Assembly (NCBI GenBank): GCA_963811255.1
Contig: CAWEQI010000005.1
Span: forward strand, 8,893-72,892
Direction: 5' to 3'
Length of the DNA stretch: 64,000 nt
From: an uncultured Alphaproteobacteria bacterium
Lineage (GTDB): Bacteria; Pseudomonadota; Alphaproteobacteria; Sphingomonadales; Sphingomonadaceae
Shown piece by piece: positions 1 through 64,000 of the stretch (positions are counted from its first letter, which is position 1; every line of letters starts with the position of its first letter). The notes beneath the pieces are model-generated. The model had not been told where the DNA came from. It was given only the letters and a program-made list of their open reading frames with translations, and made no database searches. Made by a program: the position numbers and the translations under genes.

Positions 1-1
1 C

Positions 2-403
2 GACGAGACGATCCTGAGCGCCTATTCGGCCGACATCGAGCGGCTCAAGGCGATGGGCGGCTACCAAAGCGCCGATGTGCTGCGGGTGACCCCCGATCAT
101 CCCGAGCGCGAGGCGCTGCGCCAGAAGTTCCTGTCCGAGCACATCCACGACGACGACGAGGTGCGCTTCTTCGTCGAGGGCGCCGGGCTGTTCTACATCC
201 GCAAGGGCGGTACCGTGCACGCGCTCGAATGCACCAAGGGCGACCTGATCCTGCTGCCGGCCGGCACGACGCACTGGTTCGATACCGGCGAACGGCCGAA
301 CTTCGCGGTAATCCGCATCTTCACGACACCCGAAGGCTGGGTCGCGCGCTACACCGGCGACACGATCGCCGAGCATATCCCCTATTACGAAGGCGCCCTG
401 TGA
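2..403 (+). CDS. mtnD: acireductone dioxygenase (ARD, cupin), 5' end cut by window edge
   Basis: Open frame from window edge. Cupin/ARD blocks HIHDDDEVRFFVEGAGLFY and GTTHWF. Followed by mtnC and mtnA. Confidence 0.85.
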   Translation, partial: DETILSAYSADIERLKAMGGYQSADVLRVTPDHPEREALRQKFLSEHIHDDDEVRFFVEGAGLFYIRKGGTVHALECTKGDLILLPAGTTHWFDTGERPNFAVIRIFTTPEGWVARYTGDTIAEHIPYYEGAL

Positions 404-1101
404 ATCCTAACGGCGTGAGGCCGAAGGCGATCGTCGTCGACATCGAGGGAACGACGTCGAGCCTCGCTTTCGTGCACGAGGTCCTGTTTCCTTATTCGCG
501 GGCGCGGCTGGCCGATTATGTCGCCGCGCGTCCGGCGGAAGTCGCACCGATCCTTGACCAGGTTCGCGCGGAGGTGGGGCAGCCGGGGCTCGATACCGCG
601 GGCTGCGTGGCGCAGCTCATCGAATGGCATGAGGCCGACAAGAAGATCGGCCCCCTCAAAGCCTTGCAGGGGATGATCTGGGCCGAGGGCTTTGCCGACG
701 GCACGCTGACCGGCCATGTTTACGCCGACGCGGTGGCCGGGCTGCGCCGCTGGCATGCCGACGGCATCGCGCTGTACATCTATTCTTCGGGCTCGGTCGC
801 GGCGCAGAAGCTGATCTTCGGCAATACCGCCTTCGGCGACCTCACTCCGCTGTTTTCGGGCTATTTCGACACCGCCGTCGGCGCCAAGCGCGAGGCCGAA
901 TCATACGCAGCGATTGCCCGCGCGATCGGCCTCGCGCCGAGCGAGATCCTGTTCCTGTCGGACGTCGAAGCCGAACTCGAAGCGGCGCGCTCGGCCGGAA
1001 TGGCAGCGATGCTGCTGGCCCGCGACGGCTTGTCCGACGTGAGCGCATTTCCCATTGCCGAGAGCTTCGATGTGATCGTTCCCGCGGCGGCCGACGCATG
1101 A
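400..1101 (+). CDS. mtnC: enolase-phosphatase E1 (HAD family)
   Basis: GTG at 400 overlaps the mtnD stop (GTGA). HAD motif VVDIEGTT, plus YIYSSGS and LFLSDV blocks. Methionine-salvage context. Confidence 0.85.
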   Translation: MNPNGVRPKAIVVDIEGTTSSLAFVHEVLFPYSRARLADYVAARPAEVAPILDQVRAEVGQPGLDTAGCVAQLIEWHEADKKIGPLKALQGMIWAEGFADGTLTGHVYADAVAGLRRWHADGIALYIYSSGSVAAQKLIFGNTAFGDLTPLFSGYFDTAVGAKREAESYAAIARAIGLAPSEILFLSDVEAELEAARSAGMAAMLLARDGLSDVSAFPIAESFDVIVPAAADA

Positions 1102-2168
1102 AGATCGAAGGCCGCCAGTCGCGTTCGATCTGGCTCGAGCCGGACGGCTGGAGCGTCGGCATCTTCGACCAGCGCAAACTGCCGTGGACGATCGAGCGAA
1201 TGACCTTGCGCAGCGCCGCCGACGCTCACGAGGCGATCGCCGACATGGCCACGCGCGGCGCGCCGCTGATCGGCGCGGTCGCCGCCTACGGGCTCGCCCT
1301 CGCGCTGCGTGAGGATGCCTCCGACGCCGCACTCGACAAGGGCGTCGAATGGCTCAACTCGGCGCGGCCCACCGCGGTCAACTTGCGCTGGGCGCTCGAG
1401 CGCGTGCGCCGCGAGGTGGCCCCGCTGCCACCCGCAGACCGCGCCGAGGCCGCCTATGCCGTCGCCGCGGCGATCAGCGATGAGGACGCCGAGATGTGCC
1501 GCGCGATCGGCGAGGCCGGGCTGCCGATCCTGCGCAGACTGGCCGAAAGCAAGGGCGGCGCGCCGGTGAACGTGCTGACCCATTGCAATGCCGGCTGGTT
1601 CGCCACGGTCGACTGGGGCACGGCGACCTCGCCGATCTACCACGCGCATGACGCGGGCCTGCCGGTGCACGTCTGGGTCGACGAGACCCGGCCGCGCAAC
1701 CAGGGCATGCTGACCGCCTTCGAACTGGCCGAACACGGCGTCCCGCACAGCTATATCGCCGACAATGCCGGCGGCCTCCTCATGCAGCGCGGCGAAGTCG
1801 ACATGGTCATCGTCGGCACGGACCGCGTCGCCGCCAACGGCGATGTGTGCAACAAGATCGGCACCTACCTGAAGGCGCTCGCCGCGCGAGCCAACGGCGT
1901 GCCGTTCTACGTCGCGCTGCCCTCTAGCACCTTCGACCGGGCGACGCCCGACGGCGCAAGCGTGCCGATCGAGGAGCGCTCGGCCGACGAAGTGCGCACG
2001 GTCAGCGGCCCCGACGATAGCGGCACCGTGCGCCGGGTCGCGGTGACCTCGTCTGCGGCGCGCAATCCGGCGTTCGACCTGACCCCGGCCGAACTGGTGA
2101 CCGGCTACCTCACCGAAGCCGGCCTGCTGACCGGCGCGGACGAACTCCGAGCCGCGTTCGGCGGCTGA
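1098..2168 (+). CDS. mtnA: methylthioribose-1-phosphate isomerase
   Basis: ATGA overlap with mtnC. eIF-2B/MtnA blocks THCNAGWFATVDWGTA and VIVGTDRVAANGDVCNKIGTY. Confidence 0.9.
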   Translation: MKIEGRQSRSIWLEPDGWSVGIFDQRKLPWTIERMTLRSAADAHEAIADMATRGAPLIGAVAAYGLALALREDASDAALDKGVEWLNSARPTAVNLRWALERVRREVAPLPPADRAEAAYAVAAAISDEDAEMCRAIGEAGLPILRRLAESKGGAPVNVLTHCNAGWFATVDWGTATSPIYHAHDAGLPVHVWVDETRPRNQGMLTAFELAEHGVPHSYIADNAGGLLMQRGEVDMVIVGTDRVAANGDVCNKIGTYLKALAARANGVPFYVALPSSTFDRATPDGASVPIEERSADEVRTVSGPDDSGTVRRVAVTSSAARNPAFDLTPAELVTGYLTEAGLLTGADELRAAFGG

Positions 2169-2177
2169 CGTTTCGCG

Positions 2178-3179
2178 CTACCCGCGGATTTCAGACAGCT
2201 TACGCTCCCACTGCAGCGCATGGCCGATGATCGTCTCGAGATCGTCGTAGCGCGGCACCCACGGCAGCGTCGCCTTGATCCGGGCGTTGTCGGACACCAG
2301 CGAGGGCGGATCGCCTGCGCGGCGGCCCTCGAGGCGGCGCTCGACAGTCAGGTTGGTCACCCGATCGACCGCGTCGAGCACCTCGTTCACCGAATAGCCG
2401 TGGCCGTAGCCGCAGTTCATCGTCAGCGAGCGCTGCGGCTCTACCACCAGCGCCTCGAGGGCCAGCACATGCGCCGCCGCAAGGTCGGTGACATGGATAT
2501 AGTCGCGCACCCCCGTGCCGTCGGGGGTGTCGTAATCGGTGCCGAACACGCTCACGTGGTCGCGCTTGCCCAGAGCCGCCTCGACCGCGACCTTGATCAG
2601 GTGCGTCGCCCCTGCGGTCGATTGCCCGCTGCGGCCTTGCGGATCGGCCCCGGCGACGTTGAAATATCTGAGCGCACAATAGTTCAGCGGATGGGCCGCA
2701 GCAGTGTCGGCCAGCATCCGCTCGGTCATCAGCTTCGACCAGCCGTAGGGGTTAATCGGGCTTTGCGGCGTCGTCTCCCTAACCGGCGATTCGTCGGGAA
2801 TCCCGTACGTCGCCGCGGTCGAGCTGAAGATGAAGTGCGGCACACCCGCGGTCACCGCCGCCTCGATCAGCGCGCGGCTGTTGGCGGTGTTGTTGTGATA
2901 GTACTTGAGCGGGTTCTCGACCAATTCCGGCACCACGACCGAGCCGGCGAAATGCATGACCGCTTGCGTGCCCTGCTCGGCAAAAATCCGCGCCAGCAGC
3001 TCGGCATTGGCGATGTCGCCCTCATAGAACGGCACGCCTTCGGGCACCGCGAAGCGAAAACCCGTGACGAGATTGTCGATCACCGCCACCGGCCAGCCGG
3101 CGTCGATCAGCGCCAGCACCGCGTGGCTGCCGATGTACCCGGCGCCGCCGGTGACGAGGACGGGAAGCTTGTGGGTCAT
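2178..3179 (-). CDS. galE: UDP-glucose 4-epimerase
   Basis: Rossmann VLVTGGAGYIGSH, catalytic YGWSK, typical GalE length. Start placed at MTHKLPV (ATG 3179). Confidence 0.9.
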   Translation of the reverse strand: MTHKLPVLVTGGAGYIGSHAVLALIDAGWPVAVIDNLVTGFRFAVPEGVPFYEGDIANAELLARIFAEQGTQAVMHFAGSVVVPELVENPLKYYHNNTANSRALIEAAVTAGVPHFIFSSTAATYGIPDESPVRETTPQSPINPYGWSKLMTERMLADTAAAHPLNYCALRYFNVAGADPQGRSGQSTAGATHLIKVAVEAALGKRDHVSVFGTDYDTPDGTGVRDYIHVTDLAAAHVLALEALVVEPQRSLTMNCGYGHGYSVNEVLDAVDRVTNLTVERRLEGRRAGDPPSLVSDNARIKATLPWVPRYDDLETIIGHALQWERKLSEIRG

Positions 3180-3290
3180 CGCCGCGCCCGTAGCATGCCG
3201 CACGCCAGGCGCGAGCAGTTAATTGCCGGGGAGCGTGCGCTGCCCTATTCCGGCACGGCAACTTCGCGCCGCTTCGGACGTTCCTTCGCC

Positions 3291-3935
3291 ATGGCCCTCA
3301 CCCGCCTGATCCTCGCCCCGCTCGCCGCCGCGCTGCTGCTGGCGGGCTGCACGCACACTTACGTCTCGCCGGTTTCAGTGACGCGGTTCGTTGGCGCCGA
3401 GCCGACGCGGCTCGGCCAGGGGAGGATCGAAGTGCGCCCAGCGCCGGGTGAAGCGATCGATTCGATCGACTATGACGCCTTCGCCAATGCCGTCGCCGCC
3501 CAACTCGAGCGGCTCGGTTATCGCGTGGTGCCCGGCGCGACTTCCAGTAGCGAGGAAATCAGCGGACGCGTGAGTGCGCCACAGGTTGCCGAAATTCGTG
3601 TAATCCGGACCGCCGAGAGGCCCGAGAAACGCCATAGGCCGGTGAGCGTGGGAGTCGGTGGAGAGACCGGCTCCTACGGCTCGGGTGTGGGGCTGGGCGT
3701 CGGGATCGATCTCTCAGGTCCGCCGCCCAAGGTCACCAGCACGCAAATGAGCGTGTTCATCCGCGACACCGCCACACGGCAATCGCTATGGGAAGGCCGC
3801 GCCGAGTTCTCCGCCAGCAACCACACGCCATACGAAAGCGAAAAAGCCGCCGCCCAGGCGATGGCCAGCGCTCTGTTCGCCGGCTTCCCGGGTGAAAGCG
3901 GCCGCACGGTCGAGGTCCCGGTGCCGAAGGGATGA
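3291..3935 (+). CDS. lipoprotein, DUF4136-like (tentative)
   Basis: Signal peptide with lipobox LLAGC. C-terminal block SLWEGRAEF...ALFAGFPG recalls DUF4136 lipoproteins. High GC3 coding frame. Confidence 0.6.
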
Positions 3936-3967
3936 CCGCGGCAGTCGGAGCGGCTATCGGGAGCCGA

Positions 3968-5098
3968 ATGAGCGATATCCAGATCAACGCCGCGTTCGAC
4001 AGCGGCAACATCGAAGTCCTGTCCATCGACGGCGCCAGCGCCCGCCTCGCCATCTGCAAGGACCACCGGTCCGATTTCTATCAATGGTTCCATTTTCGCG
4101 TCGCTGGCGCGGCCGGGCGCGAGCTCGTGCTCAGGATCACCGACCTCAACGCCTCGGCCTATCCGGCCGGCTGGCGGGATTACAACGCCTGTGTCTCGGA
4201 GGATCGGGAGTACTGGGGCCGCGCCCCGTCAAGCTTCGACAAGGACAAGGCCGGCGGCACGCTGACGATCCGCTACACCCCGGCGAGCGACCTCGCCTGG
4301 TTCGCGTATTTCGCCCCCTATTCGATGGAGCGACACCACGACCTGGTGTCCGAAGCCGCGGCCATCGAGGGCGTCGCCTACTGCTGCCTCGGCCTCACGC
4401 TCGACGGACAGCCGCTCGACTGCCTCGAGCTGGGCGACGGCGGCACCCAGGTGTGGCTCTACGCCCGCCAGCATCCCGGCGAGAGCATGGCCGAATGGTG
4501 GATGGAAGGCGCGCTCGAAGTGCTGACCGACCGGGCCGACCCGGTCGCCCGTATTCTCCGCCAGAAGTGCCGTCTGCATCTGGTCCCCAACTGCAACCCC
4601 GACGGCAGCCGCCGCGGTCACCTGCGCACCAACGCGGTCGGCGCCAATCTCAACCGCGAATGGCACGAACCGAGCGCCGAGCGATCGCCCGAAGTGCTGG
4701 CGATCCGCAACGCAATGGATGAGAGCGGGGTCGATTTCGCGATGGACGTCCACGGCGACGAGGCGATCGCCGCCAACTTCCTCGCCGGATTCGAGGGCAT
4801 CCCCTCATGGACCCAGAACCTGCAGGACGACTACGAACGCTTCCGCGCGATCCTCGCCCGCCGCAGCCCCGACTTTCAGATCGAAAAGGGCTACGCCGTC
4901 GCCGCCCCGGGCAAGGCCAACCTGTCGATGAGCACCAATCAGCTCGCCGAACGCTTCGGCGCCTGCTCCATGACCTTGGAAATGCCGTTCAAGGACAACG
5001 CCGACCTGCCCGACCCCGCACAAGGCTGGAGCCCCGAGCGTTGCAAGCTGCTGGCGCGCGATTGCCTGGCGAGCCTGGTGGAGTGGCTGAAGGCGTAA
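3968..5098 (+). CDS. M14-family zinc carboxypeptidase-like protein (cytosolic type)
   Basis: [13 protein letters not shown] (HxxE zinc motif), NPDG and MDVHGDE blocks. GGGAG RBS before ATG 3968. An alternative ATG at 3932 overlaps the upstream stop. Confidence 0.8.
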
Positions 5099-5131
5099 TC
5101 AAACCCGGCGCTGCGGGAGGGGGCGCTCTTC

Positions 5132-5545
5132 TCACTGCTTCGCCCCGGTAGTCGGGATGTCGCCGAAGCTGCCGTGCGAGGTCCCAGTCATCAGGTTACC
5201 GTCGACCGTCACCTCGTAGCTCAGGTCGATGGTCAAGTCGCCCATCACCAGCTCGCGCTTGAACATCAGCTTGTTGCCGTCGACCTTGACGTCGGAGATG
5301 GTGCTCTTAGGCGGATCGCCGCCGCCGGGAGGTCCACGCTGGCCGGCCTCCCTGGGCGCGTCCTTGACGTCGACGGTGTAGGCATCGCCGTTCTGGGCCA
5401 CGGTCCAGATCGACTTGAAGTTGCCGAGGTCGCTCTTGGCCTCGGCCATCCACGTGCCGGCGACCGGCGAATCCGCAGCGGACGCAGCCGTGGCGGCGAA
5501 TATCGCCCCGCCCGCCGCCAGCACGGCGAAATGCAACTTGCGCAT
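5132..5545 (-). CDS. exported hypothetical protein
   Basis: Clear signal peptide (MRKLHFAVLAAGGAIFAATAASA). GTW-type beta-rich sequence. No family recognised. Confidence 0.6.
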   Translation of the reverse strand: MRKLHFAVLAAGGAIFAATAASAADSPVAGTWMAEAKSDLGNFKSIWTVAQNGDAYTVDVKDAPREAGQRGPPGGGDPPKSTISDVKVDGNKLMFKRELVMGDLTIDLSYEVTVDGNLMTGTSHGSFGDIPTTGAKQ

Positions 5546-5644
5546 GAATGTCTCTCCCCAAGGCGGCCAGTTGCCGCGGAACCGTTCTACTCCCGGCTAA
5601 CCAACCCGGCCGTCCGCGGCCCGCGCGGAGCGGCACCAAACAGG

Positions 5645-6082
5645 ATGGAAAGTGTTTTACCGGCGATGGACAGGTTCTTCACCCGCGTCGCGACCCAGAT
5701 TTCCACCGCGGTCGGCCAGCCGCTCGCCTTCCTCCTCGCCGCCGGCGTGGTGGTCGTCTGGGCCGTCACGGGTCCGCTGTTCAACTGGTCGGACACCTGG
5801 CAGCTGGTGATCAACACCGGCACGTCCCTAGCGACCTTCCTGATGGTGTTCCTGATCCAGAACTCACAGAACCGCGACGCCGCGGCGATGCAGGCGAAGC
5901 TCGACGAGTTGCTCCGCGCGCTCGAGCAGGCGCGCTCCCAATTCATCGGCGTCGAGCACCTGACCGACGCCGAGATCGAGAAGATTCGCGGCGCGATCGA
6001 AAAGGAGACCGGCAACGCCGACGAAAACGGCAAGGCGGCGACGGTCGAGGAAAGCGTCGAGCAGCTGCTCAAGCGGCGTTAG
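5645..6082 (+). CDS. low-affinity iron permease family membrane protein
   Basis: Two TM segments and the FLMVFLIQNSQNRD block typical of this family. Charged coiled C-terminus. Start could also be ATG 5666. Confidence 0.7.
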   Translation: MESVLPAMDRFFTRVATQISTAVGQPLAFLLAAGVVVVWAVTGPLFNWSDTWQLVINTGTSLATFLMVFLIQNSQNRDAAAMQAKLDELLRALEQARSQFIGVEHLTDAEIEKIRGAIEKETGNADENGKAATVEESVEQLLKRR

Positions 6083-6112
6083 CCAAGCCGCTCCCTTTTA
6101 AGGGGAGAGCCC

Positions 6113-7381
6113 CTACTCCGCCGCCTCCATCATCTCCAGCGGATCGACCTCTCGCCAGTCGGCCTCGCCCGGGAAGGCGAAGCTGACCGCACGGATCGCG
6201 TGGAAATCAACCTCGTCACCGGTGAACGACAGCTCACCGGTGTCGCGGTGGCGCTTGACCGCGTCGAGCAGCAGCCGGCGGGCGCGGTAGATCACCCGAT
6301 CGCAAGTGCCGAGGTATTCCTTCGAACGGTCGACGATCGGGCCCATGGATTCCTGCACCGCGAAGTCCTCGTAAGCATTGCCGCGGTCCATGATCCCCGA
6401 CCAGTGGCCGTCCTTCATCGCCTGCCGGTCTTGGTGCCACAGGTTCGAGCTGTCGCCCATGTCGGCGTTGAAGTGGTCGGGGTTCTCGCTCCAGGTGCCG
6501 AACGCGCCCATCAGGCTGCCGCCCATCGGCGCCTCGGTGTCGTAGGCGATGTACCACTGCGCGGTGGTGACGTCGTCGATCGGGATAGAGCAGCAGACGA
6601 TCCGCGGGCCCTTCGGCGCCGAGGGGATGAAGCTGAAGAACGGCAGCGAAACTTCGCGCACGCGGGCGTAGCGGCGGTTGCCGGCCTCGTTGCGGATCGC
6701 GCCTTCGCGGAAGCCGTAGGGCCGCTCGTCGAATTCGAACACCGGCGCCCCGTCGGCGAGCATGTAGTCGCTCTCGCTCTTGAAGTAGTCGCGCCCGATG
6801 GCGCTGGCGAGATTGGCCGAGTGCAGGAAGGTGACGTGGGCCGAATCGAGCAGCGCCTCAAGCCCCTGCAGCCAGTTGGTGCGGATGATCCCGCGATAGG
6901 GCTGCACGTGGCCCTCGGGCAGGGTGGTGAACTCGTAATCGGGGAACCGCGGCGGCGTGTCCTTCTCGCCGAGATAAACCCACACCAGCTCGCCCGCCTC
7001 ACGCACTGGGTGGCTGCGCACCGGCACGCTGGCGGCGAACTTCTCGCGCTGACTCATCGGCTCGGTCGGCGCATCGACGCACTTTCCGTCCACGCTGAAC
7101 TTCCAGCCATGGAAGATGCACCTCAACCCGTTGTCCTCGTTGCGGGCGAGCGCCAGGCTGGCGCAGCGGTGCGGACAGGCCTCCTGCATGAAGCCGACCC
7201 GGCCGTCGGTTGCGCGGAAGGCGACGAAGTTCTCACCGAACAGCCGCACCCGCTCGGGCGCGCCGTCGCGCTCGAGCTTCTTCGACCGGCACGCCGGCAC
7301 CCAATATTCCCGCAGCATCGCGCCCATCGCCGTCCCGGGGCCGATGCGGGTCAGCAGTTCGTTGTCGGCCGGATTCATCAT
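6113..7381 (-). CDS. Rieske (2Fe-2S) aromatic ring-hydroxylating oxygenase, alpha subunit-like
   Basis: Rieske motif CPHRCASL...CIFHGWKF. Mononuclear iron block LDSAHVTFLHS. 422 aa. Confidence 0.85.
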   Translation of the reverse strand: MMNPADNELLTRIGPGTAMGAMLREYWVPACRSKKLERDGAPERVRLFGENFVAFRATDGRVGFMQEACPHRCASLALARNEDNGLRCIFHGWKFSVDGKCVDAPTEPMSQREKFAASVPVRSHPVREAGELVWVYLGEKDTPPRFPDYEFTTLPEGHVQPYRGIIRTNWLQGLEALLDSAHVTFLHSANLASAIGRDYFKSESDYMLADGAPVFEFDERPYGFREGAIRNEAGNRRYARVREVSLPFFSFIPSAPKGPRIVCCSIPIDDVTTAQWYIAYDTEAPMGGSLMGAFGTWSENPDHFNADMGDSSNLWHQDRQAMKDGHWSGIMDRGNAYEDFAVQESMGPIVDRSKEYLGTCDRVIYRARRLLLDAVKRHRDTGELSFTGDEVDFHAIRAVSFAFPGEADWREVDPLEMMEAAE

Positions 7382-7462
7382 CGCGGTTCCTCTTCCACTT
7401 TGCCCAGGCGTTCGCCGTTTTTCAGGTCGCAGGCTATCACGCCTATCGCGTGGAGAGAAAGC

Positions 7463-7807
7463 CTACTCGGCCCCCTCGCCACGAAATCGCCGCACAAGCG
7501 AGATGCACGCCAGCCCGATCAGCACGGCGAAGATATCGGCGATCCAGTCGCGCCAATCGCTGTCCCGGTGGATCGACGGGACCCTCTGGACAATCTCGAT
7601 CAACCCGCCGAACGCGACCAGCGCCGCCGCCAGTTTGAGCCGCGGGACGCGCGGATAGGCGGCGCAGCCGAGCACGGTGATGACGAAGAACGCCGCCATG
7701 TGCTGCAGCTTGTCCCACACCCGGACCGCCGGCGGGTGGGGCAGAACGGCCATCGTGAAGGCGAACAGCGAGGCGGCCCAGAAGGCAAATCTGATGAGGC
7801 GTGTCAC
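7463..7807 (-). CDS. VanZ-like membrane protein
   Basis: 114 aa, four hydrophobic segments. DKLQH...GGLIEIVQ...R block typical of VanZ family. Confidence 0.6.
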   Translation of the reverse strand: MTRLIRFAFWAASLFAFTMAVLPHPPAVRVWDKLQHMAAFFVITVLGCAAYPRVPRLKLAAALVAFGGLIEIVQRVPSIHRDSDWRDWIADIFAVLIGLACISLVRRFRGEGAE

Positions 7808-7878
7808 GCGGGCCCCATTTCATTGCCGGGGCTGTGAAGCAACGGGAATCGGTGGGTCCAGCGATGAAGCGCGCTCGA

Positions 7879-8577
7879 TCACGGCTGCAGCACCACCCAG
7901 CGCATCGGTCTGTCGCTCGCCTCGCTGCGATAGCGGCTGTTGGCCGTCCACAGCGTCCACGGCCGCCCGCCATAATCCGGCTGGAACCAATCGCGCGTCA
8001 ACCACAGGTTTCGATCGAGCTTGTTGGCGATGCCGTAGCGCCGTTCGAACGCCTTCGAGATCTTGAGCACCGCCGGCTTGCCAACATGGCCCTCGATTTC
8101 GTTGAGGAAGGTGGTCAGCTCGCTTTCGATGCCTCCCTCGCTCATCCGGTTGGGGCAGGCGTCGGCGAGCTTGTCGAGTTCGATCGCCGGCGGCAGCATC
8201 GCCGGATCACGCGGCACGACGGTGACGAAGTTGGCCGCCTGCTTGTCGGCCGGCACGCACGGGTCGTAAAGGTGCACCGCGCCGAATGGTAGGCCCGCGG
8301 CGCGCGCCGCCGCCATGTTGCGCGAGAACGTCGAATCGCGCCCGTTCGCCCCGTCGCTGGCGTCGAGATAGGCGAAGCGCGCGCCGATCGCCTTGAGCGC
8401 GCGGAAATCGACCGCGCCGTCGGCCGCGTCGACCTCGACTCCCTGTACGGGGTAATGCTGCGGGTCAGGCCGCCAGTGCTCGAACCGCCACCAGCCCCAG
8501 ACGCCCGCCAGCAGCGCGATCAGGAGCACCGCGCCAGCGATCCGCCAGCGCCAGCCGATTGCCCGTTTCCTGCCCAT
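7879..8577 (-). CDS. glycoside hydrolase family 25 (lysozyme-like), membrane anchored
   Basis: N-terminal TM anchor. GH25-like blocks GVEVDAADGAVDF, FAYLDASDG and PFGAVHLY. Confidence 0.75.
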   Translation of the reverse strand: MGRKRAIGWRWRIAGAVLLIALLAGVWGWWRFEHWRPDPQHYPVQGVEVDAADGAVDFRALKAIGARFAYLDASDGANGRDSTFSRNMAAARAAGLPFGAVHLYDPCVPADKQAANFVTVVPRDPAMLPPAIELDKLADACPNRMSEGGIESELTTFLNEIEGHVGKPAVLKISKAFERRYGIANKLDRNLWLTRDWFQPDYGGRPWTLWTANSRYRSEASDRPMRWVVLQP

Positions 8578-8604
8578 CGATACCTTGCTTCGATCCCGCG
8601 CCCG

Positions 8605-9090
8605 TCAGCTCTTGATATGCAGCACGCAGATCAGCGTGAAAAGCCGCCGGGCGGTGGCAAAGTCCAACTCGACCTTGCCCTCGAGCGCTTCGGTCAGCTG
8701 GCGCGCGCCGCGGTCGTGAATCGCCCGCCGAGCCATGTCGACCGTCTCTAGCTCGCGCGCCGAGGACTGGTGCAGATTTTTGTAGTAGGAATCGCAGATC
8801 GCGAAGTACTCGCGCACCTCGCGCCGGAAGCGGGCGAGGCCGAGGGTGACCGCGCCGGCCTGGTTGCCCTCGGCGTCGCGCAGGTCGATCCGCAGCCGCC
8901 CGTCGGGTACTGCCAAATGCAGCGACCACGGCCCGCGATGCCCCTGCGCCGCCGCCCGCAGCGGCACGAACCGGCTGTCGGCGATCAGGTCGCGCAGCGC
9001 CGCCTCGCGCTCGCGGTCGACGTCCTCCCCTCGGCGCAGCACGGTCGCCTCGTCGAGCGAAATTGCGGCGATGCGGTCGGCGTCGGCCAT
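8605..9090 (-). CDS. UPF0262 family protein
   Basis: Blocks AALRDLIADSRF, REYFAICDSYY and VDMARRAIHD match the alphaproteobacterial UPF0262 family. Start taken at MADADR. Confidence 0.75.
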   Translation of the reverse strand: MADADRIAAISLDEATVLRRGEDVDREREAALRDLIADSRFVPLRAAAQGHRGPWSLHLAVPDGRLRIDLRDAEGNQAGAVTLGLARFRREVREYFAICDSYYKNLHQSSARELETVDMARRAIHDRGARQLTEALEGKVELDFATARRLFTLICVLHIKS

Positions 9091-9133
9091 GCGCCGCCTA
9101 TTGCAGCGCAGCATGGGCGCGGCAAGGCGAGTT

Positions 9134-9260
9134 TCCTCCCCGGCACGGGGAGGTGGCAGACGCCGAAGGCGTCTGACGGAGGGGATTCGCCGCCGCCGTC
9201 ACGTCTGTGGCGAGTCCCCTCCACCGCACTGCGTGCGGTCCCCCTCCCCGTGCCGGGGAG
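9134..9260. repeat. 127-bp nested-palindrome intergenic element, copy 1
   Basis: Terminal hairpins CCTCCCCGGCACGGGGAGG (9134-9152) and CCTCCCCGTGCCGGGGAGG (9242-9260). Internal hairpins CAGACGCC/GGCGTCTG and CCGCAC/GTGCGG. Its reverse complement aligns closely with 30033-30161. Confidence 0.75.
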
Positions 9261-9326
9261 GCTTGTGCCCGCTATCCACAAGCAAGTCCTGTTGCCCCCG
9301 GACTCCGACAGGCGCATCACGCGCCG

Positions 9327-10835
9327 ATGGCCGACGAAGCGCTCCTCCTCCGCCCCGAGACGAAACCCGATTCGTCGGGCCGCGTACTGCCCGCGAATCT
9401 CGAAGCCGAGGCGGCGTTCCTCGGCGCGGCGCTGATCGACAACCGGCTCATCGAAGAACTGACGGTGGCGTTGCGCCCCGAGCACTTCTTCGATCCGCTG
9501 CACCAGCGGCTCTACGAGCGCATCCTCACCCTGCTCGACAAGCAGATGGTTGTCACGCCGGTCACCCTGAAGCCCTACTTCGAGGCCGACGAGGCCCTCA
9601 AGGAGCTTGGCGGCACCAGCTATCTTGCCCGTCTCACCGCCGACGGCCAGGGCCTGCTCGCCCCGCGCGAGCTGGCCCAGCAGATCTACGATCTCGCCCT
9701 CTTGCGCGAGTTGGTCAGCGTCGGCCGCGAACTGGTCGAAAATGCGCTCGACACCTCGGAAGAGGTCGAACCGATGCACCAGATCGAACAGGCCGAATCG
9801 CGCCTGTTCGAGGTCGCCGAGGGCGCCACCGGCAACGCCGACGCCGAATCGTTCCGCGGCGCCACCAGCAAGGCGCTCGCCATGATCGAGACGGCGATCA
9901 ACTCGGGCGGCCACGTCTCGGGCAAGACCACCGGCTTCGCCTCGATCAACGACAAGTGCGGGGGCTTGCACAATTCCGACCTGATCATCGTCGCCGGTCG
10001 CCCCGGCATGGGCAAGTCGTCGCTCGCCACCAACATCGCCTTCAACTGCGCCGACCGCGCCTTGCGCGACAAGCGCGACGGGATCGAGAAATCGATCGGC
10101 GCCGGCGTCGCATTGTTCAGCCTCGAAATGAGTAGCGACCAGCTCGCCACCCGCATTCTCGCCGAGCAGGCCGGCATCCCCTCCGAAGCGCTGCGCATGG
10201 GCAAGATCAGCCGCGAGGATTTCCAGCAGCTCTCCTATGCCAGCCAGCGTCTTGCCGAGCTGCCGCTGTACATCGACGACACCCCGGCCCTCAGCATCGC
10301 CGCGCTGCGCACCCGCGCCCGGCGCCTCAAGCGGCGGCACGACATCGGCCTGATCGTGATCGATTACCTGCAGCTGATGCAGGGTAGCCAGCGCAGCCAG
10401 GACAACCGCGTCAACGAGATCAGCGAGATCAGCCGCGGCCTGAAGACGCTGGCAAAGGAACTTAACGTGCCGGTCATCGCGCTCAGTCAGCTCAGCCGCG
10501 CGGTCGAGCAGCGCGACGACAAGCGCCCGATGCTCTCCGACCTGCGCGAATCCGGTTCGATCGAGCAAGACGCCGACATGGTCTGGTTCATCTTCCGCGA
10601 GGACTACTACGTCGCCGCCCGCGAGCCCAAGCGCCCGATCGAGAGCGACGAACCCAAGGTCCACGAAGCCCACGCCGCCTGGGCCGCGCAGATGGAGAGC
10701 GTCTACGGCCTCGCCGAACTGATCGTCGCCAAACAACGCCACGGCGCCACCGGCAAGGTGCGGCTAAGATTCGAGCCGAAGATCACCAAGTTCTCGGACC
10801 TGGCCGAGGGCGACTACGCGGCGGATTACGATTGA
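9327..10835 (+). CDS. dnaB: replicative DNA helicase
   Basis: Walker A GRPGMGKSSLATNIA, plus IVIDYLQLM, ALSQLSR and KQRHGATG blocks. Start at MADEALL; the upstream part of the ORF is encoded by the repeat. Confidence 0.95.
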   Translation: MADEALLLRPETKPDSSGRVLPANLEAEAAFLGAALIDNRLIEELTVALRPEHFFDPLHQRLYERILTLLDKQMVVTPVTLKPYFEADEALKELGGTSYLARLTADGQGLLAPRELAQQIYDLALLRELVSVGRELVENALDTSEEVEPMHQIEQAESRLFEVAEGATGNADAESFRGATSKALAMIETAINSGGHVSGKTTGFASINDKCGGLHNSDLIIVAGRPGMGKSSLATNIAFNCADRALRDKRDGIEKSIGAGVALFSLEMSSDQLATRILAEQAGIPSEALRMGKISREDFQQLSYASQRLAELPLYIDDTPALSIAALRTRARRLKRRHDIGLIVIDYLQLMQGSQRSQDNRVNEISEISRGLKTLAKELNVPVIALSQLSRAVEQRDDKRPMLSDLRESGSIEQDADMVWFIFREDYYVAAREPKRPIESDEPKVHEAHAAWAAQMESVYGLAELIVAKQRHGATGKVRLRFEPKITKFSDLAEGDYAADYD

Positions 10836-11551
10836 CGGGCAAGCGGCCGCCCAACCGTCCCACACTTGTCCAGACTTACTTCGTACCCGGTTCGCGCCTT
10901 GGCGACGTTCGCCCGCAAATGCGCAAGGGTCATTCCTCCGAAGGTGAGAGTGTTGCCGATGATGAACCCGGGAGTTCCTTGAAGACCGAGCATCTGCGCC
11001 TGCTTGTCGTTGCGCGCCAGAAGATCGGCGATTTCCTCCGAATGAGCCGCCTTGTCCCTCTCAAGACGTGCCCAGTCGACGCCCGCTTTCTTCGCTGCGG
11101 CCCTGATCACCGAGTCACTGAGCGGCAGCGGCGCTTCCATCAGCGCATTATGGAACGCAAGATACTTGCCCTGGTACTTGCTCGCGATCGCCGCCCGCGC
11201 CGCCGCTTCGGAAGCGGGGCCGAAGATCGGCCAGTCGCGGAAGATTACCCGGATTTTCCTGTCACTGGCGAGCAACCGCTTGAGCGGTCCTTGAGTGGCC
11301 CGGCAATAGGGGCACTGATAGTCCATGTATTCGACGATCGTGACGTCGTACTTGGCCGGTACGATCGCCGGCGCGACGGCATCCTCGGTGAAGTAGCGTC
11401 GCTGCTGCTCGATGCTCGGCTGGCTCGCGGGATCAGCCGCGGCCAACGTGCCAGTCACACAGATGCCTGCGGTCAGTGCGAGCGCGGCCGCAGTCAAAAT
11501 CAGCTTCAATCTACTACTCCTGCTGGGTATGGCGGCGCCCGCCACCCTCAT
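10826..11551 (-). CDS. DsbA-family thiol:disulfide oxidoreductase, exported
   Basis: CPYC active site inside a thioredoxin-like sequence. Hydrophobic N-terminal signal. Start uncertain. Confidence 0.8.
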   Translation of the reverse strand: MRVAGAAIPSRSSRLKLILTAAALALTAGICVTGTLAAADPASQPSIEQQRRYFTEDAVAPAIVPAKYDVTIVEYMDYQCPYCRATQGPLKRLLASDRKIRVIFRDWPIFGPASEAAARAAIASKYQGKYLAFHNALMEAPLPLSDSVIRAAAKKAGVDWARLERDKAAHSEEIADLLARNDKQAQMLGLQGTPGFIIGNTLTFGGMTLAHLRANVAKARTGYEVSLDKCGTVGRPLARQS

Positions 11552-11596
11552 CGCCTGAGTTCCGTCACCTGAGCGAGCGGTGAATGGGGCGCAGCC

Positions 11597-12334
11597 TCAA
11601 AGCTCCTGCCGCGTCGGCCGGAACAATATCTCGTTGATGTCGACGTCCTGGGGCTGGCGCATCGCGAACAGCACGCAGCGGGCGAACAAGTCCGCCGGGA
11701 TCGCCACCTCGTCGTAGAACTGCTTCATGCCCGCGGCGACGTCGGGCTCGGTGATCGAATCCGCCAGCTCCGACTGCACCGCGCCGGGCGAGATCACCGT
11801 GGTGCGGATGTTGTGCGGCTTAACTTCCATCCTCAGGCCTTCCGAGATCACCCGCACAGCGTGCTTGGTCGCGGCGTAGACGGCGGCGCCCGCTCGCACC
11901 TTGTGCCCGGCAACTGACGACACATTAATGATGTGCCCGCTCTTCTGACGGACCATGTGCGGCAACGCGGCGGCGATGCCGTAAAGCACCCCCTTGATGT
12001 TGACGTCGATCATCCGGTCCCACTCGTCGAGCTTGAGCCGCTCGAGTGGCGAGTGCGGCATCAGCCCGGCGTTGTTGAGGATCGCGTCGATCCGCCCGTG
12101 GCGCTCGACTGCGCCATCGACCAGCCGCCGCACTTGCGCGCGGTCGGTGATGTCGGTCCGCACCGCCGCGCCTTCGCCGAGCGACAGCTCGTCCGCCAGC
12201 GCGTGCAGCCGCTCCACCCGCCGCGCGCCCAGCACCAGCTTGGCGCCTTCGCGAGCGAGCGCCCGCGCCGCCGCCTCGCCCAATCCGCTGCTGGCGCCGG
12301 TGATGACGACGACTTTGCCTTCGATGGTCTGCAT
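11597..12334 (-). CDS. SDR-family oxidoreductase
   Basis: TGASSGLG cofactor motif and YAATKHAV catalytic motif. Confidence 0.9.
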
Positions 12335-12521
12335 CGCAGTTCCCGCGCAACCGACCGCGGTCGCGCGGACAAGCGATCAATGGGCGGCGCTCAGCGAGGT
12401 TCCGCCGCCGCCATTTGCCAGGCGCACCAGGCGCAGGCGGCGGCAGCTCCGAGCGACGCCGAAAGAGGCGCCGCCTTGGTACTGTCTTGCGGTTTGGCCG
12501 CGGTGGGAGAAAGCTCCGCCC

Positions 12522-12674
12522 TCAATCGACCATCGCTGCCACCAGGCGGCGCAGTTCGAGGGTGGAGAGCGTGCCCGAGCGGCGCTCGCACGGGCGCTCG
12601 CCGGATTCGGCCTTCGCGCCCAGACGGAGCGAAAGCGTGGGGCGCCTGGTGGCGCCCGCAGTCAGTGTAGTCAT
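12522..12674 (-). CDS. possible small protein (50 aa), hypothetical
   Basis: AAGGA RBS 6 nt before the ATG. Strong GC3 bias. Lies downstream of infA. No family recognised. Confidence 0.3.
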   Translation of the reverse strand: MTTLTAGATRRPTLSLRLGAKAESGERPCERRSGTLSTLELRRLVAAMVD

Positions 12675-12724
12675 TGCATTCCTTGTCGCGGCCCTGGGCC
12701 GCGCTTGCATAAGTGTGGCGAGCG

Positions 12725-12988
12725 TCACCGCCTGAAGCCGGCGCGGCGCTTGGCCGGCCCCGCTCCGGGGGTTCGCTCGCGGAACACGATCCGGCCTTTG
12801 CTCAGATCGTAGGGTGTCATCTCCACGTGAACCCGGTCGCCGACCACCGAGCGGATGCGGAACTTGCGCATCTTGCCGGCGGTGTAACAGATGATCCGGT
12901 GCTGGTTGTCCAGCGTGACGCCGAAGCGTCCGTCGGGCAGGATCTCGTCGATCTGGCCTTCGAGCGTGAGGAGTTCTTCTTTCGCCAA
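12725..12988 (-). CDS. infA: translation initiation factor IF-1
   Basis: TTG start after GAAAGG. S1-fold sequence [21 protein letters not shown]...GKMRKFRIR...[16 protein letters not shown] with a short basic C-terminal tail. Confidence 0.9.
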
Positions 12989-13179
12989 TGTGCGCCTTTC
13001 ATGGTTTTCGTTGCCGGGGCGTCGCCATGCGAAAGCCCCCGGCGGTGCCGAAAAAGCATGAAAGCGAAAGGATGGGGCCACTGGAAAGCGGCCGTCAATT
13101 TCCGTCGCAGGCGACGTCAGCGGCCCTCCAGATAGCGATTGCGGCGAAAATAGCAACCGCGGCGCTCGACGCCCTGCCA

Positions 13180-13929
13180 TCAGCCTTCTAGTGGCAGCAC
13201 CTGTCCCGTCACCGCGCCGCCGTCGACGACGAACTCGCTGCCAGTCGAATAAGTCGCCTCCGTCAGCAAGAAACGGACCAGGCGGGCGACTTCGTCGGGC
13301 TCTCCGAAACGGGCGATCGGCTGCGCGGCGGCGATGTCGTCGGACATGCCTTCGGTCATTGGCGTGTGAATTGGACCAGGATGGACCGAAACCACGCGAA
13401 TGCAGTTGCCGGCAAGATCGAGTGCGGCCGTCTTGGTCAGCCCGCGTACGCCCCATTTGCTGGCGACATAGGCCGGCATCGCCGCGTACCCGATCAGCCC
13501 GGCGGTCGAGGAGGTGTTGACGATCGCACCCCCGCCGGCGCGTGCCAGCGCCGGGGCGGTCGCGCGGATGCCGAGGAACATGCCGACGAGGTTCACCTCG
13601 ATCACTCGGCGGAATGCTTCGGGCGTGCAATCGACGACACTGCCGGTGCCGAGAATGCCGGCATTGTTGAACAACGCGTTGATTGAGCCGAATTCGCGCT
13701 CGGCTTCGGCAACGGCGGCGTCCCAGTCCTCGGCCTTGGTCACGTCCAGGCGGCGGAAGCGGACGCGCGGGCCGAGTTCGGCCGCGAGCGCCCGCCCGTC
13801 GTCCTCGATCACGTCCGCGATCAGAACGCGGGCGCCGCCGTCCGCCAGCAGGCGGGCCGTGGCTCCGCCGATGCCGCGGGCGCCGCCGGTGACGATTACG
13901 CGCAGGTCGTCGGGGGAAATGCCGCTCAT
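13180..13929 (-). CDS. SDR-family oxidoreductase (hydroxysteroid dehydrogenase-like)
   Basis: VTGGARGIG and YVASKWGV motifs. Start at MSGISPDD. Confidence 0.9.
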
Positions 13930-14187
13930 CGTGAATTCCTTCGGTTGTCGTGCGAAGCCGAGGGGTAACGCGGATCGCCGAGCCCCAATCATGGGGAATG
14001 ATACGGAGCCGGACGATCTCTCCGACGGATTGGCCGAACGGCTGCGCGCGAGTTCGGAATGGATGATGCGCAAGGCGCAACTGGAGCGGCGTGCGGAACA
14101 CGATTGAGGGGTGGCGTATCGTGAATGAAATGGACATCCAGATGACCGCCCGGTCTGTTCCCGCTTTCGAGGAAGCTTGCAGGCGTT

Positions 14188-15384
14188 CTACAAGCCCAGG
14201 TTGAGCCGCCGGCTGACCGTGTAGTCGACCACCGAGACCAGGAACCAGCCGAGCCACCAGCGCAGCCGGTTCCACGGCGTCGCCCACTGGCGGTAGAGCG
14301 CCGGGGTGACCTCGAGCGAGGCGGGCGCGTGATCGGCGACGAACTCGCGCATCCGCTCGGCCAGCGCCGCGTCCTCGATCTTCACCACGATCTCGAGATT
14401 GATGTACAGGCTCCGCATGTCGAAGTTGGCGCTGCCGATGTACACCGCGTCGTCGAGCACGATCAGCTTGGTGTGCAGCTTGCACGGCTGGAATTCCCAG
14501 ATCCGCGCCCGCGCCGCGAGCAACCGGCCGTACAGCGAGCGCGCCGCGGCGATGGTGGTGGTGTTGTCGGATTTGCCGGCCATCACCAGCCGCGTCTCGC
14601 CCTTGCGGGCGATCCGGCGGATGCGCCTGAGCAGGGTGAATGCCGGCGAAAAGTAGGCCATGATCAGGTCGAGCCGTTGGGCGCGGATCATGTCGCGGCT
14701 GACGCAGCGCGCCCATGAGGAGAGCCAGCGGGTCGGCCCGCCGATCAGCAGCCGTACCGGATCCGGCCCCGGGTCCCACTCGCGCACCATCCGGCGCATT
14801 CCGCGGAACTTGGCGTCGGGCTTCAGGGTCCAGGCCTTGAGCCGCTCGTACCAGTCAACCACCTTGGCAACCAGGCTTCCCTCGACGGTGAAGCCGAGAT
14901 CGTGCCAGCCGTTGTCCTGTGGCGGGGCGAAGTATTCGTCGGTCACGTTGAACCCACCGAGCATCGCGATCCGCTCGTCGGCGACGGCGATCTTCTGGTG
15001 GTTGCGGATGAGGTAGCGCACGCTCCAGTGCGGCTGGAAGCAGCAGAAGCACCCGCCCGCCTCCACCATCTCTTCGAAGAAGCCGTCCGGCGTCGTCGAG
15101 CCGAAGCCGTCGAGCAGCAGCGAGACTTCGACCCCGCGGCGGGCGGCGCGGACCAGCGCGTCGCGCACCTTCGTGCCGACCTCGTCGGGGGCGTAGACGT
15201 AGAACGCCAGGCGCAGCGACGTCTCGGCCTCGTCGATCAGCCTGAGCAGGCGCGCGAGCCGGTCCTTGCCCGCGGGGTAGAAGGTCAGGTCCTGCCCTTG
15301 CGCACTGCACGAAAAGACCGGCGGGTCGCGATATGGCGGCGGTTCGCCGGGTACCGTATCGGCGGAAGTGGCTACCCGCTCCAT
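14188..15384 (-). CDS. phospholipase D / cardiolipin synthase-like protein
   Basis: Two HKD motifs: HQKIAVAD...GGFN and HTKLIVLD...GSANFD. Confidence 0.85.
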
Positions 15385-15497
15385 CGCCGCCTCTTAGCAC
15401 GGTACGCCGGTCGCGAAACCTTGACTTCTCGCGCCTTTGTCCCTAGGTGCCGCGCTCCCCGAACAGACCCGTTCGTTTTTCATTTGCGGAGTGCCCG

Positions 15498-15842
15498 ATG
15501 GCGCGCGTCACCGTCGAAGATTGCGTCGACAAAATCCCCAACCGGTTCGACCTCGTCCTGTTTGCCGCTCAGCGCGCGCGGGAGATTTCCGGCGGCGCCG
15601 AGCTGACGATCGACCGCGACCGTGACAAGAACCCGGTCGTCGCCCTGCGCGAGATCGCCGAGGAAACCGTCCGGCCCAAGGAGCTCCACGAGTCGGTGGT
15701 CCAGGGACTTCAGCGGGTGCTGCCGGAGGACGAGGAAGACGCCGACGAGATCGGCTCCCTCAGCCAGTCGGCCGAAGCTATGCGCCTGTCGGCCGCTGCC
15801 CCGGCCCGTTCGACCTCGATCGGCGGTGATTACGAGGGCTGA
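15498..15842 (+). CDS. rpoZ: DNA-directed RNA polymerase subunit omega
   Basis: [30 protein letters not shown] is a canonical omega N-terminus. Confidence 0.9.
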
Positions 15843-15853
15843 ACCGGCCTGTG

Positions 15854-15890
15854 GATAGCCGCCTTCACCCTGTGCGGTGCGGCGGCTATC
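15854..15890 (+). terminator. 10-bp stem-loop downstream of rpoZ (possible terminator or REP)
   Basis: GATAGCCGCC (15854-15863) pairs perfectly with GGCGGCTATC (15881-15890). 17-nt loop, no T tract. Confidence 0.3.
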
Positions 15891-15930
15891 AGCCCGGCGA
15901 CCGATTCTCATCTGTTTGCCGGAGCTTAGA

Positions 15931-16167
15931 ATGGCCGAGACCACCGACGACCGCCTGCGCCTCTTGATCGAACGCGTCGAGCGCCTCGAGGAAGAAAAGA
16001 AGGGTATCGCCGACGACATCCGCGACGTCTACGCCGAGGCCAAGGCGGTCGGCTATGACACCAAGATCATGCGCCAGATCGTCCGCCTCAGGAAGATGAA
16101 GCCCGACGACAGGCGCGAAATGGAAGCCGTCCTCGACACCTACAAGGCTGCGCTCGGGCTGGGCTGA
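15931..16167 (+). CDS. DUF2312 (UPF0335) family protein
   Basis: [35 protein letters not shown] is characteristic of this alphaproteobacterial family. Confidence 0.8.
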
Positions 16168-16268
16168 GCGGGTCGAAGCCGCCGGACTGACGGGAAACGG
16201 CGACCGCACCAGGAACGGCGCGGCGCACGGCGAATTGAATCGGCGTACCTCTCAACAGGAGCCGAGCC

Positions 16269-17159
16269 ATGGCCGACGATCCCACCGACACTCTCGAACG
16301 CACGGTCGACAAAGCCCACATCGAGCAAATCCACGAGGATTCGCTCCCCGGCCACGAATCCGCGCTCGAGCCGAAGCCGGAATGGCAGCCGCGCTATCCT
16401 GGTTCGGGACGGCTGAAAGGCAAGGTCGCGTTGGTCACCGGCGGCGACAGCGGCATCGGTCGGGCGGTCGCGGTGCTGTTTGCCCGCGAAGGCGCCAAGG
16501 TCGCCATCGCCTATCTTAGCGAACACGACGACGCGAAAAAGACCCGCGAGCTGTGCGAGGCCGAAGGGGCCGACGTGCTCCTCTCGGCCGGCGATCTCGG
16601 CGATCCGAAGCACGCCGGCGGCATGGTCGAGGCGGTGATCAAGAAGTGGGGCCGGCTCGACGTGCTGGTCAACAACGCCGGCGAGCAGCACCCGGACAAG
16701 GAGATCACCGACATCACGCCCGAGCAGCTCCAGCGCACCTTCCAGACCAACATCTTCGCGATGTTCTACCTCGTCGAAGCCGCCCGGCCGCACCTCAAGC
16801 CAGGCGCGGCGATCATCAACACCACCAGCGTGACGATGTACCACGGTTCCAAGGCGCTGCTCGACTACAGCGCCACCAAGGGCGCGATCACCGCCTTCAC
16901 CCGCTCGCTGTCGGAGAACCTGATCAAGCACGGCATTCGGGTCAACGCCGTCGCCCCGGGGCCCATCTGGACACCGCTCAACCCGTGCGGCGGGGCGGAC
17001 CCGGAGAAGGTCAAGCATTTCGGCGAGGGCACCCCGATGGGCCGCGTCGGCCAGCCCAACGAGGTGGCGCCGTCATTTCTCTTCCTGGCCTGCGAGGATT
17101 CGAGCTATATGTCGGGGCAGGTCCTGCATCCCAACGGAGGATATGTCGTCAACGGCTAG
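16269..17159 (+). CDS. SDR-family oxidoreductase (YghA / general stress protein 39-like)
   Basis: Long N-terminal leader, then VTGGDSGIG and YSATKGAI motifs. Confidence 0.9.
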   Translation: MADDPTDTLERTVDKAHIEQIHEDSLPGHESALEPKPEWQPRYPGSGRLKGKVALVTGGDSGIGRAVAVLFAREGAKVAIAYLSEHDDAKKTRELCEAEGADVLLSAGDLGDPKHAGGMVEAVIKKWGRLDVLVNNAGEQHPDKEITDITPEQLQRTFQTNIFAMFYLVEAARPHLKPGAAIINTTSVTMYHGSKALLDYSATKGAITAFTRSLSENLIKHGIRVNAVAPGPIWTPLNPCGGADPEKVKHFGEGTPMGRVGQPNEVAPSFLFLACEDSSYMSGQVLHPNGGYVVNG

Positions 17160-17174
17160 CCAGGGAACACTCGC

Positions 17175-17663
17175 CTGAGCCTGGCGGTTCGCCCAGCCGG
17201 GCCGGGCGACGCCGCGGCTTGCGCCGCGATCTACGCGCCGTTCGTGCGCGACACCTGGATCAGCTTCGAGCTCGAGCCGCCTGACGCGGCCGAGATGGCC
17301 CGGCGCATTGCCGACTATTCCGCCAGCCATGCCTGGCTGGTCGCCGAAATGGACGGCGCGTTAGCGGGCTTCGCCTACGGCTCGCCCCACCGCGAACGCG
17401 CCGCCTACGCCAGCTCGTGCGACGTCGCTGTTTATGTCGATCCCGCCCATAAGCGGCGAGGCGTCGCCCGCGCCCTTTACGGTGAGCTGCTCGCCCGCCT
17501 TGCGGAAACGTACCACGCTGCGTTCGCCGGCATCGCCCTGCCGAACGACGCCAGCATCGGCCTGCACCAGGCGATGGGCTTCACGCCCGTCGGCGTCTAT
17601 CGGGAGGTCGGCTGGAAAATGGGCGGCTGGCGCGACGTCGGCTGGTGGCAGCGCATGCTCTAG
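17175..17663 (+). CDS. GNAT N-acetyltransferase (phosphinothricin acetyltransferase-like); start codon unresolved
   Basis: GNAT core RRGVARALYGELL. The conserved N-terminal strand VRPAGPGDAAACAAIYAPFV lies upstream of the first canonical start (GTG 17244). Only CTG 17175/17181 are available, with AGGGAA 7 nt upstream of 17175. Confidence 0.65.
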   Translation: MSLAVRPAGPGDAAACAAIYAPFVRDTWISFELEPPDAAEMARRIADYSASHAWLVAEMDGALAGFAYGSPHRERAAYASSCDVAVYVDPAHKRRGVARALYGELLARLAETYHAAFAGIALPNDASIGLHQAMGFTPVGVYREVGWKMGGWRDVGWWQRML

Positions 17664-17682
17664 GAGCAGTCGATATTCAGGA

Positions 17683-18093
17683 TCAGGACGCGCATCGGAA
17701 CACCACCCGCACGCGTATCCCCCACGTCAGCAGGAAACTGGCAGCAATCGCCCCGAGCTTGGCAAGCCGCGGATCGACGCCGAACACATCGCCCAGTCCG
17801 ACCATGGCGGTCGTCAAGCCCAGGCCGGCGAGCGCGGAAATCACGAACAGCGCTTTTTGACGGGTGCGTAGCGACCCTCGCGCCGCCACGGCACCCACGA
17901 ACACGGCGCGGCTGGACAGCAGCCAGTGCGCCAGGATGCCGCAGCTGTAGCTCGCCGCCGATGCCGCCGCGGGCCATGCGCCGAGCGCCAACAAGGCGAG
18001 GAACGAGCCCATGTCCACCGCCAGCGCGCCGGCGCTGGCGATCAGGTAGCGCAGGAAGCGCACGTCTCGCAGGCGGGTGACGAGGTCGGACAC
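17683..18093 (-). CDS. GtrA-family membrane protein
   Basis: Four TM segments. RFLRYLIASAGALAVDMGSF block typical of GtrA. GTG start 13 nt after the upstream stop, with AGGA. Confidence 0.75.
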   Translation of the reverse strand: MSDLVTRLRDVRFLRYLIASAGALAVDMGSFLALLALGAWPAAASAASYSCGILAHWLLSSRAVFVGAVAARGSLRTRQKALFVISALAGLGLTTAMVGLGDVFGVDPRLAKLGAIAASFLLTWGIRVRVVFRCAS

Positions 18094-18106
18094 GCCGGGT
18101 CCGATC

Positions 18107-19696
18107 CTACGCCGCTTTGCGGCCGCCGCCGGCGACCCTCTGCGGCACCTCGCGCACCGAAGCGAGCGCCGCCGCCTGGTCTGGCGTCGGCGCCTGCATC
18201 TCGCGCGAGGGCAGCTCGGCCTCGTCGCCCTCGTCGCCGGCCTCATGGTACTCGGCGTCTTCGTTGACGCACCAGGTGTCGTAGAGCCGCTTGCCGGCGA
18301 GGATATTCTCGACCGTCAGCATCGCGGTCATCATCGCGTGATCCTGGTTGTTGTAGCGGTGCATGCCGTTGCGGCCGACCACGTGCAGCGTCGGGTGTTT
18401 TTCCTCGAGTTCGGCACGCATGCCGGCGACATTGGCGGCGTAGTCCTCGTCGTATACCGGATAGGCCTTTTCCTGGCGCACCACGGCGCCACCCATCACG
18501 TCGGCCGGGTCGCACAATCCGAGGATCGCCATTTCGCTCTTGGCCAGCGCGATCAGCTCCTCATCGGGCGCGGACCACAGGCCGTCGAACTCGAAGCAGA
18601 AGTATTCCAGGCCGACGCAGGCGACGCTGTCGTCGGGCACCATCTCCGGCGACCAACTGCGGAAGTTCTGCACCCGGCCGACCTTCACCTTGCTGTCGTG
18701 GATGTATATCCAGTTGTCGGGGAAAAGGTCGTCCGACTTGATCATCAGCGCCACGGTGAGGAAGTCGCGATACTTGAGCCGGCTCGCTTCGAGCAGGGTC
18801 GCGGGCAGCGGATGAAGCCGCGCGGCCAGCTCGCGCATCGGCGCCGAGCTGATCACATGAGCCGACCTGATCACCTTGATTCCGTCCGCGCCTGCGGCTG
18901 TCATGCGCCAGCCGCCCTTGCCATCGCTCGCCAGCTGTTCGAGCGCATGACCCATGAGCACTTGCCCGCCCGCCGCTTCTATCTTGCCGCGGGCAGCATC
19001 CCACATCATCCCCGGCCCGAGCCGCGGATAGCGGAAGGTCTCGAGCAGCGTCTTGACCGCCTGACCGTCGTTCGGCCGTTTGTTGAGCCCGAGCGAGCGC
19101 TTGAGCCCGTCCGTCACCGCACCCCACAGGCTCAAGCCCTTAATCCGCTGCGCGGCCCAGTCGGCGCTCATTGCGTCACACGGCATCCCCCACACCTTCT
19201 CGGTGTAGGTCTTGAAGAAGATCGAATAGAGCCGCTTGCCGAACTGGTTGGTGGTCCAGTCCTCGAAGCTCCTGACCTCGCGGATCGGGAACAGCTTGTA
19301 CTTGAGATAACTCGCCATGCACGCGGCCGAGCGCCACACACCGAGGTTCCTCAGCGCCTCGAACGCCCGCAGCGGATAGCTGTAGAACTTGCCCTCGTAA
19401 TAGATGCGGCTCATCCGCGGCCGCTGAATGAAATCGTCGGGCAGGATCTCGTTCCACAGGTCCACGACCTGCTGGCTCTTGGAGAAGAAGCGATGGCCGC
19501 CGATGTCGAACCGATAGCCCTCGTGCTCGACGGTGCGGCTGATCCCGCCGACGTAGGTTTCGTCCTTTTCGATGATCGCGACGGACTTGCCGGCCTTGGT
19601 CAGCAGGTAACCGGCCGTGAGGCCCGCGGGGCCGGCGCCGACGATCGCCACGTCGACCGTAATTTCCCGCTGCGCCGCCGATTTGGAAAAGTCCAT
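18107..19696 (-). CDS. NAD(P)/FAD-dependent oxidoreductase (amine oxidase / UDP-galactopyranose mutase-like)
   Basis: Dinucleotide fold [17 protein letters not shown]...IIEKD...GG. 529 aa. Coupled to the GtrA gene. Confidence 0.85.
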
Positions 19697-19765
19697 TCCC
19701 GCCCCCGTGATCCGATGGCCCGGGAGTGAAGGAAAATGGTTAGGACATGGTAAACCCGGGCGCCG

Positions 19766-20407
19766 TCAGGCAGGCTGCTTCGCGACCGAGATGCCCTGAG
19801 CGCGCGCGACGATGAGCGCGAGATCGGCGAACTGGAAGGTGTCGTCGAACACCAGCCCGTAGAGGTTGCCCTTGCGCCAGCGCACCTTCGTGACGATCTC
19901 CGACACCACGGCGTTCGACAGGCGCAGGCGCTGGTCGATGGCCAGTCGCTCGACGCAATCGATCTGCGCGCCCTGCATCGAGATGTTCCTGATCGTCGCG
20001 TCGAAGCGCCCTGTGAGCCCGACCAGCTTGGCCGGCATGTCGAGATTGATGCGAATCGGCCGCTTGGGCCATTGCCCGCGTCCCTGAAGTATCTTGGTCA
20101 GATCGACATCCCCGGCGAAGCGGAAACCGGCGCGGCCGTCCTTTTCCCACACCCGCTCGAGCGGCAGACTGTCGCCGTTGGACATCTCAAGCTTGAGCGC
20201 CAGATCCCGCGGCAGCGGGTGAAACAGCCGTACGCTCACCCCGGTGGCCGAAATATCGCTGACCACGCAGAGGAATTCGCCCGAGACGCCGGTGATCTTG
20301 GCCGTCCGGATCAGCGGTGTGTACCGCGCCGCGGTGCGCTGTTCCGCGTCGGACGGCGTGACGGCCTGCGCGGTCGCAAGCGGTTCATCATTGGCAGAAA
20401 GCGCCAT
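19766..20407 (-). CDS. PilZ domain protein (two PilZ-like halves)
   Basis: RxxxR-like segment (QRTAARY) and DISATGVSV / IRNISMQGAQI blocks typical of PilZ domains. Start at MALSAND. Confidence 0.7.
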   Translation of the reverse strand: MALSANDEPLATAQAVTPSDAEQRTAARYTPLIRTAKITGVSGEFLCVVSDISATGVSVRLFHPLPRDLALKLEMSNGDSLPLERVWEKDGRAGFRFAGDVDLTKILQGRGQWPKRPIRINLDMPAKLVGLTGRFDATIRNISMQGAQIDCVERLAIDQRLRLSNAVVSEIVTKVRWRKGNLYGLVFDDTFQFADLALIVARAQGISVAKQPA

Positions 20408-20561
20408 TCGCAAACTTCCCCAGTCCCGGCGCCCCATTTCGCCGGCTGATCCTGCCTGTGGTTTGCCAGAATTTACCTTGCGGAAGTGCTAATGGTAGGT
20501 GGGCAGTTTACCTTATCGTTGGAATCAATGTGTTAGCGCAAAGGGGTTGGCCGCGCCTCGA

Positions 20562-21770
20562 TCACCCCCAGCCCCGCTCGAGGAACCGGGCGGCGCATCC
20601 GGCCAGAAAGGCGGCGCCGCGCGGCAGCACCGTTTCGTCGACCATCATCCGGGTGGAATGGATTGCACAGCACTGGCGCCAATCGGCGCCGGCCTCGGCC
20701 ACGCCGAGGAACGCCATCATCCCGGGCACTTTCTCCAGGACATAGGAGAAGTCCTCCGCGCCCATGATGGGCGCCGGCATTGGCATGAACGCGCCCTCTG
20801 ACAGCCCCGTGGCGACGCGCTCTGCCAGCGCGACCGCGCGCGAATCGTTGACGGTCGGCGGGAAACCTTCGGTGATGGTGACCTCGGCCGTGCAATCGTG
20901 CGCCGCGGCGATGTTTTCGGCGACCCGGCGGATGTCCTGCCACACGCCCTGGCGCTTCTCCGACGTCAGCGTGCGGATCGTGCCCTTCAGCGTGGCGCGG
21001 TCGGGGATCACGTTGTGCGCGCTGCCGGCATCGAGTTGCGTCACAGTGACAACGACCGCCTCGGCCGCGTCGAAGCGGCGGGTGATCATCGCTTGCAGCG
21101 CCAGGACGATTTCGGCCGCCACCGGCACCGGATCACGGGTGTCGTGCGGCATCGAGGCATGGCCACCGCGGCCGACGACGGCGATCTCGAGCATGTCGGC
21201 CGAAGCCAGCAGCGTGCCTGCCCGGCTGCCGATCACCCCATGCGGCGCGTTGGGCATGATGTGCAGCGCGAAGGCCGCGTCGGGCAACGGCCCATGCTCG
21301 CCCCCACCTAGCAGCCCCTCCTCAAGCATGAAGCGGGCGCCGTGGTAGCCTTCCTCGCCGGGCTGGAACATGAAACGCACTTCGCCCCGCAGCTCGTCGG
21401 CCCGCGCGGCGAGGATCCGCGCCGCACCGGCGAGCATCGCGGTGTGGGTATCGTGTCCGCAGGCGTGCATCCGCCCTGCCACTTGCGAGGCGAACGGCAA
21501 CCCTGTCTCCTCGGTCATCGGCAGCGCGTCCATGTCGCCGCGCAGCAGCGCCGTGCGCCCGGCCTTGCCCGCATTGAGCACCGCGACCGCGCCGGTGCAC
21601 GAGGAGCCCTCGCGCCATTCGAGCGGCAAGTCGGCGAGTTCGGCGCGGGCCTTGGCGAGGGTCTTGGGCGTTTGCAGGCCCAGCTCGGGCTCGGCGTGGA
21701 TCGCCCGGCGCAACGCGGTGATGCGGTCGGCGATTCCGTGGGCGTCATCGAGCAGGGCTTCGGTCAACAT
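20562..21770 (-). CDS. M20-family amidohydrolase (hippurate hydrolase / N-acyl-amino acid amidohydrolase-like)
   Basis: LRGDMDALP, HACGHD and MFQPGEEG blocks. GAGGA RBS before ATG 21770. Confidence 0.9.
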   Translation of the reverse strand: MLTEALLDDAHGIADRITALRRAIHAEPELGLQTPKTLAKARAELADLPLEWREGSSCTGAVAVLNAGKAGRTALLRGDMDALPMTEETGLPFASQVAGRMHACGHDTHTAMLAGAARILAARADELRGEVRFMFQPGEEGYHGARFMLEEGLLGGGEHGPLPDAAFALHIMPNAPHGVIGSRAGTLLASADMLEIAVVGRGGHASMPHDTRDPVPVAAEIVLALQAMITRRFDAAEAVVVTVTQLDAGSAHNVIPDRATLKGTIRTLTSEKRQGVWQDIRRVAENIAAAHDCTAEVTITEGFPPTVNDSRAVALAERVATGLSEGAFMPMPAPIMGAEDFSYVLEKVPGMMAFLGVAEAGADWRQCCAIHSTRMMVDETVLPRGAAFLAGCAARFLERGWG

Positions 21771-21790
21771 CGGCAGGGTTCCTCGTGTTG

Positions 21791-21925
21791 TTAAGCCGCC
21801 ATCTTGCTGGACGGCCGCGATTTGTCGAGCCGGCTGAGAGTGTAGCGCGCCAGCAGATCGAGCGCGAGGTAGGCGACCGCTCCGCCCAAAGCGACCACCC
21901 AAGCCACCCCACCGTACGCCTGCAC
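21791..21925 (-). CDS. possible 44-aa membrane micro-protein
   Basis: GTG start, one hydrophobic helix (WVVALGGAVAYLALDLLA), high GC3. Fills the gap between two co-directional genes. Weak support. Confidence 0.25.
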   Translation of the reverse strand: MQAYGGVAWVVALGGAVAYLALDLLARYTLSRLDKSRPSSKMAA

Positions 21926-22041
21926 CCGCCGGCCGCGCGCGATGTCGGCACGAACGCGCCGAGGGCTTTCGGCAAGAACTCGACCGGCCCGAAGGCATTG
22001 TCGTCGGCAGGCCAAGCACCAGCCGGATCCCTGGGCGGCGG

Positions 22042-23166
22042 TCAGGCGTCCGCCAGCCATGAGCGGACTGGCTGCCCCCGGCGTTTGCGCGCGATCGCCT
22101 GCCCCAGCCGGACCAGCTGGACGAGACAACTCGCCACCGTCCACACCGCCACGGCGACGACGCCGACATCGGGCCGCCCGAACACGACCGAAGCGAACAG
22201 GATCAGCATGTTTGGCTTGCGCCGACCGGCGACCAGGCGGAAACGGCTGTCGAACCGCTGCCACACATGGATGTGGATTCCGCCGAACAGCTTGATGAAC
22301 GCCCCTTCGATCACCCGCTGGAGCACATAGCCGCCCAAGATCGACCCTTCGACCCACCAGAACAGCGTATCCGGCAGCGCCAGGCCGACGTGCGCCAGCC
22401 CGGTCGCCCAGAACCACCACCAGAAAGGCGGGTGGACGAGGTCGAGCCCGTGGTCGAGCGCGTTGCCCAGCCGGCTCCAGGTGATTGTGCACCGCGCAAG
22501 CTGGCCGTCGACGGTGTCGAGCACCATGAACACGAGCGCGAGCGCCAGCCCGAGCCAGTAATGCCCGTAAGCGAACGCGAACGCGGCGACGACGCATAGC
22601 CCCGCCCCAACCGCGGTGACCGTGTTCGGGCTCAGGCCGAGCCACGCCGCGAGGCGCGTCAGCCACAGCGCCCACTCGGGCCACAGGTACTTGGTCATCA
22701 GATCGGTCACGCCCTTGTAGGCGGCGAAATAGCTCGCCCGCTCGACCGCTCGCTTGGTGGCGGGCCGCAGTTCCATCAGGAACGGCCGTTCGCGTTTGTG
22801 CAACGCGCGGTTCTCGATCACCGTGGTTTGTTCGTAAGTCTCGAAGACGAACCGCTCGGCCTCGCGCGGAGTCGCACCCTCGCGCATGGCTTCCCGCAGC
22901 AGCGCCGCCTCGTGCTCGTCGCGCGCGTGACCGATCGCCGGCACTTCGCCCACCGTGAGAACGCTTCCCGGATGAGCGGCGAAGCGGCGCAACCAGGCCG
23001 GGTCGGCGGCGAAGCTCGCGTTGATCAGCACGACCGGCGCGCCGGCTCCGCCGAGGCCGATCCTTGCGCCGATACGGCGGTTGCGTTCGGTCATCGACAA
23101 GCCCCACAAATGGGTCGGGTTCGCGCCGACCGTCTCGAGGGCTGGTGTCAAAGCAGGTTCGGCCAT
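22042..23166 (-). CDS. CDP-alcohol phosphatidyltransferase family protein with N-terminal extension of about 170 aa
   Basis: Signature DTVDGQLARCTITWSRLGNALDHGLDLV (DGxxAR...G...D...D) in a polytopic C-terminal half. N-terminal soluble half unassigned. Confidence 0.8.
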   Translation of the reverse strand: MAEPALTPALETVGANPTHLWGLSMTERNRRIGARIGLGGAGAPVVLINASFAADPAWLRRFAAHPGSVLTVGEVPAIGHARDEHEAALLREAMREGATPREAERFVFETYEQTTVIENRALHKRERPFLMELRPATKRAVERASYFAAYKGVTDLMTKYLWPEWALWLTRLAAWLGLSPNTVTAVGAGLCVVAAFAFAYGHYWLGLALALVFMVLDTVDGQLARCTITWSRLGNALDHGLDLVHPPFWWWFWATGLAHVGLALPDTLFWWVEGSILGGYVLQRVIEGAFIKLFGGIHIHVWQRFDSRFRLVAGRRKPNMLILFASVVFGRPDVGVVAVAVWTVASCLVQLVRLGQAIARKRRGQPVRSWLADA

Positions 23167-23298
23167 CTGGCAGCAGCGCTTACGGCGGGATTTTTCGTTC
23201 GGCAACGCGCGAAGCCGACGCGCCGATCGGCCTGACGGTGAAAATTTGCTGAAAAACGGCTGGTCAGCGTCTAATTCCCCGGAGTAGAGCGGCGGCCG

Positions 23299-24315
23299 AT
23301 GAACCGGCCGATAAAGAGCTTCGACCGCCTGTCGCAGGCGACACGCATCGCTGCGCCGTGGCGGCGCCTGGCGGCGCGGGAGGACCGGACGGTTCCCTTG
23401 ATCGGCGTCGTCCGCGATCCGCACAGCCACGGCAACACCGGTCGCCAGCCCGAGCATTCGGCAGACGCCGAGGTGATTACCGAAACGGCCATCAAGCGCC
23501 GCGACCTGATCGAAGTGCTCAGCCGCTTCGCGCTGGCAGGCGTGGATTACATAGCCGTGGACGGCGGCGACGGCACCCTGCGCGACGTGCTGACCGGCGG
23601 CGACGGCATCTTCGGCGACGACTGGCCGCCGCTGATCTTGCTGCCCAAGGGCAAGACCAATGCGCTAGCGTCCGATCTCGGGCTGCCGTCCAACTGGACG
23701 CTAGACCGCGCGCTCGAGCGGGCGCGGGCCGGGCGCTTTGCCACGCGGCGCCCGCTGGTGATCGCCGACGCCGCCGAGCCCGCCGCGCGCGTCCTCGGGT
23801 TCATGCTCGGCGCCGGTGTGTTCACCAGGACGATCGGTCTCGGCCGGTCGGCGCGCCATTGGGGGATCTTCAACGGTCCGGCGGTGCTCCTGACCACGAT
23901 TGGATCGCTCGGCCAGGCAGTGTTCGCCGGCGCCGGGAACCCTTGGCGTCGGCTGACCGGCATTCGGCTGACGGACGAGGCCGGCGAGCCGGTCGCCGGA
24001 GGCGCGGAGCGGCGCTATGCTCTGCTGTCGTCCACCCTCGAGAGATTCCCAATGGGCCTCAAGCCGTTCGGCGCCATGCGCGGCGGTCTGAAGCTCGCGG
24101 TGCTCGACCGCCCACACCGCGGGAGCCTCGCGCGAATACCGTTCATCGCCGCCGGTCGCCTCCCGTCCAATCCCGCTCGCCTGGGCTACCACTGGGCCAC
24201 GCCGGAGAGCTATCGCATCGAGCTGGACGACCGGTTCATCCTCGACGGCAAGGCCTTTCCTGCCGGCACGTACGGGATTTCGCAGGGCCCCGAGCTGCGC
24301 TTCGTGGTGCCGTAA
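23299..24315 (+). CDS. diacylglycerol/lipid kinase-like protein (DAGK catalytic domain)
   Basis: [12 protein letters not shown] and [15 protein letters not shown] blocks of the DAGK_cat/YegS/LCB5 fold. Confidence 0.75.
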
Positions 24316-24476
24316 ACGCGGCGCTCAGCAAAGCATTGCGGCAGCGTTGGCGCGAGAGAGGCATCCCATGGCGCTCGATAACTCCGAAAGACTCGAACAC
24401 ACCCGCTAACCGTGTGGAAAAGGCTCAGGCGCTGCTTGTTGGCGCGCTGGGCGGTGTTAAGGCCCTAAGGCAAGCT

Positions 24477-25142
24477 ATGTCCTTGCCCCTGATCTCTCCA
24501 TCGATCCTGTCGGCCGACTTCGCCCGGCTGGGGGAGGAAGTGCGGGCGGTCGACGAGGCCGGGGCCGACTGGATCCACATCGACGTCATGGATGGGCACT
24601 ACGTGCCGAACCTGACGATCGGCCCAGCGGTGGTGAAGGCGCTGCGGCCGCACAGCCACAAGCCGTTCGACGTCCACCTGATGGTCAGCCCGGTCGACCC
24701 GTGGCTCGAGCCTTTCGCCGAAGCCGGTGCCGACATCATTACCGTGCATCCCGAAGCGGGGCCGCACATCCACCGCACGCTGCAGGCGATCAGGGCTTTG
24801 GGCAAGCAAGCCGGGGTTTCTCTCAATCCCGGAACGCCGGCCAAGATGCTCGATTACCTGATCGAGGAGGTCGACCTGGTGCTGGTCATGAGCGTCAACC
24901 CGGGCTTCGGCGGGCAGAGCTTCATCGCCAGCCAGCTGAAGAAGATCGCCGCTGTGCGCAAGATGATCGACGGCGCCGGGCGCGACATCAGGCTGGAAGT
25001 CGACGGCGGCATCACCCCGGAGACCGGGCGGCAATGCGTCGAGGCCGGCGCCGACGTGCTGGTCGCCGGCTCGGCCACATTCAAGGGCGGCGCGGCGGCC
25101 TATGCGGCGAACATCGCCGCGTTGAAGGGCGCCGGCGGATGA
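24477..25142 (+). CDS. rpe: ribulose-phosphate 3-epimerase
   Basis: [20 protein letters not shown] and [11 protein letters not shown] blocks. Confidence 0.95.
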
Positions 25143-26992
25143 GCAAGAGCCTCGTCCAGCCGCGCCTGGCCCTGGACGGCGAGGGGGCAGGAGAAGGAGA
25201 GGCCATGGCGATCCCTCTCGATTCCGCGGCGCCGGAACCGTTTGCCGCGGCCAACGGCGATCGGGCGGGGAGCGAACGGGTAGAGCCTGGGCGGGCGCTG
25301 GCGCTGAGTGATTTCGCCCCGCCCGAAACCACTGCCGGCGAGCGACTCATCCGGCTGGCCTATCGTCTCGGCATCCCCGGCCCGACGCTCGTCGCCCCCT
25401 TCCGCAAGCACGCCTCGCCGCGCCTTCTAGCCACGGTCGAGAACCCGCTACGCGGCGATCGTGTCGGTGGGGTGGCGCTACGGGCAGGGCATTTCCTGAT
25501 CTGCGGCGTTAAGGCGCCGATCGCGCAGATGGACTTCTCACCGGTCGCCCGCCTGACCCCGCCGTTTGAGCGGGCGGTGCACGGCTTCGGCTGGCTGCCC
25601 GACCTCGACGCCTGCGCTCCGCGGCAGCAGTGCACGCACACCGCCGAGAGCGTGCTCGCCGCCTGGCTCGAGGCCAATCCGCATCCGGGCAAAGGCGGCG
25701 CGTGGAAGGTCGGCCATGCCGGTCACCGGGTGCTCAACTGGCTGGTCCACGCCCCGCTGCTGCTGGCGGGCAACGACCGGCAGTTGCGCAGCCGGACGTT
25801 GCGCTCGCTCGCCGAAACCGCCCGCTGGCTCGACCGCAACGTCGGCAAGGCGGAGGACCGGCTGGCGGAGGTCGCCGGATGGTGCGCGATTACAGCCGCC
25901 GGCCTGCTGCTGCCCGAAGGCAAGCCGCGCCGGCTGTTCGGCGAAGCGGGCCTGGTGCACGCGCTCGGCGAACTGGTCGGCGACGACGGCGGCGTCCTCT
26001 CGCGCAGTCCGCTCGACCAGATGGAAGCGATCGAGCTGCTGACCCGGCTCGGCGCCTGCTACCACGCGACGCGGCGCGACCCGCCGGAAGCGCTCGACAC
26101 GATGCTGAAAATGCTGGTGCCGCCGTTGCTCACCCTGCTCCACGCCGACGGCGGACTGGGCAACTGGCAAGGCTCGGGCGCGGTGTCGGCCGAGCGCGTC
26201 ACCGCTCTAGTTGAGGCGAGCGGCGTGCGCACCCGGCCGCTACGCGATGCGCGGCAGTGGGGGTACCAGCGGGTCGCCGCCGGCCGCTCGGTGCTGCAGG
26301 TCGACGCCGCCCCGCCGCCGCTCGCGCGCCACGCGCGGCACGGCTGCGCCTCGACCCTGGCGTTTGAATTCTCGCACGGGCCGCAGCGGCTGATCGTCAA
26401 CTGCGGGGGCGCGGCCTTCGCCGGCGGTCAGGTGCCGGTGCGAATCGAGCAGGGCCTGCGCGCCACCGCCGCGCATTCGACGCTGGTGCTCGGCGACGCG
26501 AATTCGACCGCCGTGCTGATCAATGGCAAGCTCGGCAGCGGCGTGGGTGAAGTCGAGATCGACCGTCGCGTGCTCGAAAGCGGCCAAGGCACCGCCACGC
26601 GCCTGGAAGCCAGTCACGACGGCTATGCCCAGCGCTTCGGCCTGATCCACCGCCGCATCCTGATCCTGCGCGACGACGGCACCGAACTGCGCGGCGAGGA
26701 CCTGCTGGTGCCGGCCGGCCGTCGGGCCAAGCGCGGCAAGGTGCCGTACGCGATCCGCTTCCACCTCGGGCCCGGGATCGACGCGGCGTTGACCGACAGC
26801 AAGCGCGGCGTGCACCTGGCGCTGCCCGACGGCAGCTATTGGCAATTCCTTTCGGTTTCGGGCGAAGTGGCGATCGACGACAGCCTTTGGGTCGACGGCG
26901 ACGGCCGACCTCACCCGGTGCAGCAATTGGTGATAGAAGGCATGGAATCGCGCGGCGGCGGAAGCTTCTCCTGGCTACTTAAGAAATTGTGA
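25139..26992 (+). CDS. heparinase II/III family protein
   Basis: ATGA overlap with rpe. About 617 aa with a HAxxLxF..G C-terminal half. The rpe - heparinase-like - purH arrangement is common in alphaproteobacteria as I recall it. Confidence 0.7.
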
Positions 26993-27004
26993 GTTCATAG
27001 CCGT

Positions 27005-28594
27005 ATGAGTGACGTGACCATCCGGCGGGCGCTGCTGTCCGTCTCCGACAAGAGCGGCATCGCCGACCTCGGCAGCCGCCTCGCCAAGGCGGGGGTCGAG
27101 TTGATTTCGACCGGCGGCACGGCCCGCACGCTGCGCGAGGCCGGTCTCGACGTGCGCGACGTCTCCGACGTCACCGGATTTCCGGAAATGATGGATGGGC
27201 GGGTCAAAACGCTGCACCCGGCGATCCACGGCGCTCTGCTCGCCGTGCGCGATGATCCCGAGCACATGGCGGCGATGGACGCGCACGACATCGGCCCGAT
27301 CGATCTCGTGGTCGTCAATCTCTACCCTTTCGAGGAAACGGTGATGAGCGGCGCCGATCGCGACACGGTCATCGAGAACATCGACATTGGCGGGCCGTCG
27401 ATGGTCCGCTCGGCGGCCAAGAACCACGCTTTCGTCACCATCGTCACCGATCCGGCCGACTACGACGCGCTGTACGACGAACTGGCCGAGCATGACGGCG
27501 CGACCACGCTCGCGTTCCGCAAGCGGATGGCGGCCAAGGCATTCGCCGCCACCGCCGCATACGACGCGATGATCAGTCAGTGGTTCGCCTTCGCCGACCA
27601 GCGGCAGTTGTTCCCCGAGATGATCGCGGTCAACGGCCGCAAGCTCGCCGAGCTCCGCTACGGCGAGAACCCGCACCAGAAGGCGGCGGTCTACGAACCT
27701 GTCGGGCCGCACAGCGAAGGCCTGCCGCAGGCCGAGCAGATCCAGGGCAAGGCGCTCAGCTACAACAACTACAACGACGCCGACGCCGCGCTCGAGCTTT
27801 GCGCGGAGTTCCGCGACGGTGCGCCGGCGGTGGTGATCGTCAAGCACGCCAACCCCTGTGGCGTCGCGCAAGCGCCCACCCTGCTCCAGGCGTGGACCGA
27901 CGCGCTGCAGTGCGACAGCGTCTCGGCCTTCGGCGGCATCGTCGCGCTCAACCGCCCGCTCGACGGCCGCACGGCCGAGGCGATCTGCGAGATCTTCACC
28001 GAAGTGGTTGTCGCCCCCGGAGCGGACGATGCGGCGAGGGCGGCGTTCGCCAAGAAGAAGAACCTCCGCCTGCTGCTCATCGATGAGCTGCCCGATCCGC
28101 GGCGCGGCGGCCTGTCGCTTAAGCCGATCGCCGGCGGGCTGTTGGTCCAGAGCCGCGACAACGGGGCGATCGCTGCCGACGATCTCACGGTCGTCACCCA
28201 GCGCGCCCCGACCGAGCAGGAGCTTAAGGATTGCCTGTTCGCCTGGACGGTCGCCCGCCACGTCAAGTCCAACGCCATCGTCTACGCCAGAAACGGCGCC
28301 ACCGCCGGCATCGGCGCGGGGCAGATGAACCGGCGCGACAGCGCCCGGATCGCCGCGATCAAAGCGCGCGAGGCGGCCGAGACTTACGGCTGGAGCGAAC
28401 CGAAGACGGTCGGCAGCGCGGTGGCATCCGATGCGTTCTTTCCCTTCGCCGATGGCCTGCTCGCCGCCGCCGAAGCCGGCGCCACCGCGGTGATCCAGCC
28501 GGGCGGCTCGCTGCGCGACGACGAGGTGATCGCGGCCGCCGACGAAGCCGGGCTGGCGATGATGTTCGCCCATATGCGCCACTTCCGCCACTGA
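27005..28594 (+). CDS. purH: bifunctional AICAR transformylase / IMP cyclohydrolase
   Basis: [19 protein letters not shown] and [13 protein letters not shown] blocks. 529 aa. Confidence 0.95.
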
Positions 28595-28747
28595 TGGCGG
28601 CAAACGCCTCCGTTCGTCGCTGAACCGGGGCGGCTCGCCGTTTCTGTCACGAAAATGAACGGCTTACGCGCGCGCGTTCAAACTTTCGCAACCATTTCGC
28701 CGATACCCAAGACACACAGCGAACGAGATATAGCGAAAGCCACCGCA

Positions 28748-28846
28748 ATGGGCCTGCTCAAAACCGACCTCTTCCGCCCGTTCTTCCTGGGCTTCGGTGT
28801 GACTGCGCTCGTGCTGGGTGTTAATATGATCACCCATCTGGTATAA
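28748..28846 (+). CDS. possible 32-aa membrane micro-protein
   Basis: Single TM (FFLGFGVTALVLGVNMI) with coding-like GC3. The longer 63-aa ORF has a non-coding-like AT-rich 5' part. Confidence 0.3.
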   Translation: MGLLKTDLFRPFFLGFGVTALVLGVNMITHLV

Positions 28847-28853
28847 GGAAAGC

Positions 28854-29534
28854 ATGAGAATCAAGCTCCTGCTCCCGCTCGCCGCTGCCGCCTTCGCCGC
28901 CAGTTCCTGCCAAGCCCCCGCCAGCGCCGCCGAGAGCGTCGTCATGGCCCCCGCCGCCAAGCGCATCGCCCACGAAAGCGGCGGGCTGAAGACGGCGATC
29001 TTCTCGGGCGGCTGCTTCTGGGGCGTCGAAGCGGTGTTCAGCCACGTGAAGGGGGTAAAGAGCGCCATCTCGGGCTACGAGGGCGGCGACGTCAAGGATC
29101 CCAGCTACGAACAGGTGTCTTCGGGCACCACCGGCCACCGCGAATCCGTCAAGGTGACCTACGATCCCAAGGTCGTCCGCTACGACCAGCTGCTGCAGGT
29201 GTTCTTCTCGGTGGTCGCCGATCCGACCCTGCACAACCGCCAGGGTCCCGACGAGGGCACCCAATACAACGCCGCGCTGGTCCCCCTCACGAAGGAGCAG
29301 CGCCAAGTCGCCGCCGCCTATCTCGCGCAGATGAAGGCGAGCGGGAAGTGGGACAAGCCGATCGTCACCGGCATCGCGCCGGCCAAGCCCTTCTATCCGG
29401 CCGAGGGCTATCACCAGGACTTCGCTTACAAGAACCCGCACCAGGGCTACATCGTCCAATGGGACCTGCCCAAGGTCGCCGCGCTCAAGCAGCTCTACCC
29501 TTCGCTCTACAGCCCGCACTTCCAGACCGGCTGA
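28854..29534 (+). CDS. msrA: peptide-methionine (S)-S-oxide reductase, exported
   Basis: GGCFWGVEAVF active site. N-terminal signal peptide. Confidence 0.9.
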   Translation: MRIKLLLPLAAAAFAASSCQAPASAAESVVMAPAAKRIAHESGGLKTAIFSGGCFWGVEAVFSHVKGVKSAISGYEGGDVKDPSYEQVSSGTTGHRESVKVTYDPKVVRYDQLLQVFFSVVADPTLHNRQGPDEGTQYNAALVPLTKEQRQVAAAYLAQMKASGKWDKPIVTGIAPAKPFYPAEGYHQDFAYKNPHQGYIVQWDLPKVAALKQLYPSLYSPHFQTG

Positions 29535-29569
29535 TTGCCGCCAGCGCCGGGGTTGCCTATAGCGGGCGA

Positions 29570-30031
29570 ATGGCCGCGCACACCCATCGCGAACACTCGG
29601 GCGACAAGCTGATCGCCGAAGCCGAAACCGTGCTGACCGCCGCCGGCGAGCAGTGGACGCAGATGCGCGCCGACGTGTTCGAAGCGCTGGCCGACCAGGA
29701 GCGCCCGGCCTCGGCTTACGATGTCGCCGAGGAACTGGGCAAGCGCCGCGGCAAGCGCGTGGCGGCGAACAGCATCTATCGCATCCTCGACCTGTTCGTG
29801 CGCACCAACCTCGCCAACCGGATCGAAAGCGCCAACGCCTACCTGGTCAACACCCATCCCGGCTGCCGGCACGACTGCATCTTCCTGATCTGCGACGACT
29901 GTGGCCAGGCCACCCATCTCGATGACGACCAACTGACCGACGCCTTGCGGGACGCCGGCCACCGCCACGGTTTTGCCGATGTGCGCCCGGTCGTTGAACT
30001 GCGCGGCCTGTGCGACGAATGCGTCAGCTGA
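29570..30031 (+). CDS. Fur-family transcriptional regulator (Zur-like)
   Basis: Winged-helix N-terminus (SAYDVAEELG...SIYRILD). Metal sites HPGCRHDC, CDDCG and CDEC. Confidence 0.85.
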   Translation: MAAHTHREHSGDKLIAEAETVLTAAGEQWTQMRADVFEALADQERPASAYDVAEELGKRRGKRVAANSIYRILDLFVRTNLANRIESANAYLVNTHPGCRHDCIFLICDDCGQATHLDDDQLTDALRDAGHRHGFADVRPVVELRGLCDECVS

Positions 30032-30032
30032 G

Positions 30033-30161
30033 CCTCCCCGGAACGGGGAGGGGAACCGCACGAAGTACGGTGGAGGGGACTCGCCGCAAGCGGGGAGGCA
30101 CCGGGTGGCGAATCCCCTCCGTCACCCGCTTCGCGAGCGCCACCTCCCCGTGCCGGGGAGG
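30033..30161. repeat. 129-bp nested-palindrome intergenic element, copy 2 (inverted relative to copy 1)
   Basis: Terminal hairpins CCTCCCCGGAACGGGGAGG (30033-30051) and CCTCCCCGTGCCGGGGAGG (30143-30161). Begins 2 nt after the Zur-like stop. Aligns with the reverse complement of 9134-9260. Confidence 0.75.
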
Positions 30162-30213
30162 AAACCAGCCACCGTTCATCGACAGGCCTGCCAAGCGCGT
30201 GTAAGCCGCTGAC

Positions 30214-32136
30214 ATGACGTCGCGCCCCGAAACGCCGCTGCTCGACACGGTCGATACTCCGCAAGACATTCGCCAGCTCCAGCCGGGCCAGCTGCGCCAG
30301 CTCGCCGACGAGCTGCGCGCAGAAATGATCGACGCCGTTGGCAGCACCGGCGGGCACCTGGGCTCCGGCCTCGGTGTGGTCGAGCTGACCGTCGCCATCC
30401 ATTACGTGTTCGACACGCCGCGCGACCGACTAGTGTGGGACGTCGGCCACCAAGCCTATCCGCATAAGATCGTCACCGGCCGGCGCGACCGCATCCGCAC
30501 GCTGCGCCAGGGCGGCGGCCTCAGCGGCTTCACCAAGCGCAGCGAGAGCGAATACGACCCATTTGGCGCGGCGCACTCATCGACCTCGATCAGTGCCGCG
30601 CTCGGCTTCGCGATTGCCAACAAGCTGTCCGGTCAGCCGGGCAAGGCCATCGCCGTGATCGGCGACGGGGCGATGAGCGCCGGCATGGCCTACGAGGCGA
30701 TGAACAACGCCGAGCAGGCGGGAAACCGCTTGGTCGTCATTCTCAACGACAACGACATGTCGATCGCTCCGCCGGTGGGCGGCTTCTCCGGCTACTTGGC
30801 CCGGCTGGTCTCTTCGCCCAGCTACCTGCACCTGCGCCATTTCGCCAAAAAGGCAATTCGCCGGATCTCGCGCCGCGCACACGACACGGCGCAGAAGGCC
30901 GAGGAGTTCGCCCGCGGGATGGTCACCGGCGGCACGCTGTTCGAGGAGCTGGGGTTCTATTACGTCGGGCCGATCGACGGGCACAACCTCGATCAATTGG
31001 TGCCGGTGCTGGAGAACGTCCGCGACGCCGAGGAAGGCCCGATCCTGGTCCACGTGGTGACCAAGAAAGGCAAGGGCTACGCCCCGGCCGAGAACGCTTC
31101 CGACAAGTACCACGGGGTGCAGAAGTTCGACGTTATTACCGGCGAGCAGAAGAAGAGCGCGGGCGGACCGCCGGCGTACCAGACGGTGTTCGGGGAAACG
31201 CTGTCGAAGCTGGCCGAGACCGACGAGCGGATTTGCGCGATCACCGCGGCGATGCCGGGCGGCACCGGGGTCGACAAGTTCGCCGCCGCGCATCCCACCC
31301 GCGCGTTCGACGTCGGCATCGCCGAGCAGCACGCGGTCACGTTCGCCGCCGGCCTGGCCGCGCAAGGGATGCGCCCGTTCTGCGCGATCTATTCCACGTT
31401 CCTCCAGCGCGCGTTTGACCAGGTGGTGCACGACGTGGCGATTCAGAACCTGCCGGTGCGCTTCGCGATCGACCGCGCCGGCCTGGTTGGCGCCGACGGC
31501 GCGACCCACGCCGGCAGCTTCGACGTGACCTATCTGGCGACGCTGCCCAATTTCGTGGTCATGTCCCCCAGCGACGAGGCCGAGCTGGTGCACATGACCT
31601 ACACCGCCTCTTTGCATGATGAAGGACCGATCGCCTTCCGCTATCCGCGCGGCGCCGGCACCGGCGTCGCGCTGCCCGACACGCCCGAGCGGCTCGAAAT
31701 CGGCAAGGGACGGATCGTTCGCCAAGGAAGTAAGGTTGCCTTACTCAGCCTCGGAACTCGCCTCGCCGAAGCGCTCAAGGCGGCCGACCAGCTCGAGGCC
31801 AAGGGCCTTTCGACCACCGTCGCCGACCTGCGCTTCGCCAAGCCGCTCGACAGCGAGCTGATCCGCAAGCTGATGGCTGCGCACGAAGTCGTCGTCACGA
31901 TCGAGGAAGCCTCGATCGGCGGCCTCGGCGCCCACGTCCTCACGCTCGCCAGTGACGAGGGCCTGGTCGATGCCGGCTTGAAGATCCGCACGATGCGCCT
32001 GCCCGACACGTTCATCGATCAGGACGCACCCGACAAGCAGTACGACCTCGCCCACCTCAACGCCCCGCACATCGTCGACACGGTGCTCGCCGCACTGCGC
32101 CACAACAGCGCCGGGGTGGAGGAAGCGCGAGCTTAG
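30214..32136 (+). CDS. dxs: 1-deoxy-D-xylulose-5-phosphate synthase
   Basis: [13 protein letters not shown] and [15 protein letters not shown]...NDN TPP motifs. 640 aa. Confidence 0.95.
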
Positions 32137-32174
32137 CAAGAGGGCGCGCGAGCGGCCGTTCGCCCGCCGACCCT

Positions 32175-33824
32175 CTATTGCGTCGCCGGGTGGACCCCGG
32201 CCTCCTGCGCTTCGTATCCCGCCTCGGCCTGGCCGAGCAGGTCGTCGCCGACGTTGTCGTCGCGCAGCGTGTCGAGGTGCATCAGCTTCTTGACCAGCGG
32301 AGCGACCACCAGCACCGCGACGCCGAGGCCGACGCCCAGCCAGCCGATCTTGTCGTACATGGCGAGCGAGGCCTCCTTGGTCATCTCACCGCCCGCGCTG
32401 TTGCCGATCGCTTCGCCGATCTTGCCGGCGACGAACTCGCCGCCGGCGGTGGCGAAGAACCACGCGCCCATGATCAGCGAGGCCATGTAGCGCGGCGCCA
32501 GCCGGTTCATCGCCGACAGTCCGACCGGCGACAGACACAGCTCGCCGGTGGTCTGCAGAAAATACAGCAGAAACACCAGGAACACCGGCACCAACACGCC
32601 GCCGGAAATCGCCGCGCCCCATACCAGGGCGAGAAAGCACAGCCCGACCTGGACCAGGCCGAGCCCGAACTTGGCCGGGGTCGAGGGCTCCAGCCCGCGC
32701 TTGCCGAGCGCGGTCCACAGCCAGGCGAACAGCGGCCCGAGAATGATGATGTAAATCGGGTTGATCGACTGGAACAGCGAGGTCGGCACCCCGCCGCGGT
32801 CGACAAATCGGTCGGTGAACAAGTTGAACGAGCCGCCGGACTGCTCGTAGATGCCCCAGAACACCGGCTCCAGCGCAATCAGGAACAGCACCGCGAGCAA
32901 CCGATCGCGGGTTTCCCGATCGTGCCTGAAAGCTTCCACCAGCACGTACAGCAACAGCGCCGCGCCGGAGATCAGCAGCAGCCAGCCGATCACGTCCTGG
33001 AACTGGATCAGCGCCCAGATCGCGACCACCGCGGCCACGCCGACCCCGTAGAGGAGCGTTTCCAGCCGAATGCCCATCGCCCGTCCGCCGAGCAACGCCG
33101 GATCGGGCGACTCGCCTTTCCCGCGCAGAGCCGGCTTGCCGATCACGAAAATGACCAGGCCGCAGACCATGCCGATCCCGGCCATGCCGAAGCCGTAGCC
33201 CCAGCCGACCGTCTCACCGAGGTAGCCGACGAGGATCGTGCCAAGCGCCGCGCCGACGTTCACGCCCATGTAGAAGATCGTGTACGCGCCGTCGCGGCGA
33301 ACGTCGGTGAGGCGATAGAGCTGGCCGACAATGACCGAGATGTTGGCCTTGAGGAATCCCGAGCCGACGATGATGAACGACAGCGCGAGCCAGAACACGT
33401 TGATCGTCGGATCGTGCGGTCCGCCGTGGCCTTCGACTGCCATCAGCCCATGACCGAATGCCAGCAGGATTCCGCCGAACAGCACAGCCTTGCGCTGGCC
33501 GAGGTAGCGGTCGGCGAGCCAGCCGCCGAGCACCGGCGTGATGTACACCAGGCTGGTGTAGGCGCCGTAGATCAGGTTCGACTTGCCGTCGTCGAACAGC
33601 CAGTGCTTGGTCAGGTAGAGGATCAGCAGCGCGCGCATCCCGTAGTACGAGAAGCGCTCCCACATCTCGGCGTAGAACAGCACGAACAGCCCGCGCGGGT
33701 GGCCGACCACCTCTTCGCTGCGCCGGGTGGCGATGATCCCGCCGATCGCCAGGACGGCGAACAGCCCGACCGCCGCGATCGCCGCGATCCAATCGCCTTC
33801 GTTCCACAACGCCATGTCTTTCAT
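32175..33824 (-). CDS. POT/PTR2-family proton-dependent oligopeptide transporter
   Basis: FYAEMWERFSYYGMRALLILYL signature. Polytopic, 549 aa. Confidence 0.9.
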   Translation of the reverse strand: MKDMALWNEGDWIAAIAAVGLFAVLAIGGIIATRRSEEVVGHPRGLFVLFYAEMWERFSYYGMRALLILYLTKHWLFDDGKSNLIYGAYTSLVYITPVLGGWLADRYLGQRKAVLFGGILLAFGHGLMAVEGHGGPHDPTINVFWLALSFIIVGSGFLKANISVIVGQLYRLTDVRRDGAYTIFYMGVNVGAALGTILVGYLGETVGWGYGFGMAGIGMVCGLVIFVIGKPALRGKGESPDPALLGGRAMGIRLETLLYGVGVAAVVAIWALIQFQDVIGWLLLISGAALLLYVLVEAFRHDRETRDRLLAVLFLIALEPVFWGIYEQSGGSFNLFTDRFVDRGGVPTSLFQSINPIYIIILGPLFAWLWTALGKRGLEPSTPAKFGLGLVQVGLCFLALVWGAAISGGVLVPVFLVFLLYFLQTTGELCLSPVGLSAMNRLAPRYMASLIMGAWFFATAGGEFVAGKIGEAIGNSAGGEMTKEASLAMYDKIGWLGVGLGVAVLVVAPLVKKLMHLDTLRDDNVGDDLLGQAEAGYEAQEAGVHPATQ

Positions 33825-33974
33825 GCGATCCGTCCCGTTATTCGTGCTTGTCCGCCAGTTCGGCGCGAAACGGGCAACCTAGCCCATCGGACCCGTTTGT
33901 GAAGCGTGTTTCGTTTCAGGCGAAACCGGCCGGCGGGTTGACGCGGCCCGCTGTATTATGGCACTGATGCACCG

Positions 33975-34316
33975 ATGAGCGACGACAACCGCCCGGTCTA
34001 TCTGAAGCTGCGCGACCTCATTACCGCGGGCATCATCGAAGGCCGCTATCGCGAAGGCGAAATGCTGCCGTCGGTGCGCGCCTTCGCCGCGGAGCAGGGC
34101 GCCAATCCGCTCACCGTCGCCAAGGCCTATTCACAGTTCCAGGCTGACGGTCTGATCGATGTCCAGCGCGGCGTTGGAATGTTCGTCACCTCCGGCGCGG
34201 CCGAGCGCCTGCGGACAAGCGAGCGGCGCCGGTTTCTCGATGAGGAGTGGCCCGCCATCCGCCAGCGGATGGAGCGGCTCGGGATCGATCCGGCCTTGCT
34301 GCTTCACGAGGCCTGA
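33975..34316 (+). CDS. GntR-family transcriptional regulator (short YtrA-like)
   Basis: wHTH block LPSVRAFAAEQGANPLTVAKAYSQFQADGLI. Divergent from the POT transporter gene. Confidence 0.85.
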   Translation: MSDDNRPVYLKLRDLITAGIIEGRYREGEMLPSVRAFAAEQGANPLTVAKAYSQFQADGLIDVQRGVGMFVTSGAAERLRTSERRRFLDEEWPAIRQRMERLGIDPALLLHEA

Positions 34317-34503
34317 GGGGCTCGCCTTGCCGCGGGGGTCCTTTTTATCTAACATTTGTTCATCCGGCGATTGCGCTGCCGCTTTTTGTCTGGCAATCAG
34401 GCGCTTGCGGTCGCCAATTCGCCGCCCCATGCGGGCGAACGGTTGAGCTCGGGGCTGGCCGATGTCGGACTGCTCCTGGCCCGGGGTCGGGGGGAAGGTA
34501 CAG

Positions 34504-34785
34504 ATGATTAGATCGGAGCTTCTACAGGCGCTGGCGGCAGACAACCCGGATCTGCGGCCGGAAGAGGTCGAGCAGGTCGTGTCGATTTTCTTCGACGAGA
34601 TCGCCAAGCGCCTGGCCGAAGGCGGCCGGGTGGAACTGCGCGGATTCGGAGCGTTCTCGACCCGTGGGCGCGAGGCGCGCACAGGGCGCAATCCGCGCAC
34701 CGGCGAGGCGGTCGACGTGCCCGCCAAACGCGTGCCCTATTTCAAGCCGGGCAAGGAAATGCGCGAACGGCTCAACGCCGACTGA
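34504..34785 (+). CDS. ihfB: integration host factor subunit beta
   Basis: [11 protein letters not shown]...[12 protein letters not shown]...[10 protein letters not shown], a canonical IHF-beta sequence. Confidence 0.9.
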
Positions 34786-34906
34786 GCGCGCCAGCTTCCG
34801 CTTACCTGGACAATCGATACGGCGTGCCTGGAGCGCGCCCTCTCTGCGCGTGCTCGTGCCGATCGCATGCGCTGCCGCGCTCGAGCCTCGGACGGCCGGA
34901 AAGAGA

Positions 34907-34937
34907 AAGGGCGGCCCGATCGCCCGGGCCGCCCCTT
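34907..34937 (-). terminator. GC-rich hairpin between convergent ihfB and the TonB receptor gene
   Basis: GGGCGGCCC (34909-34917) pairs with GGGCCGCCC (34926-34934). On the minus strand it is followed by CTTTCTCTTTCC. Confidence 0.45.
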
Positions 34938-34959
34938 CCTGGTAGCAAACGCCTGAGCG

Positions 34960-37860
34960 TCAGCCGCGTTCGCCCTGGGGCGCCACGGCCGGGGCCGGCG
35001 GCGGCGGACAGGCCTCTTCCATCTTGACCACCGAGCCGTCGAGGCACTGCTTGTAAGTCGCCACGGGCGCCGGCGGAGGCGGCGGCGGCGGGGCGGCTTC
35101 GGGCGGAGCCGGCGGCAGCGGAGCCGGCGGCGGCGGAGGCGGCGGCGGAGCAGGGTGGAAGTTCCGCCGAAGCGACACCAGCCAGGTGCGCGGCATGCCC
35201 GGCTGGCCGAGCACCGCGCCCAAGCGAGGTGGTCACATCCTCCTTGGTCACGAAGTAGTACTTGTTGAAGATGTTCTTGACTTCGAGCGACAGCTCCCAG
35301 TCGTCGTCCGGCGACTTGTAGTAGATCCGCCCGTTACCAATAAAGCGGCCTGGCATCTCGGCTCCACTTGGTATTGAACGTCTCGGAGTAGATCTTCGAC
35401 TGATAAGTGGCCGTCGAGGCGGATACCGACGTCGCTGTCGTTCGCCATCCTGATAATCGTACTGAGCGCCAAGGCTCCAGGTCCACTTCGGCGTGAACGG
35501 CGTGACCTCGTTACCCGTGAGTCCGGCCGGACGCAACCGAAGCCTTGTCGTACTTGAAGTCGATGTAGCTCAGCGATCCATCGAGCTCGAAGCCGTCGGT
35601 GGGATGCGCCGTCATCTCCAGTTCGAAGCCCTTGACGTTGGCCTTGCCGATATTGCGCGGCTGGATGCAGGGCACCGAGGGGCAAGCTGACAACGTGAGA
35701 ATGATGTCGTTGAACTTGTTGTAGAACGCGGCACCGTTCAAGCGCAGGCGCCGGTCGAACAAGTCGGACTTGAAGCCCACCTCGTAGGTGGTCAGCGTCT
35801 CGGGCTTGAAGGACTTGATCTGGTTGCATGGCGCCGGCGGCACGTAGCCCGGTGCGTCGCATTCGCCGGCCGACGGGCCGAAGAACGGGCGCGGATTGAC
35901 GCCGCCGCCCATGTAGCCGGTCGAGATCGAGGCATAGGCCAGGAACTGAGGCGAGAAGCGATAGTCCGTGACCGCGCGCCAGTCCCAGCGGTGCCCTTGA
36001 ACTCGCCCTGCACTCCATAAAGGCCGGTCAGCAGACAATTCGGCGTATTTCCGATGCTGGTCGGCTCCGGAAGGTACCCGTGCCGTTCGACGAAGAATTC
36101 GCAAATCGGCGGCAAGCCTGGACGCGCGCAGCGACCCTTGCTGGACAACGGCACTGTCCCGTCCGGATTGCTCCGGAAGTACGTGTAGGTCTTGTGGTCC
36201 CACGAGCGGCGCACGCCGCCCGTGATGCTCCACGCGTCGGTGGGATGGATGGTGCCGTTGAAGAACAGCGCCTTTGACGTGGATGGCGTGAGGTCCGGAC
36301 CATGCACGAAGTCGATGCCCGCGTAGTTCAGATCGACGCGCGCGGTGTAGCTTGTTGTTCTGCTTCATATAGAAGCCGCCGAACGTGTACTCGAAAGAAG
36401 CCGTTGCCAAGCTCGCCGTTGAGGCGCAGTTCCTGGCTCCAGGCCTTTGCGTTGAGCTGGTTGTCCAGCTGCGCCATCGGCACAGGCGTGGCGTCCTGAT
36501 CCTGGCCGAAGTTCGACTGATACTTGCGGTATGAACTGATCCACGTGAGCTTGAATTGGTCGCTCAGATCCCACTGGACATTGCCCATCACGCCCCAGCC
36601 GACGAAATCGGAGTTCTGCAGCGCGGCATAGGGCTTGTATGGCGCTTGCTGAGTGGGAATCATCCCGTCGAGGAAGTTCGCGTAAGTCATGTAGCGCGGA
36701 TCGACGCCGGAGGGCAACGTCCGCCCGCTATCGCAGCTATATTGCCCGAACGGCACGAAGTGACAGTCGACCGGCACCGGCAAGCCGTTCTTGCCCGGCA
36801 GCCAGGCGCCCCCGTTCGCGTTCAGTCGCCGGATCGGATCGAGCGCGGGATCGAACGGACTGGTCCGCGGAGCCCGCAGGCTTTCCAGCAGCAAGCAGGA
36901 TGTCCGGAACCGGGCTGTCGTGCTCATTCGTGTAATCGGCTGAAATATTGATATCGAGGTTGCTGGTCGGCTGCCACCGTAGCGCGAAGCGGCCGGCCTG
37001 CATGTTCTGACGCCCCTCCTTGTTGCTGATCGCATAGTGGCCGCGGGCATCGTTCGCCGGCACATTCGAGTTCGGGTGCGTGAGCCCGTAATCGATCATG
37101 TCGACCCAGCCGTCATGGCTGATCGCCACGCCCGAGACGCGTGCCGAAACGGTATCGGTGATCTTGATGTCGGCCATTCCGCGCAGCTTGAGTTCGTTGA
37201 ACGAGCCATAGCCCGCCTCGAGATAGCCGGTGTTCGAGCCCTCCGGCTTCTTGCTGAACAGCTTGATCGCGCCGCCGATCGAGTTCTTGCCGCCGAGCAC
37301 GCCTTGCGGACCGCGCAGGATTTCGACCCGGTCAACGTCCATCAGGTTGAGCAGCGAAGCGGAAAGCGTCGGAATGTAGACGTCGTCGACGTAGATGCCG
37401 ACGCCCGGTTCGAGCGCGTAGTCGAAGTCAGTCTGGCCGACGCCGCGGATAAAGGCGATCAGGCCTACGCCGCCAGTCTGCGGCTGCGGGTTCAAGCGTG
37501 ACGTTCGGCGCCTGCGACGCCACCTGGGCGATATCGGTCTGGCCGCGCTGGTCGAGCATCGCCCCGTTGACCGCGGTGATCGCGATCGGGGTGTTCTGCA
37601 GGCTCTCCTTGCGGAATTCCGCCGTGACGATGATTTCGTTGTTCTGATTGCTCCCGCCTCCCGGTGGAGTCTCGAAGGTCGGGGTTGCCCGCGGTGGCCT
37701 GCCCCTGAACGGTCGTGGTGACCGCCGCCGGGGGCTCCCCGGGTCCTTTCGTCGAAGTCGAACCCTGGTCCTGTTGGGCGGCTCCCTGCGCATAGGCTGG
37801 GCTGGCGAGCGCAGCGACGAGCGCGAGAGACGAAACAAATCCGGCGTGCTTCAAAGTCAT
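34960..37860 (-). pseudogene. TonB-dependent receptor, multiply frameshifted
   Basis: GGGAGGAAG RBS and signal peptide MTLKHAGFVSSLALVAALASPAYAQ. Plug IIVTAEFRKESLQNTPIAITAV, barrel segments and terminal PRTWLVSLRRNF are all present but spread over all three frames. About 11 junctions, near 37680, 37495, 36900, 36405, 36360, 35995, 35530, 35445, 35400, 35345 and 35220. Confidence 0.85.
35066..35149. repeat. (GGC/GGA)n triplet tract encoding poly-proline on the minus strand
   Basis: Runs CGGCGGAGGCGGCGGCGGCGGGG and CGGCGGCGGCGGAGGCGGCGGCGG. A shorter run lies at 34995-35007. Confidence 0.7.
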
Positions 37861-38077
37861 CAGGCTTCCTCCCTTTGCGGGCCGTTCTGCGGACCCGCCC
37901 AGTCAATTCACCTGCTCAGCGACCCTCCCGGCGTTCTCCACCGGAAATGAGCATTATCGTTCGGAGAAAATGCGGCCTCGCTCGGAGTTCGCCGCAAGCT
38001 CCCTTCCAGCTTCGATCCTAACGACTGTTAGATAGGAGGCAAGGCGCGAGCGACGTGCGGTTGTTACCAACCGGTCC

Positions 38078-38096
38078 AATTGTCGCGAATTGTCGC
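38078..38096. promoter_or_regulatory. tandem direct repeat AATTGTCGC-G-AATTGTCGC in the divergent TonB receptor / MFS intergenic region
   Basis: Exact 9-mer repeated with 10-bp periodicity, about 115 nt upstream of the MFS start. A related AATTGTC-AATTGTCGC lies at 49816-49831. Confidence 0.3.
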
Positions 38097-38209
38097 AAAC
38101 AAGCAACACTTCCGCTGCCGAATGCTTACGATTCATTGCGCACGCGCCTCTTGCCTTCGCGCCCGCGCGGCCCCACGCTGCGCGCGGCCAAGGGGAGAGG
38201 AACCGGCGA

Positions 38210-39463
38210 ATGGCGAGCGTGGCGCAGGAACCAACGGCAGAGCACAAGCTCGGTTACGAGCTGACGGTGGTGCTGCTGCTCGGGCTCGCGTTCGGCTTCG
38301 CCTATTTCGACCGGATGGCGATGACCTTCCTCTCGCCCTACGTGGTGAAGGATCTAGGGCTGACCAACACCGAAGTCGGGGCGCTCGGCTCCGGCCTGTC
38401 GGCGACCTGGGCGCTGGGCGCCTATTTCATCGGCCGCTGGTCCGACGCGGCCGGGCGCCGCAAGCCGTTCCTGCTGGCGTTCATGGTGATCTTTTCGTTC
38501 TGCTCGGTGCTCTCGGGACTGGCCCCCAACTTCGAGACGCTGTTCGCCAGCCGGGTGCTGATGGGCGCTGTCGAAGGCCCGTTCCTGCCGATTTGCCTGG
38601 CGATCATCGCCGCCGCGAGCGTGGCGACCCGCCGCGGCGTCAACGTGGGCATCGTGCAGAATTTCTTCGGTTCGCTGATCGGCACCGCGATTGCACCGAT
38701 CGTGCTGGTGTGGCTGGCCGACCATTACGGCTGGCGCAGCGCGTTCTATCTCGCGGCCGTGCCTGGACTGATCCTCGCCTTCCTCGTGTGGCGCTTCATC
38801 CGCGAGCCGGAAATGCCGCCGCGCCCGGCCGATTACGCGCCGCCGCCGCTGCTACCGCTGCACATGCTGAGGAACCGCAACATCGCGATTTGTTCATTGC
38901 TGAGCTGCCTTATGGTCGGGAGTTTGGTGATCGGCTCGATCTTCCTGCCGCTGTTCTTCACCGGTCCGCGCGCCTGGGAGCCCAAGACCATGAGCTTCGT
39001 GATGGCCGTGCTCGGCCTGACCCCCGGCCTGGGCGGCGTGCTGGTCAGCTGGGTCTCCGACAAGGTCGGCCGGCGTCCGCCGATGATTTTCGGCTGCTTC
39101 CTCGCCGCCGTGTGCCCGTTCGCCGCGCTGTGGTTCGGCGGATCGATTCCCGCCCTGGCCGGGATCATGTTCGCCAGCTGGCTCGGCATCGGCGTGTTCC
39201 CGCTGTTCATGGGCCTCGTGCCGGCCGAGACGCTCGGCCATGCCAAGGCGGCCACGGCGATGGGGCTGGTGGTCGGCATCGGCGAGCTGTCCGGCGGCTT
39301 CCTCGGCCCGCTGATCGGCGGCAAGCTGGCCGACCTCTACGGCCTGCAGGCGCCGCTCTTGGTCCAGGGCGCGCTGGCGCTGGTCGCCGGTGTCGTCGCC
39401 TTCGGGCTGATCGAAACCAATCCGCAAGTCCTCGCCCGCCGGGCGGAAGGAGCCACCGCATGA
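38210..39463 (+). CDS. MFS transporter
   Basis: 12-TM-like profile and a GRWSDAAGRRKP loop motif. GAGAGG RBS before ATG 38210. Confidence 0.85.
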   Translation: MASVAQEPTAEHKLGYELTVVLLLGLAFGFAYFDRMAMTFLSPYVVKDLGLTNTEVGALGSGLSATWALGAYFIGRWSDAAGRRKPFLLAFMVIFSFCSVLSGLAPNFETLFASRVLMGAVEGPFLPICLAIIAAASVATRRGVNVGIVQNFFGSLIGTAIAPIVLVWLADHYGWRSAFYLAAVPGLILAFLVWRFIREPEMPPRPADYAPPPLLPLHMLRNRNIAICSLLSCLMVGSLVIGSIFLPLFFTGPRAWEPKTMSFVMAVLGLTPGLGGVLVSWVSDKVGRRPPMIFGCFLAAVCPFAALWFGGSIPALAGIMFASWLGIGVFPLFMGLVPAETLGHAKAATAMGLVVGIGELSGGFLGPLIGGKLADLYGLQAPLLVQGALALVAGVVAFGLIETNPQVLARRAEGATA

Positions 39464-40272
39464 GCGAGATCGAAACGATCGTCTGCGACGTCGAGACGAC
39501 GATGAAGTACGTCGTCCGCGGCGAGAAATCGACCTTCCATCCCGGCGAGCGCGAGAAGAGCTACTGGCCGGTCGACGAGCACACGGTGACGATCCACGAC
39601 GTGCGGCCGATCGCCGACCGGCTCTCGTTCGATCGCAACGGCTTCGTGCTGGTCGACGAACCGACCGACGTGACCGAGTTCACCGACGAGGACGAGCTCG
39701 CCCGCTATTGCCGCCAGACCGAAGCCTTGGTCAAGCGACTGACCGGGGCGGACAAAGTCGTCAGCTTCGGGCCGATGCTGCGGACCAATGCGTCGGGCGC
39801 GCATGGGCACAACCAGCCGGCGTTCGGCGCCCATGTCGATTACGGCGCGCGCACGGTGGCCGACTTCACCCGCGAGCTGTTGCCGGCGGACGAAGCCGAG
39901 CGGCGCCTGCAGGGCAGGCATATGCTGATCAACGTCTGGCGTCCCATCGTGATGGTCGAAAGCGCCCCGCTGGCGCTGTGCGATGCGAGCACGGTCAGGC
40001 GCGAGGACCTGTTCGACAGCGAAGTCGTCGGCGGGCTCGGCGACTTCAAGCGGCCGTCCCTCTGGGGCTTCAATCTCGCCTGGACCCCCGACCACCGGTG
40101 GTACTGGGTGCCGCATATGCAGCCATGGGAAGCGCTCGTGTTCAAGCTGTTCGACAGCGATCCTGGGGCGACGCAGCACACCGCCCACAGCGCCTTCGAC
40201 GATCCCAACACCCCGCGCGAAGCCGCGCCGCGGCAGAGTGTGGAGATGCGGACGATTGCCTATCTCGGCTGA
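39460..40272 (+). CDS. CmcJ/NvfI-like oxidoreductase family protein (tentative)
   Basis: ATGA overlap with the MFS gene. Blocks AHVDY, INVWRP and HSAF resemble the CmcJ-like hydroxylase family as I recall it. Confidence 0.6.
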   Translation: MSEIETIVCDVETTMKYVVRGEKSTFHPGEREKSYWPVDEHTVTIHDVRPIADRLSFDRNGFVLVDEPTDVTEFTDEDELARYCRQTEALVKRLTGADKVVSFGPMLRTNASGAHGHNQPAFGAHVDYGARTVADFTRELLPADEAERRLQGRHMLINVWRPIVMVESAPLALCDASTVRREDLFDSEVVGGLGDFKRPSLWGFNLAWTPDHRWYWVPHMQPWEALVFKLFDSDPGATQHTAHSAFDDPNTPREAAPRQSVEMRTIAYLG

Positions 40273-40283
40273 CGGGCTCCTGC

Positions 40284-41484
40284 TTAGCGCTCCGCCGGGC
40301 TCGTCGTCTCGAGCCCCTTGGTGAACATCAGCCGCTCGAGCCGGTAGTCGGGATCGCGCACCATCCGGCGCATGCCCTCGAGCGCCGCTTCCAGTCGTTC
40401 GCCGCCGCCGCAGGCGTGGAACACGAAATCCTTGTAGGCGCAGGCCTGCGGGCTGGTCTTGTCGAGGAAGATCTGCCGCCGCTCGTCGGCCCACACGTCG
40501 AGCAGCGCGGGATCGGCGCCTTCGAGGATGACCGCAGCGAGCGTCGGCCACAGCGAAAAGGCGTCGAACAGCCCGGTGGTGAGGCCGAAGCCGCCGGTCG
40601 GATTGGTCACGTGCGCCGCGTCGCCGGCCAGCACCACGCGGCCGACGCGGAAGCGGGAGGCGCAGCGCTGGTGCATCTTGTAAGGCGCGGACTGGACCAG
40701 CTCGTAGCCGCCCGTCCCCGGCAGCAGGTGCGCGGTACGCGTCGGGGATGCGCTCGACGTAGCTTGCCTCGGGCAGCGCCATGTCTTCCATGAAGGTGCA
40801 GCGCCACAGCCCGTCACTGGTGATCTTGACGATCACCGCGCCCCATTCGTCGTCGACCACCAGCGTCGATTGCAGGTACCCGCCGCTCTCGAAATCGTGG
40901 CGCAGGTTGGTGGCGACGAAGCGTTCGGGCCAGGTCATGCCGTCGAACGAGAGGCCGAGCGCCTTCCTCACCGCGCTGCCGGCGCCGTCCGCGCCGACGA
41001 CATAGCGGGCGCGCAGCTCGATCGGTCCATCAGCAGTGTCGGCCTGAACGGTGACGCCGTCGGCATCCTGCGACAGCCCCGTGAAGGCCGTCTGCCAATG
41101 GATTTCGGCATTGGGCATCGCCTCCAGCCGCCGCTGGCAGATCTCCGCCAGCCGGTCCTGCCCGAGCTGGATGTTGTAATTGAAGCGGGTGATCCGCTCG
41201 AGCACTTTGAGGTCGTAAGGCAGGCGCTCGCCGGTCTTCTTCACGAACCACAGGTAGTCGTCCTTGGTGTAGCCGATCCGCTCGGCTTCCTCGCGGATGC
41301 CGAGCCGTTCGAGCCCGTCGAGCATCGACCAGTGATAGACGCAGGCGCGCGGGGAATCGTTGATCCCCGCCTCCGCCTCGATCAGGCACACCTCGACCCC
41401 GGCCTGCGCCAGGCCGAGCGCGGTCACGAACCCGGTCGGGCCACCGCCGACGACGATCACGTCATGCATTGCGCCGGCCACCAT
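40284..41484 (-). pseudogene. FAD-dependent monooxygenase (aromatic hydroxylase-like), one frameshift
   Basis: DVIVVGGGPTG and GADGAGSAVR lie in one frame; LAGDAAHVTNPTGGFG lies in another. Junction near 40740 in a CGCGC run. Start ambiguous (TTG 41508, ATG 41484 or 41469). Confidence 0.8.
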
Positions 41485-41591
41485 GGCGCAATCAATTGAC
41501 TCGTGCAAAGTCCCTTTCGCGGTCCGCCGCTCTCCCCTAGCAGTAACGGACGTTAGAGTCGCAACGGCTCGGCGAGAGAAGGGAGAGCGAC

Positions 41592-42821
41592 TTGGCCCTG
41601 GCCGAATTCAACGAGACGATTTCCGCCCGCGGCGGCGAGTACCCGCTGCGCGGCCGCTACGACGAGCGCTTCCGCTCGGTTGCCGAGGCGTTCATCGAGA
41701 ACTTCCGCCTCGAGGAGGAACTGGGTTCCGCCACCTCGGTGGTGATCGCCGGCGAGACGGTCGTCGATCTGTGGGGCGGCTGGGCGCGCGCCGACCGCAC
41801 CCAGGACTGGGACGAGCACACCACGGTGTGCATGATGAGCGTCGCCAAGGGGGTGACCGGCATCTGTTTCAACATGCTGATCGACCGCGGCCTTGTCGAT
41901 CCCGACGAACGGATCGCGCACTACTGGCCCGAGTTCGCCCAGAACGGCAAAGAAGACATCACCGTGCGCATGGTGCTCGACCATACCGCGGCGATTCCCG
42001 TGCTGACCGACGACACGATGTGGCCCGGCGGGTTCTATGACTATCCGGCCTACATCAAGGCGCTCGAAGCGCAGCACCCGCTGTGGCAGCCGGGCACCCG
42101 CGCCGCCTACCACGTGCACAACCAGGGCTTCCTGCTCGGCGAAATCATGCGCCGGGTGACCGGGATGACGGTCGGGCCGTTCCTCAAGGCCAACGTCACC
42201 GAGCCGCTGCACGCCGAATACTACATCGGCGGGATGGACGAGCAGCAGCAGGCGCATGTCGCCGAAGTGCTACCCAACACCGGCGCGCGGCTGTTCGCCG
42301 CCAAGGACCAGAGCATTCCGCCCAAGCCGACGACGCCCGAAGGCTGGCAGGACGGTGCGGTGCTCAGGAGCTTCGCGTTCCTGCAGAACCCCAACGAGCC
42401 GTGGTACGACACGATGAACGCGCCGAGCTGGCGCGAGGTCGAGATCGCCAGCGGATCGGGCCACGGCAACGCCCGCGGCGTTGCGCGCATTTACGGCGCG
42501 ACGGTGGGCACGGTCGACGGCATCACTCTGCTGTCGCACGAGCGGCTGGAGGCGATGATCACCGAGCAGCACAACCAGATGGAACTGCTGCAGGACCGCC
42601 CCTATCACCAGGCGATGGGCGTGCTGCTCAACACCCCCGAGGCGGTCTACATGGGACCGAACATGAGGAGCTTCGGCCACCACGGCCTCGGCGGCTCGAT
42701 CGGCTTCGGCGATCCCGATGCGAAGCTCGGTTTCTCATACTGCTGCAACCAGATGCACGCGGTCGGCACCAACGGCCCGCGTGCGCGACGGCTGATCGAT
42801 GCGGTTTACTCCGCGCTCTGA
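41592..42821 (+). CDS. serine hydrolase (beta-lactamase / esterase family)
   Basis: SxxK motif MSVAKGV. TTG start after GGGAGAG. 409 aa. Confidence 0.85.
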   Translation: MALAEFNETISARGGEYPLRGRYDERFRSVAEAFIENFRLEEELGSATSVVIAGETVVDLWGGWARADRTQDWDEHTTVCMMSVAKGVTGICFNMLIDRGLVDPDERIAHYWPEFAQNGKEDITVRMVLDHTAAIPVLTDDTMWPGGFYDYPAYIKALEAQHPLWQPGTRAAYHVHNQGFLLGEIMRRVTGMTVGPFLKANVTEPLHAEYYIGGMDEQQQAHVAEVLPNTGARLFAAKDQSIPPKPTTPEGWQDGAVLRSFAFLQNPNEPWYDTMNAPSWREVEIASGSGHGNARGVARIYGATVGTVDGITLLSHERLEAMITEQHNQMELLQDRPYHQAMGVLLNTPEAVYMGPNMRSFGHHGLGGSIGFGDPDAKLGFSYCCNQMHAVGTNGPRARRLIDAVYSAL

Positions 42822-42832
42822 AGGGAATTCGA

Positions 42833-43231
42833 ATGGACAAGGACCTCTACGACAAGGGCATGAAAATCCGGCGCGAGGTGCTCGGCGACGCCTATGTCGA
42901 CCGCGCGCTGGCGAAATCGAACGCGTTCAACGATCCCTTGCAGGAACTGGTGACGACCTATTGCTGGGGCTGGAACTGGGGCCGTGAGGGCCTGCCGCGG
43001 CGCGACCGCAGCCTGATCAACCTGGCGATGATCGCGGTGCTCAACCGCCACAACGAATTGAAGGTCCACGTCCGTGGCGCGCTCAACAACGGGCTGACGC
43101 GCGACGAAATCCGCGAAGTCCTGCTGCAGGTCGGCATCTACGGCGGCATCCCGGCGGCGGTCGACAGCTTCCGCATCGCCAACGAAGCCTTCGCCGAGAT
43201 CGACCACGAGGCGCAGGAGAAGCTCGACTGA
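42833..43231 (+). CDS. carboxymuconolactone decarboxylase family protein
   Basis: CWGWNWGREGL...RSLINLAM...ELKVHVRGALNNG...EVLLQVGIYGGIPAA matches the PcaC/CMD family. Confidence 0.85.
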   Translation: MDKDLYDKGMKIRREVLGDAYVDRALAKSNAFNDPLQELVTTYCWGWNWGREGLPRRDRSLINLAMIAVLNRHNELKVHVRGALNNGLTRDEIREVLLQVGIYGGIPAAVDSFRIANEAFAEIDHEAQEKLD

Positions 43232-43707
43232 TGGACGACCTCGCCCGCCTATTGATCGAGCGCGAATGCGGCCGCCTGCCGCTGCTGTTCGCGCGCTACG
43301 CCGACAACGGCGACCACGCCAGCCTGGCGCAGCTGTTCACCGAGGATTGCGAGTTCGCTCGCCCGTTCCAGCCCGACCACCCGTTCTACGGCCGCGACCG
43401 CGTTCAGACGATCTTCCGCGACCGCCCGCCGATCCTCGTGCGCCACATCGTCACCAACGTGCTGGTCGAAGTCGTCAGCGAGACCGAGGCGCGGGGGACG
43501 AATTACCTGGCGATGCTCTCGTGCCACAGCTCGACCGAGCCACCGCAGCCTGCCGGCGGGCTCTACGTCGGCGGGTTCGAGGATCATTACGTGCTCACGC
43601 CCGGCGGGTGGCGGTTCAAGAGCCGTTATGGTCATGTGGCGCTGCACCAGGGCGGGGCGATGCCCAACATCCCTGCGCCGAGCGACGAAGCGAGGGGGAT
43701 CAAATGA
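43231..43707 (+). CDS. SnoaL/NTF2-like protein
   Basis: 1-nt overlap with the upstream stop. YADNGDHASLAQLFTEDCEF and HIVTNVLVEV blocks typical of SnoaL_4-like proteins. Confidence 0.7.
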   Translation: MDDLARLLIERECGRLPLLFARYADNGDHASLAQLFTEDCEFARPFQPDHPFYGRDRVQTIFRDRPPILVRHIVTNVLVEVVSETEARGTNYLAMLSCHSSTEPPQPAGGLYVGGFEDHYVLTPGGWRFKSRYGHVALHQGGAMPNIPAPSDEARGIK

Positions 43708-44117
43708 GCGTCGAAGCGAAAAACGCCAACGAGCAGTTGGTGCTCGATTTCTTCGAGGTGCTGTCCTCGGGCGACCTTGAGAAGCTGCGCGCCTTCTATC
43801 ACGACAAGTCGACCTGGGAGCCCAAGGTCAAGGGCATCGCCGGAGCCGGCAAGCACGTCGGGATGGACATCATCGACAAGTTCCTCGCTCCGGTGCGCGG
43901 GATGTTCGAACCGGGCGATCCCAAGGTCCACGTGCAGAACATGTTCAGCGCCGGGCCGATGGTCTGTGTCGAAAGCTACTCGACCGGCAAGACGCTCGAC
44001 GGATTGGTGTACGAGAACGACTATTGCTGGGTGTTCGAAGTATCGAACGGCAAGATCGACGCCATGCGCGAGTACATGGACAGCCATTACACCGCCAAGC
44101 TGTTCGGAATGGACTGA
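43704..44117 (+). CDS. SnoaL/NTF2-like protein (ketosteroid isomerase-like)
   Basis: ATGA overlap. LVLDFFEVLSSGDLEKLRAFY...YCWVFEVSNGKIDAMREY. Confidence 0.7.
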   Translation: MSVEAKNANEQLVLDFFEVLSSGDLEKLRAFYHDKSTWEPKVKGIAGAGKHVGMDIIDKFLAPVRGMFEPGDPKVHVQNMFSAGPMVCVESYSTGKTLDGLVYENDYCWVFEVSNGKIDAMREYMDSHYTAKLFGMD

Positions 44118-44869
44118 TGGCGCGGTTCGACGGCAGGCCGATCCTGATCTCCGGCGCCGGGCGCGGACTCGGCGAGGGGATTGCGCGGCAGCTCGCGGCC
44201 GAAGGCGCGATCGTCGGCGTGGCCGACATCAACGGCGAGACCGCCCATGCCGTGACCCGGTCGATCAACGACGCCGGCGGCCGGGCGCATGCCTATGAGG
44301 CCGACCTTGGCCGCCGCGACGCTTTCTTCCACGTCGCCAAGGAGTTCGCGCGCGATGCCGGGCCGCTGCGGGCGGTGGTCAACAACGCCAGCGTACTGGT
44401 CTACGAGCCGATCGAGCAGGTGACCGAGGAAACGCTCGACCGGATGCTGTCGGCGGGGCTCAAGAGCGTGTTCTGGGGCGTGCAGGCGTTCCTCGCCCAC
44501 CGCAACGAGAACTCGACCGGCAACATCCTCAATTACAGCTCGCCGGTCGCTTATCGCGGGCGACCGAACACCGGGGCTTACACCACGATCAAGGCGGGGA
44601 TCGCCGGGCTGACCAAGGTGTTGGCCGGCGAGCTCGGCCCGCGCGGCGTGCGGGTCAACGCCATCGCCCCCGGCAGCGTGCCGACGCCGGCGACGGAAGG
44701 CTTCGTCACGCCCGAACAGTACGCCGAGCGGGCGAAGCACATCCCGCTGCGGCGCAACGGCACGCCGGAGGACGTCGCCCGGGCGGTGTCCTTCCTGCTG
44801 TCGGACGAGGCGGAATTCATCAACGGAGCGATGCTCGCCGTCGACGGCGGCATCATCGCGGCGGGGTAG
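44117..44869 (+). CDS. SDR-family oxidoreductase
   Basis: 1-nt overlap with the upstream stop. ISGAGRGLG and YTTIKAGI motifs. Confidence 0.9.
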   Translation: MARFDGRPILISGAGRGLGEGIARQLAAEGAIVGVADINGETAHAVTRSINDAGGRAHAYEADLGRRDAFFHVAKEFARDAGPLRAVVNNASVLVYEPIEQVTEETLDRMLSAGLKSVFWGVQAFLAHRNENSTGNILNYSSPVAYRGRPNTGAYTTIKAGIAGLTKVLAGELGPRGVRVNAIAPGSVPTPATEGFVTPEQYAERAKHIPLRRNGTPEDVARAVSFLLSDEAEFINGAMLAVDGGIIAAG

Positions 44870-44894
44870 AAGGATGAAGCGATGCTTCACTGCA

Positions 44895-44984
44895 CCGTTC
44901 GCCCTGAGCCTGTCGAAGGGCAGCTCTTCCTCGGGGCGCGGGGCGGAAGAAAAAGCGGTCCTTCGACAAGCTCAGGACGAACGG
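44895..44984. repeat. REP-like inverted repeat inside the operon
   Basis: Arms CCGTTCGCCCTGAGCCTGTCGAAGG (44895-44919) and CCTTCGACAAGCTCAGGACGAACGG (44960-44984), 23 of 25 complementary. This sequence type is common in alphaproteobacterial intergenic DNA. Confidence 0.7.
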
Positions 44985-44991
44985 AGTTAAC

Positions 44992-46137
44992 ATGGCGAAG
45001 GTGTGGCAGGAGCGGCTCGACCGGCTGAAGACGGTGATCGAGGAGGACGTCGCCCGCGGCGACTATTATGGCATGGTGCTGCAGGTCGGGCGCGGCGGGG
45101 AGGTCGTGTTCGAGGAAGCGATCGGCGCGGCCGACGGCGAAGGCCACCGGCCGCTCAAGATCGACGACGTGTTCTCGATCTTCTCGGTGACCAAGGCGTT
45201 CACCAACGTGCTGGTGCTGAAGGCGATCGAGGAAGGCCGGTTCGCGCTGACCACCAAGGTCAGCGACATGCTGCCCGAGTTCACCGGCGCTCCGCGCGAC
45301 CAGGCGACCTATTATCACCTGCTGACCCACACCTCCGGCATGCCGGGCGTGTGGACGCCGAAGCCCGGCATGTTTCTCGACCGGCTCGACGACCTTTACG
45401 AGGCGGTCTGCCAGAACGTCCACGGCGACGTTCCGCCGGGCGAGCGGTGCGATTATTCGCCGCTGGTCAACCACGTGCTGATGGGGATGACACTGGTGCG
45501 GCACGACCCGAAAGGGCGCGATTACCGCACGATCCTGCACGAGGACCTGTTCGCGCCGCTCGGCATGGACTCGACCGCGATGGGCTTGCGCGAGGACCTG
45601 CGGCCGCGCCACGTCAAGCCCGACATGCGCGACGCGGTGCCGATCAAGCACCTCAGCCGCGACATGGAAGGCGACCACGCGCTGTTCGAATCCCCGCTGA
45701 CCGAAAGCCCGCATGTCGGCTGCGCCAGCACCACCGGCGACCTCTACCGCTTCTGCGAGATGCTGCGCCGTGGCGGCGAACTCGACGGGGTGCGCATCCT
45801 CTCGCCACGGATGCTCAGGCTCGCGCGGCAGAACCAGACCGGCGAGATGCCCAACGAGCTCTACAAGGCCGCGCACTTGCGCGCCGGCTGGGAAGTGGCG
45901 CCGGCCTACATCGGTCTCGGCTTCAGTCTGCGCGGCACGGCAATCTGCCACCACCAGTTCGGCACCCTGACCACGCCCGAGACCTTCGGCAATTACGGCG
46001 CCGGCTCGACCCTGATCTGGGTCGATCCCGAGCTCGACGTCAGCTTCGCCGCGTGCAGCGCCGGGGTGATGAAGAACACCGCCAATATCGAGCGCTTCCA
46101 GAAGCTGGGCGACCTCGTCGTCTCGGCGATGGTGTGA
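44992..46137 (+). CDS. serine hydrolase (beta-lactamase family)
   Basis: SxxK motif FSVTKAF. 381 aa. Confidence 0.85.
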   Translation: MAKVWQERLDRLKTVIEEDVARGDYYGMVLQVGRGGEVVFEEAIGAADGEGHRPLKIDDVFSIFSVTKAFTNVLVLKAIEEGRFALTTKVSDMLPEFTGAPRDQATYYHLLTHTSGMPGVWTPKPGMFLDRLDDLYEAVCQNVHGDVPPGERCDYSPLVNHVLMGMTLVRHDPKGRDYRTILHEDLFAPLGMDSTAMGLREDLRPRHVKPDMRDAVPIKHLSRDMEGDHALFESPLTESPHVGCASTTGDLYRFCEMLRRGGELDGVRILSPRMLRLARQNQTGEMPNELYKAAHLRAGWEVAPAYIGLGFSLRGTAICHHQFGTLTTPETFGNYGAGSTLIWVDPELDVSFAACSAGVMKNTANIERFQKLGDLVVSAMV

Positions 46138-46139
46138 GC

Positions 46140-47702
46140 ATGGCCGACGCCGAAATTCTGGTCATCGGCTCGGGCCATAACGGGCTCGTCGCCGCGGCCT
46201 ATCTCGCGGTGGCGGGGAAACGCGTGCTGGTGCTCGAGCGCAATCCCTGGTTCGGCGGCGGAGTCGTCACCCGCGAGCTGACCCGGCCAGGCTTCAAGCA
46301 CGACCAGCATTCGATGAGCCACATCTTCATCCAGGGCAATCCGTTGCTCCTGAACGACGATCTCGGGCTCAAGCGCAAGTACGGCCTTCAGTACGTCTTC
46401 CCCGAGGTGCCGATGATGAGCGTGTGGGAGGACGGAACCAGGCTGCCGCTGCATCGCGACCCTGCAAGGTCTGCCGAAGCGATCCGCAAGTTCTCTGCAA
46501 GAGATGCCGAGACCTTCCTCGCCATGAGCCGCCAGGCGGCCGAGTGGCTGCCGATGATCCAGGCCGGGCTCTATTCGCCGCCGATGCCCCTCGGCGCGCA
46601 GACCGCGATGATGGACCAGTCGTCCGAGGGCCAGGAGATCATGCGCACGATGGGCATGAGCACCTTCGACCTGATGGAAGAGCTGTTCGAGCACGACAAG
46701 GTCAAGGCCCACTTCGGCCGGGTCGCGGGCGAGAACCTGGTCAGCCCGGACGAGAAGGCGACCGGGATCGGCGCTTACGTGTTCCTCGGCTTCCTCGAGA
46801 AGTTCGGCTTCGGCGTGCCGGTCGGCGGCTCGGGCAGCCTGACCGACACGTTGATCGCCTGCATCGAGGACCACGGCGGCGCGGTGCGGGCCAATTGCAC
46901 CGTGCGCGAGGTCGAGACCGACGGCAGTCGCGCCACCGGCGTGGTACTCGACAGCGGCGAGCGCCTCAGCTGCGCCGACGGCGTGATCGGCGCGATCCAC
47001 CCGCACCACCTGCCCGAGATGGTCCCGGCGGTGCCGCCGGTGGTGGCGGCGCATGCCAGGCGCACGCACATCACGCCAGCCGCGTGCTTCACCGTCCACG
47101 CCGCGCTCGACGCACCGCTCAGGTTCAAGGCCGGCGATCTATCGGCGGTGATGTACGAGCTGATGCCCGCCGAGTACGAGGACATGCGCCGGGCGTTCGA
47201 CGAGCTGCGCTACGGCGAGATGAGCCCCACGCCGCTGGTCGGCGTCGGCCAGTTGACCCAGCACGACCCGAGCCGTGCGCCCGAAGGCAAGGCGATCTTC
47301 CACGCGTGGGACTACGTGCCGTACGAGCGGCCCGACGGGCGCAGCTGGGACGAGGCGAAGGGCGAGTTCGCCGAAAAGGTGATCGCGCGGATGGGAAACT
47401 ACATCGATAATGTGCCCGACGTGATCCTCGACTATCATTGCGACAGCCCGGTGGACATGGAGCGCACCAGCCCGAGCTTCTTCCGCGGCGACCTGCATGG
47501 GATCGCCACCACCACGTACCAGTCGGGCAGCCACCGGCCGACGCCCGAGCTGGGGCAGTACCGCGTGCCGGGAGTCGAGCGGCTCTATCTCGTCGGCCCG
47601 TTCCAGCACCCCGGCGGCGGCGTGTTCGGCGCCGGACGGGCGACGGCGATGGTGGTGGCCGAGGACCTGGGGATCGATTTCGACGGGATTCGGGTGGGGT
47701 GA
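46140..47702 (+). CDS. NAD(P)/FAD-dependent oxidoreductase (phytoene desaturase/CrtI-like)
   Basis: ILVIGSGHNGLVAAAYLA...VLVLERN...GG dinucleotide fold. C-terminal GGGVFGAG. 520 aa. Confidence 0.85.
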   Translation: MADAEILVIGSGHNGLVAAAYLAVAGKRVLVLERNPWFGGGVVTRELTRPGFKHDQHSMSHIFIQGNPLLLNDDLGLKRKYGLQYVFPEVPMMSVWEDGTRLPLHRDPARSAEAIRKFSARDAETFLAMSRQAAEWLPMIQAGLYSPPMPLGAQTAMMDQSSEGQEIMRTMGMSTFDLMEELFEHDKVKAHFGRVAGENLVSPDEKATGIGAYVFLGFLEKFGFGVPVGGSGSLTDTLIACIEDHGGAVRANCTVREVETDGSRATGVVLDSGERLSCADGVIGAIHPHHLPEMVPAVPPVVAAHARRTHITPAACFTVHAALDAPLRFKAGDLSAVMYELMPAEYEDMRRAFDELRYGEMSPTPLVGVGQLTQHDPSRAPEGKAIFHAWDYVPYERPDGRSWDEAKGEFAEKVIARMGNYIDNVPDVILDYHCDSPVDMERTSPSFFRGDLHGIATTTYQSGSHRPTPELGQYRVPGVERLYLVGPFQHPGGGVFGAGRATAMVVAEDLGIDFDGIRVG

Positions 47703-47721
47703 TCCCGCTCTGCTCCTCCCA

Positions 47722-47815
47722 CGTCATCCTGAAATCGTTTCAGGATCCATCGCGCTTCCCGGAGCGCTCGGTGCTGGACCGGAGAATGGACCCGGAAACA
47801 AGTTCGGGGATGACG
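47722..47815. repeat. REP-like inverted repeat
   Basis: Arms CGTCATCCTGAAATCGTTTCAGGATCCAT (47722-47750) and ATGGACCCGGAAACAAGTTCGGGGATGACG (47786-47815), imperfectly complementary, with a central GCGCT/AGCGC hairpin. Confidence 0.65.
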
Positions 47816-47831
47816 ATGCAGGGGTGGTGAA

Positions 47832-48044
47832 GTGAAAATCTACGCCGCCGACAAATCGGAGCTGATGCAGGTCACCAAGGTCGAACGCCACGGCGACGAC
47901 CTGGTGCTCAAGGGCAAGGTGTTCGGCACCATGCCGATGGCCGCCACCCTCACCCCAGAGGAAGCGCGCGCGTTCCGCAAGCTGCTGACGCCGAAGCTTG
48001 CCTGGTTCATCCTCACCCTGCCGTTCCGCAAAGGGAGCAAATGA
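47832..48044 (+). CDS. small hypothetical protein (70 aa)
   Basis: GTG start. Stop overlaps the downstream SDR start (ATGATGA). Coding-like GC3. No family recognised. Confidence 0.5.
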   Translation: MKIYAADKSELMQVTKVERHGDDLVLKGKVFGTMPMAATLTPEEARAFRKLLTPKLAWFILTLPFRKGSK

Positions 48045-48829
48045 TGAAGCGCCATGAAGGCAAGACCATGCTGGTGACCGGCGCCGCTGGGGCGATTGGC
48101 TTCGCCACCTCGCGCATTCTCGCCGAGGAAGGCGCGCGGGTGATGCTGGTCGATATCGCCGAGGACCGGCTGCACGCCCGCACCGACGAGCTGAAGGCCG
48201 CCGGGCGCGACGCCCACGCCTTCGTCGCCGACTGCGCCGACGAGCCTCAGGTGAAAGCCTATGTGAAAGCCGCAATAGAGGCGTTCGGGCACATCGACGG
48301 GTTCTTCAACAACGCCGGCATCAAGGGCACGCTCGCCCCGACGCACGAGTATCCGGTCGAGGAGTTCGACCGCGTACTGCACGTCAACCTGCGCGGCATG
48401 TTCCTCGGCTTGCGCCACGCGCTGCCGCACATGGTCGAGCGCGGCCGGGGCGCGGTGGTCAACACCGCCAGCATCGGCTCCGAGCGCGGGCTCGCCGGCG
48501 CCTGCGCCTACAACGCCGCCAAGCACGGCGCGGTCGGCCTGACCCGCACCGCGGCGAGCGAAGTGGCGCAGAAGGGCGTGCGGGTGAACTGCGTCGAGCC
48601 CGGCGTAATCGAGACCCCGCTGCTGGTCGGCATGCTCGAGCAGATGTTCGACTCCGTCGAGGCGGGCATGGCCAAGCTCGGCGAGGTCGCCACCCTCAAC
48701 CGGGTCGGCCAGCCGGAGGAAGTGGGCCAGGTGGTCAGCTTCCTACTTTCGGACGAAGCGAGCTACGTGAACGGGGCCCGCTGGGAAGTCGACGGCGGCG
48801 CGCTGGCGACGATCCGCAACGACCTGTGA
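48041..48829 (+). CDS. SDR-family oxidoreductase
   Basis: VTGAAGAIG and YNAAKHGAV motifs. Confidence 0.9.
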   Translation: MMKRHEGKTMLVTGAAGAIGFATSRILAEEGARVMLVDIAEDRLHARTDELKAAGRDAHAFVADCADEPQVKAYVKAAIEAFGHIDGFFNNAGIKGTLAPTHEYPVEEFDRVLHVNLRGMFLGLRHALPHMVERGRGAVVNTASIGSERGLAGACAYNAAKHGAVGLTRTAASEVAQKGVRVNCVEPGVIETPLLVGMLEQMFDSVEAGMAKLGEVATLNRVGQPEEVGQVVSFLLSDEASYVNGARWEVDGGALATIRNDL

Positions 48830-48839
48830 GCACGGGTTT

Positions 48840-49763
48840 CTAAGGCTGGGGGGTCCCCGGCCTGATCGGCCATCCGCCCAGGTCCAGCTCCGGCGGGAAC
48901 ACCCGCATGAAGGCCTGCACCATGTGGATCTGCCCGCCGTACACCTTGAACATTTCCCAGGCGGTGAGTCTGTCAGAGCCGGGGCCGCGGACGTTCCACG
49001 ACAGCCGCATGATGACGATTCCCGTGCGCTCGTCGACCACGATGTCGCGGACGGTGACCTTGCCGAGGCGTTCGAAGATAGCCAGCGACTGCTTGCCGAT
49101 GTCCTCGCAGCCGGGGGCGAAGGTGCATCCGGGCCCCGCCATCAGCGCGCCGTTCTCCAGACGATAGGCGTCCTGGGCGAAAGGCGTGCCGATCGCGTCG
49201 AAGGTCTTGGCGTTGCTCAGGCCCCGTGGGTAGTACATCGCAATCCGGATGGCCTGCTCGCGGGTGGCGAGCTGGTCGGGCTTGGGGACGATGTTCATCG
49301 CTTCCGGCGGGGCGCCTTTCAGGCCGCTGAGGGCGAAGATCAGCCCATCCGCGCGGCTGCGCGTCGCCACCAGTTCGAGCTCGTCGATCCTCTCCTGATC
49401 GTCGAGCTTGATCCGCACCACCAGGATGATCGGCGCACCCGATTCCTCGACCAACGTGCCGGCGACCGCCTGCTCCGCGCGCGCGTCGAGCACGTCCTGG
49501 CGGTAGCCGCGCAGGCGGGTGACCGAACGCACGAGGCCGACCTTGTCGAGCGGCTTCGCAATCCCGTCCTCCGTCACCCGCAGGCTCGGGGACACCGCGA
49601 GGTGGCTCACGTCGTGATTCTTGAGCGCGTAAAGCACCTCGGTGATCTTGCCGCGCAGGCACTCCCGGTCGCACGCCGGCGCCGCGACCGCCGGGGCCCC
49701 GGCTTGTGCGGCCAACGCGGCGAATGACGTCAGCAGCAGACACAACGCAAGAACGGCCTTCAT
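48840..49763 (-). CDS. exported hypothetical protein, paralog of 49821-50792
   Basis: Signal peptide, then CDRECL. Blocks HD..HLAVSP.LRVTEDG, IDELELV, YRLENG and AWEMFKVYGGQIHMVQAF are shared with the neighbour. Confidence 0.7.
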   Translation of the reverse strand: MKAVLALCLLLTSFAALAAQAGAPAVAAPACDRECLRGKITEVLYALKNHDVSHLAVSPSLRVTEDGIAKPLDKVGLVRSVTRLRGYRQDVLDARAEQAVAGTLVEESGAPIILVVRIKLDDQERIDELELVATRSRADGLIFALSGLKGAPPEAMNIVPKPDQLATREQAIRIAMYYPRGLSNAKTFDAIGTPFAQDAYRLENGALMAGPGCTFAPGCEDIGKQSLAIFERLGKVTVRDIVVDERTGIVIMRLSWNVRGPGSDRLTAWEMFKVYGGQIHMVQAFMRVFPPELDLGGWPIRPGTPQP

Positions 49764-49820
49764 CGACTCTCTCCCTGTTCGTCCCTTCGTCGGATCAGAC
49801 CCTCACCGCGGGATCAATTG

Positions 49821-50792
49821 TCAATTGTCGCCCCACCCCGGCCCCATGTGGTAGGGCACGCCCACGCCGACCGCTTCGACCTGGCGGATGAGGCCGTTGT
49901 CGATCTTGAAGGATTCGGCGAGCAGAATCGAGCTGGGCTTGTTGAAGAAGCCGACGTCGACCTTGGTGCCGTTCGGCATGGTCAGGGTCTTCTTGCAGCC
50001 GCAGTGGTCGAACACGGCGAGCGAGAAGACTTCCTGACGCTCCTCGTCGATCACCGCGAAGCGGCGGTCATGCACCTTGGTCACCACGCCGTAGAGCCCG
50101 GTTTCGAATTGCGCCTTGCAGCCCATGCCGCCGATATCGACCGGGCCCATCTTGACGATGCCGGGATTGTTAGTGGTGGCAGTGCCGTTCTCCAGCCGGT
50201 TGCAGTCGGGGGTGAACGGGTAATAGCCCTTGCCATCGTTGTTCTGGATGCCGTCGAAATAATAGTTGGCGACCTGGGCCAGCTCCTGGCGCGAAAGGTG
50301 TCGCGCGGTCGGGGCGTTCCACACCGGGTTGGGCACCTTCATCTTCTCGAGGTTGGCATAGCCGGCGTCGTTCCACGCCGGCCCGCCGCCGGTGCGATAA
50401 GTGATCAGCTCGATCTCGGAGATTTGGTTGACCTGCAGCTTGACCCGCATGCCGAGGACGAGGCCGTGGCCGTTCTCGTCCATCGTCGCGTAGACCCCGA
50501 ACTGGCCGGTGGCGGGATCGGCGATGACGTGGCGATAGGCGCCGACCTTGTCGGCGGTCTGCCACAAGCCGTTGTCGAGAGCCATTTCCTGGCCGTTCTC
50601 GGTGTAGCGCACATCGGGCGCCAGCGGCAGGCTCTTGGCGTCGTGGTGGGCGAGCGCGGTCAGCACTTGGCCGGCGAGATCTTCCATGCACGCCCGCTCG
50701 CACGGCAGCTTGACCGTGCCGGCCGCCGCGGCGGGCGCGGCGAACGACAAGGCGGCGGCGGCCATGGCGGCGGTGGTCAGTCTGGTGAGCAT
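49821..50792 (-). CDS. exported hypothetical protein, paralog of 48840-49763
   Basis: Signal peptide, then CERACM. Blocks HD..SLPLAP.VRYTENG, ISEIELI, NRLENG and AESFKIDNGLIRQVEAV. AGGGGGA RBS 15 nt after the MFS stop. Confidence 0.7.
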   Translation of the reverse strand: MLTRLTTAAMAAAALSFAAPAAAAGTVKLPCERACMEDLAGQVLTALAHHDAKSLPLAPDVRYTENGQEMALDNGLWQTADKVGAYRHVIADPATGQFGVYATMDENGHGLVLGMRVKLQVNQISEIELITYRTGGGPAWNDAGYANLEKMKVPNPVWNAPTARHLSRQELAQVANYYFDGIQNNDGKGYYPFTPDCNRLENGTATTNNPGIVKMGPVDIGGMGCKAQFETGLYGVVTKVHDRRFAVIDEERQEVFSLAVFDHCGCKKTLTMPNGTKVDVGFFNKPSSILLAESFKIDNGLIRQVEAVGVGVPYHMGPGWGDN

Positions 50793-50807
50793 GGTTTCAT
50801 TCCCCCT

Positions 50808-52223
50808 TCAATTCATCCGCCCTTCGGCGGCGTCCTCGGCATTGAGGCGTTCGACCTCCCGACGGAAGGGCTTGAGGCCCATCCAGTTGACCACCAGCGC
50901 CAGCGGCATGAAGATCGCGTGCAGCAGCATCAGCGACCATTTGAGGTCCGCGGGCGAGGTGAACACGTAATCGGTCGTCAGCCCGGTGATCAGCGGTGCG
51001 AGGCCGACGGCGACGACGGTGTAGATGAACAGGTACAGCGTCATCACCTGCCCGCGGATCTGGTTGGGGGTGATCGCCAGCATCACCGCGTTGAGCATCG
51101 GCCCGCTCATCCCGAGCGTGAGGAAGGCGACCGCGTTGAAGGCCATCGACAGGCCTGCGGTGGGCATTACCGGCATCAGCACGGCGAACGGGATCGCCAG
51201 CAACCGGGTGTAGACGATCACGCGATAGGCCCCAGCGGGGTCGCCGCGGTTCTGGAACCATTCGGCCCACTTGGTGCCGAGGACCAGCCCGAGCGACATG
51301 ACGGCGAGCGAAAGCACGCCCGAGATCATGCCGTATTCGGCCGGCGACCAGCCGTAGGTCCGTTGGAAGAAGGCCGCGCCCCACTGGCGGCTGCCGACGT
51401 CGAGCGAGCCGAGGGTGAGGCCGATGAACAAAGGCCCGAACACCGCAAAGTGCAGCCACAGGTAACGAACGGTGGTCATGAACCCGGCCTTGTCGGTCGC
51501 CAGCCGCATGTTGCGCCGCGCCGGCTCCCTGATCGTCAGCAGCAGCAGCGAGACGAGCAGCCCCGGCAGACCGACGCCGATCAGCACCACCTGCCAGGGC
51601 TGCAGCGCGCCGACCAGCGGCAGGGTCGGCGCGCCCCAGTGCGCGACCAGCCAGATCACCACTCCGCCCGCCAGCAGGGACAGCCCGCCGCCCGCGACCG
51701 AACCGATCTGCATCACCGCGACCGCCCGCGGCAGCCGCTCGCGCGGGAAGCAGTCGGCGGTGATCGAATAGGCGGTGGGGCCGTTGAACGCCTCGCCCGC
51801 GCCGACGAAGAAGCGGGCGATGAACAGCTGGGTGAAGTTGGCGGCGAGGCCGGTGGCGGCGGTGGCCAGGCTCCACACGATCAGCCCGCCCATCATGATC
51901 CACTTGCGCGTCCAGCGGTCGATGTAGCGCGAGAACGGCACCGCCACGAACGCGTAGAACAGCGCCTGGGTCGGCCCAAGCAGCCAGCCGGCCTGGGTGT
52001 CGGTCAGCTGGAACTGCTCCTTGATCTGCTGGATCAGCAGGCCGAGGATGTTCTGGTCGAGCAGCGCGAACGTGGTGATGACGGCGAGGACGCCGACGGT
52101 GTACCACGCCTGGCGCGGCGGCGGGAACGCCTCGGTGTCGATCGGCACGGCGGAAGCGGCGCTGGCGCCGGAATCGAATGTCGGCGGCATCGCCAGCTCG
52201 CCGCCGCCTTCAACGCTCGCCAT
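50808..52223 (-). CDS. MFS transporter
   Basis: Polytopic, 471 aa. FSRYIDRWTRKW loop motif. AGGAAAGGG RBS. Confidence 0.85.
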   Translation of the reverse strand: MASVEGGGELAMPPTFDSGASAASAVPIDTEAFPPPRQAWYTVGVLAVITTFALLDQNILGLLIQQIKEQFQLTDTQAGWLLGPTQALFYAFVAVPFSRYIDRWTRKWIMMGGLIVWSLATAATGLAANFTQLFIARFFVGAGEAFNGPTAYSITADCFPRERLPRAVAVMQIGSVAGGGLSLLAGGVVIWLVAHWGAPTLPLVGALQPWQVVLIGVGLPGLLVSLLLLTIREPARRNMRLATDKAGFMTTVRYLWLHFAVFGPLFIGLTLGSLDVGSRQWGAAFFQRTYGWSPAEYGMISGVLSLAVMSLGLVLGTKWAEWFQNRGDPAGAYRVIVYTRLLAIPFAVLMPVMPTAGLSMAFNAVAFLTLGMSGPMLNAVMLAITPNQIRGQVMTLYLFIYTVVAVGLAPLITGLTTDYVFTSPADLKWSLMLLHAIFMPLALVVNWMGLKPFRREVERLNAEDAAEGRMN

Positions 52224-52316
52224 CTGCCACCCTTTCCTCTTCCTTCCCGATCAGTGTCTTACCGCAGCAGGGCGCCGGCGGCGAGCGGTGAAGGGGCGCC
52301 CGCCGCCGACACCCGT

Positions 52317-54982
52317 TCAGAAGCTGCGCCGCACCGACACACCCCATTCACGCGGACGACCGACCTGGCCGTAGGCATAGCCGAAGTTGTTCAGCAGGTT
52401 GGTGATGCCGACGTAGTAGAGCTTGTCGGTCAGATTGGTGACGTAGCCGGCGACCTGCCACGACTTGTCCGGGCTGTACCAGGTGATGCGGGCATTGACG
52501 ATCGCGTAGCCCGGCTGGACCGGGATCGGATCGATCAGGCTGGTCGTGTAGTAGATCTTGCTTTGGTAGGTCACGTCGAAGTGCGGCACCAGGCTGCCGT
52601 GCGAGCCCATGTCGATCTCGTACTGCGTGCCGAAGGTCAGCTTCCACTTCGGCACCTGGGTCTGCGGGCTGGCGAGCGTGGTCGAGTTGAGGTCGCCCGT
52701 CGGGTTAACCCCCGGCGCCAGCGATTCTTGTAATGGAAATCGGTGTAGCCGAGCGCCGCGGTCACCAGCCACTCGGGCACAGGCCGGGCCTCCAGCTCGG
52801 CCTCGAAGCCCTTGATCGTCGCGTCGCCGCCATTGCCGTAATAGAAAATGGTGCAGGGCCGCGCGGCCGGCCGGTTGGGTGCCCGGGATGCAGCCGTTGG
52901 TGTTGGACAGCAGGAAGGTCTGGATGTCCTTGTAGTCGGTCCAGAACGCGTCGGCGTTGAAGCGCACGCGGTGGCCGAGCAGCAGCGACTTGAAACCGGC
53001 TTCGTAAGCCGAGGCGTGCTCCGGCCCGAAAGTCAGGTTGACGTCGCCGGGGAAGAACGGCCGCGGATCGTTGCCGCCCGGCGGTGAAGCCGGTCGAGTA
53101 GGCTGCATAGAGAAGCACGTTGGGCGTGACCTGGGCATTGAGCGACACGCGCGGGTTCCACTGGTTGATCGTGCTGTCGGGCGCCGCGCCTTGCAGGTTC
53201 GGCGGTTGGCCGACGTTCTGCCGGAAATACGAATAGGTCTTTTTCTCATGCGTGTAACGCAACCCACCTTCGATCGAGAACATGTCGTTGAAAGCGAAAT
53301 CGGCGTGCGCGAAGCCCGAGATGTTCTTCACCGTCGACTTGTCGTCGACATACATGTCGAGCAGGAACGGGATCGCGCCGTAGGGCGGCTGATAGATCGA
53401 AAAGCCGGCCGTCTGCACCCGCCCCGAGTTGTCGTTGAAGGTATCGAGGTAGAACGCGCCCAGCGTGTAATGCAGCCGATCGTTGAACGCCGAGCCGTTC
53501 AGGCGGAATTCCTGGGTGAACTGGTGGTGCGCCACCTCGTTATAGGCCTCGCGCATGGGCAAAGCGAAGTCGCTCTGGCCGAATTCGCCGGTGTAGCGGC
53601 GATAGGCGGTGATCGAGAGAAGGTCGATGTGGTCGCTCAGGTTGATGTCGAGATTGTTCGACACGCCCCAGGACTTGACCGTGTTGACGTTCGGGTTCTG
53701 GAACTGCTCGAGCGAGTTGCCCCCGCCAGGATTGCCGAAGATCGCGTAGGATACGTACGGGATCCTGCGGATTAAGCGCCGCGAGCAGGGCCGCGACTTG
53801 CGGCGCCGACGGATCCAGCGTCGCCGGCGTTCCCGGGGGAACCGTCGCCAGCGGATTGGCGAGCCCGTAGAGTTGCCCCCAAGGGCCGCCGATGAACAAG
53901 GCAAGCCCGTTAGGCGTGTTCGGCGGCCGTGCCGGGCCACTGCCGTCGGGCAGCAACGTGTTATCGGCGAAGGAGACACCGTTGCTTCCGGGCAGCAGCG
54001 TGCTCGGTCGGGCGCCTCGGACCGGTCGTCGGTGTAGTCGGCCTCGATGTTATCTTCCCAGCTGCCGCTGTGGACCCGCAATTGTCCGCGGGTGGTGAAC
54101 ACGTTGCCGCCGCCGAGCGTGCCGACCTGGCAGCCGTTGCGGGTGCCGCCGGTCCCGCCGTCGTTGTCGAGACCGGTCTTGGGCAGACGTGCCGGCGACG
54201 TCAGGATGGGCGCAGGCGAAGTTGAGCAGCTTAACCCAGCCGTCGCGGCTGTTGTAGCTGGCGGCGAGCCGCAGCGCGGCCACGTCCTTGACGATCGGCA
54301 CGTCGATCGCGCCCTTGATCTGGTAGTGGTTGAAGCTGCCGTAGCTCGCCTCGACGTAGCCCGAGTTGTCGCCCTGCGGCTTCTTGTTGAAGATGCGGAT
54401 CGCGCCGCCGACCGAATTGCGGCCGTTGAGGGTGCCTTGCGGCCCGCGCTCGATCTCGACTCGGTCGATGTCGAGCAGCTCGAACACCGAGCCGAAGGTC
54501 GTCGCGTAATAGACGTCGTCGATATAGAAGCCGACCTTGGGCTCGAAGGCGAAGCTGAAGTCGATCTGGCCGATGCCGCGAATGAAGGCCTGGTTGGTCT
54601 TGCCGAAGCCGTCGCCGCCTTCCGTCATCGTCACGTTCGGCGCGGCCTGGGCGACGTCGACCACGTTGGTGATGCTGCGCTGCTGGATCTGGTCGGAGTT
54701 CACCGCGGTGATCGACATCGGCACCTTCTGCAGCGCCTGCGAGCGGAACTGCGCGGTGACGATGATCTCGTTCAGTTTCCCGCTGTCGTTGTCCTTGCTG
54801 CTGGTGTCCTTGGCAGCCCCACCTTTGGCGGCGGCGGTGTCCCCCTTGTCCTTGTCCTGAGCGAGCGCCGGAGCGTTCAAGGCAAGGCCGACGGCCAACG
54901 CCGAAATGCACCCGAGCCACCGCGCTCGGTGGGCCACCGTGCGGCCAGTGCGTTTACGCGAATTCTGAAGCCAATCTTCCAT
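52317..54982 (-). pseudogene. TonB-dependent receptor, multiply frameshifted
   Basis: GGGAGAG RBS. Signal peptide and plug (NEIIVTAQFRSQALQKVPMSITAV, IERGPQGTLNGRNSVGGAI) are followed by barrel segments in shifting frames and terminal REWGVSVRRSF. At least 6 junctions, near 54190, 54015, 53775, 53080, 52860 and 52725. Confidence 0.85.
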
Positions 54983-55025
54983 CGGTGCTCTCCCTTCCAC
55001 CGTTGCTGAACCTGATATTCGATCC

Positions 55026-55745
55026 TTACCCCCAGCGCCCCGGTTCCGGCCCCATCACGGCGACCGGAAACAGATCCTCGCGGATGGCCTGCACTGACGG
55101 CCGCTCGGCGATCCGCCGGAGCCAGGCCTCGACCACCGACGGCACGGCCAGGCCTAGCGTGCCGAACTGCGCAAGGTGCGGATAGACGGCGATGTCGCCC
55201 AAGGTGATATGCTCGCCAGCGAGCCATTCGTTGCCAGCCAGATCGGCGGCGACGCGATCGGCGGCGGTCAGCATGGCCTTCGTCGAGGCCTTGAGCTGGT
55301 CGGCCCCGAAACCCTCGACGGCCCTGCGCCACAGAGCGGCGCGCTCCGGCAGCAACCGCTCGAGCCGCGTGCGCGCCGACGCCGCCATCCGTCCGCCGAG
55401 CGCCGCCCAGCGGACAATCGCGAGGTGCGGCGCGATGTGCGTTTCGACGTATTTGCCCCACTTGCGCGCGGTGTAGCGCTGGCGCGGCCCGTCGCCGATC
55501 AGCAGCGGCTCGGGATGGGTCTCGTCGAGATATTCGAGGATGGCGAAGCTCTCGAACAGCTTGCGGCCGTTCTCCTCGAGCAGCGGCACGGTCCCGTGGC
55601 AGTTGATCGCCAGGTATTCGGGCGAGTGCTGCTCGTGGTGGACCATGTCGAGCTTGTGCAGTTCGGGTTCGAGGCCTTTCTCGGCCAGGACGATGCGAAC
55701 GGCCGCGGAATGGGCGGAGCCCGGCGCGTAATGCAACCGCATCAT
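55026..55745 (-). CDS. glutathione S-transferase family protein
   Basis: GST N-domain (LHYAPGSAHS...INCHGTVPLL...ESFAILEYL) and C-domain (WLAGEHITLGDIAVY). ATGA-type overlap with the upstream GST. Confidence 0.85.
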   Translation of the reverse strand: MMRLHYAPGSAHSAAVRIVLAEKGLEPELHKLDMVHHEQHSPEYLAINCHGTVPLLEENGRKLFESFAILEYLDETHPEPLLIGDGPRQRYTARKWGKYVETHIAPHLAIVRWAALGGRMAASARTRLERLLPERAALWRRAVEGFGADQLKASTKAMLTAADRVAADLAGNEWLAGEHITLGDIAVYPHLAQFGTLGLAVPSVVEAWLRRIAERPSVQAIREDLFPVAVMGPEPGRWG

Positions 55746-56524
55746 GCGGCTGCCACCTCTTCCACGCCCAGGCGCTGGCGCACTTCGGCCGCCCGCTGGG
55801 TGATGAAGCCTTTGCCCATTCCGAGCGCCGCCTGCAGGCCTGGACGCGCATGGCACGCCCGCAGCCAGCGCATCAGGTGCGGACTGGCCCGGTCGTTCAC
55901 TTCGTTCTCGCGCCCGATTGGCAGAGCGTAGAACGTGGCGAACACGCAGATGTCCGCCAGCGAGAAGGTTTCTCCGGCGAGCCACTCCTCGTCTGCCAGG
56001 ATGCCGTCGAAGCGGCGGATGGCGTCGGACACCCGGCGTTCGGATTCCGCGATATCCTCCGGCGGGGTCGCCTGGAACATCAGCTTTTCCCAGGTGGCCC
56101 GCCGCTCCGCAAGCGGGATGCGGTCCAGCTTGCGCCTGAGTTCCTGCGGGTCTTCCCCGGCGAAGCGCGGGGCGGCGAGGCGGTTCGAGGCGATCATCGC
56201 CAGCGACGGGGCGACGACGTTGTCCATGAAGCGCATCAGCACCCGCATCTGCCAACGGCGGAACGGGTCTTCCGGCCGCAGCGGCGGTCCGGCGAAAGCC
56301 TCGTCGATGTATTCCATCGCCGGGGTCGATTCGGTCATCACGAAGCCGTCGTGGACGATCGCCGGGATCGTCCCGTCGGGGTTGATCGCCAGGAACTCGG
56401 GCGCGTGGTGCTCGTGCGCGCCCATGTCGACGTAATGATAAGTGAACGGAACGCCCTTCTCATGCAGGCAGAACAGCGGTTTGCCCGAATTGGCGTTCGG
56501 CTCCCACGTGTGGACCTCAAGCAC
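55742..56524 (-). CDS. glutathione S-transferase, LigF (beta-etherase)-like
   Basis: ANSGKPLFCLHEKG...INPDGTIPAIVHDGFVMTEST...LRPEDPFRRWQMRV...FSLADICVFA parallels my recollection of Sphingobium LigF. GTG start chosen at 56524; the upstream ORF part is encoded by the repeat. Confidence 0.75.
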   Translation of the reverse strand: MLEVHTWEPNANSGKPLFCLHEKGVPFTYHYVDMGAHEHHAPEFLAINPDGTIPAIVHDGFVMTESTPAMEYIDEAFAGPPLRPEDPFRRWQMRVLMRFMDNVVAPSLAMIASNRLAAPRFAGEDPQELRRKLDRIPLAERRATWEKLMFQATPPEDIAESERRVSDAIRRFDGILADEEWLAGETFSLADICVFATFYALPIGRENEVNDRASPHLMRWLRACHARPGLQAALGMGKGFITQRAAEVRQRLGVEEVAAA

Positions 56525-56585
56525 TCTCCCCCCTCTCCCAAAGGGCTGTGTTTTTTTGGCGACCCACGACGGGTGTAGCGACGCG

Positions 56586-56600
56586 TTTGATTCGGTCAAT
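56586..56600. promoter_or_regulatory. AT-rich 15-mer TTTGATTCGGTCAAT upstream of the GST pair
   Basis: 13 of 15 identical to TTTGATACTGTCAAT at 59256-59270. Imperfect palindrome TTGA-N5-TCAA. 62 nt upstream of the GST start. Confidence 0.35.
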
Positions 56601-56619
56601 AAGGGGCGAATAGATTCTC

Positions 56620-56698
56620 CCCTCCCACTAGCGGGAGGGACAGGAGGAGGGTCATAAAGCCAGCCCCCTCCCCTAACCCCTCCCGCAAGCGGGAGGGG
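56620..56698. repeat. two GC-rich hairpins (CCTCCC-loop-GGGAGG type)
   Basis: CCTCCCACTAGCGGGAGG (56621-56638) and CCCCTCCCGCAAGCGGGAGGGG (56677-56698). The second lies 10 nt downstream of the stop at 56708 and may act as a terminator or REP. Confidence 0.6.
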
Positions 56699-56707
56699 CA
56701 TGCAGGC

Positions 56708-57505
56708 TCATTTGAACTCGGTGTGGCCCTCGGCGTCGACCGGATTGCGGTCGTTTTGCGAACATTCGAACTCGAGCAGCTTGCCGTAACGATCGCGCTG
56801 GTAGCGTGCGGTGGTGTGGAACGGCTCGGCCAGGGCCTCGGGATCGGTCATCGTCATCTCGTCTTCGAGAATGTCGTGATTCTTGGGATCGAGATGAATC
56901 CGCTCGACCAGGTGGAACTTGTCCGAGTGCGGATAGCCGGTCGAGATGTCGAGCGCGGGATCGATGCCGATCGTGTCGACCACCAGCGTATCGCCGTCCC
57001 AGTGGCCGATCGAATCGCCCATGTAGGTCGGGTCGGGATCGACCTGGTGCTTGCGCCCGTCGGTCCAGATCGTGCGCGTCTGCATCCATGCTTCCTGGTT
57101 GATCGTCACCCGGCCGGGGGCGAAGATGAACTCGTAGGGATACTGCGCCAGGCGCATGATCCCCGGCATGCCCGGCGGGCTGCAATACGAACGCTCACGC
57201 GGAATCTGGCCGTGGTTGGCCTTGGCCTCGGCGACCATCGCGTCGTGCTTCTTGAGGTACTCGCCCTTGAGCTGGGGCTGCGGCTGCTTGCCGACGCCCG
57301 GGACCGGCCCTTGAAACGTCAGGAACCACACGCCGCCCCAGTCGGGCAGCTTGTCGAGCGCCGCGTAGTGCCCCTTGGGGTTGGCCGCGCCCTGCCCCGG
57401 CTTGACGCCGGCCGGCGGGGGCGACTTGGTCGGCGCGCCGAGCTGGGCGGCGGCCGGCGTGGCAAGCAACAGGGCGGCGAGCGGGAGCGCGAACGACAGC
57501 CGCAT
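56708..57505 (-). CDS. exported hypothetical protein, type A (A2)
   Basis: Signal peptide MRLSFALPLAALLLATPAAAQ. Blocks CSPPGMPGIM and GHWDGDTLVVDT are shared with 58322-59236. The start overlaps the upstream stop by 1 nt. Confidence 0.75.
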   Translation of the reverse strand: MRLSFALPLAALLLATPAAAQLGAPTKSPPPAGVKPGQGAANPKGHYAALDKLPDWGGVWFLTFQGPVPGVGKQPQPQLKGEYLKKHDAMVAEAKANHGQIPRERSYCSPPGMPGIMRLAQYPYEFIFAPGRVTINQEAWMQTRTIWTDGRKHQVDPDPTYMGDSIGHWDGDTLVVDTIGIDPALDISTGYPHSDKFHLVERIHLDPKNHDILEDEMTMTDPEALAEPFHTTARYQRDRYGKLLEFECSQNDRNPVDAEGHTEFK

Positions 57506-57918
57506 CAGCCCGCCTTGCCCGAGCTGGGCTTGCCCGAGGTCATCTGCCCGAGCGTGGTGCCGTCGGCGAGCTTGATCGCGGCGAAGCTGCCGCCCTTGTC
57601 GCCGCTGCGCAGCGGGTGCACGAACAGCGTCACGTGATCGCCGGGCTTGACGGTCGTGCGCTTCCAGCCCTCCTGCACGAGGTTGTTGGGCGCGGTCATC
57701 TCGATCGCCCAGTGCTCGGCGCCTTCGGGCGCCTTGACGTCGGCCTCGATATAGCTGTGCGGGTTCTGCCACTTGAATTTGGTGATGGTGGCGTCGAGCG
57801 CGACCGTCTTGGTCATGTCGAACATGGCGTAGGAATGGTGCGCGGCCGCCGGGACGCTGACGAAAGCCAGCGCGGGGAGCAGCCAACGGCTAACAGGATG
57901 GATCATCGCATGTCTCAC
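57505..57918 (-). CDS. exported small protein, type B (B2), DUF6152-like (tentative)
   Basis: Signal peptide ends PAAA and is followed by HHSYAMFD. WQNPH and VKPGDHVT blocks. Paralog of 57922-58332. Start is either GTG 57918 or ATG 57906. Confidence 0.75.
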   Translation of the reverse strand: MRHAMIHPVSRWLLPALAFVSVPAAAHHSYAMFDMTKTVALDATITKFKWQNPHSYIEADVKAPEGAEHWAIEMTAPNNLVQEGWKRTTVKPGDHVTLFVHPLRSGDKGGSFAAIKLADGTTLGQMTSGKPSSGKAG

Positions 57919-57921
57919 AAT

Positions 57922-58332
57922 CTAGAGCTGCGGAACGTTCACCGGCGTGCCGTTTTTCGGCAGTCCGGAATCGAGCACTTTACCATTGGGGAACTTCAAG
58001 TCGAGGAACAGCCCGCCGGGCTGGCCGTCGCGCAATGGATTCATCCGCACGGTGACCTTGTCACCGGGCTTGACGATGTCGCGATTCCAGCCTTGGCGCT
58101 TCAAATTGTTGGGGCTGTTGAGCTCGAGGCTCCAGCGGGTGGTCTTGCCGCCGTCGGGCACGTCGACTTCGAGGAATGCGTGGGGGTTGGTCCACTGGAA
58201 CTCGTGGACCGTGCCGTCGAGCGTCATGATCTTCTTCTGGTCGAACATGGCGAAGCTGTGGTGCGCTGCCGCCGGGACGGCAACCGCCGCGACCGCGCAC
58301 ACCGCGGCCAGCGCGATGCCTTTATTTATCAT
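57922..58332 (-). CDS. exported small protein, type B (B1), DUF6152-like (tentative)
   Basis: Signal peptide ends PAAA and is followed by HHSFAMFD. WTNPH and VKPGDKVT blocks. The start overlaps the A1 stop region by 11 nt. Confidence 0.75.
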   Translation of the reverse strand: MINKGIALAAVCAVAAVAVPAAAHHSFAMFDQKKIMTLDGTVHEFQWTNPHAFLEVDVPDGGKTTRWSLELNSPNNLKRQGWNRDIVKPGDKVTVRMNPLRDGQPGGLFLDLKFPNGKVLDSGLPKNGTPVNVPQL

Positions 58333-59236
58333 CGGGAACTCCTTTGAGCTCGCTCTGCCCACGCTCCTCGGCCTTTTCGCTGCCGAGTTCGGTGCCGGGC
58401 AAGTGCTCGTTGTATTGCAGGATGCACTCGGCCTCATTGATGTCGGTGTAATCTTCCCTGAGGAAGTCCTTGGTGGACGTCCATTCGCCGTCCCACATCG
58501 GGGGATCGGTCATTATGTACTTGATGCGCATCGTCTTCCCGCCGTTGATGAGGTTGATGCGCTCGATCATGTGGAACTGGTCGTCGATTGGGATGCCCAT
58601 GTCGATGTAATGGTTGTCAGGCTCGAAATAGCGGGTGTCGACCACCAGCGTGTTGCCTTCCCAGTGGCCGATCGATTCGCCATTGTAGCTCGGCACGACA
58701 ATGTCGGGGTCGGTGTGCTTGCGCCCGTCCATGAAGATCTGGCGCACCGAATTGTTGAACCCGCTGATCATGAAGATCGCGTCCGGAAGCTGGATGAAGT
58801 CCTGCGGCCACACGCGGGTCATGATCATCGGCATGCCCGGCGGGTAGCACTGGCCGATCGCGTCCCGGTACGTCTTGCCCGCGGCCGCCGCCTTGGCGCC
58901 TTCGATCAGCGCCTCGCGCCCGGCCTTGGAGAATTTCGGGTACGGCGGCCCGAACATAAATTTGGTGAAACCCTGGCGCAGGTCGACGAACCAGGTGCCG
59001 GTGAGGTTGAACGGCGGTTTGGGGCGCGGCTTGTTGACGTTGGCCGGGGCGAGTACGCCGAGCTGCCCGGGATGCTTGGGCACCATCTTGTCGAACTGCG
59101 CGGGCGGGATCGGCTTGGCCGGGCGATCGACCTTCGGCTGCGCCGGCAAGTCGCCTTCCGCCGGATAGGCGTCTTGCGCCAGCACCGGAGCTGCGGCCAA
59201 CGCCGCGAGAACAAATCCTGCAATGGCCTTACGCAC
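58322..59236 (-). CDS. exported hypothetical protein, type A (A1)
   Basis: GTG start 4 nt after GGAGAGG. Signal peptide ...AAAPVLAQ. Blocks CYPPGMPMIM and GHWEGNTLVVDT are shared with 56708-57505. Confidence 0.75.
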   Translation of the reverse strand: MRKAIAGFVLAALAAAPVLAQDAYPAEGDLPAQPKVDRPAKPIPPAQFDKMVPKHPGQLGVLAPANVNKPRPKPPFNLTGTWFVDLRQGFTKFMFGPPYPKFSKAGREALIEGAKAAAAGKTYRDAIGQCYPPGMPMIMTRVWPQDFIQLPDAIFMISGFNNSVRQIFMDGRKHTDPDIVVPSYNGESIGHWEGNTLVVDTRYFEPDNHYIDMGIPIDDQFHMIERINLINGGKTMRIKYIMTDPPMWDGEWTSTKDFLREDYTDINEAECILQYNEHLPGTELGSEKAEERGQSELKGVPDDK

Positions 59237-59255
59237 TTACCTCTCCTCGGACCTA

Positions 59256-59270
59256 TTTGATACTGTCAAT
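59256..59270. promoter_or_regulatory. AT-rich 15-mer TTTGATACTGTCAAT upstream of the A-B-B-A operon
   Basis: 20 nt upstream of the A1 GTG. 13 of 15 identical to 56586-56600. The minus strand reads ATTGACAGTATCAAA. Confidence 0.35.
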
Positions 59271-59301
59271 CTGCTTCTTTGGCGAGACTTTTTTGCACCA
59301 G

Positions 59302-59322
59302 CCCCCTCCCGCAAGCGGGGGG
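59302..59322. repeat. GC-rich hairpin CCCCCTCCCGCAAGCGGGGGG
   Basis: Same CTCCCGCAAGCGGG core as 56677-56698. Lies 12 nt downstream of the hydrolase stop. Confidence 0.55.
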
Positions 59323-59333
59323 ATTGCTTGCCT

Positions 59334-60418
59334 TTACCCGAACCCCTTCTGAACGAGCCATTCCTCGATCACCCCAGCCACCTCGTCGCTGTTGGATTCG
59401 AGCTGCATCGCATGGCCGTTCCCGTGAATCCCCTTTTGCTCCAGCCGCAAGTGTTCGACCGCGCAGCCCGCCTGGTCAAGAAAATCGACCATTGCGTGAT
59501 TGTCCGCGGCCATCCACGAAGCTTCGGCGGTGACGACGACGATCGGCACCTTGGCGAGATTGGGTAGACGGCGCGCCGGTTCCTTCTGCACCTTGCCGGC
59601 AATCAGCCCCTCCCCCGGTGAGGGGCGTTCCTCCCATTCGAGCGTCTCACCTTCGGCGAGCGGCGGATCGTAGGTGAGGGGCGCGTTCGTGACACCGTAT
59701 CCCAAAGGGCCGCTGAGCGCGGTGAACGGCGGACCGAGCGGCTCGGCGGCGACCAGCGCCTTGACCAGGTCAGGCCGGGCGTCGGCGATCAGCCAGCCGG
59801 GCGGACCGCCGGCGGAATGGGTCAGCAGGATCGCCGGGCCGATCAGGTCGAGCAGTTCGGCCCCGGCGCCCTGGGCGTCCTTCTGGCTCTGGACCGGGTC
59901 GGCGAGCGTCGGCCCGGTGCCGGCGAGGAAATGCCGGAACGCGGGATCGTCGAGCGTTCCGTCGCCCGGCCATTTGTCGTGCAGCTTCGCCTGCGGATAA
60001 TTGTCGGCGAACGCCTCGGGCCGAGTGAACATCCGTTCGAGGAAGATCGTCGGCGGCACCCCGCTCATCTCGCCCTGCACCACCGGGTTGAACGGGCTGC
60101 GGCCGTGCTGCGGTCGATCAACCACATAGACTGCCCAGCCGCGGCGGACGAACCAGTGGACCCAGCCCTCGCGGCCATCTGCCGTGCCGAGGAAATCGGT
60201 CCCTTGTCCGCCGCCGCCGTGGATCATTACGATCGGGAGTTCGTGCGTCAGCTCGCGCGGAATCCAGTATTCGACATACTGCTGTCCGCGCATCACCGGC
60301 CCGGCGGTTTCGTGCTGGACGATTTCGCCGCCGGTCCAGACAAACCCCTGCGCTGCCAGTTCGAGCGGCTTCGCCGCCCCGGCGGCGTGGAGGTCGGCGG
60401 GATGGTAACTCTTCGCCA

Positions 60419-60419
<1 letters not shown>
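59334..60419 (-). CDS. alpha/beta hydrolase
   Basis: HGGGGQG oxyanion-type block and nucleophile elbow THSAGG. The ATG at 60419 overlaps the stop of the last monooxygenase fragment. Confidence 0.85.
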
Positions 60420-61675
<1,256 letters not shown>

Positions 61676-61733
61676 TCTGATCCTCTCTCGGGAGCGAGAC
61701 CTATCCGAGCAATTTGATTCGCGCAAAGTCCCC

Positions 61734-61749
61734 CTCCCGCTTCCGGGAG
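61734..61749. repeat. hairpin CTCCCG-CTTC-CGGGAG
   Basis: 6-bp stem 8 nt downstream of the TPP enzyme stop. Same family as the other CTCCCGC hairpins. Confidence 0.5.
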
Positions 61750-61756
61750 AGGAGAG

Positions 61757-63430
61757 TCATCCGCGCGAGATTTCGGTTTCCTGTTCGGTGATGAATTCGA
61801 CCAGCGCCGGCAGGCCCCCGTCAATTGCCGCGAGCGCTCGCTTCAGGGCCGGCACGATCTCGCTCGCCTCGGTTACCCGCTCGCCGTGGCAGCCGAGCGA
61901 ACGGGCAAACGCGGCGTAGTCTCCGGTGATGTCGGTCGCGCGATATTTCTCGGTGGCGACCGGCATGATCGGCAGCTCGATTGCCATCGCCTGGTTGTTG
62001 AGCAGGATCGATAAAATCGGAATTCGGTCGCGCGCGGCCGTTTCGAGGTCGGTGCCGGTGAATCCGATCGCCGCATCGCCCCAGACGTTGATGCACAGCT
62101 TGTCGGGGCAGGCGAGCTTTGCCCCCATGGCGAGACCGAGTCCGTAGCCGAGCTGAGTGCTCTTGCCCCAGCCGATGTAGCTGTGTGGCGTGACGCACTT
62201 CCAGAACGGCACCAACTGGTCGCGTGGAGAGCCGGCGTCGTGAGTGACGATGGTGCTCGCCACGTCGACCGTGTCGTACAAATCACGCAGCACGCGGTAG
62301 GGCGACAGCGGCGCGGCGTCGGAGGAACGCTTGGGCTCCCACTTCGACAGCCAATCGCGCTCGGTTTCGGCGATGCGGTCCGCGACGGGGCGCATGTCGC
62401 GCGGCTCGGGCAGGCGGCGCTTCACCACTTGGAGCAGCGGCGCCAGTGTCAGTTTCGCGTCGCCGACCAGCGCCAGCTCGCTCGGCACCGACTTGTCGAT
62501 GTCGAGCGGGTCGAGCGTGGCGTGGATCACTCGCTTGCCGGGCGGGATGGCGAGGCCAAACGGGGTTGCCGTGAAGCTGCAGCCGATGCCGAACAGGAGA
62601 TCGCACTCGGCGAGCCATCTGGCGACGCAGCCGTTGATCCCGTTGCCGCCCGAGCCGAGCGCCAGCGGGTGGGTTTCATCGAACGCGCTCTTGCCGGGGA
62701 GGCTGGTCATCACCGGGATGGCGAGGTGCTCGGCCAGCGCTTTCAGCTCGGCGTAGGCCTCGGACCAGTGCACGCCCTGCCCGGCATAGATCGCCGGGTT
62801 CTTCGCCGCGATCAGCGCCTCGGCCGCCGCCTCAACGTCCTTCGGATCCGGCGCGCTCGCCACCACCTTGCCCGGCGCATAGGCGAGCGTGCCTTCAAAG
62901 GGCTTGTCGAGCACGTCATACGGCAGCTCTATCACCACCGGCTGCGGGCGACCGTTGCGCAACATCGAAAAGGCGCGGCGCAGCACCGGGACTACGTCGC
63001 CGCCGTTCGTCAGCGGCTCGGTGTGCTTGGCGAAGCTGGCCATCGAGCGGGTCGAATTGAAGTTGTACGGCACGTACATCTGGCTGAGGGCATAGCCTTG
63101 CGGCATCACCAGCACCGGCACGCTCTCGGCGAACGCCTGCGCCACGCCGCCCATCGCGTTTTCGGCGCCGGGGCCCTGCTGCATCACGAATACGCCCATC
63201 TCGCCGCCCTTGCTCATGCGGCTCATCGCGTCGGCCATGTGCAGCCCGGTGCGCTCCTGGCGGACGATCACGGTGCGGATGTCGATGCGCGCCGCGGCTT
63301 CGAGGATCTGATTGCGCGGATAGCCGAAGACGATCGTCACGCCCTCGCGCTTCAGGACCGCGGCGATCGCGTCGGCCACCGTGCCGTGAGCGTGGACCGG
63401 CTGGTCCGTCTTGCCGCTGCCTGCCCTCAT
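61757..63430 (-). CDS. thiamine pyrophosphate-dependent enzyme (acetolactate synthase large subunit-like)
   Basis: N-terminal PYR domain (GYPRNQILEA...RQERTGLHMADA...QGPGAENA) and C-terminal TPP motif GDAAIGFTGTDLETA...NN. 557 aa. Confidence 0.85.
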   Translation of the reverse strand: MRAGSGKTDQPVHAHGTVADAIAAVLKREGVTIVFGYPRNQILEAAARIDIRTVIVRQERTGLHMADAMSRMSKGGEMGVFVMQQGPGAENAMGGVAQAFAESVPVLVMPQGYALSQMYVPYNFNSTRSMASFAKHTEPLTNGGDVVPVLRRAFSMLRNGRPQPVVIELPYDVLDKPFEGTLAYAPGKVVASAPDPKDVEAAAEALIAAKNPAIYAGQGVHWSEAYAELKALAEHLAIPVMTSLPGKSAFDETHPLALGSGGNGINGCVARWLAECDLLFGIGCSFTATPFGLAIPPGKRVIHATLDPLDIDKSVPSELALVGDAKLTLAPLLQVVKRRLPEPRDMRPVADRIAETERDWLSKWEPKRSSDAAPLSPYRVLRDLYDTVDVASTIVTHDAGSPRDQLVPFWKCVTPHSYIGWGKSTQLGYGLGLAMGAKLACPDKLCINVWGDAAIGFTGTDLETAARDRIPILSILLNNQAMAIELPIMPVATEKYRATDITGDYAAFARSLGCHGERVTEASEIVPALKRALAAIDGGLPALVEFITEQETEISRG

Positions 63431-63495
63431 CCGAATCTCCTCTCGCCGGCGCCCCTATCAGGCTAGCGGGGATGAGTTCCAGTGGCTGACGCGGA

Positions 63496-64000
63496 TCAGG
63501 CGAACACAGGCATCATTCGCTGGACGAACCAGAAGGCGGCGGGAATGCCCAGCACGTAACCTGCATAGAGCCGCGGGCGACCGACGAGCACGAAGTTCAA
63601 CCGCCGGCTCTCGTGACGCACGCGGTGCACCACCCAGAGCAGCGCCAGCACCGCGAATATGAAGCTGAGCTGCCCGATCTCGACCCCGACGTTGAACGAC
63701 AACAGCGCCGTCGCCAGCTCGCCGCGCGGCAGACCGACTGCTCGCAATGCTGAAGCGAAACCGAAACCGTGCAGCAACCCGAAAGAGCTGGACACGAGGA
63801 TCGGATGGCGCGCGGCCAATCCCTCGGGATGAGGCCAGGCGACCTCCCGCGCCACGAACAGGATCGACAGCGCGATCGCTGCTTCGACCGGCGCCTCGGG
63901 CAGCCGCACCACGTCGAGCGCGGACAGCGCCAACGTGACCGAATGGGCCAGCGTGAACCCGGTTACCGCCAGCAGCACCCGGTGCACGCTGCCGGCGAGC
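63496..64000 (-). CDS. HupE/UreJ-family membrane protein, 5' end beyond window
   Basis: FTLAHSVTLAL, FGLLHGFGFA and FNVGVEIGQL blocks of the HupE_UreJ_2 type. The frame stays open to the window edge. Confidence 0.75.
   Translation of the reverse strand, partial: LAGSVHRVLLAVTGFTLAHSVTLALSALDVVRLPEAPVEAAIALSILFVAREVAWPHPEGLAARHPILVSSSFGLLHGFGFASALRAVGLPRGELATALLSFNVGVEIGQLSFIFAVLALLWVVHRVRHESRRLNFVLVGRPRLYAGYVLGIPAAFWFVQRMMPVFA

Follow-up and report, generated by a model that had tools for sequence, protein, structure and literature searches.

Within the 64-kb window, i.e., the whole stretch of DNA that was analysed, four tightly packed genes on the minus strand encode two types of protein in the order A1-B1-B2-A2. 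A1 (58322-59236; 304 aa, from open reading frame and sequence) starts with a GTG preceded 4 nt upstream by GGAGAG, and represents an 'A1-type' subfamily with an N-terminal extension of around 55 aa. It is followed by B1 (57922-58332; 136 aa) and B2 (57505-57918; 137 aa from a GTG, with an ATG at 57909 as alternative start), both predicted to be exported OB-fold proteins with domain DUF6152, and by A2 (56708-57505; 265 aa), a second predicted calycin-like barrel protein, which belongs to the 'mainstream' A2-type subfamily. The ATG at 57505 is taken as the start of A2, since A2 homologues are 261-266 aa long. Successive genes are joined by an 11-nt overlap, a 3-nt gap, and a 1-nt overlap (TGATG); the reading frames are intact, and the lengths and junctions given in the earlier note are confirmed. 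Judged by their sequences, both pairs are true paralogues whose similarity goes far beyond chance, with an identity of 36% across 198 aa (E=1e-26) for A1 and A2 and of 49% across 121 aa (E=2e-42) for B1 and B2. Also as described before, all four proteins carry signal peptides with a basic n-region, a hydrophobic core, and an AxA site (read from the sequence), the predicted cut in A1 lying after A20; the twin-arginine motif is absent from all four N-termini, and the signal peptides are of the Sec type.

The gene order, and only this, argues for the mirror duplication that had been proposed for this locus, taken here as a recent inverted or palindromic copying of an A-B unit whose symmetry would be mechanistically meaningful. 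However, the four genes share one strand, the paralogues are linked by direct DNA repeats only, and the copies are only 29-36% (A1/A2) and 42-49% (B1/B2) identical, A1 and A2 being deep paralogues with 29% identity over the family alignment. Furthermore, A2 shares more identity with A proteins from Steroidobacteraceae and Acidobacteriota (35-40%, and 52% in locus L073) than with A1, and both A2 and B1 have nearer relatives in other phyla than within this locus. Other genomes hold the orders AB, BA, BAAB, BABA, BBA (with a divergent A), and AAB, whereas A-B-B-A is conserved within the Sphingomonadales over 55-90% identity, which indicates that this order is old. We regard the mirror duplication as already refuted and give it hardly any probability; according to the sequence comparisons, the locus comprises a self-contained module of two proteins, present in two copies that diverged long ago.

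Concerning the partnership of A and B, 80 loci were collected by the A profile alone, and their genes were called by codon-position GC log-odds. An adjacent B (same strand, within 400 nt, A and B being in either order) was found in 57 of these 80 loci, and by the same definition 82 of the 132 A domains have a B, while 80 of the 86 B domains adjoin an A or another B; in 19 loci, A occurs without B within the DNA collected. Eleven A+B pairs form one open reading frame each, and five independent representatives of 50% clusters are fusion proteins of 377-487 aa with DUF6152 at the N-terminus and A at the C-terminus. The claim of an exported A+B pair thus holds, with adjacency conserved across three phyla and with natural B-A fusions, and a functional pair of A and B is supported by these genomic data. 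A is more numerous (132 versus 86 domains) and more variable than B, which suggests that specificity resides in A. Among the soil and sediment lineages sampled, Acidobacteriota, Steroidobacteraceae, and Sphingomonadales commonly possess the module, and both protein families are abundant in these three as well as in Caulobacterales.

The earlier note had been reminded by B of DUF6152, and B1 and B2 are indeed clear members of this family (Pfam PF19649): they score 135.4 bits (E=7.5e-40) and 113.8 bits (E=4.3e-33), respectively, far above the gathering cut-off of 27 bits, and all 120 B homologues among the matches listed carry the domain. The family is uncharacterised, and a literature search on DUF6152 and PF19649 found no paper. 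In its AF2 model (pLDDT 82.5), B1 matches OB folds in Foldseek with E-values from 3.7e-4, and B is, on this model, a Sec-exported OB-fold protein. The junctions of signal peptide and mature protein read AAA|HHSFAMFD in B1 and AAA|HHSYAMFD in B2, such that mature B, once cut by signal peptidase, is predicted to begin with an invariant His-His (His24-His25 in B1, codons at 58258-58263; His27-His28 in B2, codons at 57835-57840; both on the minus strand). His-His follows directly after the AxA site in all 85 aligned B proteins, which stem from Proteobacteria and Acidobacteriota. In the same 85 sequences, H24, H25, P50, and H51 are 100% conserved, E70 is near-invariant (96%), N49 and D31 are conserved at 93% and 86%, respectively, and every sequence has an aromatic residue at position 30. 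A metal-type site is suggested by the unvarying His-His with which mature B is predicted to begin, a motif missed in the first reading of the sequence. The Cu(I)/Ag(I) chaperone CusF was considered as a homologue of B and rejected (hhalign probability 2.5% against a CusF sequence; no conserved Met pair).

As stated in the earlier note, A cannot be placed in any characterised family: neither Pfam nor NCBIfam gave a match, including for 45 diverse members and for Pfam at E<=1, and in sequence and profile searches of the PDB with A1, B1, and both family profiles nothing fell below E=0.2. At 50% identity, the A family falls into more than 10,000 clusters, and the more than 2,300 homologues of A1 are all named 'hypothetical', with a Pfam domain in none. 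The AF2 model of A1 (pLDDT 78, pTM 0.75) starts with a strand (80-84) and two helices (104-118 and 137-140), which are followed by eight strands, and its top 50 Foldseek matches are all iLBP, FABP, or CRABP proteins, with E-values from 2.8e-4 and TM scores of 0.5-0.6 by target. The Foldseek matches of both the A and the B model are of modest significance, with E-values of about 3e-4 and RMSDs between 5 and 8 Å. On its model, A is thus a Sec-exported barrel of calycin/FABP topology, composed of strand, helix, flexible CxPPGMP loop, helix, and eight strands. The blocks CxPPGMP and GHW(E/D)GxTLVVDT, which had been noticed in the two paralogues, are real and conserved family-wide, the CxPPGMP loop between the helices being conserved yet modelled with a pLDDT below 50. 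The calycin motif G-x-W is represented by G80 (conservation 0.97) and W82 (0.94), its candidate basic partner R260 being invariant in the closer alignments; three arginines (R165, R172, R226) and a Cys pair (C130 and C271) are conserved as well, whereas conserved His or Met-rich motifs do not occur in the family alignment. A sequence-profile relationship to the lipocalin and FABP families was found neither in Pfam, with 45 diverse members, nor in the PDB profile search. By a family-wide heuristic, 93 of 121 A proteins possess SPI-type leaders. Lipoproteins were considered for A and rejected, since most 'lipobox' matches coincide with the hydrophobic core of an ordinary signal peptide.

Across all paralogues, both subunits retain their invariant charged residues, a pattern suggestive of conserved chemistry and not just of conserved binding. 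Such chemistry would be expected of a two-subunit periplasmic metalloenzyme in which B holds a mononuclear metal centre (histidine-brace-like or 2-His-1-carboxylate) and A the substrate pocket, and which would oxidise or otherwise transform small molecules. An N-terminal His together with a second invariant His fits the histidine brace as defined at the sequence level (PMC10952591). The tandem arrays of Acidobacteriota with up to 10 copies (L049, L039, L043) resemble substrate-diversified enzyme families, and proteins with a G8/CEMIP beta-helix flank the module in L073 and L086. However, a redox partner does not recur, cytochrome c being found in only 3 of 136 neighbours, and a catalytic precedent is lacking. 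The OB fold is not known to serve as a scaffold for such metal centres, which counts against an enzyme as well, and we consider this reading doubtful.

The surroundings of the module in the window are as described in the earlier note, with an alpha/beta hydrolase, two glutathione S-transferases (GSTs), a TonB-dependent receptor, and an MFS transporter; the receptor, however, is split. Two GST genes (55742-56524 and 55026-55745, i.e., 55026-56524 on the minus strand; Pfam GST_N and GST_C) lie downstream on the same strand, and their synteny with the module extends to L001 and L085. They are followed by the receptor of a 'downstream' orthogroup, TBDR-D (52317-54937, minus strand), whose plug and barrel pieces are distributed over the three reading frames -1, -2, and -3 and are colinear with the receptors of L085 and L086, and by the syntenic MFS transporter (50808-52223, minus strand; Pfam MFS_1), which is 75% identical to its orthologue in L001. 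The window as a whole has the content of a catabolic island, with SDRs, SnoaL, CMD, FAD monooxygenases, hydrolases, GSTs, receptors, and MFS.

Two receptor orthogroups accompany the module in the Sphingomonadales. The upstream one (members 55-78% identical) is situated directly 5' of A-B-B-A in L002, L082, L083, and L085 and divergently from the module in L003, and the second one is found downstream of it in L085, L086, and the window. A receptor is adjacent in L002, L003, L082, L083, L085, and L086, two genes off in the window, and absent in L001. Compared with NCBIfam, the adjacent receptors remain below all family cut-offs, except for that of L007, which passes a siderophore-receptor model. 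Family-wide, receptors at the directly adjacent gene are modestly enriched (9/157 versus 8/450, odds ratio 3.4, p=0.02). Outside the Sphingomonadales, 153 Pfam families occur among 136 neighbours, including RpoD, RelA, and PBP1A, and the neighbour census revealed no conserved pathway partner beyond receptors; with neighbours this heterogeneous, some of them housekeeping genes, the TonB link may be lineage-specific, and a role of the module in feeding an aromatic or lignin catabolic route is hypothetical. For the Sphingomonadales, synteny and a shared cis-element tie the module to receptors, GSTs, and MFS. A literature search on DUF3604 together with TonB found no relevant paper.

Among the neighbours censused, no metal-homeostasis genes recur beside the module, and those of the CopA/B/C/D, Cus, Znu, and Nik systems are absent. 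This argues against periplasmic buffering or chaperoning of Ni, Co, Cu, or Zn that would be independent of TonB and resemble the action of CusF, CopC, or ZinT. Genes of HupE_UreJ_2 near the module (directly 3' in L082, four genes off in the window and in L001) would suit such a function, but they occur in just 3 of 8 Sphingomonadales loci. While the His-His N-terminus and the OB fold of B recall CusF, and ZinT is likewise a periplasmic, calycin-like metal binder, the B profile reaches a probability of 2.5% against CusF, and A possesses neither conserved His nor Met-rich motifs. Metal buffering of this kind is accordingly quite improbable.

The AT-rich motif that had been reported upstream of the operon is present and is, more exactly, a conserved 13-bp element. 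This imperfect palindrome, TTGACAGTATCAA (59257-59269, minus strand), is situated 20 nt upstream of the A1 start and is a candidate operator; a second copy, TTGACCGAATCAA (56587-56599, minus strand), lies 63 nt upstream of the first GST gene. The element has the form TTGAC-N3-ATCAA, and the pattern TTGAY-N3-RTCAA matches twice in the 64-kb window versus 0.08 matches expected; 10 matches in 832 kb of other loci give a rate for comparison. It is also found upstream of A1 in L002, L082, L083, and L084, and before the GST gene of L085 at the same position as in the window; overall, in seven other Sphingomonadales loci it precedes genes of A1, receptor, GST, TPP-enzyme, G8-domain, and MarR proteins. 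An orthologous MarR gene adjoins the module in L002, L083, L086, and L074, and the palindrome is probably bound by a dedicated MarR-type regulator.

A GC-rich, REP-like palindrome lies between the hydrolase gene and A1 (59303-59326, no strand assigned), and two more, which form a larger hairpin, just 3' of the A2 stop codon (56619-56700, no strand assigned). The downstream GC hairpin mentioned in the earlier note thus corresponds to a palindrome; it is, however, REP-like and recurrent, CCCCTCCCGCAAGCGGGAGGGG being found at several intergenic spots, and it is not recognisable as an intrinsic terminator because a T-run is absent. A scan of positions 56400-59600 for sigma-70 promoters and intrinsic terminators revealed nothing above chance.

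MarR regulators often sense aromatic acids, and FABP and CRABP hold carboxylates by clamps built of arginines, which R165, R172, and R226 of A resemble. Together with the FABP-like fold of A, the catabolic island in the window, and the MarR genes adjoining the module, this would suit a carrier that works without metal, as essentially suggested by the earlier note: the barrel of A would bind hydrophobic or aromatic substrates coming from the TonB receptor, ferry them through the periplasm, and deliver them to the MFS transporter for use by the catabolic enzymes, while B would be a docking or lid subunit with a structural or docking role of its His-His. The DdvT locus (PMC6874591) can serve as a precedent. 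However, docking alone hardly explains three invariant His and a Glu in B across phyla, invariant residues of A independent of the pocket are kept across paralogues that are only 25% identical, and many modules are situated beside housekeeping genes without catabolic context. We therefore consider a metal-free carrier rather unlikely, albeit the strongest of the rivals.

The explanation we favour, tentatively and at slightly less than an even chance, is that A and B constitute a periplasmic pair handling a ligand or metal in the service of TonB-dependent uptake. Both would act as a complex outside the cytoplasm, A as the specificity subunit and B as the more conserved partner with a metal-type site of N/O donors. 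In the Sphingomonadales, one A1-type and one A2-type pair would be kept as A-B-B-A beside one or both receptor orthogroups, preceded by the 13-bp palindrome as the probable target of a dedicated MarR-type regulator. The pair would capture the cargo of the receptor, either a metal chelate or else an organic compound whose handling relies on a bound metal, and would then pass it to a carrier of the inner membrane, e.g., the MFS transporter; for an organic substrate, a route from TonB receptor to MFS transporter has a sphingomonad precedent in DdvT (PMC6874591). Points against this explanation are the 19 loci with A alone, the heterogeneous neighbours outside the Sphingomonadales, the absence of recurring metal-homeostasis genes, the lack of a conserved His in A, and the modest Foldseek values together with the poorly modelled CxPPGMP loop.

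New for DUF6152 are the predicted OB fold, the predicted His-His of the mature protein, a further invariant His together with a near-invariant Glu, and a partner family not covered by Pfam or NCBIfam, which nearly always adjoins DUF6152 in the genome or is fused to it. A more far-reaching interpretation, to which we assign a rather low probability, holds that DUF6152 represents a new class of exported metal centres, with N-terminal His-His on an OB fold (histidine-brace-like, or an N4 site of amine, His2, and a distant His), which would act only with the calycin-type partner; the two would make up a hitherto unrecognised, very widespread periplasmic metalloprotein of two subunits, which would serve TonB-dependent import as a metallophore or metal receptor or else work as an oxidative enzyme. 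If B binds metal, the OB fold would be a new scaffold for the small set of N-terminal-histidine metal sites. The obligate partner of DUF6152 is a family of more than 10,000 clusters (50% identity) without a Pfam or NCBIfam model. How TonB cargo other than siderophores crosses the periplasm is poorly known, and a dedicated two-protein module would fill this gap. The locus provides testable handles in four residues of B, a defined candidate operator, a candidate MarR, and two receptor orthogroups.

Among known systems, the DdvT locus of Sphingobium SYK-6, which serves lignin-derived aromatics, is similar in combining a sphingomonad TonB receptor, MFS, and catabolic enzymes, whereas periplasmic proteins of type A or B are not described in the abstract on that locus (PMC6874591). 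Histidine-brace proteins comprise LPMOs, CopC, PmoF1, YcnI, and X325, several of which act in copper transport (PMC10952591). Similar to them, B is exported, its N-terminal His would be freed by the predicted removal of the signal peptide, and a further His (H51) is invariant; in contrast to their Ig- or cupredoxin-like sandwich, B is predicted as an OB fold, and its residue 2 is an invariant His as well.

The FABP/CRABP/CRBP proteins (iLBP, calycins) resemble the predicted structure of A, with a strand, two helices, and a meander barrel, and with G-x-W in the first strand, whereas A is around twice their size, exported, and partnered, and possesses the Cys pair C130/C271 and the CxPPGMP loop. 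ZinT (YodA) is a periplasmic calycin-like zinc binder with a His-rich N-terminus and accessory to ZnuA. The combination of a calycin-type periplasmic barrel and an N-terminal His motif, accessory to an uptake route, is thus shared with the module, but both parts lie in one chain in ZinT and would be split over B and A here, with A devoid of conserved His; ZinT is absent from the top 50 Foldseek matches of the A1 model. CusF, a periplasmic OB-fold chaperone of Cu(I)/Ag(I), is His-rich near its mature N-terminus, and like CusF and the bacterial OB-fold (BOF) family, B is predicted to be a small periplasmic OB fold with His near the mature N-terminus; it differs in its gene context and in the lack of a conserved Met-x-Met or His-Met-Met site. 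In NikM/CbiM, the N-terminal Ni/Co site consists of the amine of residue 1, His2, and a distant His, NikM being an integral membrane protein. There is no homology to B, and the analogy is purely one of donor atoms: with its predicted free N-terminus, His2, and a distant invariant His, B could offer the same square-planar N4 donor set.

The four minus-strand genes within 56708-59236 are all intact. A1 (58322-59236, 304 aa) begins with GTG and has GGAGAG ahead of its start, B1 (57922-58332) encodes 136 aa, B2 (57505-57918) 137 aa if read from GTG, with ATG at 57909 as a possible alternative start, and A2 (56708-57505) 265 aa. The junctions proposed in the earlier note were recovered with the same values: A1 and B1 overlap by 11 nt, B1 and B2 are 3 nt apart, and B2 and A2 overlap by 1 nt (TGATG). 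The A motifs quoted there are real. B1 and B2 are 49% identical (E=2e-42), A1 and A2 36% over 198 residues (E=1e-26). For a short stretch, coding for GxSIGHW(D/E)GxTLVVDT, the DNA of A2 (56973-57031) and A1 (58635-58693) exhibits 88% identity over 59 nt; this probably reflects strong constraint together with GC3 codon bias, and local gene conversion may be another source. The signal peptides predicted for all four proteins are borne out by a basic n-region, a hydrophobic core, and an AxA site in each N-terminus. Because a twin-arginine motif is found in none of the four leaders, A1, B1, B2, and A2 should, judging from sequence, be exported by Sec. Both B proteins match DUF6152 (PF19649; E=7.5e-40 for B1 and 4.3e-33 for B2), the family to which B had been likened. 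A, said to belong to no characterised family, yielded no Pfam or NCBIfam match for A1, A2, or 45 diverse relatives, and the PDB, searched with sequences and profiles of both A and B, was equally empty.

The A family is nevertheless of great size: when 1.84 billion cluster representatives were searched with a profile, 10,786 matched at E<=1e-3, of which 4,487 reached E<=1e-10. In five of the top representatives, one polypeptide chain combines an N-terminal DUF6152 with a C-terminal A, and further ones are A-A tandems; such tandem fusions measure 450-530 aa (cluster representatives P0379, P0389, P0406). Concerning genomic context, 80 loci of Sphingomonadales, Caulobacterales, Steroidobacteraceae, Woeseiaceae, Bryobacteraceae, Vicinamibacterales, and Terriglobia were fetched by an A-derived pattern alone and then scanned with HMMs, which revealed 132 A and 86 B domains. 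A same-strand B lies within 400 nt of 82 of the 132 A domains, with at least one such pair in 57 loci, and 80 of the 86 B domains adjoin an A or another B (6 have no such neighbour). In 11 pairs A and B have one open reading frame in common. Gene order varies freely (AB, BA, ABBA, BAAB, BABA, BBA, AAB, BAAA), and up to ten copies are arrayed in Acidobacteriota (L049). In L049, L039, and L043, from Acidobacteriota and Caulobacteraceae MAGs, between 6 and 10 A and B genes stand in tandem within 5-12 kb. Since A is more numerous than B and stands alone in 19 of the 80 loci, and B is seldom unpaired and better conserved than A, the data fit A as a variable specificity subunit and B as its more constant partner.

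The A-B-B-A order had been interpreted as a mirror duplication. All four genes are situated on one strand, however, and every DNA repeat between paralogues is direct and corresponds to conserved coding motifs. In the family alignment, A1 and A2 are only 29% identical. A1 belongs to a subfamily with an N-terminal extension of ~55 residues, present in loci L001-L011 and L073, the members of which are 38-73% identical; numerous Steroidobacteraceae and Acidobacteriota A proteins are 35-40% identical to A2, and one in L073 is 52% identical. B1 is as near to B proteins of other phyla (0.46-0.49) as to B2 (0.42). Among Sphingomonadales relatives the A-B-B-A order is kept at 55-90% identity, L073 (Steroidobacteraceae) possesses an A1-type and an A2-type gene with two B genes as B-B-A plus a divergent A, and L006 and L007 (Bryobacteraceae) contain the same components, less clearly, as B-A-A-B. 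Judged by the divergence of both paralogue pairs, the direct repeats, and the conserved order, the locus consists of two diverged modules that came to lie side by side long ago. No meaning is evident in the symmetry of their order, and a meaningful mirror duplication is hardly credible.

The AlphaFold2 model of A1 (74 sequences used; pLDDT 78, pTM 0.75) comprises, in this order, a strand (80-84), a helix (104-118), a loop (126-136), a short helix (137-140), eight strands, and C-terminal helices; the loop, which carries CxPPGMP, is modelled at low confidence. In a Foldseek comparison with the PDB, the best 50 matches are all intracellular lipid-binding proteins (CRABP, FABP, CRBP), with E-values from 2.8e-4 up and target-normalised TM-scores of 0.5-0.6. 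The first strand contains G80-x-W82 (conservation 0.97 and 0.94 among 121 family members), which we take to be the calycin signature. Other near-invariant residues are C130, C271, R165, D170, R172, E193, E225, R226, D244, and E268, of which C130 and C271 likely form a disulfide or redox pair; no histidine is conserved in A among the 121 members. A metal-free shuttle for hydrophobic substrates would suit such a barrel and would give the histidines of B, described in the following, a structural or docking role; we regard it as rather unlikely.

The model of B1 (pLDDT 82.5) shows a barrel of five strands, the third and fourth of which are separated by a helix, and its Foldseek matches are all OB folds (Rim1/SSB, LysRS anticodon domain, PriB; E-values from 3.7e-4 up, TM-scores 0.6-0.68 by target). 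The most striking sequence feature of the module is a His-His that directly follows the AxA (or near-variant) end of the signal peptide in 85/85 full-length DUF6152 proteins from Proteobacteria and Acidobacteriota. In this sample H24, H25, P50, and H51 are 100% conserved, E70 96%, N49 93%, and D31 86%; either Phe or Tyr occupies position 30 throughout. The histidines are a candidate metal site, to be taken as a lead and not as a demonstration. At sequence level, a histidine brace is defined by an N-terminal His made by leader removal together with a further invariant His (PMC10952591). B is predicted to fall within this definition, whereas its OB scaffold is unlike that of any known brace protein. 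The metal site of NikM consists of the amine, His2, and a distant His, which the donor set of B resembles, since B also has His at position 2. A two-subunit periplasmic metalloenzyme could draw on the same residues of B, with A as the source of the substrate pocket, and appears improbable.

In the window, the module lies in a same-strand array of a HupE_UreJ_2 homologue (named after its orthologue in L001), a TPP enzyme, an FAD monooxygenase, an alpha/beta hydrolase, A1, B1, B2, A2, two GSTs, a TonB receptor, and an MFS transporter; Croceibacterium aestuarii possesses the same array without the receptor. A wider catabolic island at 40-49 kb contains SDRs, beta-lactamase-fold hydrolases, SnoaL, CMD, an amine oxidase, and a second FAD monooxygenase. 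Two same-strand proteins of 307 and 323 aa (48840-49763 and 49821-50792), encoded shortly after the MFS gene, have no Pfam match. An upstream receptor (~808 aa) directly before A1 forms one orthogroup with 55-78% identity among L002, L003, L082, L083, and L085, and a second orthogroup follows the module (79% identity between L085 and L086; plug ~60% to the window copy). No substrate class was assignable to the module-linked receptors of Sphingomonadales. Across the family, the genes directly beside the module are of many kinds (153 Pfam families among 136 genes, including RpoD, RelA/SpoT, PBP1A, and RlmL), and the adjacent position shows an about three-fold excess of receptors (9/157 versus 8/450, p=0.02). 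Thus, the module stands on its own, and Sphingomonadales is where its link to TonB receptors is strongest. A metal chaperone independent of the receptor we consider very improbable.

Several further neighbours recur. The HupE_UreJ_2 membrane protein is situated directly after A-B-B-A in L082 (10607-11722) and four genes upstream of the module in the window (63496-63987) and L001 (4861-5838). Large G8-domain/CEMIP beta-helix proteins flank B-B-A in L086 (5102-15697), the Croceibacterium atlanticum plasmid NZ_CP011453, and in L073 (1-2373), and may hint at a substrate class such as glycan-derived compounds. Pairs of DUF6644 genes adjoin A genes divergently in L004 (6749-7240 and its neighbour), a Steroidobacteraceae MAG, and in L087 (5089-6064), a Novosphingobium humi plasmid; the products are predicted membrane proteins with weak likeness to DUF2214 and may be inner-membrane partners of the module.

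The AT-rich motif noted upstream of A1 is present and is, more exactly, a conserved 13-bp imperfect palindrome, TTGACAGTATCAA, at 59257-59269, 20 nt before the A1 start. The pattern TTGAY-N3-ATCAA has just two occurrences in the 64 kb (0.08 expected), the other being at 56587-56599, 63 nt ahead of the first GST gene, and a search of the window allowing one mismatch found no further site. The element also precedes A1 in L002, L082, L083, and L084, the upstream receptor in L002 and L083, a GST in L085, the TPP enzyme in L001 (at the 3' end of the HupE_UreJ_2 gene), and both B-B-A and one G8-domain gene on the C. atlanticum plasmid (two matches versus 0.01 expected). Its orientation is always with the downstream gene; the background amounts to 10 matches in 832 kb of other loci. 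A MarR-family orthologue, absent from the window, adjoins the module in L002, L083, L086, and L074 (60% identity between L083 and L086), and the L074 MarR gene has a palindromic copy of the element at its start. We infer a MarR-controlled regulon that takes in module, receptors, and GSTs, with TTGACnnnATCAA as candidate target of the adjacent MarR (L083 or L086 orthologue). As to the GC hairpin reported after A2, palindromes do exist there, as a REP-like pair, but lack a T-run. These GC-rich palindromes (CCCCTCCCGCAAGCGGGAGGGG) occupy intergenic spacers at 56619-56700, 59303-59326, and 61736-61752 (5 matches in the window versus 0.09 expected); they inflate upstream ORF extensions, e.g., 'PLPLAGGVRGG' as read-through of the GST ORF. 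Terminator and promoter scans of 56400-59600 yielded nothing above chance.

Unlike the four A/B genes, several neighbours colinear with intact orthologues switch frame (52317-54937, 60419-61675, 35219-37670, 40431-41463): the TonB receptor is spread over 3 frames, the FAD monooxygenase falls into 4 segments, and a second receptor and a second monooxygenase are also affected. So many frameshifts within 64 kb suggest assembly indel errors rather than pseudogenes.

What is observed, then, is two exported proteins with predicted folds, their genomic partnership and natural fusions, the invariant His-His/His and near-invariant Glu constellation in B, a lineage-specific link of the module with GSTs, an MFS transporter, and the two receptor orthogroups, and a common operator-like element. 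On this basis we tentatively favour, at somewhat less than an even chance, a periplasmic complex in which B would hold a metal ion via its free N-terminus and histidines and A would supply a pocket, entered through the flexible CxPPGMP loop between two helices at the iLBP portal position; the complex would take up what the TonB receptor imports and hand it on.

The family of B is catalogued as a DUF and unstudied (our literature search found no paper mentioning DUF6152 or PF19649), and that of A, despite its size, is without a Pfam or NCBIfam model; nor did the search find a paper on the A-B partnership, the universal His-His terminus, the fusions, the operator, or the receptor orthogroups. 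Compared with known systems, the module would be a variant of the periplasmic accessory proteins of TonB uptake, and B a variant of N-terminal-histidine metal sites; a new category would be constituted only if the metal-centre reading of B is true.
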